Shown here: in pieces, positions 1 through 51,895 of the stretch
Numbering within the stretch: position 1 is the first letter of the stretch
How the letters are laid out: every line of letters starts with the position of its first letter
From: an uncultured Verrucomicrobiota bacterium
GTDB lineage: Bacteria > Verrucomicrobiota > Verrucomicrobiia > Limisphaerales > SIBE01
Length of the DNA: 51,895 nt
Assembly: GCA_964355375.1 (NCBI GenBank)
Contig: CAYHFE010000003.1
Span: 1 to 51,895 of the forward strand
Direction: 5' to 3'
Translations under genes and position numbers: made by a program
Notes under the pieces: model-generated
The model's input: the letters and a program-made list of their open reading frames with translations, nothing else
What the model was told of the DNA's origin: nothing
Database searches by the model: none

Positions 1-22
1 ATTCACTTCGTAAAGGTGTCTT

Positions 23-69
23 AAAGGTGTCAGTTCCTAGTTTATAAAGGTGTCAGTTCCTAGTTTATT
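23..69 (+). repeat. REP-like motif, two tandem copies (aaaggtgtcagttcctagtttat) next to the RAYT gene; partial copy at 12..20
   Basis: 23..45 and 47..69 are identical by direct reading. The reverse complement recurs at 1058..1078 on the other side of the gene. Confidence 0.85.
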
Positions 70-1015
70 CAACTTTCAGCCCTCCCGCCTCTTTGCGGTG
101 CTGATAAAAGCGTTTGTTCAAATGCGTCCAGGCTCCCACCTGGAGCCGTTCCGCGATCCATTTGAGCGTCATGGTCGTTTCCTGACGCAAGTGCGCGGCC
201 AGCTTGATCTTCCCCGGGTCGGACTTGCGCCGCACCCGCAAATCTTCCTCTGTCCAGCGCGCTTTCTTCAAGCCCTCCCGCACCACGCGCTCGGCTTTCT
301 CCGCCGCGCTTTCCTGACGCTCCGCTCCGTAGTGGTGCTCCCCCATCCGACCGTCCATCTGTGCGAGCAATTGCCGACGAAAGCTTTCCTCTCCCAGACA
401 CCAACCCCTCCGGACGCTCTTCCAATCGTCACCCGCCTCCTGCGCGCGCCGCTCTTCCATTCGTAACTCGAACTGCTGGCGACCGGCCCGGCTGTCCTGG
501 GGAAGGCCCATTTCTCCGAACAGCCGATCCACCCGCAACCACGGCGGGCGCTGGGTGGAGCCTCGAAGGTATTCAGGAAAGCTGCTCCAAACGAACGCAC
601 GGAGCGGCTGCTCGGCCGTGAGCAATTTGGCTCGCACCGGATTCAAGTGGACGTAGTCGCACACCGTCTTCAGATAGCCGTGGCCGCTCCCATCGACCAC
701 CAGCGCCTGGTAGCGTCCGCTGAACAAAGGCCCGAAAAGCTTGTGGCGGCGATTGAAGCGGCCGGTGGAGGTGCCCAGAAACCATTTCATGCCCGCCACC
801 AAGTTGGCCTGAGGCGTCTCCAGCACCAGATGAAAATGGTTTCCCATCAAACACCAGGCGTGCATCTGCCAGTCGGTCTTGGCGCAGGCCTCGGCCAGAG
901 TTTGGAGAAAGCGTTGCCGGTCCAGATCGTCTTGGAAAATGGGTTCGCGGCGGTCACCCCGGTTCATCACGTGGTAGATGGCTCCTGGATATTGGACCCG
1001 CAGTTTGCGACCCAT
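65..1015 (-). CDS. REP-associated tyrosine transposase (RAYT, IS200-like Y1/HUH transposase)
   Basis: 316 aa. N-terminus YPGAIYHVMNRGDRREPIF, HUH motif within CLMGNHFHLVLE, Tyr region CDYVHLNPVRAKL. Bracketed by inverted REP-like repeats. Confidence 0.85.
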   Translation of the reverse strand: MGRKLRVQYPGAIYHVMNRGDRREPIFQDDLDRQRFLQTLAEACAKTDWQMHAWCLMGNHFHLVLETPQANLVAGMKWFLGTSTGRFNRRHKLFGPLFSGRYQALVVDGSGHGYLKTVCDYVHLNPVRAKLLTAEQPLRAFVWSSFPEYLRGSTQRPPWLRVDRLFGEMGLPQDSRAGRQQFELRMEERRAQEAGDDWKSVRRGWCLGEESFRRQLLAQMDGRMGEHHYGAERQESAAEKAERVVREGLKKARWTEEDLRVRRKSDPGKIKLAAHLRQETTMTLKWIAERLQVGAWTHLNKRFYQHRKEAGGLKVE

Positions 1016-1057
1016 GCAGCGAGCCTGACGTATGCTCCGCGCCGCGTCAGGTGTTAG

Positions 1058-1088
1058 AAACTAGGAACTGACACCTTTTGACACCTTT
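1058..1088 (-). repeat. Inverted copy of the REP-like motif (aaactaggaactgacaccttt) plus a partial copy (gacaccttt)
   Basis: Reverse complement of the 23..43 motif, mirroring the arrangement at the left flank. Confidence 0.85.
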
Positions 1089-1120
1089 TCCTTTTCTGAA
1101 CCCAACGGCATCGCTACGGC

Positions 1121-1819
1121 TCAGGGAGCCGTGTAAATCAGCCAGAGCCCCCCGAGAATGACGAGCACGCCACAGACCGACTTCATCACCCTCATGCCCT
1201 TGGAGCGCTCGTTCCAGTCAAGGAAACGCTGGACGAGTTCGGTGGAGGCGCCGGCCAGCACGATCACGGAACAATGGCCGACACCGTAGGCGAGCAGCAG
1301 GAGCGCGCCGTAGGGGAAGTTCGTCGCTGCCAGCTTGAATGTGACGCCCAGGATCGGCGCCATGTAAGCAAACGTGCAGGGGCCAAGCGCGAGGCCAAAG
1401 ACCAGCCCGAGAATAAACGCGGCCAGGAGGCCCTTTCGTTTCAAACCCACTTGCCCCGGCCCGGAGAACGACAGGGGGATCACCCCCACCAAATGCAGCC
1501 CGACGACGAAAAAGATGAGCGCGACGAAGTAATTCCCGGAGCGCCCCACGTCGCCCATCATCCGACCCGCGGCGGCGGTGATGGCGCCGATGGCCCCGAT
1601 GGTGACCAGGATGCCGATCGCAAAGAGTGAGGCGATACCCGACGCGCGCGCGGTGGACACCCGCCCTTGTCCGCTGATGAAACCGACGATAAGCGGGATG
1701 CTGGCCAGATGGCACGGGCTGAGGACAATGCTTAGGATGCCCCAGACGGCCGACGCGCCCAGCGCCAGCAGGGGCCCGCCTTCCACCGCGTGAGCGAGAT
1801 TCGTGAAGAGTTGTTCCAT
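1121..1819 (-). CDS. ccdA: Cytochrome c biogenesis / thiol-disulfide electron transporter, CcdA/DsbD-TM family
   Basis: 232 aa polytopic membrane protein. Conserved Cys in SPCHLASIPL and LGPCTFAYMAP is typical of CcdA/DsbD transmembrane domains. Confidence 0.8.
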   Translation of the reverse strand: MEQLFTNLAHAVEGGPLLALGASAVWGILSIVLSPCHLASIPLIVGFISGQGRVSTARASGIASLFAIGILVTIGAIGAITAAAGRMMGDVGRSGNYFVALIFFVVGLHLVGVIPLSFSGPGQVGLKRKGLLAAFILGLVFGLALGPCTFAYMAPILGVTFKLAATNFPYGALLLLAYGVGHCSVIVLAGASTELVQRFLDWNERSKGMRVMKSVCGVLVILGGLWLIYTAP

Positions 1820-1865
1820 GCTTCGAGTGGTCAGTAATCACTGATCACCGATTACTGACTCCTGG

Positions 1866-3170
1866 CTACTTGCACTCGCCGAGCTTGCACGCTTTGGCGA
1901 TTTGTTCCGGTGAGAGCTTCATCTTGTCGGCCAGCGCTTGCGCGATGGTGATTTGCCGGCCCGTCATCGCGGGGCGGGCCTCGAGCCATTTTTTCAGGTT
2001 ATCCGCGTTGACGAAGAATCCCTGCTTGAAGCAGCCGGCGGAAACCCATTTGCCGTCCGCGCTCCGGTTCTGGCCGAACCATGCCACCGCTGTTTCGGGT
2101 TCGAGCGACGCGATGCTGCCATTCAAGGTCTTTACGCGGATGAGTTCGCCGGTCAGACCATCACGGGCTTCGACCTCGATGTCCTGCTTGAGCCGCGCCG
2201 CCACGCCCATTGAGCAGTGAGTGCAGCAGCCGTAACCGTGCGTGGCGCCGAACTTCACGCCGCAGGCATCCTCGGGATACACCGCGCGGTCGCAAAAGGC
2301 GCAGCGTGTGGCGAGTTCTTTGGAGCGAAGCACATCCCAAGCGAGCAGATTGCCGGGACTGGTCTGTTGCGCCTTCGCAGCGGCGGCATGGTCGGCAAAC
2401 GCCTGAGTTGTGGGCCGGCCCTTGGCGTCCAGGCCGTAGAGATAGGTCGATGCCTTGGCCGCCACGAGATTGCCGCTCGCCCAATCGGTCACACTGACCT
2501 TGGCTTCCTCCGCCTTTGGATCCGCTCCCACCAAGCTGGAGAAGTAGATGAAGTAGCAATGCGGAGAGCACAAGACGCGCTGCTCACTCTGCCCCTTCAC
2601 TACCGTCCGGGTCTTGGGATTCACGTCCTCGTCACAGAGAAAACAAACCGAGTCGCGCGGACGTGTGTCCGGCCGCACGGGCGTTTCGCGAACAATGCCG
2701 GCCGTCGATGCTCCGCCGCGAACATCCACGCCCAGTTCCTTCCACTGGCCAAGAATGTCTTCTTTGCTGAAGAAGCCGACGTGGCGGAATCGTTCCTGGC
2801 CTTTGGCGTCGTAGAAGATCTGGGTCGGAATCACGTCAATGCCATACTGCTTGCCGGCGTCTGGATTCTCCCACACGTCAATGAACTCCGTGATGAAGCG
2901 ATCCGCGTAGTCGCGTTTTAGCTCCGCGAGGATGGGCGCCATCATTTTACACGGGATGCACTTGCCCGCGCCGAGGTCGACCATCTTGGGCAACTTCGTG
3001 ATGGCGACCGGCGCTGTCGTGGCGGCCGGGCCTTCAGCCGTCCGTCCGGCCGCAACTGGTGCCGGAACGGGGTTGGTCTCAGTAGGGTTTTTGCTCTTTT
3101 TGAGGGCGACGGCTCCGACAACGACCACGGCAAGCGCGGTCACGATGAGGATTTTCACAGGTGTATTCAT
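1866..3170 (-). CDS. Membrane-anchored thioredoxin-domain protein with a C-terminal Cys-rich (TRASH/YHS-like) region
   Basis: 434 aa. N-terminal TM anchor; thioredoxin motif GAGKCIPCKMMAPIL. The C-terminal half has two C-x2-C...C-x3-C patterns (CFLCDEDV...LCSPHC and CAFCDRAV...CCTHC). Confidence 0.7.
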   Translation of the reverse strand: MNTPVKILIVTALAVVVVGAVALKKSKNPTETNPVPAPVAAGRTAEGPAATTAPVAITKLPKMVDLGAGKCIPCKMMAPILAELKRDYADRFITEFIDVWENPDAGKQYGIDVIPTQIFYDAKGQERFRHVGFFSKEDILGQWKELGVDVRGGASTAGIVRETPVRPDTRPRDSVCFLCDEDVNPKTRTVVKGQSEQRVLCSPHCYFIYFSSLVGADPKAEEAKVSVTDWASGNLVAAKASTYLYGLDAKGRPTTQAFADHAAAAKAQQTSPGNLLAWDVLRSKELATRCAFCDRAVYPEDACGVKFGATHGYGCCTHCSMGVAARLKQDIEVEARDGLTGELIRVKTLNGSIASLEPETAVAWFGQNRSADGKWVSAGCFKQGFFVNADNLKKWLEARPAMTGRQITIAQALADKMKLSPEQIAKACKLGECK

Positions 3171-3244
3171 AGTTTAGTTTGGGGTAACGCTTTCCCGTAT
3201 CACATTTGACATGCACGAGTTGCCGCACGCTGGGCGCGCCATGT

Positions 3245-3475
3245 TCATGCGAGCAGTTTCTTGAGTTCCGGCACGCTGGGCACTTTGCCGGATACCTTGA
3301 TGGTGCCGTTCACGGCCAGAGCGGGTGTCATCATCACGCCCAAGGCCATGATTTGTTTGAGGTCGGTGACCTTGTTGATTTCGGCGGTGAGGCCGAGTTC
3401 TTTGACGGCTTGTTCGGTGAATTGCGCGAGGGTTTTGCACTTCGAGCAACCGGGTCCAATCACGAGGATTTGCAT
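3245..3475 (-). CDS. Small thioredoxin-fold protein (redox-active disulfide protein 2 / glutaredoxin-like family)
   Basis: 76 aa, MQILVIGPGCSKCKTL... with a CxxC motif, typical of this family. Sits between the permease and the thioredoxin gene. Confidence 0.8.
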   Translation of the reverse strand: MQILVIGPGCSKCKTLAQFTEQAVKELGLTAEINKVTDLKQIMALGVMMTPALAVNGTIKVSGKVPSVPELKKLLA

Positions 3476-3498
3476 AAGGCGATTCCTTTGGTTTGAGG

Positions 3499-4803
3499 TT
3501 AAAACAATGCTCCGTAAATCAGCCCCGTGACCGTGGCCATCACGATGACGAGCCCGACATAAACCGCCGTCTTTGGTGTGCCCATCACGGTGCGCAGAAC
3601 CAGCATGCTTTGGAGCGAAAGGGCCGGACCGGCCAGCAACAGCGCGAGAGCGGGGCCTTGCCCCATGCCGCGGCCAATCAATCCTTGCAGAATCGGCACT
3701 TCAGTGAGCGTCGCGAAATACATGAAGGCGCCGACCACGGACGCGAGGACATTGGCTCGCAGCGAATTGCCGCCGACCGCCGCTGTGATCCAATCGGATG
3801 GAATGATGCCTTCCTGGCCTGGACGCCCGAGAAAGAATCCCGCCGCCAGCACGCCGAGGAGCAGCAGGGGCGTGATCTGTTTGGCAAATGTCCAGGTGGA
3901 AGAAAACCATTCGCCGGTTTCGTCCTGACTGGTGCTCGTGATGATGGACAATCCGACAACGCCGAACACGAAGGGAATCATTGGTTGGTGCGGAAACACG
4001 AACGCCAGCACGGTCGCGGGGACCGCCACCGCCAGCACCTTCCACCACGCCACTGCGAACCAGCGCACGAGCACCGAGCCCAAAGCCGCCGCACAGGCCG
4101 CCGTGATCGGCCATTTCATCAGCCAGATGGCGTGCCAGATTCCGGCGTTCTCCATCGGTTTGGCCCAATTGGCGAATACGAGAATGCCCACCATGGAGGC
4201 GAAATAGATGAGGTTATGCCAGAGTGGACGCTTCACTTCCGGCTCGGACAAGAGCGCCGCAGCTTCGGCCTTGGCCAATTCCTCCTTGCGGAAAATCAGG
4301 TGCATGAGCAATCCGATCACCACACTGAACACCACCGCGCCCACGGCTCGCGCGATGCCGAGTTTCAATCCAAGCACGCGCGCCGTCAGGACGATGGCCA
4401 GCACATTGATGGCCGGACCGGAGTAAAGGAACGCCGTGGCCGGGCCGAGCCCCGCGCCCCTGCGCCAAATGCCCGCGAACAACGGCAGCACCGTGCAAGA
4501 GCAGACCGCGAGGATCGTTCCCGATATCGAGGCCACGCCGTAGGCCAGAGCCTTGTTCGCCTTTGGCCCGAGATACTTCATCACCGAGGCCTGACTGACG
4601 AACACGCCAATCGCCCCCGCGATGAAGAACGCCGGGATGAGGCAAAGGATGACATGCTCCCGCGCATACCACTTCACGAGTTCAAACCCCTCGGTCACGG
4701 CGCGGTCGAAGCGCGGCCGGCCGACCGGCAGGTAGAAACAGGCCAGAAACAGGCCGGCGATGAGTGCCAGCGGCTTCCATTCGATCTTCCGGTTCGTTGT
4801 CAT
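3499..4803 (-). CDS. Polytopic permease, ArsP_1/DUF318-like family
   Basis: 434 aa with many TM helices. A vicinal Cys motif (ILAVCSCTVLPLF) resembles the CSC motif of ArsP-type permeases. Lies downstream of arsR. Confidence 0.7.
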   Translation of the reverse strand: MTTNRKIEWKPLALIAGLFLACFYLPVGRPRFDRAVTEGFELVKWYAREHVILCLIPAFFIAGAIGVFVSQASVMKYLGPKANKALAYGVASISGTILAVCSCTVLPLFAGIWRRGAGLGPATAFLYSGPAINVLAIVLTARVLGLKLGIARAVGAVVFSVVIGLLMHLIFRKEELAKAEAAALLSEPEVKRPLWHNLIYFASMVGILVFANWAKPMENAGIWHAIWLMKWPITAACAAALGSVLVRWFAVAWWKVLAVAVPATVLAFVFPHQPMIPFVFGVVGLSIITSTSQDETGEWFSSTWTFAKQITPLLLLGVLAAGFFLGRPGQEGIIPSDWITAAVGGNSLRANVLASVVGAFMYFATLTEVPILQGLIGRGMGQGPALALLLAGPALSLQSMLVLRTVMGTPKTAVYVGLVIVMATVTGLIYGALF

Positions 4804-4820
4804 TTAGCCAATGTGCTAAA
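4803..4820. promoter_or_regulatory. Palindrome TTTAGCCAATGTGCTAAA, candidate ArsR operator
   Basis: TTAGC-N6-GCTAA inverted repeat abutting the permease start codon. A near-identical site is at 5168..5185. Confidence 0.45.
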
Positions 4821-4848
4821 TTCTCGGGCAAAAAAATACCGCCACGAA

Positions 4849-5151
4849 TCAATTCCCACCGCGGTTGACTTGGACGGCCTCGATGCACTTGAAGAAGTTC
4901 AACACGCACGGCACGCGCAACCGGTAAAACACCTGGGCGCCCCGCTTTTCATCCTCGAGGATGCCGGCGTTCTTGAGCACGCTCAGATGTCGGGATACGG
5001 TCGGCATTTCGGCATCAATCAGGTCGGTGAGATCGCAGACGCAGCGTTCGCCGCGCGCGAGTTCGTCCACGATGAACAGGCGGGTCGGATGAGCCAGGGC
5101 CTTGATGATGCGGGCCTGGGCTTTGTATTGAGCTTGAGCGGCGGCGGTCAT
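4849..5151 (-). CDS. ArsR/SmtB family metalloregulatory transcription factor
   Basis: 100 aa from the Met at 5151. Contains IIKALAHPTRLFIVDELARGERCVCDLTDL...VSRHLSVLKNAGIL, a winged HTH with a CVC metal-site motif. Confidence 0.85.
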   Translation of the reverse strand: MTAAAQAQYKAQARIIKALAHPTRLFIVDELARGERCVCDLTDLIDAEMPTVSRHLSVLKNAGILEDEKRGAQVFYRLRVPCVLNFFKCIEAVQVNRGGN

Positions 5152-5167
5152 AGTCGCTGTTTGCACA

Positions 5168-5185
5168 ATTAGCCAAGTCGCTAAA
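5168..5185. promoter_or_regulatory. Palindrome ATTAGCCAAGTCGCTAAA, candidate ArsR operator in the arsR promoter region
   Basis: TTAGC-N6-GCTAA, 17-34 nt upstream of the arsR ATG. Matches 4803..4820 at most positions. Confidence 0.45.
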
Positions 5186-5340
5186 CTGGGCTCCCCGGAT
5201 CTTGGCTTTTGTTGACCGCGGGTTGACCTCGTTTTCAATCAACTCGTCCGGGGTGTGTTTCGCCTTGTGTTCCCGCGGGGTCGCGGATATTGCTGGTCCG
5301 TCTGAGCCGAATATCACCGTTGGCCCTGCATTCTTTGCGC

Positions 5341-7977
5341 ATGGGTTCGATTTGTCAGAGTTCTGGCCCGGTTGGGCCGTCACCGCGTCTCGTTCGCCAG
5401 GGCTCCTACGGCCTCGGCCTCGTGGTGGCGCTCTACTTTTGGGTTCCAATGGCTTTTGCCCAGGATTCGGAACGCCCCATCAACCAGTTCAGCCACGAAA
5501 CCTGGCAGAATAAGAATGGCCTCCCGCAGAACTCCGTCCATGCGGTGGTCCAAACCCGCGATGGCTATCTTTGGATGGGAACTCAGGAAGGGCTGGTGCG
5601 ATTTGATGGCGTTCGGTTCGTCGTCTTCGACCGCACCACGACACCCCAGATTCAGGTCAATCATATCCTGGCGCTTTGCGAGGACAAGGACGGGACGCTT
5701 TGGATTGGAACCTACGGGGGAGGACTGGTCGCGTTCCGCGACGGCCGGTTTCGGAGCTACGGGGCGAGCGATGGACTTCCGGGTCAGTCCATAATGGCTC
5801 TGGCCGAGGACCGGGCCGGCGCGCTTTGGATTGCGACGCAGGATGCCGGGGTGACCCGCCGGACGGCCCAGGGATTCAAGAATTACACGACCGCGCAAGG
5901 CCTGGGCAGTCTTTCCACCTCGTCCGTTGCGGTGGATTCGGACGGCTTGGTGTGGGTGGGAACGGCCAGCGGACTCAGCCAGTTCGACCAGGAGCGATTC
6001 GTCACCTTCACCGCGCGGGACGGACTCGCCACCGACACCGTCACGGCGTTGGCCGGCGATGCCGAGGGGAGCTTATGGGTGGGCACTGACGTCGGTCTGA
6101 CGCGGTGGCGACGGGATGGAGTCGTCACCTACGCCGTTCAAGATGGACTGGCGCACAATTCGATCCGGGCGCTTTACGTGGATGCGGCTGGCAGCCTCTG
6201 GGTGGGCACGCATGGAGGCGTGACCCGGCTTAGTCGCGGCCAGTTCAGCAGCATCACGAGCCGCGATGGTCTGCTCAGTGAATCCGTGATCTCGGTCTTC
6301 CAGGATCGCGAAGGCAGCTACTGGATCGGGACCGACGGCGGAGGAGTCAGCCGATGGCGCGATGCCAGCTTCGTCAGCTTCGGCACCCGGCACGGACTTC
6401 TGAGCGAGCGGATCGTCGCGATCACCGGCAGCAGTCGCGGCGGTTTTTGGGTGGGCACGGACAGCGGCCAGATCTATCAGTTTCAGAACAACCGTTTCGT
6501 GCGCCTGCCTACCGATGAGAAGGCGCCCATTCCCAACACGGAGATCCGCGCCCTGCTCGAGGATCGCCAAGGGAACCTCTGGATTGGCGGCCCGCCCCAG
6601 CTCTTGCGCTGGCGAGAGGGGCAGTGGGTGGTTTACGACCGGGCGAACGGGCTGCCCAGCTTCCCAGTCCGAGTCATTTTTGAGGACCGGGAAGGCCGGA
6701 TTTGGGTCGGGACGCGCGGCGGAGGCTTGAGCCGGGTGGAAGGGGACCGGCTCGTGACCTTCACGACCCGGGATGGCCTGGCTGATGACCGCGTCCGCGC
6801 GATGCTCCAAGACAAGGACGGCGCGCTGTGGATTGGCACGTACGGGGGTCTGACGCGGTGGCAGGACGGCAAGTTCACGGTCTTCACGACCGCGCACGGA
6901 CTCTCGCACAACTTTGTCCGGACACTGGAACTCGATGACGAGGATGGAACGCTTTGGATTGGCACCTACGGCGGCGGGCTCGACCGGATGAGGAATGGGC
7001 GCATTAACACCTACCGCACTCGCGACGGGTTGCGAAGCGACGGGCTGTTTCAGATCCTGGATGACCGCCGGGGAAGCCTTTGGATGAGCTGCAACCTGGG
7101 CGTCTTCCGGGTTGACAAGAGCGAGCTCGAGGATTTTGCCCAGGGCCGGCTCAAATCGATTTCATCCACCGCCTTCGACGAGGCGGACGGCATGGAGAAC
7201 CGGGAGTGTAACGGCGGCAGCCCGGCGGGCTGGCGGACGGAGGACGGGCGGCTCTGGTTCCCGACGTTGCAGGGGGTGGCGATGGTGGACCCGGGCCGCT
7301 TGCGTCGCAATGCCCTGCCTCCGCCAGTCGTGTTGGAAGAGGTCCGAGTGGAGGGCCGCCTCATCCAGGCGGGCGAACACCTGCCGGCCGGGAGCGAGCG
7401 GTTCGAGTTTCACTTCACCGGCCTAAGCTTTGTCGCGCCGTCGCGGATGCGTTTCGCCTATCAACTCGAGGGGTTCGATCCGGGATGGATCGACGCGGGC
7501 TTGGAGCGATCCGCCAGCTACACGTTCCTCCCCTCGCGGAAGTATCGGTTCCAGGTCAAGGCTGCCAATAACGACGGCGTCTGGAGCACCACCATCGCCT
7601 CGTTCGATTTCACATTGCGCCCCCATCTCTATCAAACCCGGTGGTTCTACGGGCTATGCGGACTGCTGCTCGTGGCCGCCGGAGCTGGGATCTATCATCT
7701 GCGGGCGCGCCAACTGCTCCAGCGCCAGCGCGAACTGCAAGCGAAAATCGACGACGCGGTGAGCCAAATCAAGACGCTCCAGGGACTCTTGCCCATCTGC
7801 GCCTGGTGCAAACGGGTGCGCGATGACCGCGGCTACTGGAACCAGATCGAGGTCTATATCCGGGATCATTCCCAGGCCGAGTTCAGCCACGGCATCTGCC
7901 CGGATTGCGTGCGCAAGTTCGAATTCGGGGACGAGAGCGACCACGCCAAGGGCTCTCCCGGGAATCGCCCAAAGTAA
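5341..7977 (+). CDS. Periplasmic double beta-propeller (two-component regulator propeller repeats) plus Y_Y_Y domain sensor with one TM helix and a C-terminal Cys4 module
   Basis: More than 12 repeats of the D..G.LW.GT..GL type. Y_Y_Y-like segment FEFHFTGLSF...YRFQVKAANNDGVWS. TM helix WFYGLCGLLLVAAGAGIY, a coiled coil, then LPICAWCKRVRDDRGYW...FSHGICPDC. The ORF opens at 5290 (TTG); the ATG at 5341 is preferred. Confidence 0.8.
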   Translation: MGSICQSSGPVGPSPRLVRQGSYGLGLVVALYFWVPMAFAQDSERPINQFSHETWQNKNGLPQNSVHAVVQTRDGYLWMGTQEGLVRFDGVRFVVFDRTTTPQIQVNHILALCEDKDGTLWIGTYGGGLVAFRDGRFRSYGASDGLPGQSIMALAEDRAGALWIATQDAGVTRRTAQGFKNYTTAQGLGSLSTSSVAVDSDGLVWVGTASGLSQFDQERFVTFTARDGLATDTVTALAGDAEGSLWVGTDVGLTRWRRDGVVTYAVQDGLAHNSIRALYVDAAGSLWVGTHGGVTRLSRGQFSSITSRDGLLSESVISVFQDREGSYWIGTDGGGVSRWRDASFVSFGTRHGLLSERIVAITGSSRGGFWVGTDSGQIYQFQNNRFVRLPTDEKAPIPNTEIRALLEDRQGNLWIGGPPQLLRWREGQWVVYDRANGLPSFPVRVIFEDREGRIWVGTRGGGLSRVEGDRLVTFTTRDGLADDRVRAMLQDKDGALWIGTYGGLTRWQDGKFTVFTTAHGLSHNFVRTLELDDEDGTLWIGTYGGGLDRMRNGRINTYRTRDGLRSDGLFQILDDRRGSLWMSCNLGVFRVDKSELEDFAQGRLKSISSTAFDEADGMENRECNGGSPAGWRTEDGRLWFPTLQGVAMVDPGRLRRNALPPPVVLEEVRVEGRLIQAGEHLPAGSERFEFHFTGLSFVAPSRMRFAYQLEGFDPGWIDAGLERSASYTFLPSRKYRFQVKAANNDGVWSTTIASFDFTLRPHLYQTRWFYGLCGLLLVAAGAGIYHLRARQLLQRQRELQAKIDDAVSQIKTLQGLLPICAWCKRVRDDRGYWNQIEVYIRDHSQAEFSHGICPDCVRKFEFGDESDHAKGSPGNRPK

Positions 7978-8003
7978 ACGAGAGAAAGCGGCCGACCCAA
8001 CCG

Positions 8004-10436
8004 TCACGGCGTGCCCCCGCCCAATCCTATCCGGGCAATGCCATAGGGCTCGATCGTGACTTCCCTTCCGCCGGCCACGCTCACCCGCGCCGGCTCGTCA
8101 TCATAATTCAGCGCCAACAAATGTCCGTCGCTTTGCACGGTGAAAAAGACGTGCTCCGGTCGGGCGATCGTGATCGCCTGCCGCGTCCACGGATGCAGAG
8201 AAGGGATCGAACGCAGAACCTTTCGGGCAAACTCGCCGTAAAGGCTGGGCGGATCCACATCACCGACGAACCGATGGAAGGCGCCGCTCCCCGTGTCACC
8301 CCGACTCCAACGCTGGAAAACGGACGTATCCTCCTCGACCGTTTGCTGGAGACCTCGCGGATAGACGGGGTAAATGATCGTGCCGCCCCGGCGCAGCCAG
8401 GCATCAATATGGCGCTGCACGTCCGCCTCGATGAACCGGCCCCAAGCGAAAACCAACACCTTGTAACGATTCAAGAATCCTTCGCGAATGAGCCGGTCAT
8501 CCAGGTAATCCACGTCCACCACGCGACGAATTTCGCGGGCGACCGGATTGAAGCCCCAGGCGTAAATGTGGCGAAAGGCCGCGTCGCTCAACTGGTTCTC
8601 CGTCTCGGGATAGTAGAGGGCCACCTCGACGAGCGGATTCTGCCGGGTATCCAGAATGGGCAGGCATTTCAACCACTGGGCGATGCTGAGCTGGTGGTCA
8701 AACAAATTGCCATGGTAGGTAAAGAGATGATCCCCTTGCGTGGCGGCGGTGTTGAAGATCCGGCCGACCGTGCCGCGGGCCGTGTGCCCTCCCGCAGGCT
8801 CGTAGCCAAGGCCAACGCGATAAAGCCGGGCGGCCGTGGCGGCGAGGTGGGTGGCGTAAAAGTTCTGCTCGTAGCTATCGGTTTCATTCGTCAGCCGGAC
8901 GCCTCCGTCCACTTCGACCATGGATTTGGTCTGGGCGCTGTAATCGGTCCCGGCCTCGCGGAAGCCCCAGCCTCCGGCCGATTGATAGATCCTGGTCTTG
9001 GGCAGAGCGCGGCGCGCCTCGCGAGCCCACCATTCGCACCAGTCGGTCATCGAGTCCGTGTACCAACTCGACAGATCGACGCGTTCCCGCTTCGAAAGGA
9101 GGGTATTCGGCAGCCCGGGTTGAATCTCATCAAAGGAGTGATAGGTCGAATCCCAAGCCCGGTTCAGACCATCCACGGAAGAGTAGCGTTGGCGCAGCCA
9201 GCGCCGGTAATCCGCGCGCCCGAAAGAATCGCCCGCCCACCAGCCGATATGGATGTGCATTTTCTCGCCTTTGGCCGCCCAACCGCCACTCGCCGGGTAC
9301 TGGGATTCCCCGTAGTTGCCGCTGGGCCCCAAGCGCACGCCTTCCAGCACGTCCGTCGCGTCGTAATGACGGCCAAACGCCTGAAGAAAGCGGGTCACGT
9401 GACGCCGCTGCGCCGGACACCAAATGCTCTGAATCGAATTCGTCAGACCATGTTCCAGACAGACGAAGCCCGCGTATTCAGGGCTGCCCAGGAACCAATC
9501 GGGCAGGGCGTAGCCCGAGCCGACGATGAGCAAGGGAAACCATTTCAAACCATATTCCGCCAGCTTCCGCACGATCGCGTCGTAGAAACTGAAATCGAAC
9601 TCTCCTTCCCTTTGTGGCTCCAATCGTTTCCAGGTGACGTAGCTCTCGATGGAGGTGAAGCCCAGCACCCGGGCCAAGGGCGCCAGATCATTCATCGCCT
9701 CCAGAGAATCGGACAGAGCGGACATATCCCCCAACACATCCACGCCGGCCGTGGTCACCAGCTCCATCGGCTTGCGCAAGGTGACCATCGGCTTGACCTG
9801 TTTCGGCACGGACGATTTGACCGCACTCCACGCCGTTTCCGGCGGTTGCGACAAGATCCGCACACTTCGCAAATACTGCAGCCCGGCCACTCGCAAGACC
9901 GGCGGGTTGGTCCTCATGATCGAGGCGGCCGGAAGCGGGAAACCAAACCAGCCGCGCCGCATTTTCATCGTGTTGAGCCGGGTGTAGGAACTCCGCCGTC
10001 CGGGCGCCACGGAGCTTCCGGTCCAGCCCGTCCCGAATTGCAGCCGGGGGTCAATCACGCCCGCCCCCTGATCGCAATACTCGATCTCGAGCACGATGCT
10101 TTGTCCCGCCCAACGGGCCACGTCCGGAAGGCGAATCTCCCATTCGACTTTTGCGTAAGGATCACGGTCCGGCTCGATCTCCAGGCACGGCTCGCCCGCG
10201 AGGACGACCCGGCGGCAGCGCGCCGCGTTGATGATCCACGACGGAACCGAAGCGCCGTCGCCGAGGGTCAACGCTGGCGTGTCTTCGGCGGCTGGAGCGG
10301 GCCGGCTCGGAGCCAACGCGCCATCCGCCCCGTGAACGGTGAAGGCCGCGAACAGAACGAGCGCGAGTGGAAACCCCAGCGGAAGTCCGGCCGCAACCCG
10401 ATTTCTCCGGGAACGGGAAGCGCAGAACGCATTCAT
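8004..10436 (-). CDS. Secreted glycoside hydrolase-like protein (TIM-barrel, GH42/GH35/GH14-like; family not assignable by eye)
   Basis: 810 aa with a signal-like N-terminus. Segment FTSIESYVTWKRLEPQREGEFDFSFYDAIVRKLAEYGLKWFPLL...YALPDWF resembles glycosidase catalytic domains. Confidence 0.6.
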   Translation of the reverse strand: MNAFCASRSRRNRVAAGLPLGFPLALVLFAAFTVHGADGALAPSRPAPAAEDTPALTLGDGASVPSWIINAARCRRVVLAGEPCLEIEPDRDPYAKVEWEIRLPDVARWAGQSIVLEIEYCDQGAGVIDPRLQFGTGWTGSSVAPGRRSSYTRLNTMKMRRGWFGFPLPAASIMRTNPPVLRVAGLQYLRSVRILSQPPETAWSAVKSSVPKQVKPMVTLRKPMELVTTAGVDVLGDMSALSDSLEAMNDLAPLARVLGFTSIESYVTWKRLEPQREGEFDFSFYDAIVRKLAEYGLKWFPLLIVGSGYALPDWFLGSPEYAGFVCLEHGLTNSIQSIWCPAQRRHVTRFLQAFGRHYDATDVLEGVRLGPSGNYGESQYPASGGWAAKGEKMHIHIGWWAGDSFGRADYRRWLRQRYSSVDGLNRAWDSTYHSFDEIQPGLPNTLLSKRERVDLSSWYTDSMTDWCEWWAREARRALPKTRIYQSAGGWGFREAGTDYSAQTKSMVEVDGGVRLTNETDSYEQNFYATHLAATAARLYRVGLGYEPAGGHTARGTVGRIFNTAATQGDHLFTYHGNLFDHQLSIAQWLKCLPILDTRQNPLVEVALYYPETENQLSDAAFRHIYAWGFNPVAREIRRVVDVDYLDDRLIREGFLNRYKVLVFAWGRFIEADVQRHIDAWLRRGGTIIYPVYPRGLQQTVEEDTSVFQRWSRGDTGSGAFHRFVGDVDPPSLYGEFARKVLRSIPSLHPWTRQAITIARPEHVFFTVQSDGHLLALNYDDEPARVSVAGGREVTIEPYGIARIGLGGGTP

Positions 10437-13054
10437 TGGCAGGAACGATTGACCACGAGCGAGGCTTTGGCGCCGGGCATATCCATTCGCGGGTTTCGCT
10501 CCAGCTCCGCCAGCACCGGTTCAAACGTCCGCAGGATGGACCGATAATCCGGGTCGGTCGGACCGGCGAACACAGCCCGGCCACACGCGCCGCTGCCGCC
10601 CGCTTCCCTGGCCAGAGGGGCGAGCAGGAAACTGTTCAATTGAGGGTTCGTAATGCGCGTCCAGAAGGGGCGCGGTATCTTGCCGTTGACGTGGCATTCG
10701 GCGCACCGGCGCGCGGCGACCTCGGCGAGCGTGCGGTCGAGCTCGGGTGGATAAATCCGACGGCTGCCCGCGCTCTCCGGATGCGTCGTCTCGCTCGTGC
10801 CATAATAGGGAATGTTGAGATCAATCCAGGCGAGGATGCGGCGCCGTTCCGCCTCGTTCAGCGCCACCCGCGCCGGGCCGTCCGGCTCGGGATGACCGGC
10901 CAGGATCAGGTCGGCAAGCTTGCTCCGAGGGCTGCCCCACGCTTTCGGGGTCACGAGGAGAATGTTCGTTTCAAACCCGTTGTAGGTCGGAATCCAGTTC
11001 ACGTAAGGACTGTCCCATTGGGCTTCGCCCGATTGCCGGCGCCCGCGGGCCAACCATTCGTAGGAGACGTTGAAGTAATCGGTCCGATCGCCACTCAGAT
11101 CGACCCGGCCGGCCGCAAGCGGGCCGCTGTGACACTCGACACAGTGCCGGTCCAGGACGGGCTGAACGACCGCCGCATAATCGAATCCACCCACGCCCCA
11201 TTCGGGCGGTTCCAACGTTTTGCACGCGCCGCCCGCCGAGACGAGCCGCTGCGGAAGGGGCGCCAGTTGGCCCCGATCGGCGTGGCAGCCCACACACCCC
11301 TGCACTTCACCCGGCATGAGATGCGTGAAGGACCGCATGCGCTGCAGAGCCCGGCCGTGGCGGTCGAGGGCCATGAAGTAGAGGGGCACCCCGGCCGGCA
11401 CTGCAAATGCCGCGGAACCGTCCGGTTCCACGTCCACTTCGCCGATGACTTCCTTGCCCGCGTAGGTGGCCCCGGCGGAAATCACCGGAAACTGAAAGCC
11501 AAAGGCTCGTTTGTCGGGATGAATCCGGACCGTCTTGGGCATTTCCCGCACGACCCGCAAGCGCCGGATTTCGCCCCGCGAGACGTGCGGCTCGAGGCCT
11601 TGATAAACATCTTGAAGAAAGAGGTAGGCCGTCTCCCGGACAGCGCCGTTTTGAGACGGCGTCGCGGCTGGCCCGGACTCGGAGGAAGTGGGCGCCGTCT
11701 CGGACCCAGCCACCGTCGCGCCGCGCGGAATCCGGTTTGGCGTGGCCCGTGGCCGGACGGGCTGCGCGCCATACCAATGCCGGCCATTCCCCGGCGCGGG
11801 CAGCGCGGTGGACTGGCAGGTGCCGGCAAAATTGCGCACCAACACCGGTCCGCGCGCACTGACCAGGAACCGATGCCGGTCCAGCGGCACCGGCGTCGAG
11901 TAAGGCTTGGTGCCTTCGAAGTTGCCATTGCCTTCCTCCACCCGCGGCATGGGGACGTCGGGCGTGACATTCCAAATGGCCTCCTGCGCGTTCGCGCCCC
12001 GGGCATGATCGATGACCCCGATCGCGCCCCGGGCCGGGCCGTTATGGCCGGTCATCGTGCAGACAATCCGGTCGGTTCCGGGAATGGAACGTGCCTCCAT
12101 GAAGGTGCCGGGAGAAATGACTCGATTGCCGAAGTACCCGGCCAATCCGGTCCCGTCCGGGTTGATCGTCCAAAGGCTCTGAATGGGAATGGCCGGCTTG
12201 TCCACGTATTCCCAACGCGAGTAAATGATCCGGCCGTCCTCGAGTGGATACGGAGTAAAGTCGTTCAAGTAATTGGCCGACAACCGGCGCACCTTCGAGC
12301 CGTCCGCCTCGATGCGATGCACGACGCCGACGGGGGAATTCCAGCAATAGGCAAACTGCGCATTGCGCGTGCTGACGAAGGCGAGGCCCCCATCCGGCAG
12401 CCAGCACCCGTTGTAATCGTGCCACTCGCCCTGGGTCAGTTGGCGCAAGGCCGTGCCATCCACGTTGACCGTCCAAAGGTGATACCCCTCGCTCTCTCGC
12501 TGTCGCCAACTGAAAAGCACCTTCGATCCGTCCGCGGAAAGATCGCAATCGAGAATCTGCCCCTGTGGTGACGCGGCCAATTCCACGCGTGCGCGATCGA
12601 GGATGGGTGATCCGCCATCCTGCGATCGGACGGCGGAGGCCCCGGCAGCGCATTCCACCACGTACAGTCCGCCCCCGGCTCGGAATCCTTCGTTGTGATA
12701 GGTGTAAACATGGGTGGGATTGATCTCGTGCCGCTCAATCACGAGCAAACGGCGCACGTCGCAGAGCAGGATCTCACGCTGCAGATCCGCCATTTCAACC
12801 GCCGCGCCGCCCGCCTCCGCCTGTCGCGCCAGCAGATCCAGTCTTTCCAGAAACCGCTCAGCCCGCAGCGGGTTCAGCACTTCCGACTCGCGCAATTCAA
12901 GGATCAAGGCGCGCAGACTTGCGCCCGTCACTCGGTCCACCGGCGGGACCTGGAGCGGAGCCGCTGGAACGGCCGAGGGCTTCGGCGGAGCCGCCGAATG
13001 CGACTCGCGGACGAGACTCAGCGCCATCAGCGCCGCCGCGCATAGCGGGAACAT
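10433..13054 (-). CDS. Secreted TolB-like beta-propeller protein with three CxxCH haem c motifs
   Basis: 873 aa from the Met at 13054 (signal peptide MFPLCAAALMALSLV). TolB-like segment DLSADGSKVLFSW...LWTVNVDGTALRQLT. Motifs CVGCH, CVECH, CAECH. ATGA overlap with the downstream glycosidase gene. Confidence 0.7.
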   Translation of the reverse strand: MFPLCAAALMALSLVRESHSAAPPKPSAVPAAPLQVPPVDRVTGASLRALILELRESEVLNPLRAERFLERLDLLARQAEAGGAAVEMADLQREILLCDVRRLLVIERHEINPTHVYTYHNEGFRAGGGLYVVECAAGASAVRSQDGGSPILDRARVELAASPQGQILDCDLSADGSKVLFSWRQRESEGYHLWTVNVDGTALRQLTQGEWHDYNGCWLPDGGLAFVSTRNAQFAYCWNSPVGVVHRIEADGSKVRRLSANYLNDFTPYPLEDGRIIYSRWEYVDKPAIPIQSLWTINPDGTGLAGYFGNRVISPGTFMEARSIPGTDRIVCTMTGHNGPARGAIGVIDHARGANAQEAIWNVTPDVPMPRVEEGNGNFEGTKPYSTPVPLDRHRFLVSARGPVLVRNFAGTCQSTALPAPGNGRHWYGAQPVRPRATPNRIPRGATVAGSETAPTSSESGPAATPSQNGAVRETAYLFLQDVYQGLEPHVSRGEIRRLRVVREMPKTVRIHPDKRAFGFQFPVISAGATYAGKEVIGEVDVEPDGSAAFAVPAGVPLYFMALDRHGRALQRMRSFTHLMPGEVQGCVGCHADRGQLAPLPQRLVSAGGACKTLEPPEWGVGGFDYAAVVQPVLDRHCVECHSGPLAAGRVDLSGDRTDYFNVSYEWLARGRRQSGEAQWDSPYVNWIPTYNGFETNILLVTPKAWGSPRSKLADLILAGHPEPDGPARVALNEAERRRILAWIDLNIPYYGTSETTHPESAGSRRIYPPELDRTLAEVAARRCAECHVNGKIPRPFWTRITNPQLNSFLLAPLAREAGGSGACGRAVFAGPTDPDYRSILRTFEPVLAELERNPRMDMPGAKASLVVNRSCQ

Positions 13055-13178
13055 GACCCGCAGCGCCCGACCAAGGCGTCGTCCGGATCGCGGGGTTGCG
13101 ACCCGCAGCGCGGGCGGTTCATGAAGAGGGAAAACCTCCAACGATTGGAGATGAAACGTGGCCGTGAACCCATCCCAC

Positions 13179-13254
13179 GGTGGGGCGAGACTCCGTCGGG
13201 CCCTGAAATCTTGGTCGGCAAAAAAGTCAGGGCTCGACGGAGTCTCACCCCACC
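13179..13254. repeat. 76-bp hairpin repeat: 28-bp arms (ggtggggcgagactccgtcgggccctga / tcagggctcgacggagtctcaccccacc) and a 20-nt loop
   Basis: Inverted repeat read directly. A half copy (one arm plus loop) is at 31589..31636. Confidence 0.85.
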
Positions 13255-13434
13255 CAGGTTCACGGAAAGATGGCTTGCGCATAACGGATATGGATTGCGG
13301 CCTTTCCTTACCAGTATCCCGCCAGATTCCATTGACCGACGTCAATGCTCTGAAATGGCGGCCCCCCCATTCGTCGCCGACCCTCGGCGATCAATCCGTC
13401 CGTAAAACCAGCGCCCGGGTCCGATCTTCCGCGC

Positions 13435-14325
13435 TCATTTCGCCGGCGCCGAGGTCGCGGCGCTGACGTCGTTGGTCGTGAATCGAATGTAAGGAAAGCA
13501 TTCCGGAACGTGGGAATCCCAGACTCCATGCCGACTCCAAACCCAGCCGCCCGAGTCTTTGGCCGGGGGCGCTTCTTTGTAGGTATTGAAGCGGGAGAAG
13601 TCCATGCGCCAGACATCGCCCTCGCGCGGCGGCAAGGCGCGTCCCTCGGCCTTCGCCAACCAGGCCAGGCCTTTCCACGGAAACGCGAGTTCGACCGTCC
13701 AGCCGCGGTCGCGGTCGCTGTCCTTGTTGATCGTGCCGTCGATGAACACCGCCGTCTGTTTGCCGGGAAAGGTCCAGTCGAATTGTCCGAGCCGCCCGCC
13801 GCGGGGATGGCGGGTGAATCCGACGCCGTTGAACGGTTTCAGTTTGGCGCGGCGGAACTCCGGCGCCTGGGCAAAACCGCCGCTCTGATAGGCTTCTTCC
13901 CAAATGAAGAACACCTCGTAGGAGGTGTTCAAGGCGTTGATTTCAAATTCGTAATAGGCGTCGCGGCCGGCAATGAACATCTCCACGTCGTTGTCATAAT
14001 AGATCGGCGAGTTGTGCCGGGTGTATTTGGCGTGAACGAGAGGTTCTTCGATCCGATACGCCACATACAAATATTCGTCATTCCAAAGGACGATGGCGCG
14101 AGTCTCATGAAGAGCGGGCTGGCCGGTGAGGATGTCGATGAAACGCGGCGAGGTCGGAACCTGCTGCCAAGCCGGCTCGCTGAGGCGTCCATCCACCTTG
14201 AAGGGCTCGCGGACGTGATAGGCGGTGTAGCGGGCGATTTCATTTTCCGGGCACGGAAACTTGAACTCCGCCGCAGAAACGGCCAGACCCGCGAACACCC
14301 AAAGCCAGGCGATTCTCATGTTCAT
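13435..14325 (-). CDS. Secreted carbohydrate-binding family 9 (CBM9/DOMON-like) domain protein
   Basis: 296 aa with a signal peptide. PFKVDGRLSEPAWQQVP...DEYLYVAYRIEE...NDVEMFI...YYEFEINALN is typical of CBM9-like domains. Confidence 0.7.
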   Translation of the reverse strand: MNMRIAWLWVFAGLAVSAAEFKFPCPENEIARYTAYHVREPFKVDGRLSEPAWQQVPTSPRFIDILTGQPALHETRAIVLWNDEYLYVAYRIEEPLVHAKYTRHNSPIYYDNDVEMFIAGRDAYYEFEINALNTSYEVFFIWEEAYQSGGFAQAPEFRRAKLKPFNGVGFTRHPRGGRLGQFDWTFPGKQTAVFIDGTINKDSDRDRGWTVELAFPWKGLAWLAKAEGRALPPREGDVWRMDFSRFNTYKEAPPAKDSGGWVWSRHGVWDSHVPECFPYIRFTTNDVSAATSAPAK

Positions 14326-14460
14326 AGACAGATTCGAACCATAAAGCTGGTCGGGAGCGTGCCAGAGATGCGGGAAATATCAACCGCATCCTGGCGATTT
14401 CGAATCCTTGGAATTCTGCTTGATGGCCGGAGGAGCGGAGCTTACCTTCCCTCCGGATTT

Positions 14461-14554
14461 TGCCAGGGCCCATGGAGTGCGGACTTACGAACCCCGCCAG
14501 GGCAGGAATGCAGCAACGGCAGTCTGCTCCGCATCCGCCGTGGTCACCCTGGCA
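14461..14554 (+). ncRNA. ffs: Signal recognition particle RNA (small/4.5S type)
   Basis: Domain IV signature CAGG-GCA-GGAA-UGC-AGCA (GGAA tetraloop with flanking AGG and AGCA loops). Closing helices: UGCCAGGG/CCCUGGCA, CCAUGG/CCGUGG, GUGCGGA/UCCGCAU. Lies directly upstream of dnaX-ybaB-recR, as in Bacillus. Confidence 0.7.
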
Positions 14555-14671
14555 TTTCAATTTACTTAGCATGTCGGGGGGGCCGGTCGGCGATGGATGT
14601 CGCTTCCCGGCCGGTGCCCCATCGCCATCTGAAGCCGGTGGCGCGAGAATCCGGAGAGTCGAGCCGTCGCG

Positions 14672-16444
14672 ATGTCGTATCAGGTCATAGCCCGCAAATA
14701 CCGCCCTCAGCGGTTTTCGGACGTGGTAGGGCAAGGTCATGTCACCCAAACCCTGTCCAATGCGATCCAACAGCAGCGCATTGCCCACGCCTACCTTTTC
14801 GTCGGCCCGCGGGGCACCGGCAAAACGACCCTGGCCCGAATCTTCGCCAAATGCCTCAATTGCACGGGCGGTCCGAAGGTCGATTTTCCAGACGATGACC
14901 CCCGCTGCCAAGAGATCACCGAGGGACGCGCCTTGGACGTCCTGGAAATTGACGGCGCGAGCAATCGCGGCATCGAGGAAATCCGCGAGCTCCGGGCAAC
15001 CGTCAAGTACGCTCCGGCCACGTCGCGGTTCAAGATCTACATCATCGACGAAGTTCACATGCTGACCAAGGAGGCGTTCAACGCTCTCCTCAAGACGCTC
15101 GAGGAACCCCCGGAGCATGTGAAGTTCATGTTCGCCACGACCGAGCCGGAAAAAGTCCTGCCCACCATTCTTTCCCGCTGCCAGCGCTTCGATCTGCGCC
15201 GCATCCCGACCGCGCTCATCGTCACCCATTTGGCCTCGATTGCCAAACAGGAACAGATCCAAATCGATGGTGCGGCTCTATATGCGATTGCCCGCGGCGC
15301 GGATGGGGGCATGCGCGACGCCGAATCGACCCTCGATCAATTGATCAGCTTCTGCGGCGGCACCATCGTCGAGAGCGACGTCCTCTCGATGTTTGGGCTG
15401 ACTTCTCGGAGCCAGGTCTTGTCGCTGGTCAATTCCTTGGTGACCGGCGAAGCCGAAACCGCCTTGCGGGAATTGAACGAACTGGCCCGAAACGGCAAGG
15501 ATCTGGGACGCCTCCTTTCCGAGTTGCTCGAATCCTTGCGCAATCTCCTCATTTTTCAGGTGACGCGCGGTGATCTGACCATGCTCGAAGTCCCCGAAGC
15601 GGAAGCCGCGGCTCTCGCGGAACATTCCGGTCGCGTCAGCACCGAAGCGCTGACCCGGATGATGGAAACATTGACTCAGTGCGAAGCCCGCCTCCGCGAA
15701 GCTGCGTCCAAGAAAATCTTGATCGAAGTGGCCTTGCTCGAAACGATTCGAGCTCGCAATTCAGTTTCGATCGACGCCGTGCTGAAGACTCTGCACACCC
15801 TCCGGCAGGAATCCGGATCTGGCGAGCCCCCAGCACCCGCCCCGCCCCGCCCCGCTCCGCCCGCGGCCGCAGTCACGGCCCCGCCCGCGACGCCGCCTCC
15901 AACGCGACCGGCGAAGACGAGCGAGCCGGCTCCGCCTCCGCCTCCGCCGCCGGTTCCCGCTTCCGTCCCACCGATGAGTTCGGCCAAACCCGGAGAGGAT
16001 TTGAGGGATCTGTGGGGGAAGATCGTTGAAGCTGTCGGGCGGGTCAGCCCGTTTGCGCGGACCTATTTGTTGGAGGCGTATCCCGTTTCCCTGGTGAAGA
16101 ACGTATTGACCATCGGCTTCGATCCGGAGTTTTCCGACCACTTGAGTTTGGTGGACAACTCCAAGAACCGAACCTTGATCCAAACCAAACTCCACGAATT
16201 GGGCTGCCGGGACGCCCAGGTTAAATTCGTCGCCGCCGAAACACCGTCGGACTGGTTGCGCCCGAGGCCGGAGAGCCCGCCGCCGCCTGCGTCGCCCGCT
16301 CCGGCGAATCCGGTCGCCGCCGCCGCTCCGCCGCCTCCCAAACCGGAACCCGCCGCCATGAACAAGAACGATTTCAAGAACGATCCGCTGATCAAGCAGG
16401 CGCTCGAGATTTTCAAAGGAACGATTGTCGAAGTCCGGGCTTAA
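14672..16444 (+). CDS. dnaX: DNA polymerase III subunit gamma/tau
   Basis: 590 aa. MSYQVIARKYRPQRFSDVVGQ, Walker A GPRGTGKTT, DEVHML, SRCQRF, then a Pro-rich linker and a tau C-terminal region. Confidence 0.97.
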   Translation: MSYQVIARKYRPQRFSDVVGQGHVTQTLSNAIQQQRIAHAYLFVGPRGTGKTTLARIFAKCLNCTGGPKVDFPDDDPRCQEITEGRALDVLEIDGASNRGIEEIRELRATVKYAPATSRFKIYIIDEVHMLTKEAFNALLKTLEEPPEHVKFMFATTEPEKVLPTILSRCQRFDLRRIPTALIVTHLASIAKQEQIQIDGAALYAIARGADGGMRDAESTLDQLISFCGGTIVESDVLSMFGLTSRSQVLSLVNSLVTGEAETALRELNELARNGKDLGRLLSELLESLRNLLIFQVTRGDLTMLEVPEAEAAALAEHSGRVSTEALTRMMETLTQCEARLREAASKKILIEVALLETIRARNSVSIDAVLKTLHTLRQESGSGEPPAPAPPRPAPPAAAVTAPPATPPPTRPAKTSEPAPPPPPPPVPASVPPMSSAKPGEDLRDLWGKIVEAVGRVSPFARTYLLEAYPVSLVKNVLTIGFDPEFSDHLSLVDNSKNRTLIQTKLHELGCRDAQVKFVAAETPSDWLRPRPESPPPPASPAPANPVAAAAPPPPKPEPAAMNKNDFKNDPLIKQALEIFKGTIVEVRA

Positions 16445-16500
16445 GCTCCGGGCCGAAGCACGCCAGTCCACGCGCTCAACCTCAAACTGCCTACGATTCT

Positions 16501-16812
16501 ATGTCCAGCATCGGCAAACTCATGAAACAAGCCGCCCGTATTCAGCGGCAGATGGAAGAAGTCCAAGCCCAGCTCGCCGCCAAAACGGTCGAGGCCACGA
16601 GTGGCGGCGGCGTGGTCAAGGTCGTCGCCAAATGCGACAACACGATTGCCTCGATCAAGATCGATCCCCAGGTCGTGAATCCCGCCGACACCCAACTCCT
16701 CGAAGACATGATCCTGACCGCCGCCAACCAAGCCCTGGCCCAAGCCAAGGAGATCTCGAGCGCGGAGATGGGCAAAGTGACCTCCGGATTCAACATCCCC
16801 GGATTGATGTAG
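16501..16812 (+). CDS. ybaB: Nucleoid-associated protein YbaB/EbfC
   Basis: 103 aa. KLMKQAARIQRQMEEVQAQL...GGGVVKVV...IKIDPQVV. Canonical position between dnaX and recR. Confidence 0.93.
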   Translation: MSSIGKLMKQAARIQRQMEEVQAQLAAKTVEATSGGGVVKVVAKCDNTIASIKIDPQVVNPADTQLLEDMILTAANQALAQAKEISSAEMGKVTSGFNIPGLM

Positions 16813-16852
16813 GGTCGATTCGCGCGCATTCGTGGTGGAATTGCCCTGATCC

Positions 16853-17455
16853 ATGGCGTCGCTCCCGGAATCCATCCAGCATTTGATCGCCGCACTGCAT
16901 CGGTTGCCCGGGATCGGCCCCCGCTCAGCGGAGCGCATCGCCCTCCATCTCGTGCAAAGCGATCCGAGCTTGGTCCAGGAATTGGCCCGCGCCATCACCA
17001 CGGCTCGCGAAACCGTGTCCACCTGCTCCATCTGCGGCGGCCTGACCGAACGCCAGCCCTGCCCGATCTGTTCGGACGCGCGGCGCGACGGCTCGATCGT
17101 TTGCCTGGTGGAACGAGCGGTCGATATCCTGAGCATCGAAAAACCCGCCACCTTTCGCGGCAAATTCCATGTGCTGGGCGGAAAACTTTCCCCCTTGAAC
17201 GGAGTCGGACCGGAAGACTTGCGCATTGCCGAGCTCACGGCCCGTCTGACTCGCGAGCCGATCGAGGAAGTGATTCTCGCCTTGCCCTCGGATGTCGAAG
17301 GCGACGCCACCAGCTACTATCTGGCCAAGCTGCTCGGAGCGAAGGGCGTGAAAGTGACGCGGATCGCGCATGGCTTGCCGGTCGGGAGCGGGCTGGAATT
17401 TGCCGACGAACTGACCCTCAGCCGGGCCATCGAAGGCCGCCGCAGCCTGAGTTGA
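16853..17455 (+). CDS. recR: Recombination protein RecR
   Basis: 200 aa. LPGIGPRSAERIALHL, Cys4 zinc finger CSICGGLTERQPCPIC, Toprim region. Confidence 0.95.
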   Translation: MASLPESIQHLIAALHRLPGIGPRSAERIALHLVQSDPSLVQELARAITTARETVSTCSICGGLTERQPCPICSDARRDGSIVCLVERAVDILSIEKPATFRGKFHVLGGKLSPLNGVGPEDLRIAELTARLTREPIEEVILALPSDVEGDATSYYLAKLLGAKGVKVTRIAHGLPVGSGLEFADELTLSRAIEGRRSLS

Positions 17456-17479
17456 GTTGAACTGAGCTGCCGCCGCTCC

Positions 17480-18217
17480 GTGAAAATCCGTTATCAATCC
17501 TCGGCCCAGGATCTGCCTCAGCCCAAGCCCGCTCCGGCCCGCCCCGGTTCGGTCACGTCGCGGCCCGCGCCGCGAAGCCGGCGGCTGCCTCCCCGAGCCG
17601 TCGTTTTCGATCTCGGAAAAGTGCTCCTCGATTTCGATTACGGAATCGCCGCCCGGAAGATCCATTCGCGGAGCCGCCTCTCCGCCGTCCGCTTCCTTCG
17701 GTTAATCGATCAATCCCCGCTCCTCTTCCGCTACGAGACGGGTTTGCTCACGACCGATGAGTTCTTCTCCGAGATCCGCGCGGCGTCCGGACTCGAGGCG
17801 AACCTGCATGAGTTCCGCGAGTTGTTTGGCGACATCTTCACGCCCATCGCGCCAATGATCGCCTTGCACACCCAACTCCGCCGGCAGGGCGTTCCAGCCT
17901 ACATCTTCTCGAATACCAACGAGCTCGCCGTCAGCCATATCCGGCGGCGGTTCCCTTTTTTCGCGGATTTTGACGGTTGGATTTTCTCCTACGAGCACCG
18001 CTCGATGAAGCCCGATCCGAAGCTCTACGAAGTCGTGGAACGAGTCAGCCGCCGTTCGGGCAATGAACTCCTTTACATCGACGACCGTTCCGAGAACGTC
18101 GTCGCTGGAGCGGCGCGCGGCTGGAATGCCCTCCTCCATCAGAGTCCCGAGAAAACCTGGGCGGCGGTCCAGGAGTGCGGGCTCATCAAACCGAGCGATT
18201 CTCATGATGGCCCCTGA
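17480..18217 (+). CDS. HAD-superfamily hydrolase (subfamily IA-like)
   Basis: VVFDLGKVLLDFD motif I, FSNTN motif II, YIDDRSENV motif IV. GTG start, so the N-terminal extension is uncertain. Confidence 0.7.
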   Translation: MKIRYQSSAQDLPQPKPAPARPGSVTSRPAPRSRRLPPRAVVFDLGKVLLDFDYGIAARKIHSRSRLSAVRFLRLIDQSPLLFRYETGLLTTDEFFSEIRAASGLEANLHEFRELFGDIFTPIAPMIALHTQLRRQGVPAYIFSNTNELAVSHIRRRFPFFADFDGWIFSYEHRSMKPDPKLYEVVERVSRRSGNELLYIDDRSENVVAGAARGWNALLHQSPEKTWAAVQECGLIKPSDSHDGP

Positions 18218-18226
18218 CACGGTCCG

Positions 18227-18349
18227 CAGCAGTTCTCATTTTGACTCAGGACACGGTCCGTTCCACGCAGGTAGTCCCGGCTTCAGCCGGTTTTCACGTG
18301 GCGACCGGCTGAAGCCGGGACTACCTACTTGTCAAAATGAGAACTGCTG
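18227..18349 (+). mobile_element. MITE copy A (123 bp): 19-bp terminal inverted repeats, nested 20-bp inner inverted repeat, 9-bp direct flanks
   Basis: TIR cagcagttctcattttgac / gtcaaaatgagaactgctg. Inner IR gtagtcccggcttcagccgg / ccggctgaagccgggactac. cacggtccg lies immediately on both sides. Confidence 0.85.
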
Positions 18350-18404
18350 CACGGTCCGTTCGACGCATGGACAAACCCACCGTTTCGAGGAACGATTAGA
18401 TTGA

Positions 18405-19289
18405 ATGAGCTATTCGGAAATCGCTTCCGGCACGATCCGAGCGCGCTCGGAGCGGCAAGCAATGGACTGGAGTCTGGTTCTGGCCAGTCAGGACATCGCC
18501 ACACTCATCGATCATTCGCCTGAATCGGGCTGGAGTTTGATCGTGGACGCGCTGGACCGCGAGCGCGCCTTGTCCGCCATCCGCCAGTACCGGCTGGAGA
18601 ATCGGCGGTGGGGCTGGCGACAACCCCTTCCCTGGTCGGACGCTTCGTTTCACTGGGGCGGGTTGGTCTGGTGTGTCGCGCTCGGTTTCATTTACCGTCT
18701 CAGCGCGGTCGAATTCCCCTCCCTCGTGGCTGCCGCCCGGTTCGACAGCATCGGCGTGTCGCGCGGAGAATGGTGGCGCCTCTTTACCGCCATCCTATTG
18801 CATGGGGATCTGGGTCATCTCCTGACCAACGTCGCCACCGGAGTGGTTCTCTTCGGACTGGCCATGGCGCGGTATGGGGCCGGCTGCGGACTTCTCGCGG
18901 CCTACCTCACCGGCGCGGCGGGCAACGTGGCCGGATGGCTTCTTTACCCCCGGCCCTACCATGGGTTGGGAGCGTCGGGAATGGTGATGGGAGCCTTGGG
19001 GCTGATCACCGTGCCCTATCTCCTGGGATCACCGCCCCGCACGGAGCGGATCAAACAGATCGTCCGGGGCGCGGTGGCGGGAGTGCTCCTGTTCGTGATC
19101 CTGGGGACCAACCCGTCCAGCGACGTCATCGCCCATGCCGGCGGATTCCTCGCGGGAATTCTCCTGGGGATCGGGCTGAATCTGTGGCCCGTGGGGACGC
19201 TGCAAAAACCGGGAGTCCTCCTCGGAACCTGGAGCCTGTGGCTGCTCCTCCTGTTTTTTACGAGCTGGCTGGCCTGGACGCGGAGCTAG
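18405..19289 (+). CDS. Rhomboid family intramembrane serine protease
   Basis: 294 aa. EWWRLFTAILLHGDLGHLLTN and catalytic GASGMVMGALG motifs, with multiple TM helices. Confidence 0.88.
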   Translation: MSYSEIASGTIRARSERQAMDWSLVLASQDIATLIDHSPESGWSLIVDALDRERALSAIRQYRLENRRWGWRQPLPWSDASFHWGGLVWCVALGFIYRLSAVEFPSLVAAARFDSIGVSRGEWWRLFTAILLHGDLGHLLTNVATGVVLFGLAMARYGAGCGLLAAYLTGAAGNVAGWLLYPRPYHGLGASGMVMGALGLITVPYLLGSPPRTERIKQIVRGAVAGVLLFVILGTNPSSDVIAHAGGFLAGILLGIGLNLWPVGTLQKPGVLLGTWSLWLLLLFFTSWLAWTRS

Positions 19290-19403
19290 AGGCGAGCCCA
19301 TCCGATGGGCGCGCCGTGGACCTCGAGGGGGCCGGAAATCCTCCGCCAGGTTTTGCCGTGCGGCCGCCCTCGGCCGCTTTCTCTGAACCGTGGTTGTTTG
19401 AGT

Positions 19404-19523
19404 GGGGAGCGCGGCCGTCCCGGCTGCACCGGTCGGCGTCTCGCCGACCGGAACCAGCGCGGTGCGCGTCCACGAGGGTTCGGCGGGACGCCGAACCCGG
19501 CAGGCGAGACGCCCGCGCTCCCC
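19404..19523. repeat. 120-bp GC-rich nested-hairpin element related to the 25395 and 47548 elements
   Basis: Outer stem ggggagcgcggccgtc / gacgcccgcgctcccc. Inner hairpins ccggtcggcg-tct-cgccgaccgg and gggttcggcg-gga-cgccgaaccc. Shares the ttgagt-ggggagcgc lead-in. Confidence 0.75.
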
Positions 19524-19764
19524 ATCGCACCTTCAGGTTCAAGCCCCGATGAATGCGCAAAGCGAAAGACGGATTCCCATGATCGATTGATGGTAGGGAC
19601 GCGCGGCTCGCGTGTCCCTGGTTGCGCCGCTGGACGCCCCGCGAACGAGCCAGGGGCTCGTGCCTGCCTGAGTTTCATGGCACCGATTCGAGTCTAATCT
19701 TTGGAGGTTGCCCCCCGACCCAAGCGCCGAAAATTCCGTCCAACGATCCAGAGCGGTCTGACCG

Positions 19765-21045
19765 TCACGTTAGGTCCGGCAGAACCCACGGGGCGCGGTA
19801 AGGGCGGTGAACCCAGCGGGCGATCTCGGCGTCGCCGACGATTTGCTCCTTGACCGGATCCCACTGAATCTTGCGCCCCGTGCGCATGGCGATGTTGCCC
19901 AGGTGACAGACGGTGGCGCTGCGGTGTCCGATGGCGACGTCGCAGATCGGGCGCTGGCGGCTGCGGATGCATTCGAGCCAATTGGCGTGATGGTTCGAAC
20001 TCTCGACCAGGCGCACGTCCTTCTCGCCGATCGGCTGCTGGATGATCTCGGCGGGATCTGATTCGAGCTTGCCGCGGTTGACAAAGAGCTTCCCCTTCTC
20101 GCCCTCGAAGGTGGTGCCGCCTTTCTGGCTTTGGCCGCAAATCATCGTGATCCCGTTGGCGTACTTGTAGGTGATCTCGGACCACTCGGGCACTTCATAC
20201 CAATTCTCTTTGTGGAAACGCGCCTGGCCTTCGATCTCGACCGGACCGCTTTCATCCATGCCCAGGCCCCATTGCGCGATGTCGAGGTGATGCGCGCCCC
20301 AATTCGTGAGCTGACCTCCGGAATAATCCCAATAGAACCGGAAGTTGTAATGGACCCGGTTCACGTTGTAAGGCCGCTGGGGCGCGGGACCGAGCCAACG
20401 GTCGTAATCGAGTTCCGGCGGCGGCGCGCCATCCGGCCGGGCCGGGCCTTTGAAATTCACGCCCGAGATGCCGACCCGGACGGTGTGGATTTTGCCGAGC
20501 CGTCCCGAGCGCACCAGTTCGCAGGCGAGTCGGAAATTGGCGCTCGAACGCTGCTGGCTGCCCGTCTGCACCACCCGGTTGTACTTGCGGGCGGCCTGGA
20601 CCATGACCTGGCCTTCGCGAATCGTGAGCGTGAGCGGTTTCTCGCAATAAACGTCTTTGCCGGCCATGCAGGCGTGAATCGCCGGGAGCGCGTGCCAATG
20701 GTCCGGCGTGGCGATGATGACCGCGTCCACCTCTTTGCTCTCGAGCAATTCACGGTAATCCGCGTAGGCCGCGGGCTTCCTTCCGGACGCCTTTTCCACG
20801 GTCGCCACGGCGGCGGCGAGGTGGGTCTTATCGACGTCGCACACGGCCGTCACGCTCTTCAAATGGGATTTCATATCGCCAGTCCCCTGCCCACCCGTGC
20901 CGATGACGCCGATCCGAATCGCGTTGGTCGGAGTGGCGCCCGCGATGGGCCGGGTGAGAAGTTGTGGAAAAGCGAACGCTCCGCTGGCGGCGAAAGCGGT
21001 GTTCAGAAACTGGCGCCGAGTGAGAGAGGGGGTGAAGGTTTTCAT
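19765..21045 (-). CDS. Gfo/Idh/MocA family oxidoreductase with Tat signal
   Basis: 426 aa. TRRQFLNTAFAASGAFA twin-arginine signal and Rossmann motif IRIGVIGTGGQG. Confidence 0.88.
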   Translation of the reverse strand: MKTFTPSLTRRQFLNTAFAASGAFAFPQLLTRPIAGATPTNAIRIGVIGTGGQGTGDMKSHLKSVTAVCDVDKTHLAAAVATVEKASGRKPAAYADYRELLESKEVDAVIIATPDHWHALPAIHACMAGKDVYCEKPLTLTIREGQVMVQAARKYNRVVQTGSQQRSSANFRLACELVRSGRLGKIHTVRVGISGVNFKGPARPDGAPPPELDYDRWLGPAPQRPYNVNRVHYNFRFYWDYSGGQLTNWGAHHLDIAQWGLGMDESGPVEIEGQARFHKENWYEVPEWSEITYKYANGITMICGQSQKGGTTFEGEKGKLFVNRGKLESDPAEIIQQPIGEKDVRLVESSNHHANWLECIRSRQRPICDVAIGHRSATVCHLGNIAMRTGRKIQWDPVKEQIVGDAEIARWVHRPYRAPWVLPDLT

Positions 21046-21117
21046 AGTAGATCGGAGGCCAGATTACTCCTCTTCTCCAACGCTTGGCAATCCGACGTTG
21101 CCAGCGACTCTCGAGGC

Positions 21118-23313
21118 TCAGACCATTCCCGCGAGCTTCCTCCCGGCCCAGTAGATGGCCAGGAGCGTCAGGATCAGTCCGCCCCACCACGGATCGGCCC
21201 AGAGGCGAGTCCGTCGTTCGATGGGCTTGGCTTCGGGGAGCAAGGAAATGCGTTGGACAATTTCGCGCAGCGACTCAAACGAACCGCTGGCGCCCTCGGT
21301 GATGCTGGCGATCTCGCGCAGGATCTCCAGATTGACCGGCTGTCCGATCTTCTCGCGTTGGGGTTGATTGACGAGAATTTCGGTCTCCAAGTTTCGGCCA
21401 TGCTTTTCGGAGGAGACCCGCACTTGGTAGCGGCCGCCTTCTTGCGGGCTGAAATTGGCCTTGAAGACGCCCCAACCCCCTTCCACGGCTGTGAATTCAA
21501 GCCGCTCGACTCGCCCCGAGGGCGCGGTCACTTTGCCGGAGACGGGTCCCTGCTCGATGGGAAAACCCGAGGCGTCCAGAATGGTGGCCTGCAGGAAAAC
21601 GGTGTCGCCACTTTGCGGAGTCTCGGGGCTGAAGCTGAGGCGAATGCCCTGTTTCTCGGAAAGATGCCGCTGATGGGCCATCCAGCGCACGACCTGGCTC
21701 CAGAATCGATAATGGTATTTGTCTTCCACGCCGCGCCGCCAACGCCAGGCGCTGTCCGTGCCCATGAACAAGACCTTGCCGCTGCCGGCCGGTCGGGTGA
21801 CCAAGAGCGGCATGCGTCCCCAGGCGTTGCGGAGCGATTCATGGACGGCCAGGACTTCCGAGCCCGGCCGGCTTTTCTCGACCGCCGCCGACCAATAAAA
21901 TCCGGGCAACTGTTTCCAGATTTCGTCATTGCGATCTTCGTCGGCGTCGAAGCGCGTCAGGAGATGACGTCGGCCCACGGTCGAAAGGAGCAGGGTCGTT
22001 TCGTTCTGCAGCCCGATGCCTGCGGGCTTGGTCGGGTCCAGCACGACGGGGAACAGGTCTTGCAAAGGACTTTTCAACAACGTGACTTGCCGGCCGCGGT
22101 TGCCGGGCAAGAAGATCAGGCCGCTGGACTGTTGCTCCACTAGTCCTTTGATCAACTCGGCGTCTTTTTCCGTGAGTTCATTATCGCCGATCCCGACATC
22201 GCCGAGAAAGATCACGTCGTAGCGCGAGAGCATTTCCTTGGTTCCGGGGAAGGCATTGAGGTAATTGCGGCCCCCACCCGGCCCCATCCCGGGATGGAAG
22301 AGAATGCAGTGCATCTCCACGCCGGGATCACGCTCGAGGGCGTTGCGGAGATAACGATACTCCCAGCGCGGCAGGGAATCGACGACCAGGACCTTGAGGG
22401 TTTCGAGGCGCACGGCCATGCGAAATGTTTCTTCGTTGTTATCGGGCAGCGCTTCGTCGGGCTCCACCGGCATTTTGAGAGTGAGCGTGCGGTCGCCGAC
22501 GGCGCGCGGCGACCATGTGATCGCCTCCTGCAAATCGGCCAGCGCGGGAATGACGATCGATTTCCTGCTTTCCTCTTTGTCGCCATCGGTCAGCACCACG
22601 GTGGTTTTGACTTCGTGAGGCAAATGATTCTGGAGGCGGAACGGAATGGAGATCTGCTCGCCGAACAAGCCGTAGGCGGGGGCGGCCACGCTCTCCAGGG
22701 ACAGGTCAGGAACCGGCGCTTCGCGTCCGACCGCCACCGGGAAGATCGGAATATTCTGCTCGCGAAATCGAGTGGCCGCCCCGACCGGCGATTTGCCCAG
22801 GTTCCAATCTCCGTCGGTCAGAAGCAGGAGAGCTTTGAGGCCTTTCTGGCGTTGGAGCACGGTGGCCATCGCTCGGTTCAGATCCGTTCCTTGGTCGGTT
22901 CGCGCGGCGGCATTGGTTCCGGCCGCCGCCGTGGCAAAATCCTCGACGATGACCTGGGCGTTTTTTTCCAGCGGCTTCCAGAACTCGGCCGCGCGCTGCT
23001 GTTGCACCCAATCGGCGCGGCTGATGAGATTGGTCGCGAGCAGGACGTCGCGGGTCTTCATGCTGCCGGACCCATCCCAGAGCACCAGCACTTCGGGAGT
23101 TTCGGTGCGCCGGATTTCGCGGACGAATTCGGGCCGCAAGAGGGTGAACGCGAGCAAGGAAATGAGCAGGAACCGCAGCCCTTCCAGGAACGCCACGACC
23201 GGGCGGCGGTGATTCCTCCGCCAGTTCGAAAAGCAGAGCCAGCCCGCGGTCAGCCAGATCGCCAGGCCGGCGATCAGGATGGGAAGGGAGAGGGCAAAGG
23301 ACCAGCGGTTCAT
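21118..23313 (-). CDS. Membrane-anchored VWA-like protein of the Bat/MoxR cluster
   Basis: 731 aa from the Met at 23313 (ATGA overlap with the upstream gene). N-terminal TM helices, VLVLWDGSGSM VWA-like MIDAS start, C-terminal TM helix. Confidence 0.65.
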   Translation of the reverse strand: MNRWSFALSLPILIAGLAIWLTAGWLCFSNWRRNHRRPVVAFLEGLRFLLISLLAFTLLRPEFVREIRRTETPEVLVLWDGSGSMKTRDVLLATNLISRADWVQQQRAAEFWKPLEKNAQVIVEDFATAAAGTNAAARTDQGTDLNRAMATVLQRQKGLKALLLLTDGDWNLGKSPVGAATRFREQNIPIFPVAVGREAPVPDLSLESVAAPAYGLFGEQISIPFRLQNHLPHEVKTTVVLTDGDKEESRKSIVIPALADLQEAITWSPRAVGDRTLTLKMPVEPDEALPDNNEETFRMAVRLETLKVLVVDSLPRWEYRYLRNALERDPGVEMHCILFHPGMGPGGGRNYLNAFPGTKEMLSRYDVIFLGDVGIGDNELTEKDAELIKGLVEQQSSGLIFLPGNRGRQVTLLKSPLQDLFPVVLDPTKPAGIGLQNETTLLLSTVGRRHLLTRFDADEDRNDEIWKQLPGFYWSAAVEKSRPGSEVLAVHESLRNAWGRMPLLVTRPAGSGKVLFMGTDSAWRWRRGVEDKYHYRFWSQVVRWMAHQRHLSEKQGIRLSFSPETPQSGDTVFLQATILDASGFPIEQGPVSGKVTAPSGRVERLEFTAVEGGWGVFKANFSPQEGGRYQVRVSSEKHGRNLETEILVNQPQREKIGQPVNLEILREIASITEGASGSFESLREIVQRISLLPEAKPIERRTRLWADPWWGGLILTLLAIYWAGRKLAGMV

Positions 23314-25337
23314 ACGGAGTGACTCGCTCCCGGAACCTCGGACGTCGAAGACGGGCGGCCAGGCACTCCGTCCCGAGGGCTCCCTGCCGAAGATCGCGCC
23401 GGCAATATGAGCAGGCTTTCCACGATGAGAAAGGCCAGCATCCCAAAAACGAAGATGCGCCAAAACTCGCCCTGCAATTGGTCGGATTGTCGGCGCCCCT
23501 CCTGAAAGAGCTGGAACGGCAAATCGGCAAACAAACGCTCGGCCTCAGCCAGCTCGACGCGCTCGGGCTCCTCTTCCGCGGCCGGACGGTTCACCGCCAC
23601 CCAGCGATCGCCGGACCGATAAACCCCGGCCTGGATCCGAATGTCCTTGGGGGTTGTGGTATCGACCGCGGTCCAGCGGGAGCTCTGGTCGGTGGCGGAA
23701 AGTTCGCCGCAAGCGAGGAAGAGGTTGGATTGCAGCCGGCGGCTGCCGGCCTGCATGAGTCGCTGCAGCATGGGCACGAGCACGGGGCCTTCGCCCAGGC
23801 TCGACCATTCCTTTCCTGGCAGCGACGCACAAAAGAAAAATTCTCCCCGGCCCAGCGTCTGCCGCGTCAAGAAAGGCGTGCCGTCATCGTAGGCGGCCAA
23901 GAAATTCTTCCCACCGATGATGGCTTGCCGCCGGGAAAAAGTGACCTGGCCCAGGGGAAGGCTCAAACCCTCGTCGGTTTTGGCCAAAGGCCCTTCGTCC
24001 TGCTCCCAGCGCACGATGCGATAATTCCGCCCCGCCGGAGCGGTTTCCGCTTCACCCCAACCAATCCCCAAAAAGCGCTGTGCTCCGATCTGGCCCGGCG
24101 GAAAAAAGAGCGCCATGCCGCCTTCCTCAATGAAGGTCCGGACACGGTCCGCCACCGCGCCGCTGGGCAATTCCTCCTGCCAGATGAGCAACGTCTTGTC
24201 GCTCCAGTTCGCTCGCTCCAATCCAGCCAGCGACAACAGTTCGGCCGGCTCGCGGGCCTTAGGGGTGAGACCGCTGGCGGCGAACCGCAAGAAGCGTCCG
24301 TCTAATCCTTCTCTAGCCACGACCGCGGCGCGCAGGGCGGCTTCAGGTCCATAAACAAAATAGGTGCTATTGTCGCGGCGGTTCGAGTCGGCGGCCAAAA
24401 CCAGGCTTCCCCAACCCCCGGATTTCTTCTCGGCGAGATCGGCCTGGTAGCGCCAGCGGAGCGCCTGGCCATCAAAGATCACCTCCTGTTGGGACGAAAC
24501 GCCATCGAGAGTGATATCGATCGGGACCGGGCCGGTCCCGCTCACGCTCCGTTGCAGGTCCGCGATGAAATGGAGGTCGGATCGGTCGCGGCGCTGCCGG
24601 CGGGTCACTTCCTTGACCGCGATGGACAGGTTCGCCTCCGGGTCCGAGCTGAGGGCGAGGAGGCGGACGCGGACTTTTTGCGGCAGCGCGGTAATCTGCG
24701 CCAGGAGGCTCTGCCACCGGGCGTCGCCCGGTTGCCAATTGCTTTTCTGAAGATCGGACGCGATCCAGATCTCGGCGGTTCCGGCCCGATTTTCAATCAA
24801 CCAGTGGACCGCCGTCTGAAACAGAGCCGGGATATCGGCGGCCGTGTCCGTTGGGGCGGTGAGGGCGATTTGAGCCAGGCTCTCGGCCTTGGCAATTTCC
24901 TGCGGGGCGCGGAGCGCGTTCTCGATGAGGACGAGGTGGCTCGATTCTTCGAATTCGCGCGCGGCCTGGGCGATCAATTTCAGAGCCTGCTCGCGGGCCG
25001 TGACGGCCGACCCCGCAATCTGCGTTTCCATGCTCGCCGATCGATCGAGCAGGATCAAGATGACGTCCGGGGCTGGCGCGAAGACCCAGCCCAGCCAACC
25101 GCCCGCCAAGGGCCGGCTCAGGAATAAGACCAAGGCCAGCACCGATAGAACCCGGAAGAGCAAAACCAGAAACTGCCGCAGCTTGGCATGGCTGACCGAA
25201 GCACGGGTGGCGGACAAGAGAAATCGCATGGCCGCCCACGGTTGAGGGCGATGGCGCATCCGGTTGATCAAATGAATGATCACCGGAAGGAGCACCAGCG
25301 GCAGACCCCAAAGAATGAACGGTTGGAGGAACGTCAT
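23310..25337 (-). CDS. BatA_N (aerotolerance regulator N-terminal, double-TM) domain protein
   Basis: 675 aa from the Met at 25337, which is preceded by aaggag. MTFLQPFILWGLPLVLLPVIIHLINRMRHRPQPWAAMRFL is the typical N-terminal double-transmembrane domain. Confidence 0.75.
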   Translation of the reverse strand: MTFLQPFILWGLPLVLLPVIIHLINRMRHRPQPWAAMRFLLSATRASVSHAKLRQFLVLLFRVLSVLALVLFLSRPLAGGWLGWVFAPAPDVILILLDRSASMETQIAGSAVTAREQALKLIAQAAREFEESSHLVLIENALRAPQEIAKAESLAQIALTAPTDTAADIPALFQTAVHWLIENRAGTAEIWIASDLQKSNWQPGDARWQSLLAQITALPQKVRVRLLALSSDPEANLSIAVKEVTRRQRRDRSDLHFIADLQRSVSGTGPVPIDITLDGVSSQQEVIFDGQALRWRYQADLAEKKSGGWGSLVLAADSNRRDNSTYFVYGPEAALRAAVVAREGLDGRFLRFAASGLTPKAREPAELLSLAGLERANWSDKTLLIWQEELPSGAVADRVRTFIEEGGMALFFPPGQIGAQRFLGIGWGEAETAPAGRNYRIVRWEQDEGPLAKTDEGLSLPLGQVTFSRRQAIIGGKNFLAAYDDGTPFLTRQTLGRGEFFFCASLPGKEWSSLGEGPVLVPMLQRLMQAGSRRLQSNLFLACGELSATDQSSRWTAVDTTTPKDIRIQAGVYRSGDRWVAVNRPAAEEEPERVELAEAERLFADLPFQLFQEGRRQSDQLQGEFWRIFVFGMLAFLIVESLLILPARSSAGSPRDGVPGRPSSTSEVPGASHSV

Positions 25338-25394
25338 GGGCTCCTTGCTCCAATCCGTCCGGCTGGATCGGCCCAACTCGCCAGGCTGTGACGA

Positions 25395-25582
25395 TTCAGT
25401 TGAGTTGGGGAGCGCACGCGCCCTCGCGTGCCGTGGTCGGCGCCCTCGCCGACCACACTGGCGTCTGCGAACGAATCACCGTTTGGTGAATGTCTTGGGC
25501 CTTCCTTCCGACCGGCGGGGCGCCGGTCGGCCCACGCGAGGGCGCGTATGCTCCCCAATTCCGACTGCATATCAACGGCTAA
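25395..25582. repeat. 188-bp four-hairpin intercistronic element, copy E1
   Basis: ttcagttgag...ccgactg-N-acggctaa ends. Outer stem ggggagcgcacgcgccctcgcgtg / cacgcgagggcgcgtatgctcccc. Inner hairpins gtggtcggcg-ccct-cgccgaccac and cgaccggcg-ggg-cgccggtcg. Near-identical copy at 47548..47735. Confidence 0.85.
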
Positions 25583-25651
25583 TGGGCCACACTTCTTGCG
25601 CCGCGGACGCGTTTCGTGATTGGAGGGCAGCATGAGGGGGCGGGGCTCGGT

Positions 25652-26563
25652 TTAGGCGGACAATAACGCTGCCGCCCGTGAGCGCTCGACCAGGAAGTCG
25701 GCCAGGATATCGCCGTAATTCTGGTCGGTCACCACGCGACGATAATCCGCGTTAAACTCATGGCAGCCCGCTTTGAGTAACTCGAGATAGAGATGCAACT
25801 GCCGCAGGTACTCATCCCGGACGCTGGCCGGCTCGGTGACCACGCTGAACGAACTCTCCATATCCACGAAACGGACGGGGCGATCAAACTGAAAATCCAT
25901 CTCCAGTCGGTCCAATAAATGGAACACCGCCAGATCGTGTTTTTGAAAGCGCAGGTGCTGAAAGCAGCTCATGAGCGCTTCGGGTTCGGCGAATAAATCG
26001 GAGAAGACGATGACCAAGGCGCGTCGGCGGACCTTTTCGGCGAGGTCATGCAGGACCGGGATCAGTCCGGTGACGCCTTTCGCCTCCACCTGGTCGAGCG
26101 TTTCAAAGATGAGTTGGAGATGGGCGGGATTGCGCCGCGGTGGAATCTCGAAGACGGTGCGGTCGCTCACGCAGATCAGGCCGGCCGCGTCGCCCTGATG
26201 CACGATCAAATAGGCCAGATTGGCCATCAGCCGGCGGGCGTAATCAAGCTTCCGGGTTTCTTTCCCGGCAAACTTCATGGAGGCGCTGCAATCCAAAACC
26301 AGGTAGCAGCGCAGGTTGGTTTCGGCTTCAAATTCCTTGAGGTAAAAACGGTCGGTCCGGCCAAAGACCCGCCAATCCAAACGGCGGATGTCATCCCCGG
26401 GCACGTAATTCCGGTACTCCGCGAATTCCACGCTCGAGCCGCGGTGGGGACTCCGGTGCTGGCCCGAGACGTTGCCCTCCATGGCAAAGCGCGCCAGGAG
26501 CGGTTGCGCCATCAGACGGGCCAGAACGTGCGGCTCGAGATATTTTCCCCCGGAATCAGCCAC
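25652..26563 (-). CDS. DUF58 domain protein (VWA-like, MoxR-associated)
   Basis: 303 aa. GQHRSPHRGSSVEFAEYRNYVPGDDIRRLDWRVFGRTDRFYLKEFE...LVLDCSASM is the DUF58 signature. Confidence 0.9.
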   Translation of the reverse strand: MADSGGKYLEPHVLARLMAQPLLARFAMEGNVSGQHRSPHRGSSVEFAEYRNYVPGDDIRRLDWRVFGRTDRFYLKEFEAETNLRCYLVLDCSASMKFAGKETRKLDYARRLMANLAYLIVHQGDAAGLICVSDRTVFEIPPRRNPAHLQLIFETLDQVEAKGVTGLIPVLHDLAEKVRRRALVIVFSDLFAEPEALMSCFQHLRFQKHDLAVFHLLDRLEMDFQFDRPVRFVDMESSFSVVTEPASVRDEYLRQLHLYLELLKAGCHEFNADYRRVVTDQNYGDILADFLVERSRAAALLSA

Positions 26564-27638
26564 GGCGTGACTCCGCTCTCATGTCCTCCAGCAAACGATC
26601 CACGATGAACATGCTCGTAATTCCTTCGGATTGCGCCTGGAAGTTGGTCAGAATCCGGTGGGTCAAGACGGGTTGCGCCACCGCTTCCAAGTCTTCCATC
26701 CGCACCAGATAACTGCCCTGCAGCACGGCGTGGGCTTTGGCACCGCGAATCAGATATTGCACGGCCCGCGGGCCGGCCCCCCAAGTCACCCACTTCTTGA
26801 TCCAATCGGTCGCTTCATCCGATCGCGGCCGGGTGCGGCGGACGAGATCGACGGCCGTATCGTAAATGTGGTCCGGCACCGGGACGCGCTGCACCACTTC
26901 CTGAAAATACAGGACCTGCTCGCCATTGATCAGTTTGTCCAGCGGCGGCGGCGCGGCTCCGGTCGTTTCCCGGGCGATGCGCCGTTCTTCGGCCTGATTC
27001 GGATAATCGACGTGGATGAAGAACATGAACCGGTCAAGCTGCGCTTCCGGCAAGGCGTAGGTGCCCTCCTGTTCGATCGGATTCTGGGTCGCCAGGACGA
27101 AAAAGGGCGAGGGCAGGCTGAAGTACCGGCCGGCCACCGTCACCCGGTGTTCCTGCATGGCTTCGAGCAAAGCCGACTGCGTTTTCGGCGGCGTGCGGTT
27201 AATCTCATCCGCCAACACGATATTCGAGAAGACCGGACCTTTCGTAAAAACAAACTGCCGGCGGCCTGGCTGATCCGTCTCCTGTAGAATATCGGTGCCC
27301 GTGATGTCCGATGGCATCAGGTCGGGCGTGAACTGGACGCGGTTGAACTGGAGCGACATGACCTGGGCCAGCGAATTCACGATGGTGGTTTTGGCCAGGC
27401 CCGGAACCCCCATGAGCAAGGCATGCCCGCGCGCCAAAATGCAGATCAACATTCTTTCGATCACATCGTCCTGGCCAATGATGACCTTGGCCAGTTCCAG
27501 GCGCATCTTCTCGTAAAGCGCACGCAGTTCGTCGGTCGCGGCCACATCGGCGTCCGGGGATACTGGGGCGGAGGAGGCCTTTTCCGGCTTCGCGGGGCTG
27601 GCTTGGTTCTTCGCGGATGAAGCCACGGGTTCAGTCAT
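26556..27638 (-). CDS. MoxR family AAA+ ATPase
   Basis: 360 aa. Walker A GVPGLAKT, Walker B LADEINR, ...ATQNPIEQEGTYALPEAQLDRF. 8-nt overlap with the DUF58 gene. Confidence 0.93.
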   Translation of the reverse strand: MTEPVASSAKNQASPAKPEKASSAPVSPDADVAATDELRALYEKMRLELAKVIIGQDDVIERMLICILARGHALLMGVPGLAKTTIVNSLAQVMSLQFNRVQFTPDLMPSDITGTDILQETDQPGRRQFVFTKGPVFSNIVLADEINRTPPKTQSALLEAMQEHRVTVAGRYFSLPSPFFVLATQNPIEQEGTYALPEAQLDRFMFFIHVDYPNQAEERRIARETTGAAPPPLDKLINGEQVLYFQEVVQRVPVPDHIYDTAVDLVRRTRPRSDEATDWIKKWVTWGAGPRAVQYLIRGAKAHAVLQGSYLVRMEDLEAVAQPVLTHRILTNFQAQSEGITSMFIVDRLLEDMRAESRRG

Positions 27639-27767
27639 ATAACTATGTAAGTCGCTTTCTGCCTAAGTGAAGGCGACGCTCAGCAATCTGGTCAATCCCA
27701 GAGTTCAAAAACTTGGGCCGCCGACCGCAGAGCTGACCCACCCATGAAGATGAGCGGTCCCGGCGAA

Positions 27768-27889
27768 GCAGTTCTCATTTTGACAAGTATGTAGTCCCGG
27801 CTTCAGCCGGTCGCCACTTGAAAACCGGCTGACGCCGGGACTACCTGCGTGGAACGGACAGTGTCCTGAGTCAAAATGAGAACTGCTGC
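27768..27889 (-). mobile_element. MITE copy B (inverted relative to copies A and C)
   Basis: Reverse complement of copy A with a few substitutions. Flanked by ccggcgaa on both sides; the left end lacks the first 2 nt of the TIR. Confidence 0.85.
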
Positions 27890-27978
27890 CGGCGAATCCT
27901 TAATTCTTGCCCGGCGGAAGCCTCCGGCCTTATCCTCCAAAGCCACGTAGATTAGCACATTCCAATTGAATACTACTT

Positions 27979-29199
27979 ATGGCCAAACTCACCGGCAAAG
28001 CCCTGGTCGCCCAGGGTGGCGGACCCACCGCCGTCATCAACCAAAGCCTGGTCGGCGTCGTTCTTGAATCCAGGAAATTCCCTGAAATCACCAAGGTTTA
28101 CGGAGCCCAGCACGGCGTGCGCGGCATTGTGAACGAGGATCTGCTCGACCTCACCCAAGCCACCACCCACAACTTGGAACGGGTGGCCATGACTCCCGCC
28201 TCGGCGCTGGGCAGCACCCGCGACAAACCCGACATCGATTACTGCAAGAAGATGTTCCAGGTCATGTTGGCGCACGAAATTCGCTACTTCTTCTACATCG
28301 GCGGAAATGACTCCTCGGACACCAGCCGCATCGTCAAAGAGCACGCCAAGGCGGCCGGATATGAACTGCGCACGGTCCATGTTCCCAAGACCATCGACAA
28401 CGATCTCGTCATCACCGATCATTGCCCGGGGTTCGGTTCGGCGGGCAAGTTCGTGGCCCAGGCCTTTGCCGGGGCGAATCTCGACAACCGGTCGCTGCCC
28501 GGCGTTTACATCGGCGTGGTCATGGGACGGCACGCCGGTTTCCTCACGGCCGCCTCCATCTTCGCCAAGAAATATCCCGAGGACGGCCCGCACCTGATTT
28601 ACACGCCCGAACGCGTCTTTGACCCGGACCAATTCATCAAGGATGTCCAGGCCGCCTACGACCGGTATGGACGCTGCATTGTCGCGGTTTCCGAAGGGAT
28701 CGTGGACAAGGATCATCAGCCCATCGTGACGACCCTGAAAAGCGGCCCGGTGGAAAAGGATTCGCACGGCAACGTCCAACTCTCGGGCACCGGCGCCTTG
28801 GGAGATCTGCTCGCCAATCATCTCAAGGCCAAAACCAAGATCACCCGGGTGCGCGCCGACACCTTGGGTTACCTGCAGCGTTCGTTCCTCGGCTGCGTCT
28901 CCGAAACCGACGCCCATGAGGCGCGCGAGGTCGGCGAAAAAGCCGTCCAATTTGCGGCCTGGCACAACGTGGATGGTTCCGTCTCCATCAAACGCGTGGG
29001 CGACTACGCGGTGGAGTACGAATTGGTCAAGCTGGAAGACATCGCGGCCCGGACCAAAGTCATGCCCGCCGAGTTCATCAACGCCGAAGGCAACGGCGTG
29101 ACCACCGAGTTCAAGAACTACGCCCGGCCTTTAATCGGCCCGTTGGCGGACATGGACCGCCTGGCCGCGCCTTGGGTGCACAAGATCAAGAACGCCTGA
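27979..29199 (+). CDS. 6-phosphofructokinase family enzyme, probably pyrophosphate-dependent
   Basis: 406 aa. GGGPTAVINQSL, YIGGNDSSDT (Asp at the second-Gly position of GGDG), PKTIDNDL. Confidence 0.85.
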   Translation: MAKLTGKALVAQGGGPTAVINQSLVGVVLESRKFPEITKVYGAQHGVRGIVNEDLLDLTQATTHNLERVAMTPASALGSTRDKPDIDYCKKMFQVMLAHEIRYFFYIGGNDSSDTSRIVKEHAKAAGYELRTVHVPKTIDNDLVITDHCPGFGSAGKFVAQAFAGANLDNRSLPGVYIGVVMGRHAGFLTAASIFAKKYPEDGPHLIYTPERVFDPDQFIKDVQAAYDRYGRCIVAVSEGIVDKDHQPIVTTLKSGPVEKDSHGNVQLSGTGALGDLLANHLKAKTKITRVRADTLGYLQRSFLGCVSETDAHEAREVGEKAVQFAAWHNVDGSVSIKRVGDYAVEYELVKLEDIAARTKVMPAEFINAEGNGVTTEFKNYARPLIGPLADMDRLAAPWVHKIKNA

Positions 29200-29223
29200 T
29201 CGGGAGGAGGGCAACGGAGTTCT

Positions 29224-30369
29224 TTGAAGGTGGATCTAAACATTCACTCAGAATTGCCGGTGCGGAAAGATTTCCGCATCGGCATCCTCGGCAGCGGCTT
29301 CATCGTCAGCGATTGTCATCTGGTGGCTTATCGCAAAGCCGGGTTCAATCCGGTGGCGCTCGCCTCGAGGAACCGCGACCACGCCGTCCGGACCGCGGCT
29401 CGCCATTCCATCCCGCAGGTCAGCGGTTCCTTCGAACAATTGCTGGACGATCCGAACATCGAAGTGCTCGACATTGCCGTTCCGCCGAACGTGCAGCTCG
29501 GCTGGATCAAAGCCGCCTGCGCGCGTCGCACCGTCAAAGGCATTCTCGCCCAAAAACCCCTCGGGATGAACTACGCCGAAGCGGTCGAAGCGGTCGAAGT
29601 GTGTCAGGCCGCCGGCATTGTCCTGGCGGTCAACCAGAACATGCGCTTCGACCAGTCCGTGCGCGCGGCGAAGACCCTCCTCGAGAAGGGCACGCTCGGC
29701 GAACCGGTCCTGGCTTCGATGGAGATGCGCGCCATACCGCATTGGATGCCCTGGCAGGCCGAGCTCGGTTGGGTCACCCTGCGCATCATGTCGATCCATC
29801 ACTTGGATTGTTTCCGGTATTGGTTCGGCGATCCGGAACGGATTTACGCCAGCGTCCGACCGGATCCTCGGACGCGCTTTCCCCACCCCGACGGCATCTG
29901 TTCCTACAGTCTCGAATACGAAAATGGCCTGCGCTGTGTTGGGCTGGATGACCCATGGACCGGGCCAGCCAAGGAAGGATGCCCGGCGGAGAATTACATC
30001 CGCTGGCGGATCGAAGGATTGAAGGGATTGGCCATCGGCGACCTGGGCTGGTGCAAAGATCCTTGCACGACCCCTTCGACGATTCGTTACGCCGCCCAAG
30101 GCGATCCGGGTTTTCACGAACCCCGTTGGACGGAGAGCTGGTTTCCCGATGCGTTTATCGGGACGATGGCCCAGCTCTTGATCGCCCTGGAAACGGGCCA
30201 TGAACCCGCGATCAGCGGTCGAGATAATTTGAAGACGATGGCGTTGGTGGACGCGGCCTACCTCAGCGCCGAAGTGCATCGGGCGGTTTCGCCGCGGGAG
30301 ATTGAGGCTCAGGGCGACTTGGCGGCATCGAGAACCGCCGCGCAAGCCCGCCGCAAGTATTCTTCGTAG
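29224..30369 (+). CDS. Gfo/Idh/MocA family oxidoreductase (cytoplasmic)
   Basis: 381 aa. Rossmann motif FRIGILGSGFIV...LASRN. TTG start assumed from the ORF track, so the start is uncertain. Confidence 0.8.
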   Translation: MKVDLNIHSELPVRKDFRIGILGSGFIVSDCHLVAYRKAGFNPVALASRNRDHAVRTAARHSIPQVSGSFEQLLDDPNIEVLDIAVPPNVQLGWIKAACARRTVKGILAQKPLGMNYAEAVEAVEVCQAAGIVLAVNQNMRFDQSVRAAKTLLEKGTLGEPVLASMEMRAIPHWMPWQAELGWVTLRIMSIHHLDCFRYWFGDPERIYASVRPDPRTRFPHPDGICSYSLEYENGLRCVGLDDPWTGPAKEGCPAENYIRWRIEGLKGLAIGDLGWCKDPCTTPSTIRYAAQGDPGFHEPRWTESWFPDAFIGTMAQLLIALETGHEPAISGRDNLKTMALVDAAYLSAEVHRAVSPREIEAQGDLAASRTAAQARRKYSS

Positions 30370-31532
30370 GCCCAATCGCCGCTGCTCCCGGTCTGGCGGG
30401 TCACCACGAGATCCAGGCTCGGCACAAAGGCCATCAGTTGCCCGCCCGACCCGGGTTTGGAACGGGCATCGATCGGAATGCCGGCGCCGCTGCGGGTTCC
30501 GCCTGCAAAGTGGCGCGCGGGCAATTCCCAGCCCAGCGTGAACACTTCCGGATTGAGCTTCCACCGCATCTCCGGAGTCTTCACTTGATGCGAGGGCCCG
30601 CCGGTGGCGTCCACATACCATTGCGGAATGACTTGCTGATCGCGCCATCGGCCAACCCGCAGCATGCAATAGGCAATGCGCGCCAAGTCCCGGGCGGGCA
30701 GGCCGAGTCCGTGCGAAGGATGCCGCCCGACCTTCTCGCTGCCGTCGTAATACTGAAACCACCACTGCTCGATGCCCAGCGGTTTGAAAAGGGCCCCAAT
30801 GGCAAATTGGTCGTAGGGCTGGCCGGTGACGGTTTCGCAGACGAGCGCGGCGTGGGCCAGGGCATGCGAAGAATAGCCGCAGCCCGCGCCCGGATCGAAA
30901 GCCAACCGCTCCGTGCGCGGATCCCCGGTATGGCCCAGAATGTAATCCCAGGTCCCATCATTGCGCGCTCCCGTGGCCTCGGGACAAAGTCCGGAGATGT
31001 GACTGAGCAGTTGCCCGACGGTAATCTGAGCTTTGCGCGGATCGCTCAACGGCTGCGCCCACGGAATGAAAGCGAAGGCCGGATCCTCAAATTTCATCTT
31101 CCGGGGCGTGCTCCCCTGCTGGCTCTTTTCCGAGGCAATCGCTAGCACGGTCGCGCAAACGGCCTTGGAAACGGAGGCCACGCGGCGCGCGTCCGTTTTG
31201 GCACTGTTGCCCCGCTCCACCTGGAGCGCCACGTAGCCATGGCGAATGACGACCGCGGCGAAGTTGCGCTGATCACTTTGGAGGAGCCACTCTTTCAGGG
31301 CGGCCAATTTCTCGGGGTCGAGGCCGGCCCTTCGGCGGATCTCTTCCGGCTGATCCAGCTCGCGCCAGCCGCCCTGAGATTCCGGAGGCGGAAAATATTC
31401 CGAACGGTTGTCCCGGCTCACAGCACGGACGGCCGGTGGCGCGGAAGCGGGACTACTCCAGAGCGACATCGCCAGGAAAAGCCAGAGCCCGTGAGGAAAA
31501 GAAAGCGGAAGACAAAACAGGTATCGAGTCAT
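30309..31532 (-). CDS. Serine hydrolase, beta-lactamase/transpeptidase-like family
   Basis: 407 aa from the Met at 31532, with a signal peptide. SxxK motif in ASVSKAVCATVLA. Confidence 0.8.
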   Translation of the reverse strand: MTRYLFCLPLSFPHGLWLFLAMSLWSSPASAPPAVRAVSRDNRSEYFPPPESQGGWRELDQPEEIRRRAGLDPEKLAALKEWLLQSDQRNFAAVVIRHGYVALQVERGNSAKTDARRVASVSKAVCATVLAIASEKSQQGSTPRKMKFEDPAFAFIPWAQPLSDPRKAQITVGQLLSHISGLCPEATGARNDGTWDYILGHTGDPRTERLAFDPGAGCGYSSHALAHAALVCETVTGQPYDQFAIGALFKPLGIEQWWFQYYDGSEKVGRHPSHGLGLPARDLARIAYCMLRVGRWRDQQVIPQWYVDATGGPSHQVKTPEMRWKLNPEVFTLGWELPARHFAGGTRSGAGIPIDARSKPGSGGQLMAFVPSLDLVVTRQTGSSGDWAYEEYLRRACAAVLDAAKSP

Positions 31533-31588
31533 GAAACTCAGACGCCATGACCGTTCCATTTGTTCGCGTCTCTCTCTGAACCGTTGAG

Positions 31589-31636
31589 GGTGGGGTGAGA
31601 CTCCGTCGAGCCCTGACTTTATTGCCGACCAAGATA
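31589..31636. repeat. Half copy (one arm plus loop) of the 13179..13254 hairpin repeat, inverted
   Basis: ggtggggtgagactccgtcgagccctgactttattgccgaccaagat matches the reverse complement of 13207..13254. Confidence 0.8.
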
Positions 31637-31768
31637 CGAAAGGCTTGACGGATGATCAAGGGCTGCTTATTTGACCCATCAGTTGACAACGTTCCACCGC
31701 GTATCGAGTGTCCATGGGCAATAGAAAACCATGACGGAAAATTGAGGGGTGGGCTGGAACAACACATT

Positions 31769-32305
31769 ATGCTCAAAAAAATTCTCGTCGCCCTCGCTGT
31801 TCTCGTCGTCGGATTCCTCGTCGTCGTCACCTTGCAGCCTGACGAGTTCCGCGTGGCGCGGACCACCACGATCGCCGCGCCCGCGCCCGCGGTGTTTGCC
31901 CGGGTGAACGATCTCCGCCAATGGGAGGAATGGTCGCCCTGGGCGAAACTCGATCCGGCGCTGAAACAGACCTACGCCGGTCCATCGGCCGGTCCCGGCG
32001 CCAGCTACACTTGGTCCGGCAACAGTCAGGTCGGGGAAGGTCGGATGACCATTACGGAGAGCCAACCCAGCGACCTTGTCCGGATCAAATTGGAATTTCT
32101 CAAGCCCTTCGCCGCCGTCAACACCACCGAATTCTCCTTCAAAGCGGAAGACCAGAAAACGGTCGTGACGTGGAGCATGTTCGGTCGCCAGAATTTCATG
32201 AGCAAGGCCATGTGCCTGTTCGTGACTATGGACAAAATGGTGGGCGGCGATTTCGAAAAAGGTCTGGCGCAGTTGGAGGCGGTGATCGAAGCGGCTTCCA
32301 AGTAG
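31769..32305 (+). CDS. SRPBCC (START/polyketide cyclase-like) family protein with an N-terminal TM anchor
   Basis: 178 aa from the Met at 31769. IAAPAPAVFARVNDLRQWEEWSPW...GEGRMTITES...FLKPF pattern. Confidence 0.7.
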   Translation: MLKKILVALAVLVVGFLVVVTLQPDEFRVARTTTIAAPAPAVFARVNDLRQWEEWSPWAKLDPALKQTYAGPSAGPGASYTWSGNSQVGEGRMTITESQPSDLVRIKLEFLKPFAAVNTTEFSFKAEDQKTVVTWSMFGRQNFMSKAMCLFVTMDKMVGGDFEKGLAQLEAVIEAASK

Positions 32306-32677
32306 CTGGGTCGGGTGCGGCAGTTGGATCATCCAGCGGCCGAAATCTCCTCTGCGAGGGCAAGAGCCTTGGGGCAAGAGCACCGTCAGCGATGGACGAT
32401 CCTGCTGCAACCGCATCCCACTCGCGCGGAGCTAGCGCCCATCGACCACGTGCAGCCGCGGCCAGACCCGGGACGAGTGGATCTTGAAGCGCGGAGCGAT
32501 CTCTATCCTCCGTGGTGCCTCCGCGTCGTTGGGACGTGGCGAATCGACGAACACATCGCCCCCGGCCGAAGTGAGACCAATGACCTGGCCGCGACGGCCC
32601 CGGTCGATGCTGGCGGAAATCCTCCGGACACGGTCCGCCTCAGCGACCGCTTCACTGCTGACTCTGTGCGAGGTCCT

Positions 32678-33079
32678 TCATTTCAGCCACGCGATTCTGA
32701 TTTCCTTTTCCAACGCCTTGAATTCGGTGTCGGCGGTGACGAGTTCGGCGTTTCTGCTTTTGGCGAGCGCGGCGGCGCAGGCGTCGGCCAAACCGAGGTC
32801 ATGCGCGGTCTTCAAATGCGCGTCGGACTCGGCGAGTTCACGGTCGAGCGGGGCGACGTCCAGCGGCATCGTGCGCTCGAAATCGCGCGCGCCGCTCAAT
32901 CCTTGCGCACCGTTTTTGCGCTCCATCCTGTAAAGCACTTCGGCCCAATTCACCGCCGCAATGAGCAATGGCTTGTCGGCTTGCGCCGCCAGATGGAGCA
33001 GGTGTTCGACTTTTTCCGCGCCCGGTTCGTCGAAAAACAGGGCGAGCAGCGCCGAAGCATCGAGAACGGTGGTCTTCAC
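32678..33079 (-). CDS. vapC: PIN-domain toxin VapC (type II toxin-antitoxin)
   Basis: 133 aa. MKTTVLDASALLALFFDEPG..., conserved acidic residues, LGLADACAAALA...LVTADTEF. Confidence 0.88.
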   Translation of the reverse strand: MKTTVLDASALLALFFDEPGAEKVEHLLHLAAQADKPLLIAAVNWAEVLYRMERKNGAQGLSGARDFERTMPLDVAPLDRELAESDAHLKTAHDLGLADACAAALAKSRNAELVTADTEFKALEKEIRIAWLK

Positions 33080-33322
33080 TCAACGGTTCTCCCGGTCGCG
33101 GTCGGCGTGGCGTTCCTCCAGGTGCTCCTGCACGACGGATTTCTCGCCGGGCTTCTGTTTGAACCTGCCCCGAAAGCGGCGGATGTATTCCCGTGTGACG
33201 GGCTGGAAGATGATGCGGTCGCCCTCCTCCCTAAGGCAATCATGTGGTGTAAGACAATTCTGCCGCAGTTGATTTTCCAAGCGGGCCGCGCCACGATGCC
33301 CGGATGAACATCGGCAGCGCAT
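33080..33322 (-). CDS. Putative VapB-type antitoxin
   Basis: Small ORF ending 1 nt before the vapC ATG. Charged C-terminal tail (FRGRFKQKPGEKSVVQEHLEERHADRDRE) is typical of antitoxins. N-terminus and start codon are uncertain. Confidence 0.5.
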   Translation of the reverse strand: MRCRCSSGHRGAARLENQLRQNCLTPHDCLREEGDRIIFQPVTREYIRRFRGRFKQKPGEKSVVQEHLEERHADRDRENR

Positions 33323-33396
33323 CGCGGTTACCCTTGGTCAATCCTCCGAGCAACGATAAGAAACGTTGCTGCTCCGAATAATCCCATCCTAACACT

Positions 33397-35583
33397 ATGA
33401 AACTGCCTCACCCCTCCATCCTCGTTGCCCTCGGCTTGCTGATCATCACCCGCGCTCCGCTCGCCGCCGAAGCGCCCTGGTTCCGGCGTTCTCTCGTCGG
33501 CATGGAGGTTGGCCCCACCGGCGCGCAGTTCGGTCACAGCGACCCGGTGGATGCGCGCTACTGCGCGCGATTCGACGGCCGCGAAATCGTGCGCCAGGCC
33601 GTGGCCGCGCACAGCGAGTATCTCGTGCTCTGGGTGCGCGACGGCGATTACGCCTACTACAACTCGAAGCTCCTGCCCAAAGCCCCGGGCCTGGGCGAGC
33701 GCGACCCCTTGCGCGAAGCGATGGAGGAGGCGCGTTCCCACAAACTGCCCCTCCTGGCCTACTGCGTCGCGCAGCAGGGAGGTCATTTCCTCAAGGCGCA
33801 TCCCGAGTGGGAAATGCGCGGGGCCGACGGACGGCCGATCGGACGGTTTTGCCTGAACTCGGGCTACCTCGAAGCCATGAAGCAGATCGTCGCCGAAGAG
33901 CTGGCCTACGGGATCGACGGCTTCCATATCGACATGCTGGACCAGGGTTTCGGCCCGCCCTACGGGTGTTGGTGCGACACTTGCCGAGCGCAGTTCGAGA
34001 AGGAGTTCAGCCACCCGATGCCGAAGGGCGCGACCTGGGATGCCGCCTGGGATGACATGCTGGAATTCCGCTACCGTTCGAGCGAACGCTTCGAGAAAGC
34101 GCTCGCCGCGCACCTCAAGCGTCTCAGCCCCAGCGCCACCGTGGACTTCAATTACCATGGCAACCCGCCGTTCAGCTTCGAGGTCGGCCAACGCCCGGTG
34201 CAACACGCCGGCAACGCGGATTTCGTCACGGGCGAGACGGGCGTGTGGGGCTTCAGCGCGCTGGGCGTGGGCTTGAACGCCCAGTTTTACCGGGCGAGCA
34301 CGCCGGGTTTTCCCTACCAGATCGCCATGCAGCGGGGCGTGCGCATGTATCACGATCAGACCACCCGGCCGCTGGCCGACATCCGCTGGGAGCTCTTCAC
34401 CCTGCTCGCGCACGGGGCGTTTGTCACGATGGTGGACAAGACCGGCTTCGACGGCTGGCTCGACCCGGTGGCCTACGCGCGCATTGGCGCCGCCTTTCAA
34501 GAGGCGCGGACCAAGCGCGCTCACTTCGGTCAACGCCCGGTCTATGATCTTGGCCTCTATTTCAGCAGCCGCACGCGCGACTGGATTGGGCGCGAGAAGG
34601 CGGCCGGCTACTTCCAAAGTTTCCAAGGCGCGCACAAGGCTTGCGTGCTCGAGCATCTTTCCTTCGGTGTCTTGCTCGACGAGAATCTGTCGCCTGAAAC
34701 CCTGGCCCAGTTCCCCGTCGTGTGCTTGCCCAACGCCGCCATTTTGTCCGAACGTGAAATCGCTCTCTTCCGCCGCTACGTGGAAACCGGCGGCGGGCTG
34801 CTCATCACCGGACAGAGCGGCCAGTTCGATCGCCTCGGCCAGCCGCTCGCCGAATCCGCGCTCAGCGAACTCATCGGAGCGAAAGCGGTCGGCCGGCTGC
34901 CTTCGCTCGACAATTGGATGCGTCTGCCCGACCGCTCCGAGCCCCCCATCCTTCGCGCCGTCCTCGGTCGCGACATCCCGAGTCAATGGCCTTTCCTGGT
35001 CAAGGGACCGGCCACCCTTTACCAACCCACCACCGCCGTCGGCTTCGGCGAGCTGCTCAAACCGCATCGCACCACCCGGCAGTTGGAAGGTCGGGAAGGA
35101 ACCGAATGGCCGATGAGCGCCGATGCGCCGGTCGGTCCCGCGATGCTCCTCCAACACTTGGGCCAGGGCACAGTCTTGACCTTCACCGGTTCTCCGGATT
35201 TCGCCACGGCCAGCGAGCATCACATCGTCGAAACCCGCCGACTCTTCCGCAACGCCGTCCGTTTTCTCAACCCGAAGCCGGTGATGACCGTGACCGCTCC
35301 GCCGCAAGTCGAAGCCATCGTCACGGATGATCCGGCCAGTCGCACGCTCCGCGTTCATCTGCTGGCCTACAGTCCGCCGCCCCAGACCACGCCGGCCAAG
35401 GAGCGGCCTTTCGTCTTGCCCATGCCGATCGAAGAAGCGCCGATCTACCGGGTCGTCGTTGAGACCAACCGCAAACTGAAACGCGCCGATGCCTTGAGCA
35501 AAGCGACCTCGCTGAAACATCGGAATCAACGGGTCGAAGCGACGGTCAACGACATTCACGAGACCCTCGTGCTCCGCTACTGA
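33397..35583 (+). CDS. Secreted glycoside hydrolase-like TIM-barrel protein (GHL6/GH42-like) with a C-terminal amidotransferase-like domain
   Basis: 728 aa with a signal peptide. YLVLWVRDGDYAYYNS..., GIDGFHIDMLDQGF...CWCDTCRAQF. Family assignment is by resemblance only. Confidence 0.55.
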   Translation: MKLPHPSILVALGLLIITRAPLAAEAPWFRRSLVGMEVGPTGAQFGHSDPVDARYCARFDGREIVRQAVAAHSEYLVLWVRDGDYAYYNSKLLPKAPGLGERDPLREAMEEARSHKLPLLAYCVAQQGGHFLKAHPEWEMRGADGRPIGRFCLNSGYLEAMKQIVAEELAYGIDGFHIDMLDQGFGPPYGCWCDTCRAQFEKEFSHPMPKGATWDAAWDDMLEFRYRSSERFEKALAAHLKRLSPSATVDFNYHGNPPFSFEVGQRPVQHAGNADFVTGETGVWGFSALGVGLNAQFYRASTPGFPYQIAMQRGVRMYHDQTTRPLADIRWELFTLLAHGAFVTMVDKTGFDGWLDPVAYARIGAAFQEARTKRAHFGQRPVYDLGLYFSSRTRDWIGREKAAGYFQSFQGAHKACVLEHLSFGVLLDENLSPETLAQFPVVCLPNAAILSEREIALFRRYVETGGGLLITGQSGQFDRLGQPLAESALSELIGAKAVGRLPSLDNWMRLPDRSEPPILRAVLGRDIPSQWPFLVKGPATLYQPTTAVGFGELLKPHRTTRQLEGREGTEWPMSADAPVGPAMLLQHLGQGTVLTFTGSPDFATASEHHIVETRRLFRNAVRFLNPKPVMTVTAPPQVEAIVTDDPASRTLRVHLLAYSPPPQTTPAKERPFVLPMPIEEAPIYRVVVETNRKLKRADALSKATSLKHRNQRVEATVNDIHETLVLRY

Positions 35584-35665
35584 TGCGTCGGTCCGATGTG
35601 GGCGCGGGGCCTTCCCCGTTCGACGAGAGCATTGCGTGCGGACCAGAAAACGGTATCCTGATTCC

Positions 35666-36838
35666 ATGATTAGGACTCCGCATCTGGCGCTCGGCCTCTC
35701 CACGCTTTTCACGGCGTCCGTTCTCGCGGCTCCATTGCCGGTGCGCGTCCGGCAGGGGGCGGATTATGTGGAGGCTGCGGGATTGGAGCGCGAGGCCGGG
35801 ATCGTGATCAAGCGACTGCCGGGCTCCGGCCAGTTTGTGGCCTGCGGCCAGGAGCGTTGCGCGACAGTTCAGGCGGTCCTGAACGACGGCGCGGCGCTGC
35901 TCGTGGCGGTGGCGGAACTGGTGGAAAAGCTGGATCTGACCGCGAGTTTCGATGAAAGCCGCCGCCAGGTTGCGTTGCTTCCGCTCGCCCGAGGAAGCGC
36001 CCCGTCCACCGGACTCGCGCGGGTCGGATCGATGGCGCCGAACCTTCGCTTGACCCGGCTCGACGGCAGGCCCGTCGCGCTCGATGAATTTCGCGGGCAA
36101 CGGGTGCTCATCAACAGTTGGGCCAGTTGGTGAGGATGCCGCCACGACCTGCCGGTCTGGCAGGCCTTCTACGCCCAACACCGCACCAACCATTTCACCA
36201 TTCTGTCCATCGCCGTGGACCTGCAAGGGCCGGAGGCGGTGGCGCCCTGGACCCGGCAATATGCCGTGACATTTCCGGTCGCCGTGGATGCGGCTGACGT
36301 GTTGGGCGCAGCCTTCGGCTTGAAAGCGATACCGGTTTCCTATCTCGTGGATGAAGTCGGCCTCATCCGCTTGCAGGGCGGCGGCCCTTCGAAGGAATTC
36401 CTCACGCAGGTCGAGGAGATTCTGCGCGAGCCGGTGAGCGCCGTGCGAGGCCAGGCCAGCGAAATCACCGGCAGTCTGCCCTTGCCAGAACTGCGGGATC
36501 GGGCGGCCCGCCAACCCGGCGATCCCGCCCTGCGCCTCGCGCTCGCCCAAGCGCTGGATCGCGCTGGCGAGTACGCTGGAGCCAGGACGGAGTGCGAAGC
36601 GGCCTTTCGGTTGCGTCCGAACGACGCCATGGTTTCATTCACCCACGGCCTCATCCTCCTCCACCAAAGCAACGCCCCGGGAGCGCTCGTCCAATTCAAA
36701 CGGGCGCGCGACCTGGATCCAGGCAATTGGCGCATCCGGAAACAGATTTGGGCTCTGGAGCATCCCGAGAGATTCTACGGCCCGGAAGGCATTGATTGGG
36801 GTTGGCAGAAGGAGCAGCTCGCGCGGGAAAAACAGTGA
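35666..36838 (+). CDS. Candidate selenoprotein: secreted TlpA/ResA-like thioredoxin-fold domain (UGA at the active site) fused to TPR repeats
   Basis: ORFs 35636..36133 and 36215..36838 share one frame and are separated only by TGA 36131..36133. Read-through gives RVLINSWASW-U-GCRHDLP, then TFPVAVD...GLKAIPVSYLVDEVGLIRL, then TPR-like repeats. Confidence 0.6.
36148..36164 (+). promoter_or_regulatory. SECIS-like hairpin CCUGCC-GGUCU-GGCAGG
   Basis: 6-bp stem starting 14 nt after the in-frame UGA. The apical loop contains GGUC, as in the E. coli fdhF SECIS. Confidence 0.5.
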
Positions 36839-37199
36839 CAGAAACACTCTCTTCCACGGATTGAGGGGAACATGGAATCCGGCTCCAGCCCAGCGCGAAT
36901 CCACGAACCACGAAACCACTGGCGGCGAAGTTGGCCTCTCCCGGTCGCTCTTCTCATTCTATCTCGGCAACACCAGAATCCCCGAACCGCCTGACGAAAG
37001 CACAGAAACATGCCGAAAGTCAGGACTGAACCCTTTCTGAACCTTGCCGTCCACGGCCTCGAAGGCGAAATCAAACACGGCGGCAACATCAGCAGACCTC
37101 GAACCTGGGCCGTTGCCCCAGGCTGGGATGGGTTGCGCCGTTGGCGCACAATTCACCTGAATGACTAGTTTAGGGAGGCGTCCTATTCTGCCGCTCAGA

Positions 37200-37480
37200 G
37201 CTCGCAAACTCAGGGTCGAATATCCCGGCGCGATCTATCCGATGATGAACCGGGGTGATCGGCGCGAGCCCATCTTCAAGGACGATGCCGACCGACAACG
37301 GTTTGCGGAAACCCTCGGGGAGTCGTGTGTCCGCCGTCGTTGGCAAGCGCCTGCGTATGGCCTGATGCCCAATCACCTGCCTGGGCCGAGCACGGCAGAC
37401 AGGTTTTCGCCTAGTGGTGGAGACGCCGCATCCGACACTGGTGGCCGGAATGAAATAGTCGCTGGGCACTTATTCCGATT
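37200..37480 (+). pseudogene. Decayed RAYT transposase fragment
   Basis: RKLRVEYPGAIYPMMNRGDRREPIFKDDADRQRF matches the 65..1015 protein. Frameshifted before the HUH motif; the other frame reads FRLVVETPHPTLVAGMK* with TAG replacing Trp. Truncated after about 90 codons. Confidence 0.85.
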
Positions 37481-37739
37481 GAAAGGTAGTGGGTCAGTTT
37501 CCAATTTCGATGGAACGAGCGTCCTCGCGGGCCGGCTCGTCAGCAGCCTCGCCCCACCCTATTGACCCCCGGTTGCGGTCGGATTTAGATTGGATTTTGC
37601 GCAGTCGGTAAACCGTCTGAGGGGGACGATGCAGCCGGGCCGTTCCGCGGTGATCTGGGAACCGCATTGACGGCTCGGCGATGGCTGCCAGACTCTCCGC
37701 CACCTCTGGTCCGCACCGTGGACTGGCGGATCTGATTCT

Positions 37740-38669
37740 ATGCGCTCTGTCAAAGCGGGCCTGATCGCCGCCAGCATCGGCATGGCCGTGAATTTTGTCC
37801 TGGCGATTGTGAAAATCGTCACCGGCATCGTGGGCCATTCCTACGCCCTCATCGCTGACGGCATTGAATCGACCGCCGACATTGTCAGCTCCATCGTGGT
37901 GTGGACCGGATTGAAGATTTCCTCCCTGCCCCCGGATGATGACCATCCTTACGGTCACGGCAAGGCGGAGTCCATCGCCGGCCTGGTCGTCGCGCTGGCC
38001 CTGCTCGCGGCCGCGGTTTTCATCGCGATTCAGAGCGTGCGGGAAATCATCACGCCGCATCACGCGCCAGCGTGGTTCACCTTGCTGGTCTTGGCGTTGG
38101 TGATCGCGACCAAGGAAACCCTCTATCGGTTCGTCTTCAAGGTGGGTGACGAACTGACCAGCACCGCCGTCAAGGGCGACGCCTGGCACCACCGCTCCGA
38201 CGCCCTTACCTCCGCGGCGGCCTTCATCGGCATCTCCATCGCGCTCATGGGCGGCCCAGGCTACGAGAGTGCGGACGACTGGGCGGCGTTGCTGGCGTGC
38301 GCGATCATCGTCTTCAATGGCTATCGCATTTTTCAGACGGCGCTGGGCGAGATCATGGATGCGGCCGTGCCCAATCCCATGCAAAAGGAAATCCGCGAAA
38401 TCGCCTCCGCGGTGACGGGTGTGGTCCGGGTGGAGAAATGCCGGACCCGCAAGAGTGGACTGGGGTTGATTGTGGAAATCCACGTCGAGGTGGACGGCGA
38501 TCTGACCGTCCGGAGCGGCCATGAAATCGCGCATGCTGTCAGCCGCCGTCTCAAGTCGTCCTCGCTGTCGGTCCAGGATGTCGTCGTGCATGTGGAACCG
38601 GCCCTGGCAGCGCTCGCCCACGCACCCGCCGCGACCGAGAGCACGGATGCGGGCCGGCGCCCATCCTAG
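37740..38669 (+). CDS. Cation diffusion facilitator (CDF) family metal efflux transporter
   Basis: 309 aa. SYALIADGIESTADIVSS...HPYGHGKAESI, six TM helices and a C-terminal cytoplasmic domain. Confidence 0.9.
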   Translation: MRSVKAGLIAASIGMAVNFVLAIVKIVTGIVGHSYALIADGIESTADIVSSIVVWTGLKISSLPPDDDHPYGHGKAESIAGLVVALALLAAAVFIAIQSVREIITPHHAPAWFTLLVLALVIATKETLYRFVFKVGDELTSTAVKGDAWHHRSDALTSAAAFIGISIALMGGPGYESADDWAALLACAIIVFNGYRIFQTALGEIMDAAVPNPMQKEIREIASAVTGVVRVEKCRTRKSGLGLIVEIHVEVDGDLTVRSGHEIAHAVSRRLKSSSLSVQDVVVHVEPALAALAHAPAATESTDAGRRPS

Positions 38670-38992
38670 CGGGCGGCGGTCCCACCGGCGGTGAGTTTCA
38701 GTTTGTCCTGGGGTTTTCCGGGCAATCGGCCGGCCCGATAGAGATCGAGGTAGCGGTTCAACAGGCTGGCCTGCTCTCCTTTGAGCTTGGACTTCTTGTT
38801 CATCTTTTCCATCCACAGCCCCCAGTCCGATTCCCCATAAGTCGTCGGTTCGTAAAACCGGTGGCATTTGGCGCACTTGACCACGTAGATTTTACGGGCG
38901 GCGGTGATCTCCCTCGCCGTCATTTCATTGGCCCAGGCGGCAGAATGAACCACCGCCAAGGCGATGAGCAACCACAGAAACAAAGGACGCAT
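38666..38992 (-). CDS. Small secreted CxxCH-motif protein (putative monohaem c-type cytochrome-like)
   Basis: 108 aa with a signal peptide and a single CAKCH motif. Confidence 0.5.
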   Translation of the reverse strand: MRPLFLWLLIALAVVHSAAWANEMTAREITAARKIYVVKCAKCHRFYEPTTYGESDWGLWMEKMNKKSKLKGEQASLLNRYLDLYRAGRLPGKPQDKLKLTAGGTAAR

Positions 38993-39000
38993 CGAACGAC

Positions 39001-39828
39001 CTAGAAGTTGAGTCCAATGAGCAGGCGGACATTCATTCTTTCGTGGTCGTTGAGCTCAAGTTGACTATTGCCGTCCGGGCTGCGGCTGTTGTTCCAGCCA
39101 TAAATCTGCGGCATGACCGTCAACGCGGCCCACCACTTTTCCTGGCGGAAGCTGAGCACCGGACCAAGGAACAGCGCCGAATTCTCCCAGGAACTGTATT
39201 CGGGGAGAGTGTTTTCATTGCGAAACTCGAGCCCGAGCGCCCAATGTTTCCCGAAGTCGCGCGCCAGGCCGAAGCTCGCGCCCACCTCGCCTTCGACTTT
39301 GCGGAGATTGTCTTCCCATTCCGTTTCATGCTCGATGTTGAAAGCCCATTTCCAATTCCCGTGCCGCTGGCCCATGATAATCTTCTGCTCCACCGCGGCT
39401 TCCTCGCCCGAATGGCGGCCTTCGAGGTAAAGTGTCAGGCCGATCTTGTGGGTCGCGGGATTGAGGACGTTGAACCGGTTCTCGAGGGAAAGACCTTTCC
39501 ACTCGAATTCGGAGTCGTTTGCACCAGTCCCCCCATCCCGGAAACTCTGCGTTTTCTCGTTTAGATAAACCGCGGCTGTGTACCAATCGGTCACGCCATA
39601 TTCGAGTTCCTGGCGCAGGTCCCAGCGATGGTAGTTCTCCTGGCCGACGGTTTTGTTACGTCCGGCCCGCATCGTCACCCAGTTTTCGAACTCGAACGCT
39701 CCGGCCGGGAGCGTTTCCGGTTCGTAAACATAAGTAAAGCGCCGCTCATCAGCGCGGACTGAATTCAAAAACACAACGCCTGCCAACAATTCCGGCCACA
39801 ATAATCGTTTTAGTTTCATGGGCGTCAT
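39001..39828 (-). CDS. Outer-membrane beta-barrel protein (unknown family)
   Basis: 275 aa from the Met at 39828 (alternative 39819). Signal peptide, alternating amphipathic strands, C-terminal LLIGLNF ending in Phe. Confidence 0.65.
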   Translation of the reverse strand: MTPMKLKRLLWPELLAGVVFLNSVRADERRFTYVYEPETLPAGAFEFENWVTMRAGRNKTVGQENYHRWDLRQELEYGVTDWYTAAVYLNEKTQSFRDGGTGANDSEFEWKGLSLENRFNVLNPATHKIGLTLYLEGRHSGEEAAVEQKIIMGQRHGNWKWAFNIEHETEWEDNLRKVEGEVGASFGLARDFGKHWALGLEFRNENTLPEYSSWENSALFLGPVLSFRQEKWWAALTVMPQIYGWNNSRSPDGNSQLELNDHERMNVRLLIGLNF

Positions 39829-40021
39829 CGTAGTGGATTCTCCCGCGTCCGCTGTCGGGGAATTGCCAATCATTGTCGGTGGATTGCGCACGCTGGACTT
39901 TTTCCGCCGACGGTCTTGTCTTTCGTCAACCGCCGGAGCGTCCGCACATGATGACCAGGACAACCACCGAGTCGTCTCGCCGCCGGTCTGACCATTGCCC
40001 CTCGGACCGGCCGGGGCGATG

Positions 40022-41011
40022 CTAATGCCGAGACGCCTTTTGGGTCGCCGTCTTGAGCGGATACAGACCTGGACAGCAGCCAAACGTCTCACGAAACACA
40101 GCGCTGAAGTGGCTCAGGCTATTATAGCCGACTTCCAGGGCTGCTTCCGTCACGTTGCACTTTCCGGTGCGAAGCAACTCAGCCGCACGTTCCATGCGGA
40201 CCTCCTGCAGGTATTGCGGAATGGTCCGCCCAGTCTCTTGCGAGAAGAGCCGGCTGAGGTAGAATGGACTGCATCCGACCTTTTGCCCCAATTGTTCCAA
40301 CGACGGTGGGTGTTCCAGTTCCTCCTTCAGAATTGCGCGGGCTCGCGCGATCCGCTCTCGGGCAGCCCGTTGCGCCCGCGTGCAAAAGAGCTCACCTCCG
40401 GCCGGACGGAAGAAAAGAAGCGCGGCCAATTCTAAAGCCTTGCATCGAAACCACGCTTCTTGTGCGGGTTTGAAGACCGGACAACGCCGCAAACCTTCGA
40501 TCAGTTGAAGCAACGACGAACCTAACCGCTCTGGTGCTGACACTTGAGAAACGCAAGCCGCGCGGCGCACGATGGCGCCGACGATGGGATGAAGGTCTCT
40601 CTCCTGGCCCGGAAAGTGTTGTTCAAGAAAATCCGGAGAATACTCGACGGTGATGAATCGATGAGTCTTGTTCGCCATTCGCCAGGCGATTAGAGGCGGG
40701 ACGCCGTGATAATAAAATGCGAACGTCCGGTCGGAGAGTTCGATGGATGCTTTGCCATCGTGCACCGTCGCGGGGCCGTCCAGGTTTAGGCACAGTTCCA
40801 AGCTTCCGGGATGAAAACTGCGCGCCCAATCCAAGGGCTCGGCCCGGGTGAACTCATGCCACTCCAAGCTGAATCCGAGATGATGATAGTTGCCAAAGAG
40901 GGGGCGCCAACCCGCTCCAATGGAACTCCATGCGGGAACCTCAGTGAAAGCAGCGTCAGTCCCACGACTTGGGCCAGACCGGTAAAAGGGGACTATTCGA
41001 TCAACGGGCAC
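40022..41011 (-). CDS. AraC family transcriptional regulator
   Basis: 329 aa. C-terminal double HTH (LEQLGQKVGCSPFYLSRLFSQETG...VTEAALEVGYNSLSHFSAVFRETFG). Confidence 0.9.
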   Translation of the reverse strand: MPVDRIVPFYRSGPSRGTDAAFTEVPAWSSIGAGWRPLFGNYHHLGFSLEWHEFTRAEPLDWARSFHPGSLELCLNLDGPATVHDGKASIELSDRTFAFYYHGVPPLIAWRMANKTHRFITVEYSPDFLEQHFPGQERDLHPIVGAIVRRAACVSQVSAPERLGSSLLQLIEGLRRCPVFKPAQEAWFRCKALELAALLFFRPAGGELFCTRAQRAARERIARARAILKEELEHPPSLEQLGQKVGCSPFYLSRLFSQETGRTIPQYLQEVRMERAAELLRTGKCNVTEAALEVGYNSLSHFSAVFRETFGCCPGLYPLKTATQKASRH

Positions 41012-41265
41012 AGTGTAAAAATGTTAAACATGAACGGGTCAGTCCGACACTTTGACCCAGGCAATCCACATTGCGAACCTCGTCAGGAACTCATCCAGAC
41101 TCAAGGTTTCAAAAGCTCCAGCACGGTCCAGCCATGTCCGCGAAGGATGGTTTTCACGAAGGCGAGCCGCCGTTCGGGTGTCACGCGACCGCGCCGCTTT
41201 CGCCATTGGCTTTACGGTAAAGTGTCAATCAAATCGCACTTGCACAAGGTCGGCCAATCCAGACC

Positions 41266-41388
41266 CAGCAATTCTCATTTTGACTCAGGACACGGTCCGT
41301 TCCACGCAGGTAGTCCCGGCTTCAGCCGGTTTTCACGTGGCGACCGGCTGAAGCCGGGACTACATACTTGTCAAAACGAGAACTGCTG
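41266..41388 (+). mobile_element. MITE copy C (123 bp) with a perfect 9-bp direct flank
   Basis: Same TIR and inner IR as copy A. atccagacc lies immediately on both sides. Confidence 0.88.
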
Positions 41389-41547
41389 ATCCAGACCTGA
41401 TGCTTGCCAACCAAGGGCCGCAGGTCAAGCGGCAGCAACCCCGGTTCAAGGTCCCGCCGCGCGACAGCGTTTGCCGTCGCGCGGCGGCTTCGGCAGGGCG
41501 ATGGCGGGGATGATCATCAAACCACCGTTCGCAATTCGGATCCGTCG

Positions 41548-41924
41548 CTACGCGTTCGCTTCTTCCACCATCCGAAGGCGCTGCTCCTGAATGTCCGGGC
41601 TCGATGGAACGTCGTCGCAACCACCGCAACGAGACGGGTGGCGGCCGGGCATCTGATCGCGGAAGACCAGCGCGCCGGTCGGGCAACCGGCCACCCACTC
41701 GGCGGCTACTTTTTGCAGTCCGCCGGTCCGCAGCCCGCGCACACGCGAGGGCTCGGACTGGGCCCCTTCAGGAAGAGCTCGACTTCACCCTCCTCCAGGC
41801 GACCCATGATGCTGGAAAAGGCTTTCTCCCGTCGTAAAATTTTCTCGCTCCGCAGAAACCGGTCCGGTGCGGCGGCTGCGTTTCCTCCCTCGCGCCCATC
41901 GATGGTCAAAGTGATCAGACTCAT
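41548..41924 (-). CDS. Small ferredoxin-like protein split by a -1 frame change at C AAA AAG (about 125 aa if joined)
   Basis: ORF 41706..41924 ends ...RVCAGCGPADCKK*. The -1 frame continues VAAEWVAGCPTGALVF..., completing a Cys-x2-Cys-x4-Cys...Cys-Pro cluster motif. Confidence 0.45.
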
Positions 41925-41970
41925 CGCTGTCCCGTCGCTCTCCCGCTCCGGGACAAGCAGGTCAGCTTGC

Positions 41971-44325
41971 TCATTTCACCTCGATGGCCTGGCTCGGACA
42001 AACCTGGCGGCACGTATCGCAGCGCGTGCAGAGATCGAGGTTGATCTCGTGCCTTTGATAGGGCGTCATCGGAATGGCATCCACCGGGCAGCGCTGTGCA
42101 CATATCGTGCAGCCGGTGCAATCGTCGGTCACCTGGTACTTGATCAGACCCTGGCAGCGACGCGCCGGACAGCGGCCGCGCAAATGCGCTTCGTATTCGT
42201 CACGGAAATAACGCATCGTGGTGATGACCGGATTCGGCGCCGTTTTGCCCAGACCGCAGAGGCTGCCCCGGCTGACCCAATTGGACAACCGCTCCAATTC
42301 GTCCAAGTCTTGGCGTTGGGCCTTGCCGGTGCAGAGCCGCTCGAGAATATCCAGCATGCGCCTCGTCCCCACCCGGCAATAGGTGCACTTGCCGCACGAC
42401 TGATCCTGGGTGAACTGAAGAAAATAACGCGCGATATCCACCATGCAGTCGGCGTCATCCAACACCACCAGTCCGCCCGACCCCATGATCGCACCGACCT
42501 CGCGCAGCGATTCGTAATCCACCGACGTATCAGCCAACCGCGCCGGCACACACCCGCCGGACGGTCCGCCGATCTGGACTGCTTTGAAGCGCCGTCCCTC
42601 CGCCGCGCCGCCGCCAATTTCCTCGACGATTTCCCGGATGGTCGTGCCCATGGGCACCTCGATCAGACCGCCGCGCCGAACCTTTCCCGCCAGCGCAAAG
42701 ACCTTGGTTCCTTTGCTCGATTTCGTGCCATAGGCGGCAAACGCGTCCGCCCCGTGCCGAATGATCCAAGGAACCAAAGCGAGGGTCTCGACGTTATTGA
42801 TGACGGTGGGCTTGCCCCAGAGACCGGACTGCGCCGGGAACGGCGGCCGCAAGCGCGGCATGCCGCGTCGTCCCTCGATCGAGGCGATCAAGGCTGTTTC
42901 TTCGCCGCAAACAAAAGCTCCGGCGCCTTCCTTGATCGAGAGACGCAAGGGATAAGCGCTGCCCATCAGGCGTTCACCCAACCAGCCGCGCTGCTCGCAC
43001 ATTTCGATGGCCGCCCGTACTCGTCGCACCGCCAGCGGATACTCGCGGCGAATGTAGAAGATGCCTTCATGCGCGCCCACCGCGATCGCGGCAATGGCCA
43101 TTCCCTCGATGATCCGAAAGGGAAAGGACTCGAGCAGCATCCGATCCATGAACGCGCCCGGATCCCCTTCGTCGCCGTTGCAAATGGTGTACTTGATGTC
43201 GGCGATTTGCCCGCGGGCGGTCCGCCATTTCGGTCCGGTGGGATATCCCGCGCCCCCCCTTCCGCGCAACCCGGACTGCTCGATGACTTCGATCGTCTTC
43301 TCGGGCGACAACTCATTGAGGCAGCGGCGGACGGCGGTGAATCCGTCATGGGCCAGGTATTCCTCGAGGTTGAGCGGATCGATCTGACCGAAGTGCTCGG
43401 TGGCGATGTGGACCTGTTTGTCCAGAAACGCCTTCACGCCTGTTTCCCGGGTACTCAACGAGTAGCGAGCGATCCGTTCTTCGCCATCGTCCAGGAGGAG
43501 GGCGTCCAACGCCCGGGACCAGAGACGCGACATTCGCTGCCGAAACTTGCGCGGACGGAAATGGCGCAGAATGACGTCGTTGGCTTTGGCGGGGGTCACG
43601 CCTGCGTAAAACGTGCTCGATTTGCCCGGAACCGCCACTTCAATGAGGGGCGTGCGATGGCACATGCCGACGCAGCCCACTCGCTTGATAGTGACGTTGG
43701 CCCCGGTCTGGCTGACGCTTTCCTGGAGCGCGTGAAAGAGTCGATCGCTACCCTTGGCCATGCAGCAAGATCCGAGGCCAATATGGATCTGCGCCCCCGG
43801 AACGCCGCTGGGATGATGGTCCTCGGTCGATTTTCCCTTGGCCAGATCGGAATCGTAGCGGGCCAGAAAATCGCGGACAATGTCCGGAAATTTCTCCGCC
43901 GTGACATGGCCAAAAGTGCTGTCCTCGATCTTCACGACCGGGGCCAGCGTGCAGCAGCCCAGGCAGGCGACGGGTTCGATGGTGAACTGTCGATCCGGAT
44001 CGGTGTCATCGCCGGCCGGAATACGCAGGCGGCGGCGGACGGCGTCTTCGACCCGTTCCGCGCCGGTCACATGGCAGGCGGTGCCGCGGCAGACACGCAC
44101 AATGATCTTGCCCACCGGTCGATGACGGAACATGTCGTAGAACGTCGAAACCCCGGTGATGCTGGCCGGCGTGATCTGCGTCAGGCTGCAGACCCGGCGC
44201 AGCGCCTCCTCCGGCAGGTAGCCGTAATGCTCCTGCATGGCCTGCAGAATGGGGATGACGGCGTCGGGCGTCCGGCCGGCTTCCGCCACGGTCTGATCCA
44301 CAAAACTGAGGTCAATCTCTGGCAT
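41971..44325 (-). CDS. Fused NuoE-like / thioredoxin-like [2Fe-2S] / NuoF-like (FMN, NAD(P)H) / 2x[4Fe-4S] flavoprotein (HydB/HndC/HoxF-type diaphorase)
   Basis: 784 aa. NuoE-like CRGTACHV...CLGCC, second [2Fe-2S] module GSCCMAKG...CVGMCH, NuoF motifs GLRGRGGAGYPTGPKW and CGKCTYCRVG, C-terminal CTGCTICAQRCP and CTRCDTCRQVCP. Confidence 0.9.
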   Translation of the reverse strand: MPEIDLSFVDQTVAEAGRTPDAVIPILQAMQEHYGYLPEEALRRVCSLTQITPASITGVSTFYDMFRHRPVGKIIVRVCRGTACHVTGAERVEDAVRRRLRIPAGDDTDPDRQFTIEPVACLGCCTLAPVVKIEDSTFGHVTAEKFPDIVRDFLARYDSDLAKGKSTEDHHPSGVPGAQIHIGLGSCCMAKGSDRLFHALQESVSQTGANVTIKRVGCVGMCHRTPLIEVAVPGKSSTFYAGVTPAKANDVILRHFRPRKFRQRMSRLWSRALDALLLDDGEERIARYSLSTRETGVKAFLDKQVHIATEHFGQIDPLNLEEYLAHDGFTAVRRCLNELSPEKTIEVIEQSGLRGRGGAGYPTGPKWRTARGQIADIKYTICNGDEGDPGAFMDRMLLESFPFRIIEGMAIAAIAVGAHEGIFYIRREYPLAVRRVRAAIEMCEQRGWLGERLMGSAYPLRLSIKEGAGAFVCGEETALIASIEGRRGMPRLRPPFPAQSGLWGKPTVINNVETLALVPWIIRHGADAFAAYGTKSSKGTKVFALAGKVRRGGLIEVPMGTTIREIVEEIGGGAAEGRRFKAVQIGGPSGGCVPARLADTSVDYESLREVGAIMGSGGLVVLDDADCMVDIARYFLQFTQDQSCGKCTYCRVGTRRMLDILERLCTGKAQRQDLDELERLSNWVSRGSLCGLGKTAPNPVITTMRYFRDEYEAHLRGRCPARRCQGLIKYQVTDDCTGCTICAQRCPVDAIPMTPYQRHEINLDLCTRCDTCRQVCPSQAIEVK

Positions 44326-44352
44326 ACGATGAACCCAAGGGCGCGCTGGTTG

Positions 44353-46176
44353 TCATGGCTTCTCGCGCGCGCTGGCCAACTTCTCCTCCTTCTCGCCCAG
44401 GCAATAGAGATTGGTCGCGCCGCGGAGATAAATCCGATGGTTCACGAACGCCGGGCTCGCAAAAAACGCATCGCGCATTTCCGTGCGCGCGAGTTGTTTG
44501 AACTGCCGGCCCGCCTCGGTCACAATCGCCGAGCCCTTTGTGCCAAACAGGTAGAGCCGGTCCCCGGAGATGCTCGGGGACGCGTGAAAATCGGTCTCGA
44601 AGTCATGTTCCCATACTTTCTTGCCGTCTTTCGCGTCGTGGCACGTCAGCAATCCGCCCGAGGTCACCGTGAAGACCAGCTCTCCGTTTCCGACCGGACT
44701 GGTGATGTCAGGGATGTTCTCCTCGGAACTCCAAGCCACGTGCGTTTTGCTGACGTCCCCCTGTCCGTCGGGCCGAATCGCCATCAGCTTGTCCGTCGGG
44801 CTGGGCGCGAGGACCAGTCCACCGGCGAAGACAGGCGACGGAGTGACTTCCCCACTCATGCCTTCGACGCGCCAAAGCTCCGTGCCGTCGTTCGCATGGT
44901 AAGCAATGACGAACGGAACGCTGAGCGTGACCACCTGGGGTTTGCCGGCCGCCGTGATCACGATCGGGGTCGCCCAGGAGGTCGAGACGGGACGCTGCCG
45001 TTGCCAGACGATTTGCCCGCTGGCTCCGTCAAACGCGTAGAGCTTGGATTGCCGCTGTTCGCTTTCGCCTTGGTCCAACTGCACCAAGAGCCTTCCTTGC
45101 CAGGTCGCGAGGGATGAGGCATGCCCGTATGGATTTTTCGGGACACCCAGATGCTTGGACCAAACCGGATTCCCCTCCAAGGTCAAGGCCGCCAAATCTC
45201 CATTGGCAAAGATCACATAGACGCGGCGTCCATCCGTGGCCATGGTGGAAGCGACATAACCCGTTTGCTCGGGAATCTCCGGGACTTGGGCCGGGCTTCC
45301 GGGAACATTCAACACGGGCCGCTCCCAGAGGGTCTGGCCAGTGCGGGCGTCCAGGCAATAGACCGAGCGCTTCACCGCATCGCCTCCGGAAAGCAAGACG
45401 CGCGAGCCCCAAACGATCGGCGAATTGAAACCCGGCGCCGGAACGGCCACCTTCCAAATGACCCCCCGCCCTTGCGCGACATCCCAGGTCAACGGCGCGT
45501 TGGTTTGGGACGACACCCCGCCGCCGTCTGCTCCGCGAAACCGCGGCCAATTGCTCTGCACTTCCTCCGGGGATGGCAAATCGACCGTCGCCGAAACCAC
45601 GCTCCCGCCACTCTCCGCTCCGCCGACCAACTTCTCGATCTCGGCGAGTCGCGTGGGCAAGACTGTGCCGATGGACAGGCTGAGCGAGAGAAAGGCCAAC
45701 ACGACGGTCGCGCCCAGCCCTGCGACCATCCATCGGGCCCGCTGGGCGCCGCGGGCCACGAGTTTTTCCGGGTCTGGCTTCGGCAGAGGCCGGGGCGGTT
45801 GGCGATCGAAGGTGAGAACCATTTTCGCCGCGATCAGGAACACCGCGACACCGACGAACAGAAGATAACTGCCTCTCGTGGTCAGCGACAACTGCCGGAA
45901 ATAGCCGCGCCGCAATTGCAGATCGAGCTCACGAACCTGCGTCTTCAGTGCTTCGTCATTCGGAGAAAGCCGCAACTTCTCCTTGGCCGCCTGAATCTGC
46001 TCGGGCTTTAGAAGATCCACGGGCCGGGCCTCGATCTGGGCCAGAATCATGGCCAGCCAGATCATCAGCGAGAACACTCCGGCAATCACCACGGTCAATC
46101 GAAAGGCCAGGCGCGGGGCCGGTTCCGCCGGGGGCACGGCAGGCACCGCAAGAGTTGGGGTGGCGGGATTGGACAT
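44353..46176 (-). CDS. Membrane-anchored (3 TM) PQQ-like/BamB-like beta-propeller protein
   Basis: 607 aa. N-terminal TM helices followed by repeats of the G.L.A.D..TG...W type (VYCLDARTGQTLWE, LYAFDGASGQIVWQ, LTCHDAKDGKKVWE). Confidence 0.8.
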   Translation of the reverse strand: MSNPATPTLAVPAVPPAEPAPRLAFRLTVVIAGVFSLMIWLAMILAQIEARPVDLLKPEQIQAAKEKLRLSPNDEALKTQVRELDLQLRRGYFRQLSLTTRGSYLLFVGVAVFLIAAKMVLTFDRQPPRPLPKPDPEKLVARGAQRARWMVAGLGATVVLAFLSLSLSIGTVLPTRLAEIEKLVGGAESGGSVVSATVDLPSPEEVQSNWPRFRGADGGGVSSQTNAPLTWDVAQGRGVIWKVAVPAPGFNSPIVWGSRVLLSGGDAVKRSVYCLDARTGQTLWERPVLNVPGSPAQVPEIPEQTGYVASTMATDGRRVYVIFANGDLAALTLEGNPVWSKHLGVPKNPYGHASSLATWQGRLLVQLDQGESEQRQSKLYAFDGASGQIVWQRQRPVSTSWATPIVITAAGKPQVVTLSVPFVIAYHANDGTELWRVEGMSGEVTPSPVFAGGLVLAPSPTDKLMAIRPDGQGDVSKTHVAWSSEENIPDITSPVGNGELVFTVTSGGLLTCHDAKDGKKVWEHDFETDFHASPSISGDRLYLFGTKGSAIVTEAGRQFKQLARTEMRDAFFASPAFVNHRIYLRGATNLYCLGEKEEKLASAREKP

Positions 46177-46190
46177 GGCTCAGGGCTGTT

Positions 46191-47513
46191 TCAGTGGCTC
46201 TTCTCCCCCGTCGCGAGACTGGGTGGGGCTTCACAGCCGGGACCCAGCGCCGGCATGATCCCCCGCCGGACCAGCTCGTTCGGACAAAACTCAAAACACC
46301 GCGCACAGGCCAGGCAAGCTCCGCGGTCCGGTTCATAATCGGCGCGAGTCTGGCGGAGCGCGAGCCCGACGAATTTCAGCCCGACGACCAACCCGACCCA
46401 ACCGCCAAACAACCATCCGCCCCATCCGAAACGCCGCCGAGTTTCCAGCGCGGCGGCCAGGAGTTCCTTGGGATTTTTTTCCGCCCGGGACAACGCGAGA
46501 GTCTCGGGGGTTTGGCTGACCCCGCGGATGGGCTGGCCCGCGTGGCTGACGAATCGCTCTGCCAGCGCCACATCCGGATGAAGGCGCGAGGCGGCCACGC
46601 TCAATCGGCCACCCAGCCAACCGGTCAGACCGATTAAGACTGGCAAGAGCACGAGGAATCCGGCCAACCGCTTCCGTTCGAGGCGCAGGCTCAGTGGATT
46701 CGGCGGCGGAGCCCACGGTTCGCGCAAGGCGCCGTAGGGACAGGACGCCTCGCACAGTCGGCATTGGGTGCAGGTGTTCGGTGTCACCCGCACGCGCCAT
46801 TTTGAAACCATCGCCGCCAGTTTGAGCAGGGCGCCATAGGGACAAAGAAACCGGCAATAGGGTCGCCCGACGAACATGCCGACCAAAAGAAAGGCGGCTC
46901 CCAGCATGAGCATGCTGAAACTGCCGCTGAGCCGAAAGAGCGGCACAAATGGGTCATACCGACAGATCACGAAGGCGCTCCCCGTGACCGCAAACAGGAC
47001 CCCGGCGCCGAGAAAAATGAAGGGCACCAATCCCAGGCCCTGCTCCAGCCAGGCCGGCACCTTGACCGGCTTCAGCAAGACCAGATCTTGCAGGGCGCCG
47101 TGCGGACACACCGCCGCGCAAAAGGTCCGCCCGAAAAAGAGACTGACCAGCAGCGGGGCGAAAAAAAAGACCGCGACTGTCCAGGGCACGGCGTAGCCGC
47201 GATCACCCAGGGCCAAGGCCACGTTTTGCAGCGAGCCAATCGAACACACACACCCCTCGCGATAGAATCCAAAATAGGCCAGAGAAAAGAGCGACAGGCC
47301 AAACACGGCGCGGCGCGACCGTTTCTTGAAGACGAGATAAGAGGCGAGACTCAGAGCCGCCACCAAGACCAGGGCATCGATATAATGCCAAGACACCGCG
47401 CGCGGCAAAGGCGTCTGCGTGCTCGGGACTTGGTAACCGCCCTCGAAATCCGGCGGCGGGAATCGCGGTTCCGCCACGGCGGTCCCGACCAACAGCATCC
47501 CCATCGTGACCAT
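46191..47513 (-). CDS. NapH/MauN-like integral-membrane polyferredoxin
   Basis: 440 aa from the Met at 47513. TM helices with CxxxCP motifs (FCAAVCPHGALQD, CRFLCPYGALLK), plus CTQCRLCEASCP and C-terminal CLACARCFEFCP. The 711-aa track ORF is an artefact that reads through repeat E2. Confidence 0.8.
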   Translation of the reverse strand: MVTMGMLLVGTAVAEPRFPPPDFEGGYQVPSTQTPLPRAVSWHYIDALVLVAALSLASYLVFKKRSRRAVFGLSLFSLAYFGFYREGCVCSIGSLQNVALALGDRGYAVPWTVAVFFFAPLLVSLFFGRTFCAAVCPHGALQDLVLLKPVKVPAWLEQGLGLVPFIFLGAGVLFAVTGSAFVICRYDPFVPLFRLSGSFSMLMLGAAFLLVGMFVGRPYCRFLCPYGALLKLAAMVSKWRVRVTPNTCTQCRLCEASCPYGALREPWAPPPNPLSLRLERKRLAGFLVLLPVLIGLTGWLGGRLSVAASRLHPDVALAERFVSHAGQPIRGVSQTPETLALSRAEKNPKELLAAALETRRRFGWGGWLFGGWVGLVVGLKFVGLALRQTRADYEPDRGACLACARCFEFCPNELVRRGIMPALGPGCEAPPSLATGEKSH

Positions 47514-47547
47514 ACCGAGAAGAATCCAGACACCCAAGGTGCATCTC

Positions 47548-47735
47548 TTCAGTTGAGATGGGGAGCGCACGCGCCCTCGCTTGCTGTGATCGGCGCCCTC
47601 GCCGACCACGTTGGCATGCTCCGATGAATCATCGCCTTGTGACTGAATGGGGTTCTCGTTCCGACCGGCGGGGCGCGGGTCGAAACACGCGAGGGCGCGT
47701 GTGCTCCCCGAATCCGACTGGGCACTTACGGCTAA
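47548..47735. repeat. 188-bp four-hairpin intercistronic element, copy E2
   Basis: Same ends, outer stem and inner hairpins as E1, with scattered substitutions. Lies between the NapG-like and NapH-like genes. Confidence 0.85.
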
Positions 47736-47911
47736 GCCGTGACTCAAGTGAGTCTGCCGTTGAACGGGGCGGGGACGGCCCGTCTCCGGTTGGCGTGAGA
47801 GCACCGCGAGGCGCCCCCGGGACGCCGGCGCACTTTCCTCCCGGGATGCGCCGTCGCCCTGAATCGTCCGCGTCTTCGCGGCGGCGGAAAATGAAACCAG
47901 GCCGGTCATGG

Positions 47912-48484
47912 TCAATGAGTCGATGTCTTCAGCTTGTAAGGATGGTTCACCGACACTCGGCGGAAGGCATCTCCAGGGCAGACGCGGCCAATGGCACATT
48001 CGTTGCAGTTCAGGCAGCGGTCCTGCCGGACCTGCATGAAAAGAGATCCGTTGCCAAACCGATTGCATCCTTCCACGCATTTCGCGCAGCCCATGCACAG
48101 ATCTTCGTCGATCACATACTCGTAGTAGGGATCCTCCACGAAGGTTCGTTTGATGGCGGCGGTCGGACAGAGTTGATTCTCCGCCCCCGTGTTCAGGTCG
48201 TTGGGCTCGGGAACGAAGTAGCCGGTGCAGAGCTGGCAATACCCACAGAGGGCATGGGCGTGAACGCATTTGGCGGCCGACTGTTCCAGAACACACGAGG
48301 TCGCGCACAGGCCGCAACGCAGACATTTCTGGGGATCGATCTGCCAGACCGTCGTCTTGGCGTCGCTGCGCGTGGCCAGGGTCCCGATCAAACCGCCCAG
48401 ACCGGCCACGGCCGCAGTTCGCGCTCCGTCGCGCAGGAACTGCCTGCGGCTCACATGAACTCCCGCTTTGGGATCAGCAGCCAT
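47912..48484 (-). CDS. Tat-exported polyferredoxin (NapG/MauM-like, multiple [4Fe-4S] motifs)
   Basis: 190 aa. SRRQFLRDG twin-arginine signal; CLRCGLCATSC, CGYCQLC...CP, CMGCAKCVEGC, CLNCNECAIGRVCP. Confidence 0.85.
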   Translation of the reverse strand: MAADPKAGVHVSRRQFLRDGARTAAVAGLGGLIGTLATRSDAKTTVWQIDPQKCLRCGLCATSCVLEQSAAKCVHAHALCGYCQLCTGYFVPEPNDLNTGAENQLCPTAAIKRTFVEDPYYEYVIDEDLCMGCAKCVEGCNRFGNGSLFMQVRQDRCLNCNECAIGRVCPGDAFRRVSVNHPYKLKTSTH

Positions 48485-48530
48485 AGTTTTCTTTCTCGAA
48501 CACTCGCTAGGACGTTTCTATGCAGTCCGG

Positions 48531-48714
48531 TTCAGGGTGGAACGGGCAACTTGCCCGTTCCTGTGGGCGACCAGCCCACAGGCTTTGCTGCCGGAAATCT
48601 CACTGATTCGTGACTTCAATGGCCGGGCCAGACTCGGCGGCAAGTTGCCGCCGAGAACGGGCTGGCAGCCCGTTCCACCCCTTTCACCCATTTCAACTGC
48701 ATTCATACGGCTAA
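48531..48714. repeat. 184-bp four-hairpin intercistronic element, divergent copy E3
   Basis: Shares the ttcag lead-in, the central gtgact-caatgg core and the caactg-N-acggctaa tail with E1/E2. Its four hairpins have different sequences (48539..48561, 48562..48580, 48636..48652, 48655..48675). Confidence 0.7.
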
Positions 48715-49802
48715 GACGCTTCGGCCCCGGCTTTCCCCGCCCCCGTCTTCCGCGCCATGATCCGAATGTCTCCGACCACCAGGTCCAGAATATAAACCCG
48801 ACCCCGCCCGTCCACCGCCACATCCAAACCGCCGTGCGTCGCGTCGGACATGGAATCGTCTGAAGTCGATTTCTGGTTTTCGATGAACGATTCCGGCCCC
48901 GCCACGACCGACTCCAACGATCCGTCCACTCCGTAAATCTTAACCCGCGGCAAGCCTTTCTCACAGGTGACATATCGTCCGTCCGCCAGGAGCGTGAAGT
49001 TGACCGGGTTGCAGCACCCGCAGAAACCGTCCACCGCCGCCGACGCCTTCCCCCACGACCATTCGAAGTCCCCATTCGGCGTGAAGATCTCGATCTGGTG
49101 GCGGCCGGGATTGGCCACCCGGAGCATGCCATCCCGATGCCATTCCAGGTCGAAGAACGGGCTGGGCACGACGAACCCGGGCACATCCTTAGCCTGATTC
49201 TTCTCGCCAATCCGGCCGATCAGTTTTCCCGACCGGTCATACCTGAGCACGACCCGATGCCCCGCATCCGCCGCGAATACGTCATTCGGCCCGATGGCCA
49301 CGCCGGTGAACCAGGTCCGCGCTCCGGGGGGATCCCAGACGGCCCGGCGCGTTCCCTGACGGTCATAAAATTCCAAATGATCGCGCAACCCCACGCAGAT
49401 CGTTCCGTCCTCGCCCAAGGCCAGGCAGCGCGGAGGCGTGGTCAAGGCGATCTCCGATTCCCTGACTCCCGCCAAATTCAGGACATGGACGTAATTCCCC
49501 GCCGCCAGGAAAATGCGCTCGTCCCGAATGGCGATGCGGCGCGGGTCCTCCAAAACCTTGGCGATTCGGCCCACCTCCTCGAAATGAAGCCAGCGCGGAT
49601 CGGTCCGGGTGAGACTCGTCACGTCGTAGGCGAACGGATTGGATTCGTCGCGCGCCGTGATGGATGAGGCCCGTCGGCGCAACTGCCGAGCCGCTACGGC
49701 GACACCCGCCGCCGCCACCACAACTCCCGCGCCGGCCGCGCCGCGTCGGATGAATTGACGTCGATTGAACGATCGAGGCTCCGGATTCTCGGGCATAGTC
49801 AT
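48711..49802 (-). CDS. Tat-exported NHL-like beta-propeller protein with a CGCC motif
   Basis: 363 aa. NRRQFIRRG signal; blade-like repeats (RVVLRYDRSGKLIGRIG, HQIEIFTPNGDFEWSWG, RVKIYGVDGSL, RVYILDLVVGDIRIM); DGFCGCCNPVNF. Confidence 0.7.
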   Translation of the reverse strand: MTMPENPEPRSFNRRQFIRRGAAGAGVVVAAAGVAVAARQLRRRASSITARDESNPFAYDVTSLTRTDPRWLHFEEVGRIAKVLEDPRRIAIRDERIFLAAGNYVHVLNLAGVRESEIALTTPPRCLALGEDGTICVGLRDHLEFYDRQGTRRAVWDPPGARTWFTGVAIGPNDVFAADAGHRVVLRYDRSGKLIGRIGEKNQAKDVPGFVVPSPFFDLEWHRDGMLRVANPGRHQIEIFTPNGDFEWSWGKASAAVDGFCGCCNPVNFTLLADGRYVTCEKGLPRVKIYGVDGSLESVVAGPESFIENQKSTSDDSMSDATHGGLDVAVDGRGRVYILDLVVGDIRIMARKTGAGKAGAEAS

Positions 49803-50032
49803 CCTCCAGTCTGAGCTCGCCGAACGGCGCGCGCCTGCGGCAAATCACACCGCGTCACCCGAAGGCAACCGCCACACGGGCCGGATTTCACGCACTGACC
49901 GCCGGGGGCCGTTTGCCGCGTCCGTGCCACCCACACCGCCACGATCGCCAGCACTGCCAGCACACTGTTCCGCACCGCGTCGCGCACGAAGTCTCGACGA
50001 TTCGGAACCAGGTTCGGATCAGCACTTTTCAT
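49799..50032 (-). CDS. Small Tat-signal/TM protein with a C-x5-C-x2-C-x5-C tail
   Basis: 77 aa. NRRDFVRDAV followed by a hydrophobic helix, then QCVKSGPCGGCLRVTRCDLPQA. ATGA overlap with the NHL gene start. Confidence 0.55.
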   Translation of the reverse strand: MKSADPNLVPNRRDFVRDAVRNSVLAVLAIVAVWVARTRQTAPGGQCVKSGPCGGCLRVTRCDLPQARAVRRAQTGG

Positions 50033-50307
50033 ACAGTTTCTGATGAGTCTTTGACGACCGGGCCATAACGCTCATTTCCGCAAAAACACAGAAATCGCCA
50101 GGCGAACTTCGCTTAAATTGTCCAACGAATAACCGAAGACGGCTAACTCTGTTTTGTCAAAAGCTGACCGTATTTTGCCCGGAGCGGTTGGAGAGCTCCA
50201 TTCCAGCCGGCGGAGACGAGACCGAATTCTGATCGTGAGGAATTCGCCGCAGTTGGAGATTGGAAGAGCACTTCTCCGGACATCGGTTCTCCTTTCCCAA
50301 CAGGCTC

Positions 50308-51732
50308 TCATGGCTTCGCCACGTCGAGACAGACCATGCGAGAAAAATCGCGGACCAGGAGGCGGCCACCGGCCAAGGCCATTGGCCCCCAGGACTCGCG
50401 GCCGTTCAGGACTTGCGCCTGAGCCAGAGGGCGGAACTTGCTCGAGTCGGTCTCGATCAGACTGAGACGCCCGGAATCGTTCAAGGCGAAGATCGCCTCT
50501 CCCGCCATCAGAAATGAGCCCAGTCCAAACGAGTGGCCAGCGTCGCTCGCCCAAACTACCTTGCCGGTCAAATCCAAGCAAACGAATCGGCCATCCGGAC
50601 GCACCCCGAAGAGATGTTGTCCATGGAAAATGGGCGAATGTTGGGTAGCTCCGAATACGTCGGGGCCGAGGCGAAACAAAATCTTCGCTGCCCACCGACC
50701 GCTCTCCTCCCGCAATTGCATCATCAAGCTGCCCGCGTCATAGCCGCCGCTCAGAAATAGCTTCCCCTCCGGCAACACCACCGGAGATGGAATGGTGGCG
50801 ATGCTGATCTTCCAATCGGTCGTGTCCCAAAGAATCGCGCCGTCTTTGGCCGATACCCCCACCACCCCGAGGTTGGCGCAATAGACATACATGCGCCGTC
50901 CGCCCCACTCCATCGGAACCACCGAAGAATGGGTCATCTTCCAGCCCTTGGGATTCTCGGATTGCCAGACCGTCTTGCCGGTTTCCAGATCGACCGCCAG
51001 CAGCAGCGCCTTGGGCCCGCCCGGCGCCAGAATGACGGTCCCGTTATCCACGAGCGGGCATTGACCGGCATACCAGGGCGGGACGGTTGCGCCAAACTGC
51101 CGGGCCAAATCCAGCCCCCAGCGCAATTCCCCGGTCGCCGCATCCAGGCACAGAACATGACACTTCGGGCCCATGGCGATCACGTATTTTTCCGTCACGG
51201 TCGGCACGGTCCGCGACATGCCGTGATTGCGTTTGACGGGGTTCGGATAGGTGTAACGCCAGATCTCTTTTCCGTCCGCCAACGACAGGCACCGGAGGGC
51301 GTCCTGCTTCTTCTCGCGGTCGTAATCCATCAGGTAGATTCGCCCCGCTCGCACCGCCGGACCAGCGTAGCCCTCGCCCAGTTCGACGGACCACAACGCG
51401 CGCGGCCCGGTGGGTGGCCAGGCCTTGAGCAAACCGGATGATTCCGGAGCCATTCCATCGCCATTGGGACCGCGAAATCCGGGCCATAGCCCCGGCAGCT
51501 CCGCCGCTTGGCCATCCGAACGAACCAATTGTCCGGTCAACACGGGATTAGCCGACCCGGTCCCCTGAGCGGTTCCGGGTGATTGGTCCGTCCCCGGTAC
51601 CCGCAGTGCCACAACTTGGCGCGGGCGGCTTCCCAACCACACGATGAGCGTCGCCACGGCGAGAAACGTGGCCGCCACCGGAAGCATCGGAACGAACCGT
51701 TCGAATCTCGCTCGGTAGATTTCTGCTTTCAT
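50308..51732 (-). CDS. Membrane-anchored (1 TM) PQQ-like/BamB-like beta-propeller protein
   Basis: 474 aa from the Met at 51732. TM helix VPMLPVAATFLAVATLIVWL followed by propeller repeats (LRCLSLADGKEIWR, VLCLDAATGELRWG, LLAVDLETGKTVWQ). Confidence 0.8.
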   Translation of the reverse strand: MKAEIYRARFERFVPMLPVAATFLAVATLIVWLGSRPRQVVALRVPGTDQSPGTAQGTGSANPVLTGQLVRSDGQAAELPGLWPGFRGPNGDGMAPESSGLLKAWPPTGPRALWSVELGEGYAGPAVRAGRIYLMDYDREKKQDALRCLSLADGKEIWRYTYPNPVKRNHGMSRTVPTVTEKYVIAMGPKCHVLCLDAATGELRWGLDLARQFGATVPPWYAGQCPLVDNGTVILAPGGPKALLLAVDLETGKTVWQSENPKGWKMTHSSVVPMEWGGRRMYVYCANLGVVGVSAKDGAILWDTTDWKISIATIPSPVVLPEGKLFLSGGYDAGSLMMQLREESGRWAAKILFRLGPDVFGATQHSPIFHGQHLFGVRPDGRFVCLDLTGKVVWASDAGHSFGLGSFLMAGEAIFALNDSGRLSLIETDSSKFRPLAQAQVLNGRESWGPMALAGGRLLVRDFSRMVCLDVAKP

Positions 51733-51840
51733 GAATGTTTGAACTGATGGTCGGCCCGAGGTCGGCCTGCCCAACTCACCGCTCGGCCCACCACTATGGA
51801 CGAAACATTCGGAAATAACTTCATCCCAAGGCGCGGCCCC

Positions 51841-51895
51841 CAGCAGTTCTCATTTTGACAAGTATGTAGTCCCGGCTTCAGCCGGTTGCCACGTG
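51841..51895 (-). mobile_element. MITE copy D, truncated by the window end (same orientation as copy B)
   Basis: cagcagttctcattttgacaagtatgtagtcccggcttcagccgg... matches the first 55 nt of copy B. Confidence 0.8.

Follow-up and report, generated by a model that had tools for sequence, protein, structure and literature searches.

Repeat elements in the analysed window

The analysed window, a stretch of 51,895 nucleotides, corresponds to contig C3 of genome G000, a Verrucomicrobiota assembly of 8.2 Mb in 956 contigs with a G+C content of 60.6%. Three repeat elements had been delineated in the initial annotation (E1, 25395–25582; E2, 47548–47735; E3, 48531–48714), and all three were found at these positions. 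Their true ends lie further to the left, 14 nt (type A) or 24 nt (type B) beyond these starts, and the element length is ~203–211 bp in alignments of 123 type A and 44 type B copies with their flanks. Each element consists, in this order, of a terminus, an arm, a small core hairpin, an inverted arm, and a terminus (Table 1). An arm is made up of two adjacent GC-rich hairpins; the arms are inverted about a core of ~60 nt, and matches of the arm covariance model R1 occur as +/− pairs. Four hairpins per element had been described initially, but there are five, as the small central TCAC-N6-GTGA hairpin is conserved too.

Types A and B have a termini consensus in common (CTNAGCCGTAAnnATKCAGTTG ... 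CAACTGCATACTTACGGCTNAG). The outer hairpin of type A is GCACGCG-CCCT-CGCGTGC with GGGGAGC in front, and its inner hairpin has the apex GGCG-CC(C)T-CGCC atop a variable lower stem; the type B arm consensus begins GGGTGGAAC. The hairpins of E1 and E2 had been reported as nearly identical; the two elements show 83% identity across 174 nt. E3 matches them in layout but has arms of unrelated sequence (GGGTGGAACGGGCAACTTGCCCGTTCC and TGTGGGCGACCAGCCCACA, plus inverted counterparts), so that only ends and core are common to all three. The presence of these ends and of the core in E1–E3 was confirmed; the ‘ttcag’ of E3, however, is not homologous to the ‘ttcag’ of E1 and E2, and the E3 counterpart is ‘atgcagtcc’. 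Folded as single-stranded DNA, E1 reaches −69.2 kcal/mol (z = −8.4 versus its own shuffles). Under R1, the arms score 76.3 bits (+) and 50.1 bits (−) in E1, and 68.2 and 66.1 bits in E2.

Table 1. Repeat elements, neighbouring features, and RAYT cassettes. Positions refer to the window unless a locus (L) is given.
Feature	Position	Strand	Remarks
E1, type A	25381–25582	+	Left terminus 25381–25394 degenerate; right terminus ends ACGGC-TAA
E1 left arm	25407–25468		
E1 core hairpin	25476–25489		TCAC-N6-GTGA
E1 right arm	25495–25556		
E2, type A	47534–47738	+	Arms 47560–47621 and 47648–47709; core hairpin 47629–47642
Degenerate second element beside E2	47729–~47890	+	Right boundary approximate
E3, type B	48507–48715	+	Left terminus CTAGGACGT..ATGCAGTCC; core hairpin 48600–48613
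Fourth element, short, diverged arm pair	~19400–19525	.	GGGGAGCGC...GCGCTCCCC; without long termini
Solo B-type left terminus	1095–1124	−	CTGAGCCGTAGCGATGCCGTTGGGTTCAG
Y1 transposase of the TIRYT kind, 316 aa	65–1015	−	Flanks 1–64 and 1016–1094; AAAGGTGTCAGTTCCTAG-type inverted repeats
NapH-like gene	46191–47915	−	Frame open through E2
Bacterial small SRP RNA	14461–14557	+	67 bits
alaS insert 1	L127 3218–3279, 3799–3860	+, −	R1 matches; A arm, Y1 ORF, A arm; arms face inward
alaS insert 2			B arm, paralogous Y1 ORF, B arm; arms align with E3 arms
alaS insert 3			Short A arm pair
thrS cassette	L129 2605–2664, 3122–3182	+, −	R1 matches; A arm, Y1 ORF, A arm; in frame

At its left end, E2 adjoins the region in which the NapH-like gene starts, or overlaps with it. 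Since the frame of this gene is open through E2, simple ORF callers lengthen it by ~120 codons; the real start lies a few tens of nt below 47548, in ...LGVWILLGMVTMGMLLVG. The degenerate element beside E2 starts with a left terminus, CTAAGCCGTGACTCAAGTGAG, and a palindromic junction (ACGGCTAAGCCGT) is common to it and E2. At the right end of E3, the terminal CTNAG holds the TAG stop codon of the upstream gene (48711–48713, minus strand). The fourth element contains an R1 match at 19464–19523 (−) with 35.3 bits. Within the solo terminus, TGA is the stop codon of the gene at 1121–1819. This terminus is truncated by a TIR-flanked (TIRYT-kind) Y1-transposase unit that has its own GGTGTCAG-type inverted repeats. 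The unit appears to have entered directly after ‘TTCAG’; an identical copy of its 316-aa transposase is present on contig C250. The small SRP RNA is the sole match in the window that reaches an Rfam gathering score.

Copy number, arm types, and distribution

The family is far larger than the three members recognized at first. By blastn against the own genome, we recovered ~350 non-overlapping loci, of which 205 are near full length (type A, n = 146; type B, n = 59); motif counts amount to 357 A arms and 198 B arms. The window itself contains at least one further member (the fourth element, Table 1). At least five arm types, namely A, B, C (CCCTCACCCC/CTCTCCC), D, and G, are found on the same ~25-nt termini and core, and an F-type repeat likewise uses termini common to other arm types. 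In the F-type repeat, which breaks the assembly at the ends of contigs C130, C319, C338, and C397, the same terminus is followed by TGGATAGAGAACGGATTGCTCCGTCGCCCCCCACCCAAACCGG; no transposase was found at its internal copy (C26:16372–16416). Between nearest-neighbour copies, the median number of differing positions is 36 of 203 (~18%), and thus there is no visible sign of recent transposition.

The 21-mer of the outer hairpin was detected in at least 112 contigs, nearly all of them from Verrucomicrobiota MAGs, with labels that include Chthoniobacterales, Limisphaerales/Pedosphaera, Verrucomicrobiales, Kiritimatiellia, and others. Matches to E1 are patchy among related genomes (17 of 41), and R1 matches 56 of the 121 genomes of the order. 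According to our own ORF-based gene calls, two of 132 type A copies and none of 58 type B copies lie inside called genes. A few in-frame intragenic arm copies do exist. Short A arm pairs are also located deep in the long called ORFs C121:2206–5535 (1110 aa) and C668:1–3171 (1057 aa) and are possible further cases.

Conservation and covariation of the hairpins

The structure of the elements is under selection, and the covariation is statistically robust. Within this genome, non-consensus columns account for 5.4% in the arm stems and ~30% in the termini and unpaired core. Nearest-neighbour differences per site are 0.063 in stems versus 0.28–0.31 elsewhere, i.e. stems are ~5 times more conserved, and double changes in stems number 64 versus 32.8 expected if the two sides were independent. 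The outer hairpin is nearly invariant across more than 100 Verrucomicrobiota contigs. In the inner hairpin, the apex is kept between genomes and the lower stem changes freely yet stays paired, with stems of at least 9 bp in 123 of 168 distinct arms versus one of 168 shuffles.

A covariance model of the arm (R1) was built, as envisaged in the initial annotation, and covariation was assessed statistically on 147–150 arms from other genomes. In the plain MAFFT alignment (147 arms), double-sided pair changes affect 338 cells versus 154.6 ± 11.5 after shuffling, and the covariation score is 0.266 versus 0.108, with none of 500 shuffles reaching either value. In the model-fitted alignment (150 arms), 94.9% of cells are paired versus 77.2% in shuffles, double-sided changes affect 462 cells versus 151.6 ± 12.8 (0/500 shuffles), and the covariation score is 0.433 versus 0.109 (0/500), with slid controls at 0.06–0.11. 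Compensatory changes occur in 8–9 of the 10 inner-hairpin pairs over the two alignments (8/10 in the model-fitted one). Both alignments are reported because the MAFFT alignment (A2) mis-registers arms with 3-nt loops, an error that is removed in the model-fitted alignment (A3) at the price of a lean towards structure. The earlier proposal that pairing is kept while sequence changes is therefore upheld. In many genomes, the two inner hairpins within an element lack complementarity to each other, which identifies the local hairpins as the conserved units and argues against a long inter-arm stem.

An outer hairpin that is both palindromic and invariant in sequence might also be read as a double-stranded binding site for a nucleoid or topology protein, amplified by recombination and not by transposition; BIMEs, for example, bind gyrase- or IHF-like proteins. 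The compensatory variation of the inner stem, however, demands intramolecular pairing and not a fixed duplex half-site. In addition, the arms are associated with RAYT genes, and different repeat families have been inserted independently at orthologous spacers (both described below). We regard such binding sites as a highly improbable explanation.

RAYT cassettes within alaS and thrS

A survey for Y1_Tnp domains yielded 22 matches in the genome, only one of which, on contig C51, has a blastn-detected element directly adjoining. Homologues of ten annotated Y1 proteins were absent from 118 element-bearing loci of other genomes. Our first reading of these results, that the elements have no link to RAYTs, was overturned, as the C51 match sits between two arms. 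It is part of alaS, which is single-copy in the assembly (locus L127:567–4733, minus strand) and forms a 1388-aa AlaRS ORF. This ORF has three in-frame inserts (Table 1), and its Pfam match is cut into three pieces by the two cassettes. A further cassette resides in thrS (contig C150, locus L129:1601–3301, minus strand); its insertion site is conserved across families of the order, e.g. in genome G105. Two arm types, A and B, are thus tied to two paralogous cassettes in one genome, with two A-type RAYT copies present.

For the Y1 ORFs, the match to NCBIfam NF047646 (‘REP-associated tyrosine transposase’) covers positions 4–145 of 146. The A types score 81.2 and 81.9 bits (cut-off 80), and the B type has 66.5 bits, which is under the cut-off. 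The HUH motif is intact in the thrS A-type and the alaS B-type sequences and degenerated to H-V-N in the alaS A-type sequence. The best solved relative is TnpA-REP of E. coli (PDB 4ER8), the catalytic tyrosine of which (Y115) aligns with the conserved ‘HYICRNP’. The RAYT ORFs in alaS and thrS lack start and stop codons of their own.

Of the 121 genomes of the order, 25 contain this RAYT lineage, with nearly all matches in stop-free frames of 570–1540 aa, and in at least 14 related genomes from different families the RAYT lies between R1 arms. Spot-checked relatives have the same alaS and thrS sites, the first alaS site being empty in G063. Arms were detected in 23 of 25 RAYT-positive versus 33 of 96 RAYT-negative genomes (no match at E ≤ 1e-15), a comparison that is partly true by construction and whose statistics ignore kinship. 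The initial annotation had held that a match to a known REP/BIME-type family would speak against its selected-structure reading; the arms flank RAYT transposase ORFs, which is such a match in kind.

Two other Y1-like domains (LPHW...HVH...FWQKESFDH / IWQHDAYNH) were encountered in frame in long ORFs on contigs C940 (L130) and C297 (L131), with short inverted coding repeats (SLEGSA..., ARPSRSGS...) on either side and without R1 arms. Classical small RAYT/IS200-like genes at C264:2096–2536 and C54:18502–18927 have their own flanking hairpins, one with a GTAG-type tag (GCTAC...), which indicates that the genome hosts several independent REP-type systems.

Orientation and genomic placement

E1–E3 agree in orientation and position, as initially observed; genome-wide, the orientation relative to flanking genes is random. 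Between co-directional genes, the ratio of sense to antisense copies is 40:37 (type A) and 13:8 (type B), and convergent versus divergent gene pairs are represented at 22:7 and 20:5, all as counted with our own crude dicodon ORF caller, which mis-set at least one start (that of the NapH-like gene, run through E2). The stems contain 150 G·T wobbles versus 59 A·C mismatches when each arm is read with CCCT as its loop, i.e. on the top strand for the left arm and on the bottom strand for the right arm. As this wobble excess falls on opposite strands for the two arms, any one transcript would contain one of the arms in its mismatched form. Sorted by transcript direction, the G·T:A·C ratio is 49:14 for sense and 34:16 for antisense copies (p = 0.29) and is thus independent of direction.

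For the redox operon, we compared the spacers with their orthologues in seven related genomes. The spacer at the E2 site, type A here, contains a C-type element in G010, a GTAG-type REP doublet in G001, and nothing in G002, G006, and G011. At the E3 site, type B here, the relatives have a GTAG-type REPIN-like element (G001, G010), a C-type element (G006), or nothing (G002, G011). In the loci orthologous to window positions 46.4–50.0 kb (L120–L124), these hot-spot spacers flank a NapG-like gene and hold A, B, C, GTAG-type REP or REPIN elements, or none. Because the orthologous spacers are empty or differently filled, the elements are lineage-specific insertions in tolerant hot spots and not parts of the operon. 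The view of a special intercistronic element of these operons was consequently abandoned: the family is dispersed and without orientation bias.

E1–E3 are probably not oriented RNA devices or operon-specific RNA switches. An alternative explanation is a host-selected, cis-acting structured RNA that acts as intercistronic stabilizer, processing site, or terminator for host operons. It would fit the location of elements within operons near the next start codon, hairpins that are far better conserved than the remainder, and the strong covariation, and REPs and MITEs can stabilize upstream mRNA. The unbiased orientation relative to transcription does not fit, nor does the excess of convergent over divergent gene pairs, which is as with selfish repeats. 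The element is missing or replaced in orthologous spacers, the wobble asymmetry tracks the polarity of the arms on opposite strands and not the mRNA strand, and the same arms are translated in frame within alaS and thrS. Rfam, which had been suggested as a check, returned only chance-level matches around E1–E3 and no family for these elements. A host-selected RNA is, on this evidence, very unlikely.

Termini and target-site features

In the 18 clean copies with CTNAG at both ends, the N of the left motif is identical to that of the right one in 11 and complementary to it in none. Identical flanking trinucleotides were found in only ~19 of 81 copies. Among 106 ends into which an upstream gene reads, 32 have the stop codon of that gene within CTNAG (TGA, n = 16; TAG, n = 9; TAA, n = 7), which forms a sharp spike versus neighbouring distances; examples are the right end of E3 (48711–48715) and the solo terminus (1121–1124). 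These features hint at a TNA target duplication, a TNA-targeting step, or a separate scaffold. Neither TNA duplication nor stop codons in CTNAG are expected of HUH transposition. A search for empty sites with joined flanks gave one usable paralogous pair (C18 versus C124), the junction of which is ambiguous. The idea that the termini are halves of a pre-existing target palindrome was dropped, as no credible empty palindromes were found.

Such ends would be accommodated if the elements were hybrid or classical MITEs, with the termini as TIRs of a DDE (IS5/Harbinger-like) transposon that duplicates TNA and the arms as cargo or captured RAYT substrates. The sharing of the same ~25-nt termini and core by at least five arm types, the identity of N within CTNAG, the upstream stop codons TAA, TGA, and TAG inside this motif, and a junction common to tandem elements (ACGGCTNAGCCGT) all agree with this explanation. 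The termini are, however, the least conserved part of the element, with 30% non-consensus versus 5% in the arm stems, the opposite of a MITE driven by its TIRs; few copies have identical flanking trinucleotides, and in many genomes the elements are without such termini altogether. Within this fragmented assembly, we did not find an IS that has these ends. The DDE_Tnp_1 loci of the genome are without these ends, and no DDE_Tnp_4 or DDE_Tnp_1_2 genes were detected in it. We also searched for an autonomous IS as pairs of ends 0.6–5 kb apart. Candidates of 1.6–1.8 kb enclose housekeeping genes (HAD/NUDIX, folB) and are therefore two separate elements and no IS. A MITE origin is hence unlikely in our view.

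Proposed origin and mobilization of the elements

As the hairpin arms also flank RAYT genes, the elements are best viewed as REPIN-like passengers and not as operon-specific RNA switches. Judged from sequence, E1–E3 are probably non-autonomous, REPIN-like mobile elements that serve as substrates of RAYT transposases, a REPIN/RAYT-type system without the GTAG tag, mounted on common termini and a common core, with an outer end that frequently coincides with the stop codon of the gene upstream. By homology, the hairpins would extrude in single-stranded DNA, and each arm would be read on the strand with the CCCT loop. By analogy with known systems, the cognate RAYT would bind and cleave the arms, and the arm pair would be copied or moved. 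The requirement for recognition may be what keeps the stems paired and the sequence of the outer hairpin fixed. The copies lie in intergenic spacers, mostly at the 3′ ends of genes and in many cases precisely at the stop codon, in either orientation. These would be sites of low harm at which copies persist, and effects on the mRNA of host operons, if any, would be a by-product.

Counting against substrates of a RAYT is that neither GTAG nor CGTC is present at the foot of the A or B arm palindromes. Arm types with different RAYTs have the long termini (CTNAGCCGT...CAGTTG) and the core in common, and both are absent from the RAYT cassettes, so recognition by RAYTs alone does not explain them. 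Arms also occur in 33 genomes that have no RAYT match at E ≤ 1e-15.

More tentatively, the A and B elements may be the dispersed offspring of RAYTs that exist only as in-frame passengers of essential aaRS genes, an intein-like refuge without splicing, and may be mounted on a common scaffold of termini and core that either enters at stop codons or provides them (CTNAG). This is a possibility to which we give somewhat less than even weight. If true, several co-adapted REPIN/RAYT lineages are maintained within a single bacterial order, and AlaRS and ThrRS contain the enzymes of these lineages as internal domains.

Elements of REPIN/RAYT kind would account for the structured spacers that form a conspicuous class in the operons of Verrucomicrobiota, and would prevent their annotation as riboswitch-like RNA. 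They provide a clean natural covariation data set of hairpins that appear to be read as single-stranded DNA and not as RNA. They link the RAYT genes that lie in frame within alaS and thrS to intergenic repeats numbering in the hundreds. REPIN–RAYT co-evolution and the expression of a transposase from within an essential enzyme become directly testable. They also bear on genome plasticity, with operon spacers as insertion hot spots and element ends that double as stop codons.

Comparison with known mobile repeat systems

In our literature search, no paper was found on these elements or on RAYTs inside aaRS genes. The nearest published work describes GTAG repeats in the verrucomicrobium O. terrae together with TIR-flanked ‘TIRYT’ genes (Di Nocera et al. 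2013, PMC3733652). In such TIRtrons, RAYT-like genes lie between partly self-complementary inverted repeats that start with GGGGWSAS, and dimers of these TIRs are found dispersed as well (Di Nocera et al. 2013, PMC3733652). Both there and here, RAYT-like genes are flanked by inverted repeats with a GGGG-rich start, and the motif of our elements (GGGGAGCG/A) agrees with GGGGWSAS at 6–7 of 8 positions. The true TIRYT-like genes of this genome (~310 aa, GGGGTCAG TIRs) are nevertheless a separate set that is unlinked to the A and B arms. Several paralogues of the 316-aa Y1 transposase at 65–1015 in the window have GGGGTCAG TIRs that fit the published GGGGWSAS.

With bacterial MITEs (ERIC, Correia/NEMIS, RUP, BOX, RPE), the elements have in common a length of 100–300 bp, terminal inverted repeats, and an intergenic or intra-operon location, and occasional in-frame intragenic copies are known from Rickettsia RPEs as well. 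Unlike in MITEs, the termini are least conserved here, a cognate DDE IS was not found, and the arms match those of a Y1 transposase.

The closest resemblance in kind is to REPIN–RAYT systems or REPtrons (Nunvar 2010; Bertels & Rainey 2011, PMC3116915; Ton-Hoang 2012; TnpA-REP, 4ER8). Both consist of two inverted palindromic units and a spacer, in hundreds of extragenic copies located mostly at gene 3′ ends. In both, the same units flank a Y1/HUH gene of the RAYT family (NF047646), the hairpins are the most conserved part, and the distribution is patchy but deep in the lineage. Our elements differ in that they are without the GTAG tag that defines classical REPs, and separate GTAG-type REPs exist in this genome and its relatives. 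Their arms are hairpin doublets with CCCT loops and GGGGAGC in front, and they reach ~200 bp with additional common termini and a core hairpin. Their RAYTs, moreover, are without start and stop of their own and lie in frame in the essential genes alaS and thrS. The elements probably represent a system of the REPIN/RAYT kind with these features of its own, rather than a new regulatory RNA.

Follow-up and report, generated by a model that had tools for sequence, protein, structure and literature searches.

A probable selenoprotein of the ResA/TlpA-like WAxxUGC family, encoded across an in-frame UGA

Positions 35666 to 36838 of the 51.9-kb stretch of DNA analyzed here (the window; all features described are on its forward strand) are, we conclude with high confidence, one intact gene that encodes an exported member of the "WAxxUGC," or UGC-containing ResA-TlpA-like, selenoprotein family. 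The TGA at 36131 to 36133 that interrupts its reading frame is very probably a real selenocysteine (Sec) codon with its own recoding hairpin. The U-G-C family is already catalogued, so the window gene is not a new kind of thing and does not overturn current knowledge; it does mark the source organism, probably a verrucomicrobium to judge from the nearest relatives of the gene, as a likely selenium user.

The reading frame and its UGA across relatives

Two open reading frames, 35636..36133 and 36215..36838, occupy one frame, and the sole stop separating them is the TGA at 36131 to 36133, an arrangement pointed out in the first-pass annotation and confirmed by our check of frame and stops. Readthrough from the ATG at 35666 gives ...FRGQRVLINSWASW*GCRHDLPVWQ..., a product of 390 codons with Sec as codon 156; the complete coding sequence (35666..36838) ends in the gene's own stop (36836..36838), likewise a TGA, with no SECIS element 3′ of it. 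Three orthologues (L001, L002, and L005) equal the window gene in length and in U position (390 aa, U156).

Using the C-terminal signature motif of the protein as a search pattern, we retrieved 123 genomic relatives and compared 80 related species genomes. The codon aligned to TGA 36131 to 36133 is the identical TGA in 76 of the 80, a Cys codon (TGT) in three, and a Ser codon (AGC) in one; a further Sec form (P0001/L084) exists beyond these 76. The family, which spans at least eight phyla (Verrucomicrobiota, Planctomycetota, Chloroflexota, Acidobacteriota, KSB1, Latescibacterota, Poribacteria, and one alphaproteobacterium), stands out for its nearly universal use of Sec and for its one-residue U-x-C spacing. 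Sec forms carry the motif W-A-S-W-U-x-C-R, where x is Ala in 37 of 77 and Gly in 34 of 77. Cys occupies the U position in P0002 to P0016, L011, L014, and L026 (Ser in L046), and these Cys homologues read WASW-C-G-C-R, with the Cys exactly beneath the U. Alignment with Cys homologues and a search for the UGA plus hairpin in orthologues had both been suggested as checks on the initial reading, and both came out in its favor.

In public gene calls, the window gene and dozens of its relatives appear as split or truncated entries or under a wrong translation code; some 30 homologues in databases are cut short ("truncated"), with their first residue just past the Sec codon. A simple signature would recover such genes: WASW-UGA-x-TGY-CGN, then 6 nt, then YUGCC-NGNNU-GGCAR.

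The hairpin downstream of the UGA

The bacterial SECIS hairpin CCUGCC-GGUCU-GGCAGG (CCTGCC-GGTCT-GGCAGG in the DNA; 36148..36164), already picked out in the first-pass annotation, starts 14 to 15 nt after the TGA. It has a 6-bp stem, and its loop, GGUCU (36154 to 36158), is identical to that of the family majority. An invariant loop guanosine (position 36155; column 31 of alignment A2), the presumed SelB contact, lies 22 nt past the last base of the UGA; the rule for bacterial SECIS elements is a conserved G about 20 nt 3′ of the UGA (PMC4605307).

A 66-nt segment at the hairpin folds better than all 200 of 200 dinucleotide shuffles (z = -3.46), with the minimum-free-energy structure of this single sequence choosing a different register. 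We rejected that register (GACC/GGUC plus a long lower stem): across 77 orthologues, 55% of its cells are paired and its covariation equals that of shuffles. From the same number of orthologous segments, RNAalifold returned the CCUGCC-GGUCU-GGCAGG hairpin as the sole consensus structure. Its five core base pairs (36149 to 36153 with 36159 to 36163) lie inside the codons for L-P-V-W-Q (L-P-x-W-Q in the family), and the core is paired in 77 of 77 Sec forms. Among these, the outermost core pair is C-G in 56, U-A in 13, and U-G in 8, and never C-A, such that a compensatory change from C-G to U-A is on record. The covariation score of the hairpin is 0.247 (versus 0.090 in shuffles, with none of 500 shuffles reaching it), and the first base of the Leu codon covaries with the third base of the Gln codon (Fisher p = 1e-9), although both the shuffle and the Fisher figures overstate independence because the 77 sequences are phylogenetically related. 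The third base of the Leu codon is always G, an outcome with a probability of ~1e-25 under each gene's codon usage if genes are taken as independent. Because the stem is mostly fixed by the conserved L, P, W, and Q, the RNA evidence resides in a few synonymous positions; these four residues are largely retained in the Cys forms also.

The loop carries a signal of its own. Its positions 1 and 4 form a Watson-Crick pair in most Sec forms (G-C in 45, C-G in 17, U-A in 8, and A-U in 1; other combinations in 6), and with this pair in place, the exposed nucleotides are the invariant G and one other, followed by an invariant unpaired U. Among the eight non-Sec (Cys or Ser) forms, a complete stem remains in four (p = 3e-5) and complementarity within the loop in one (p = 3e-6). 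We found no description of the covariation between loop positions 1 and 4 in the literature examined. A search of Rfam at gathering thresholds returned no family at the locus, the sole match in the window being an SRP RNA.

The likeness to the Escherichia coli fdhF SECIS that was proposed from the GGUC loop is supported. Both hairpins lie inside the open reading frame directly 3′ of the UGA, and each has an apical loop containing GGUC, in which an essential G sits some 20 nt from the UGA, and an adjacent unpaired U (PMC8659212, PMC4605307). They differ in the onset of the stem, which is 15 nt past the UGA here and 11 nt in fdhF, and in the unpaired U, which lies 3′ of the loop here, versus a 5′ bulge in fdhF. 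In the mechanism that we propose, the hairpin (a stem of 5 to 6 bp with a loop of N-G-N-N-U) would act as a bacterial SECIS and recruit SelB-GTP-Sec-tRNA(Sec), upon which UGA-156 would be decoded as selenocysteine and not as a stop, a recoding step drawn partly from comparative data and partly from inference.

Probable decoding of the UGA in the source organism

Scanning the 51.9-kb window with ARAGORN yielded no tRNA, tRNA-Sec included, and tblastn with the SelA, SelB, and SelD of a verrucomicrobial relative (L010) found no match in it, in agreement with the original remark that no Sec machinery is visible there. Because the window, the part of the source genome that was searched, contains no selA, selB, selC, or selD, Sec decoding in the source organism is something that we infer. 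In L010, the gene adjoins selB, selA, selD, tRNA-Sec, and a second, classical UxxC thioredoxin-like selenoprotein gene, and its selD itself carries an in-frame TGA. L010 is also the only one of 80 relatives to have sel genes within 10 kb (by ARAGORN and tblastn of the flanks); for the most part, then, the Sec genes usually reside elsewhere in the genome than beside the family gene.

This placement bears on the alternative that survives best, in which the source lineage recently lost its Sec machinery and the gene was orphaned, its UGA now causing termination or low-level readthrough as Cys or Trp. Such a loss would account for a window that lacks sel genes, tRNA-Sec, and a second selenoprotein gene (when the window was scanned for further in-frame TGAs with coding-like sequence on both sides, only ordinary gene ends came up, and no second selenoprotein candidate), but a neighborhood without sel genes is what 79 of the 80 relatives also show. 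The SECIS, moreover, is perfect, with its 6-bp stem and majority loop, and all three near-identical population contigs (98.9 to 99.9% nucleotide identity) retain the TGA. As such, we regard recent loss of the machinery as improbable.

Decay of the gene itself, with the TGA as a nonsense mutation and the active site, 3 nt shorter, as a sign of pseudogenization, is less probable still. Public calls give the two halves as separate or truncated open reading frames, and, measured against ResA, the CxxC spacing is disrupted; against this, nearly all species genomes compared have this TGA with this spacing, and because the intact Cys forms read C-G-C, a one-residue spacing is the family's native state. 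Other disabling mutations at the locus, which the first-pass annotation had named as grounds for refuting its reading, are absent: the gene contains no frameshift and no extra stop, and its length equals that of its orthologues. Comparison with three orthologues gives dN/dS ratios of 0.21 to 0.26 before the UGA and 0.11 to 0.17 after it, with dS near saturation (1.2 to 2.6) in these comparisons. The choice that was originally offered, between a new active-site variant and a decaying gene, thus resolves to neither, as U-x-C and C-G-C are native spacings in a family that is listed among selenoproteins (PMC2398784, PMC13188914) and modeled in NCBIfam (NF041054).

Equally hard to credit is a pair of separate products, comprising a 155-residue N-terminal protein that stops at the TGA and an independently initiated C-terminal TPR protein. 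This would match the output of gene callers, in which the downstream half appears as a 207-aa product from the GTG at 36215, but such a split would separate the first strand of the thioredoxin fold from the active-site helix. Conservation extends over the 27 sense codons that lead from the TGA to that GTG but not to the place of the first downstream start codon, with homologues beginning variously at VWQ, MWQ, MPVWQ, MYAR, MAVD, or LLSI.

Least probable of all is a genome-wide alternative code with UGA as Trp or Gly, which finds an echo in homologue P0001, deposited with W both at the Sec position and at another TGA that precedes its start, but which conflicts with at least 17 well-supported window genes, the Sec gene included, that terminate at TGA, and with the alignment of the codon to a catalytic Cys and not to Trp or Gly.

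Domains, family, and proposed function

The hydrophobic N terminus (35666..35731; MIRTPHLALGLSTLFTASVLAA), a feature common to long-form homologues, is a putative Sec-type signal peptide, read from the sequence without a dedicated predictor, that would make this an exported protein; residues 1 to 18 have a pLDDT below 50 in the AF2 model. It is followed by a beta-rich domain (residues 23 to 106; 35732..35983), which AF2 models as a duplicated beta-beta-alpha-beta unit and which is confined to the "long" forms of the family. Modeled alone, this domain reaches a pLDDT of 88.7, and a Foldseek search with it against the PDB gave no significant neighbor (best E value of 0.2). It holds a C-x4-C motif, Cys60...Cys65 (CGQERC; 35843..35860), that is present in 30 of 33 long-form homologues, ~96 residues N-terminal to the U, and is nearly invariant in alignment A3.

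Residues 120 to 243 (36023..36394) form a ResA/TlpA-like thioredoxin-fold domain. Pfam AhpC-TSA (E = 2.5e-15) and Redoxin (E = 1.7e-12) both match this interval, running across the TGA; the PDB sequence match is ResA 4nmu (E = 1.6e-17), in an alignment that places a gap of one residue inside the redox pair; and Foldseek matches the AF2 model to ResA, TlpA, and StoA, with a target TM of ~0.8. Together these uphold the initial assignment of a TlpA/ResA-type fold with U at the N-terminal redox position. The active-site U-G-C (36131..36139) sits inside W-A-S-W-U-G-C-R (residues 152 to 158 for W-A-S-W-U-G-C) and aligns to the ResA CxxC with the one-residue gap. Pro223 (36332..36334), in an A-I-P-V segment, is invariant in alignment A1 and would correspond to the cis-Pro loop of the thioredoxin fold. 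Residues 273 to 389 (36482..36832), helical in the AF2 model, constitute a TPR-like domain; the TPR part recognized at first reading is borne out by Pfam TPR models on residues 281 to 354 (TPR_19 and TPR_14 above cutoff, TPR_16 and TPR_2 below). The C-terminal signature motif, N-W-R-I-R-K-Q-I-W-A-L-E-H-P-E-R-F-Y (36725..36778), occupies the mostly invariant columns N354...Y371 of A1.

The top NCBIfam match is NF041054, "ResA-like WAxxUGC motif-containing protein" (WAxxUGC_long), at 153.1 bits (E = 1.2e-44), aligned in one block between protein residues 35 to 374 and profile positions 8 to 329 of 354. The window protein shares with this model the W-A-x-x-U-G-C in a ResA/TlpA-like fold, and the alignment covers the N-terminal domain, the thioredoxin fold, and the helical C terminus. 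Unlike members above the 300-bit curated equivalog cutoff, however, it scores 153 bits, and the 18 to 19 relatives tested score 137 to 181 bits; since these scores are below 300 bits, the curated model does not take in the window protein or the verrucomicrobial, planctomycete, and chloroflexal clades compared here. A literature search on the name "WAxxUGC" found no paper. In 2008, the GOS study named the family "Prx-like (UGC-containing)," and a review listing gives the UGC-motif family as "predicted with high confidence," with MDE0950781.1 as its representative. As for the catalogued family, the UGC motif of the window protein lies in a pfam00578/cd02966 domain (a PF00578 match). The combination of U-x-C with an N-terminal C-x4-C domain that characterizes the long forms is not described in the literature examined.

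Peroxiredoxins have their peroxidatic Cys or Sec in the context P-x-x-x-T/S-x-x-C/U. We rejected a peroxiredoxin identity for the window protein, whose context, N-S-W-A-S-W-U-G-C, lacks T-x-x-U (TxxU being the Sec-Prx motif given in a review of selenoproteins) and whose best matches are ResA/TlpA and not Prx. An assignment to CnoX/YbbN was also rejected. That protein shares the order of thioredoxin fold then TPR helices (3qou is at Foldseek rank 50), but the superposition is weak (TM of 0.21 to 0.28; rmsd of 24 Å), and no homology is evident beyond common domain types; YbbN, furthermore, is cytoplasmic, with SxxC.

With ResA, TlpA, StoA, and CcmG (DsbE) of cd02966, the protein has in common the insertion-bearing thioredoxin fold, the W-x-x-W-C context, the conserved Pro loop, and, in the family's long forms, export signals. 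It departs from ResA-type proteins in having U-x-C, one residue shorter than C-x-x-C (WCKPC in 4nmu), in having Sec for the attacking Cys, and in adding the N-terminal beta and C-terminal TPR-like domains. A one-residue spacing between redox chalcogens occurs also in Bacillus subtilis YphP, CsgC, and a thioredoxin CGC mutant, and such natural and engineered CxC/CGC sites have reported potentials of -130 to -200 mV, in an isomerase/oxidase-like range (PMC3173608); unlike the window protein, these are all-sulfur sites on unrelated scaffolds (Ig-like in CsgC), and the potentials apply to all-sulfur sites only.

Judging from the fold, Sec156 would stand in for the N-terminal, attacking Cys of the CxxC in ResA/TlpA, and Cys158, one residue nearer than usual, would be its resolving partner, such that the redox-active species may be a U-G-C selenenylsulfide in a probably periplasmic thiol-disulfide oxidoreductase. 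For the TPR-like domain and its invariant NWRIRKQIWAxExPxxFY, binding of a partner or substrate is the most plausible role, one that the N-terminal domain with C-x4-C may share. A bolder reading, which we put forward tentatively and consider rather unlikely, has two parts: a compact SelB-recognition module in the hairpin (the loop 1-4 pair, in at least eight phyla) and, in the long forms, a possible intramolecular redox relay through the N-terminal C-x4-C of an almost obligately Sec-dependent envelope oxidoreductase; the loop module, if true, could sharpen bacterial SECIS prediction.

Clustering of conserved neighbors over 81 loci found no partner gene in common beyond closely related Chloroflexota, comparison of neighborhoods revealed no linked genes for cytochrome c or Sco/CoxB maturation, and a scan for promoter and terminator consensus sequences around the gene gave no match. 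Its neighbors in the window encode a GHL6 glycosyl hydrolase and a CDF cation-efflux protein, which appear functionally unrelated to it.

The reading frame across the UGA codon

The two ORFs that the first-pass annotation had joined (35636..36133 and 36215..36838) do share one frame, with TGA 36131-36133 the sole stop between them, and translation from the ATG at 35666 yields a 390-codon product that reads ...VLINSWASW, then the stop, then GCRHDLPVWQAFY.... Two Pfam models, AhpC-TSA (E 2.5e-15) and Redoxin (E 1.7e-12), both match residues 120-243 across the TGA, and TPR models match residues 281-354. Against 390-codon orthologues at three loci of relatives (L001, L002, and L005), the dN/dS of the window gene is 0.21-0.26 before the UGA and 0.11-0.17 after it (dS being near saturation); these low values on both sides indicate that the UGA is passed by translation on an evolutionary timescale. 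A genetic code in which UGA is a sense codon is ruled out for the window, since at least 17 coding-like ORFs, as well as the window gene itself, end in TGA.

The TGA is kept in all three population contigs of the same species (L081-L083; 98.9-99.9% nucleotide identity to window 35648-38444). These short metagenome contigs all start at 35648-35693, within about 45 nt of the start codon of the gene, a pattern that points to either strain variation or repeated breaks in assembly immediately before it.

Among the homologues recovered by a protein search, about 16 are full-length, at roughly 400 aa, and about 30 further “proteins” (214-233 aa) start just past the TGA position. The full-length homologues other than P0001 read INSWASW-C-G-C-RNDLP, with Cys aligned exactly beneath the window TGA, which makes the one-residue C-x-C spacing a native trait of the family. 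The exception, P0001, is apparently full-length and displays “WWGC,” where the codon is in fact TGA, rendered as Trp by the depositor's gene caller. This public JGI gene call (locus L084, 396-1697) renders two TGA codons as Trp, masking the Sec codon, and sets the beginning of the ORF too far upstream. Another homologue, P0017 (252 aa, from a JGI contig of 1031 nt), has its N-terminal domain fused straight to the TPR region (…SLDELRARAARQP…), the entire thioredoxin domain being absent; the gap could reflect a genuine deletion or an assembly that collapsed over a repeated “DELR” stretch.

Scanning one genome per GTDB species, we found 123 relatives and kept 80, which carry TGA at exactly the window codon in 76 loci, TGT in three, and AGC in one. 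The TGA lies in the context W-[A/G]-S-W-U-x-C-R-x-x-L-P-[V/G]-W-Q; of the 77 Sec forms, 37 have Ala and 34 have Gly as the middle residue of U-x-C. Carriers are labeled Verrucomicrobiota, Planctomycetota, Chloroflexota/Dehalococcoidia/SAR202, Acidobacteriota, KSB1, Latescibacterota, Poribacteria, and one Alphaproteobacterium, the closest relatives being Verrucomicrobiota (64-68% identity to the window gene).

The probable SECIS hairpin

The proposed hairpin, CCTGCC-GGTCT-GGCAGG, is present at 36148-36164, 14 nt past the TGA. A 66-nt segment around it folds better than 200/200 shuffles (z = -3.46). The single-sequence MFE of this segment picks a different register, which went unsupported when tried on orthologous windows. 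The 77 UGA-containing windows align without gaps, and RNAalifold returns one consensus structure only, pairing columns 25-29 with 35-39, i.e., the hairpin originally proposed. The stem spans the codons Leu-Pro-x-Trp-Gln, and all five pairs form in 77/77 Sec forms. Its outer core pair, which ties base 1 of the Leu codon to base 3 of the Gln codon (Fisher p = 1e-9), is C-G in 56, U-A in 13, U-G in 8, and C-A in none. Base 3 of the Leu codon is always G, even though the rest of these genes use NUG for only about 49% of their Leu codons (a chance of roughly 1e-25, genes taken as independent). The covariation score is 0.247, versus 0.090 +/- 0.010 for shuffled alignments (0/500 as high) and at most 0.071 with the partner columns slid. 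A sixth pair (columns 24-40), present in the window, occurs in 66% of sequences as G-C, C-G, and U-A types. Since conservation of the residues L, P, W, and Q already fixes much of the stem, it is the eight Cys or Ser genes that provide the telling contrast: only four of them keep the stem complete (p = 3e-5), CUC may serve as the Leu codon, C-A mismatches occur, and one gene has lost the loop G.

The loop reads N-G-N-N-U, and its G and last U are invariant across all 77 sequences. Loop positions 1 and 4 (alignment columns 30 and 33; window 36154 and 36157) fall at base 3, a synonymous position, of the Pro codon and of the Val/Gly codon, and could form a Watson-Crick pair in 71/77 Sec forms (G-C 45, C-G 17, U-A 8, A-U 1) versus 1/8 non-Sec forms (p = 3e-6). 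This covariation in Sec forms and its loss in the others suggest a closing pair that would expose a two-nucleotide G-N platform, followed by the invariant unpaired U on the 3′ side. We found no description of such a closing pair in the SECIS literature consulted for this comparison. The hairpin fits the general description of bacterial SECIS elements (PMC4605307: a stem of 6-8 bp and, about 20 nt downstream, a conserved G in the loop), its own invariant G lying 22 nt past the UGA, and is comparable to the E. coli fdhF element, a 17-nt upper stem-loop 11 nt from the UGA with critical bases U17, G23, and U24 (PMC8659212).

The conserved TGA, the pairing in every Sec form, and the dN/dS on both sides of the UGA uphold the selenoprotein reading of the window gene. 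Comparative evidence thus supports recoding of UGA-156 through the hairpin, whose loop G would be bound by SelB.

Family placement and architecture

The family with the U-G-C motif is already catalogued in three places: NCBIfam, PMC13188914, and the GOS study, whose “Prx-like (UGC-containing)” family (pfam00578, motif UGC) comprises 46 Sec sequences and is more abundant in non-marine samples (PMC2398784). NCBIfam NF041054 (“ResA-like WAxxUGC motif-containing protein”) is the top match over nearly the full length of the window protein, which scores 153 bits against a cutoff of 300; all 18 tested relatives also fall below this cutoff (137-181 bits). The window gene is as such a currently mis-annotated family member beyond the reach of the curated model. 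The first-pass annotation took the spacing for either a new active-site variant or a decaying gene; U-G-C is instead a known hallmark of the family, and decay is rejected as its cause because Cys homologues share the one-residue spacing. A peroxiredoxin is likewise rejected, as the window protein has no T-x-x-U/C context; it lacks the C-x-x-C of canonical ResA/TlpA, and its likeness to CnoX/YbbN is architectural only.

In an AlphaFold2 model (pLDDT 79.5, pTM 0.73), a disordered hydrophobic N-terminus that may be a signal peptide is followed by a beta-rich N-terminal domain (residues 23-106, window 35732-35983), a thioredoxin fold (about residues 125-255), and a helical TPR-like domain (residues 273-389). 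Foldseek pairs the thioredoxin domain with ResA, TlpA, and StoA at a target TM of about 0.8. The alignment of this domain with ResA 4nmu (sequence E 1.6e-17) sets U over the first Cys of WCxxC and leaves a gap of one residue ahead of the second Cys, which bears out the placement of Sec at the nucleophilic position of a ResA-like fold. Pro223 is invariant and is assigned to the cis-Pro loop, and the motif NWRIRKQIWAxExPxxFY, near the C-terminus, hardly varies between phyla. Modeled alone, the N-terminal domain is confident (pLDDT 88.7), consists of a duplicated beta-beta-alpha-beta unit, and has no significant structural neighbor in the PDB; its C-x4-C (35843-35860) is kept in 30/33 long forms. 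A Chloroflexota short form of about 235 aa (L021, L031-L079) is without signal peptide and N-terminal domain and is presumably cytoplasmic, so the family is not uniformly extracytoplasmic. What this form retains is the U-x-C site, the SECIS, and, at the C-terminal end, the NW(R/I)I(R/K)KQ(I/V)WA motif.

In the long form, which would be exported, Sec156 and Cys158 may cycle via a selenenylsulfide, and the TPR-like and N-terminal domains may bind partners. For known C-x-C sites, potentials lie between -130 and -200 mV, a range nearer that of isomerases and oxidases than that of thioredoxin (PMC3173608); this hints that U-x-C may support isomerase-like or oxidizing chemistry.

Sec machinery and window neighbors

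As first noted, the window carries no sel gene and no tRNA-Sec; it contains no tRNA genes at all, and a scan of it for further candidate selenoproteins found none. In a verrucomicrobial relative (L010, 50% identity), the family gene directly adjoins selB (1566-3524), selA (4807-6210), a selD with its own in-frame TGA (SCAG-U-ASK), tRNA-Sec (8426-8522), and a second thioredoxin-like, classical TlpA-like selenoprotein (9227-10441; DFWGDW-U-GPC site), and the family is therefore used by Sec-decoding organisms. For the organism of the window itself, we infer the Sec trait. The L010 region (1566-11635) amounts to a “selenium island” in a Verrucomicrobiota MAG, its gene order ending with the U-G-C family gene.

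Across the 81 loci compared, no neighboring gene is shared beyond closely related Chloroflexota. Just downstream, a 134-aa ORF (37161-37565, +) has an N-terminus (…RVEYPGAIYPMMNRGDRREPIF…) that we take to resemble IS200-like/REP-associated tyrosine transposases; it has no Pfam match at E <= 1e-4 and so may be a degraded fragment. The sole Rfam family in the window is the bacterial small SRP RNA (RF00169; 14461-14557, +; 67 bits). Farther along, a large fused NuoE-like/NuoF-like/ferredoxin protein (41971-44325, -) bears 2Fe-2S_thioredx, Complex1_51K, NADH_4Fe-4S, and Fer4 domains, with no catalytic partner (e.g., a formate dehydrogenase alpha subunit) seen beside it, and the ORF at 40022-41011 (-) is presumably of AraC type.

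Follow-up and report, generated by a model that had tools for sequence, protein, structure and literature searches.

A widely conserved Verrucomicrobiota gene cluster that may encode a membrane-spanning electron-transfer complex with a Bfu-type flavoprotein, NapGH-like polyferredoxins and propeller proteins

The DNA stretch of 51,895 nucleotides analysed here (the window) carries a gene cluster that is real and widely conserved, and that has apparently remained unstudied. It encodes a fused BfuC-BfuB flavoprotein, a NapH-like membrane polyferredoxin, a NapG-like polyferredoxin, an NHL propeller, two PQQ_2 propellers and a 77-aa Tat-signal protein. From the observed gene content, motifs, homology, synteny and a pseudogene, we infer a physical complex, its topology, the direction of electron flow and its chemistry. 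On balance, it seems somewhat probable that the gene products form a single membrane-spanning complex of several subunits, of an uncharacterised type, in which NAD(P)H-derived electrons would flow outward to a reduction at the NHL protein. The original prediction had already read a route between cytoplasm and periplasm from the parts, and this suggestion stands; its account of the flavoprotein's partner and of the last gene needs correction.

Gene layout and conservation

All open reading frames were found on the minus strand, where they had been predicted. The PQQ1 propeller gene (50308..51774; another ATG start at 51732 gives 474 aa) is separated by a 275-nt spacer (50033-50307) from the gene of the 77-aa protein (49799..50032), which shares an ATGA overlap at 49799-49802 with the gene of the 363-aa NHL propeller (48711..49802). 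The NapG-like (190 aa, 47912..48484), NapH-like (46191..47537), PQQ2 (44353..46176) and 784-aa fusion (41971..44325) genes follow. The gaps had also been given correctly, with 14 nt between the NapH-like and PQQ2 genes, 27 nt between PQQ2 and the fusion, and 46 nt between the fusion and the next open reading frame. Seven members of the proposed eight-gene set are as described, whereas the eighth, a supposed small ferredoxin, is a deletion remnant (41644..41924).

Both larger gaps contain the structured elements expected there, which were recognised by inverted repeats and folding energy and have no strand. The spacer between the NHL and NapG-like genes holds a 146-nt insertion (48535..48680; MFE -91.8 kcal/mol, z -9.03) that is missing from relatives, where the median gap is 33 nt. 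The spacer between the NapG-like and NapH-like genes holds a 150-nt MITE/REP-like hairpin (47560..47709; z -7.95), with a second copy in the window at 25407-25556. Directly downstream of the cluster lies a REP-like palindrome of 81 nt (41296..41376, no strand; z -7.71), a partial copy of which is located upstream of the cluster (51853-51895). Across the window, four places carry seven palindrome half-sites in total, where 0.02 would be expected. A mobile element ending in the 55-nt inverted repeats on either side of the cluster (41334-41388 and 51841-51895) was considered and rejected, because the palindrome is also present at 18257-18337 and 27778-27858 and is thus a dispersed REP-like element. 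The Rfam scan of the window matched only the SRP RNA, outside the cluster. Promoter and terminator signals were no higher than the shuffled expectation, so the scan does not inform the operon limits.

The order NHL, NapG-like, NapH-like, PQQ2, BfuCB fusion and BfuA was colinear in 80 of 80 species-level Verrucomicrobiota genome loci, which is far beyond chance. In loci long enough to show each gene, per-gene presence was 94–100%, with the NapG-like gene in 70/70, the NapH-like gene in 64/64, PQQ2 in 59/59 and the fusion in 53/55; the median intergenic gaps were 33-121 nt. A PQQ1 homologue was present within 6 kb upstream of the NHL gene in 30 of 65 loci, and besides it no conserved flanking gene (regulator, client enzyme or cofactor synthesis) was found among the relatives' loci. 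The same gene set, often with overlapping stop and start codons, surrounds distant NHL relatives (~35-45% identity) in a Poribacteria-labelled MAG, a 7.5-Mb genome, a Kiritimatiellae MAG and several other contigs. The cluster is carried by at least 533 species-level genomes, mostly Verrucomicrobiota of soil, peat, groundwater and lake. Co-occurrence and synteny show that, over hundreds of genomes, these genes are conserved together and stay closely linked. Pfam, NCBIfam, solved structures and searchable papers assigned the set to no already characterised system, and literature searches on NapH, NHL, polyferredoxin, PQQ, Bfu, Stn and the PVC phyla found no account of the cluster.

The flavoprotein core and its partner

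Sequence homology identifies the 784-aa protein as BfuC and BfuB fused into one core, with StnB/NfnB as its nearest counterparts. Its Pfam domains (2Fe-2S_thioredx, Complex1_51K, SLBB, NADH_4Fe-4S and Fer4_21) correspond, from N to C terminus, to a NuoE-type [2Fe-2S] module, a second thioredoxin-like [2Fe-2S] module, an FMN/NADH site, a [4Fe-4S] site and a C-terminal 2x[4Fe-4S] domain. The BfuC part (2Fe-2S_thioredx, E 4.7e-52, residues 10-152) has cysteines at 79, 84, 121 and 125, and the NuoE model scored 151.7 bits against a cut-off of 141. The BfuB part, with its FMN/NADH site, aligned end to end with StnB and NfnB, and the cysteine motifs were kept (fusion residues 187/188, 218, 222, 644, 647, 650, 690, 736-746 and 766-776). 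The N-terminal thioredoxin-like [2Fe-2S] and C-terminal 2x[4Fe-4S] domains are the hallmark of BfuB and are absent from non-bifurcating NuoF homologues (PMC9304861). The closest PDB entries were 8oh5_B (E 5.6e-214), 9n5u_B and 9bov_B. The modules of the NuoEF-type protein originally described (NuoE, second [2Fe-2S], NuoF and 2x[4Fe-4S]) are therefore all present, and its identity is refined to a BfuC-BfuB core. By family, the flavoprotein module seems to be of the electron-bifurcating type, the activity itself being predicted. In NfnB, ferredoxin docks on the C-terminal 2x[4Fe-4S] domain (PMC12018979), which makes this domain a possible docking place for the ferredoxin-like domain of the membrane protein.

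The view that the flavoprotein has no catalytic partner was wrong at the family level, as an Nfn-BfuA-like gene comes next in 46 of 49 sufficiently long loci. In relatives, the intact gene encodes a ~540-aa Fer2_4/Fer4_20/FAD protein, and its closest PDB entries are the same Stn/NfnABC structures as for the fusion (8oh5, 9bov, 9n5u). In the window, the open reading frame taken for a small ferredoxin (41548-41924 region; zero family matches in Pfam and NCBIfam) is a pseudogene remnant of this partner, almost wholly deleted. Searching with the intact protein of locus L003 (tblastn) recovered three leftover pieces of the gene: a 72-aa open reading frame (41706-41924) joins BfuA residues 1-11 in frame to ~340-396, and a frame-shifted piece (41644-41721) matches residues ~502-527. 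The BfuA with FAD- and NADP(H)-binding domains that characterises Nfn-Bfu/Stn transhydrogenases is thus represented in the window by a remnant only. An error of one assembly was considered as the cause; the 72-aa open reading frame recurs on two other contigs, though these may come from the same sample. With BfuA destroyed, the local system may be non-functional; this copy of the cluster is either decaying or a plain NADH-fed version.

Two forms of BfuA were observed in the relatives. The long form (16 loci) has the full domain set and aligns with NfnA residues 4-672, both Rossmann domains included, whereas the short form (36 loci, plus L093 and L095 of distant lineages) lacks exactly the NADPH-binding subdomain. 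In terms of overall composition, the cluster shares with StnABC/NfnABC the end-to-end BfuB with FMN/NADH and all Fe-S motifs, the NuoE-type BfuC and, in the 16 relatives with long BfuA, the match to NfnA. It differs in that BfuC and BfuB are fused, BfuA has no C-terminal molybdopterin-like domain, and the Bfu genes always sit among genes for membrane and periplasmic proteins that the soluble enzymes do not have.

The solubility of Stn/NfnABC enzymes (PMC10482914, PMC12018979) would be compatible with two independent neighbours, namely a soluble Stn/Nfn-type transhydrogenase and a quinol-fed, NapGH-like periplasmic module with the NHL protein. Two loci, L024 and L084, hold the periplasmic genes without adjacent Bfu genes, which also counts against a single complex. 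Moreover, true NapGH is a quinol dehydrogenase. Such a division is nevertheless quite improbable, because the genes remain neighbours in the same order in 53 of 55 loci and over phylum-level distances, with small gaps or overlaps, and because most BfuA proteins, having no NADPH-binding subdomain, would not be ordinary transhydrogenases.

The short BfuA also bears on the direction of flow, as it leaves the third substrate undefined in most loci, and Bfu enzymes are reversible. The propellers could oxidise a periplasmic donor and pass electrons through the NapG-like and NapH-like proteins to BfuA, from which BfuBC would bifurcate to NAD+ and ferredoxin, or make NAD(P)H. We consider such inward flow unlikely: Pfam and NCBIfam searches found no Mo, haem or PQQ signatures, and in the window BfuA is deleted while the other genes are intact, which would be hard to explain with BfuA as the sole link.

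Membrane-bound Bfu types, Nuo-Bfu and Mbh-Bfu, have been predicted (PMC9304861). They have in common with our cluster a BfuBC core amid membrane-protein genes, suggesting a membrane-attached bifurcating complex. Where those types have complex-I or Mbh subunits as membrane partners, the present cluster has the NapH-like protein together with propellers and Fe-S proteins of the periplasm that carry Tat signals. The terms Verrucomicrobia, periplasm, GltD and fused gave no match in that paper.

Membrane and periplasmic proteins

The NapH-like protein, whose start is ambiguous (TTG 47537 or ATG 47513), belongs to the NapH/NosR/MauN superfamily (Fer4_5, E 9.6e-16). Hydropathy indicates ~7 TM segments, and the 16 invariant cysteines include two CxxxCP motifs and two CxxCxxCxxxCP motifs separated by a TM hairpin. 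The periplasmic side is predicted to carry the conserved RFPPPDFE motif and a CxC + C set. The NapG-like protein (Fer4 matches) has a Tat motif, SRRQFLRDG, with an RR that persists in distant lineages, and its 17 cysteines, invariant in 77 sequences, are enough for four [4Fe-4S] clusters.

This architecture, a Tat four-cluster ferredoxin with a membrane protein bearing two CxxxCP and two [4Fe-4S] motifs, is shared with NapGH, NosGH and MauM/MauN. The resemblance announced by the original labels therefore holds for the architecture, but it is distant, with scores far under the model cut-offs: 19.8 bits for the NapG equivalog (cut-off 269), and, for the NapH-like protein, 41.7 for NapH (234), 38.1 for NapH/MauN (213) and 33.8 for NosR (1000). 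Unlike the known proteins, the NapH-like protein has an N-terminal signal-like segment and RFPPPDFE, and its ferredoxin domain is interrupted by an additional pair of TM helices. None of the loci carries a gene for NapA, NosZ or methylamine dehydrogenase, and neither the window cluster nor the genes conserved around it in 80+ loci include a molybdoenzyme or show an association with NapAB. With NosR, RdhC and CcoG the NapH-like protein shares the Fer4_5 membrane core with cytoplasmic Fe-S clusters, and these known proteins are thought to serve periplasmic enzymes. It differs in having no Pfam match to FMN_bind, the periplasmic domain of NosR and RdhC and a NosR/NirI hallmark, and no CcoG-specific domains among the Pfam matches listed. 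Sequence searches of the PDB returned no relatives of the NapH-like protein and nothing beyond weak ferredoxin-motif matches for the NapG-like protein. The predicted NapH-like structure had a pLDDT of 57, and its fold search gave nothing at E<=0.001.

The NHL protein contains a Tat motif (NRRQFIRRG) and the sequences FCGCCNP and TCEKGLPRVK; R14, R15, F17 and C261, C263, C264 and C280 are invariant in 20 Verrucomicrobiota sequences. Structure prediction gave a six-bladed NHL fold of 24 strands (AlphaFold, pLDDT 78), and the top Foldseek matches were NHL domains (probability 1.0), the best in the PDB being those of TRIM2/Brat. These domains and virginiamycin B lyase share the six-bladed fold (TM up to 0.78 on the target) at a sequence identity of 12-16%. 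The fold search returned generic NHL or propeller matches only, and no functional analogue. Pfam gave no match to the window protein at E<=0.01, although PF01436 is precomputed on many homologues. The family comprises 1169 50%-identity clusters (E<=1e-30), with relatives also named from Pirellulales, Aminicenantes, Armatimonadetes and KSB1.

Across this wider family, the vicinal Cys-Cys of GCCNP is the sole universal feature. The predicted Tat NHL propeller with a CGCC motif is thus borne out, but its four-cysteine site is not universal: C261 and C280 vary in distant relatives, the set is not kept outside Verrucomicrobiota, and many distant relatives have plain TM anchors instead of a Tat signal. 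The cysteine variation and the missing Tat signals weaken a [4Fe-4S] cluster on the four cysteines as a candidate, and they speak against a general mechanism based on a pre-inserted Fe-S cluster. Strong conservation of residues on the NHL surface hints at a site for catalysis or ligand binding, and the protein is presumed to be the periplasmic catalytic subunit. To our knowledge, the NHL proteins described so far include no redox-partnered, Tat-exported subunit with FxGCCNP, and our literature search for such subunits found nothing.

The 77-aa protein combines a Tat motif (NRRDFVRDA, RRxF), a hydrophobic stretch and a C-x5-C-x2-C-x5-C pattern, and has no match in Pfam or NCBIfam. A small homologue with RRxF, a hydrophobic stretch and CxNxGIC-GC-x5-CGLPQALSAK adjoins the NHL gene in 70 of 87 loci, and homologues also occur in the distant clusters L082, L089, L090 and L093. 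It may be a subunit that binds a single Fe-S cluster or a metal. Like the NHL and NapG-like proteins, it is a predicted Tat export substrate with an RR invariant in alignments.

The universal vicinal pair and the further conserved periplasm-facing cysteines of the NapH-like and small proteins could also belong to a maintenance or maturation system, whose reducing power would keep periplasmic thiols, copper or another metal reduced and which would carry out no respiratory or catabolic reaction. Among characterised Fer4_5 proteins, some act as accessory or maturation factors: NosR serves N2O reductase and CcoG the copper of cbb3 oxidase, and MauM/MauN would be a further parallel. NosR and NapH/MauN family matches below cut-off were obtained here, and an FGE-sulfatase gene lies near the cluster in two relatives, though it is not conserved. 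The probability of such a role appears small, as there is no co-conserved client protein and an eight-gene complex with a bifurcating-type flavoprotein would be heavy machinery for it.

Both PQQ_2 propellers follow N-in anchors. PQQ1 (PQQ_2, E 1.4e-29) has one TM segment (residues 27-45), and PQQ2 (E 8.4e-28) has three, with its propeller predicted to be periplasmic. The PQQ dehydrogenase model TIGR03075 scored 25.3 and 50.3 bits, respectively, against a cut-off of 480. Quinoprotein dehydrogenase models thus stayed far under their cut-offs for both proteins, giving no evidence of PQQ binding, and PQQ2 had only weak PDB matches, to BamB and quinoproteins (E >= 5e-6). The proteins called PQQ-like are membrane-anchored propellers, as proposed, but of the PQQ_2/BamB type. 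A single PQQ1-NHL "fusion" (P0304) was downgraded as proof of contact between these two proteins; an internal Met and TM segment make its topology contradictory, and it may be a read-through artefact.

Proposed electron path and its significance

In the complex that we favour, the BfuC-BfuB core would bind NADH/FMN and about six Fe-S clusters in the cytoplasm and, in relatives, would pair with an Nfn-type BfuA carrying [2Fe-2S], 4Fe-4S clusters and FAD, with the NADPH subdomain present or not. The core would couple to the NapH-like protein, with two [4Fe-4S] and two CxxxCP motifs on its predicted cytoplasmic side. In the periplasm, electrons would be exchanged with the NapG-like four-cluster ferredoxin, the small Cys4 Tat protein and the NHL propeller with its GCCNP motif. 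Both PQQ_2 propellers are probably scaffold or substrate-binding parts rather than quinoproteins. The direction is most likely outward: NADH-derived electrons (NADPH-derived in long-BfuA forms), whose potential bifurcation may have lowered, would power a reduction at an NHL site based on thiols or a metal.

Several observations weigh against this path. The low confidence of the NapH-like model leaves the transmembrane step a prediction, and the Bfu module could connect via BfuA (the "third substrate" port) instead of the ferredoxin port, or run inward. The destroyed BfuA of the window, the restricted NHL Cys4 set and the many relatives without a Tat signal also count against it. An Rnf-like loop would send electrons out to periplasmic carriers and back, with ion translocation between ferredoxin- and NAD-level potentials and no external substrate. 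Some parts are weakly similar to RnfB and RnfC, and Rnf also routes electrons via periplasm-facing cofactors. This loop is highly improbable, since Pfam and NCBIfam revealed no RnfA/D/E/G homologues and no flavin-binding periplasmic domain, and the conserved NHL surface points to a catalytic or ligand-binding site.

A more specific form of the outward complex is conceivable, though we regard it as rather doubtful: the Bfu flavoprotein would dock on the NapH-like protein and export low-potential electrons to a thiol-based periplasmic NHL reductase using the vicinal Cys-Cys pair. No such coupling would have a precedent, and the complex would represent a new class of redox enzyme in the envelope. 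The electron route across the membrane in NapH/NosR-type proteins is a long-standing question. A version hard-wired genetically to a defined NADH flavoprotein would be a tractable model of transmembrane electron transfer with a known entry point. The Bfu family, whose known members are mainly soluble enzymes of anaerobes, would gain a membrane- and periplasm-linked type, and BfuA would show stepwise loss of the NADPH domain. The current labels of these genes ("hypothetical", "NosR regulator", "NuoF", "BamB") mislead. An envelope redox reaction distributed this widely could have a part in how poorly cultured phyla cycle carbon, sulfur or metals.

Conservation and layout of the gene cluster

In 185,579 species genomes, a motif-seeded scan yielded 533 stretches encoding a relative of the NHL protein. 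The best 80 of the 533 loci, almost all from Verrucomicrobiota MAGs of soil, peat, groundwater and lakes (the close relatives are MAGs throughout), were compared with the window proteins by tblastn. The colinear order NHL, NapG-like, NapH-like, PQQ2 (the propeller with three TM segments), NuoEF fusion and partner gene was present in 80/80. Among loci long enough to show each gene, NapG-like was found in 70/70, NapH-like in 64/64, PQQ2 in 59/59, the NuoEF fusion in 53/55 and the BfuA-like partner in 46/49; the gaps between matches had medians of 33–121 nt. For PQQ1, the propeller with one TM segment, 30 of 65 loci had a copy no more than 6 kb upstream. The small Tat/Cys4 ORF, with the motif C-x5-C-x2-C-x5-C followed by GLPQALSAK, adjoined the NHL gene in 70 of 87. 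Clustering of all flanking ORFs revealed no further conserved neighbours.

The NHL family extends well beyond these loci. When 1.84 billion representative proteins were searched with a profile, 1169 clusters matched at E ≤ 1e-30, with divergent members labelled by their sources as Pirellulales, Armatimonadetes, Aminicenantes, Kiritimatiellae and KSB1. Around NHL relatives at ~ 35–45% identity, this set of genes recurred, and the stop codon of one gene often overlapped the start codon of the next. This was the case for the distant loci L089 and L090, the P0389 contig, L093 (on a 7.5-Mb genome) and L095 (Kiritimatiellae), and for L082, a Poribacteria-labelled MAG of 46% GC, with extra genes inserted. 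The Aminicenantes locus L094 ends at the NHL gene, so that only the upstream PQQ_2 gene is visible. The 80/80 colinear loci and the shared gene set around distant relatives decisively rule out that the genes are not co-conserved.

We also observed genes upstream of the cluster in individual relatives. In L003 (4735–5691) and L088 (3124–4086), an FGE-sulfatase gene (formylglycine-generating enzyme family) is situated a few kb away, in L088 separated from the cluster by an integrase-bearing island; the gene was found near the cluster in these two relatives, with no wider conservation. In L001/L002, two contigs related to each other, a haem-copper oxidase set (COX1-4, CtaA, UbiA/CtaB family; 900–7650) directly adjoins the cluster, which is probably a coincidence; it indicates that the host is aerobic.

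In the window, the predicted ORFs at 41.5–51.8 kb are all present on the minus strand, and their spacing is as originally described, with an ATGA overlap at 49799–49802, a spacer of 275 nt occupying 50033–50307, and gaps that measure 14, 27 and 46 nt. The two other large gaps indeed hold one strongly structured element of ~ 150 nt each. The element between the NapG-like and NapH-like genes (47560–47709, RNA fold z −7.95) is MITE-like, bounded by 39–50-nt terminal inverted repeats, and has a second copy in the window at 25407–25556. The one between the NHL and NapG-like genes (48535–48680) is a single-copy, 146-nt nested hairpin (MFE −91.8 kcal/mol, z −9.03). Both insertions are missing from the relatives, whose spacers are short; the two elements are dispersed MITE/REP-like insertions. 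Moreover, an 81-nt REP-like perfect palindrome occupies intergenic positions 18257–18337, 27778–27858, 41296–41376 and 51853–51895, the last cut by the window end. Its half-site, GTAGTCCCGGCTTCAGCCGG, occurs seven times in the window, where 0.02 occurrences would be expected. The cluster lies between two copies that form a 55-nt inverted repeat, which could mislead if taken for transposon ends, the palindrome being dispersed over four places in the window. Elsewhere, a small bacterial SRP RNA was identified at 14461–14557 (+) (Rfam RF00169, 67.1 bits, full length). Downstream of the cluster are genes for an AraC-family regulator (40022–41011, minus; HTH_18 E 1e-23), a DUF6662 protein (39001–39822, minus), a secreted 108-aa protein bearing the haem-c-type motif CAKCH (38666–38992, minus) and a CDF cation-efflux transporter (37740–38669, plus), none of them kept beside the cluster in other genomes.

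The Bfu core and its partner

Family searches agreed with the predicted composition of the 784-aa protein (41971–44325), namely NuoE, a second thioredoxin-like [2Fe-2S] module, NuoF and two [4Fe-4S] clusters. Its best PDB matches were 8oh5_B (E 5.6e-214), 9n5u_B (“NfnB”) and 9bov_B, to which it aligned end-to-end with every Cys motif kept. These entries are Stn/NfnABC (Nfn-Bfu) electron-bifurcating transhydrogenases (PMC10482914, PMC11829005, PMC12018979). As defined in the Bfu family survey (PMC9304861), a Bfu core consists of BfuB, with clusters absent from non-bifurcating NuoF homologues, and BfuC. The 784-aa protein fits this definition, which identifies it, at the sequence level, as a fused BfuC-BfuB core.

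In the relatives, the NuoEF fusion is followed by a gene of 520–700 aa with Fer2_4, Fer4_20, FAD/Rossmann and HydA/Nqo3-like Fe-S domains; its product best matched, in the PDB, A/C chains from the entries also matched by the 784-aa protein. With an Stn/NfnABC-type core and such a BfuA partner, the original view that no catalytic partner is present is therefore wrong for the family. The “small ferredoxin” of the window proved to be a pseudogene remnant of this gene. A search of the window with the intact L003 partner recovered three leftover pieces and nothing more, corresponding to residues 1–11 (MSLITLTIDGRE), ~ 340–396 (in frame with the first) and 502–527 (41644–41721, in a different frame); no ferredoxin motif set survives in the remnant, and it matched no family. 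The identical 72-aa remnant ORF was found on two other contigs (ENA ERZ4201063 and Logan ERR3856787), which may come from the same sample as the window and whose independence is thus uncertain.

Intact BfuA occurs in two forms. The long form (~ 700 aa, 16 loci; for example L006 17539–19641) aligns to NfnA residues 4–672, including the NADPH-binding Rossmann domain. The commoner short form (~ 520–540 aa) was found in 36 loci, such as L003 (17705–19321), and in the distant L093 (17233–18804) and L095 (18571–20133); it lacks exactly the ~ 165-aa NADPH-binding subdomain but retains the FAD and Fe-S regions. The remnant in the window adds a third state, in which nearly the whole gene is gone, at the end of this natural domain-deletion series. 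Because the short form predominates and the loss in the window is nearly total, most cluster members, judged from their sequences, cannot be ordinary NADPH transhydrogenases.

Membrane and periplasmic proteins

Family searches recovered the predicted 190-aa Tat ferredoxin, the Fer4_5 membrane polyferredoxin and both PQQ_2 propellers, PQQ1 with its one N-terminal TM segment and PQQ2 with three; hydropathy was the sole source for the topology of the cluster's membrane proteins. In the NapG-like protein, 17 Cys residues are invariant, a number sufficient for four clusters, and an RR motif is kept in all lineages examined. The alignment of the NapH-like protein revealed 16 invariant Cys residues, which make up two CxxxCP motifs, two CxxCxxCxxxCP motifs split by a two-helix insertion, a CxC pair (C100, C102) and C196. 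Its N-terminus resembles a signal segment, and the motif RFPPPxFE is likewise invariant. Both CxxCxxCxxxCP motifs are predicted from hydropathy and charge to be cytoplasmic, and the CxC pair and C196 are predicted near the periplasmic face; structure prediction for this protein gave no usable model. The “NapG/NapH-like” label holds for architecture but not for family membership: against the NapG, NapH and NosR models both proteins scored far under the cut-offs, and they are architectural analogues. Likewise, the “PQQ-like” proteins are PQQ_2 propellers, but quinoprotein models failed to match them.

The 363-aa Tat protein had no Pfam match, yet its structure prediction bore out the NHL assignment, with a six-bladed propeller (pLDDT 78) nearest to the NHL domains of TRIM2 and Brat. 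In Verrucomicrobiota, C261, C263, C264 and C280 are invariant; in the wider family, the motifs F-x-G-C-C-N-P and T-x-E-K alone are, and in many members a plain TM anchor replaces the Tat signal. Since the four Cys residues are not invariant family-wide and many members lack a Tat signal, we favour, as a general mechanism, a thiol- or metal-based NHL site that would be served by Tat-exported Fe-S proteins over an Fe-S cluster bound by NHL itself. In L089 (6240–8690), an 816-aa gene call (P0304) joins a PQQ1-type propeller to NHL; the two parts are 49% and 44% identical to their counterparts in the window, and an internal Met and a TM segment lie at the junction. It may be a real fusion with a puzzling topology, or a read-through artefact of a lost stop codon.

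A possible transmembrane electron route

Taken together, the data suggest a single transmembrane electron-transfer complex as the best-supported reading, ahead of two independent units, an Rnf-like loop, and a maintenance or maturation role. The Bfu core would be linked to the periplasmic NHL protein via the NapH-like, NapG-like and small proteins. In NfnABC, ferredoxin docks at the C-terminal clusters of the BfuB subunit (PMC12018979); here, its place might be taken by the cytoplasmic domain of the NapH-like protein, which resembles a ferredoxin. Alternatively, BfuA might receive the feed of the membrane module as a “third substrate”. We favour outward over inward flow, and the NapH-like contact over the BfuA route. 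In the window, BfuA is the one cluster gene that has not stayed intact, which is weak evidence, as the local copy may simply be decaying.

Every module of the cluster belongs to a known superfamily, and the NapGH, NosGH and NosR systems follow a parallel logic, from a cytoplasmic donor through a membrane polyferredoxin and a Tat ferredoxin to a periplasmic enzyme. We found no description of the cluster in the literature, including the Bfu survey (PMC9304861). We consider it rather unlikely that the cluster represents an entirely new class of redox enzyme in the envelope. What is new is the combination with a Bfu core, a BfuA devoid of the NADPH domain, a terminal NHL subunit bearing two vicinal Cys residues, and obligatory propeller partners.
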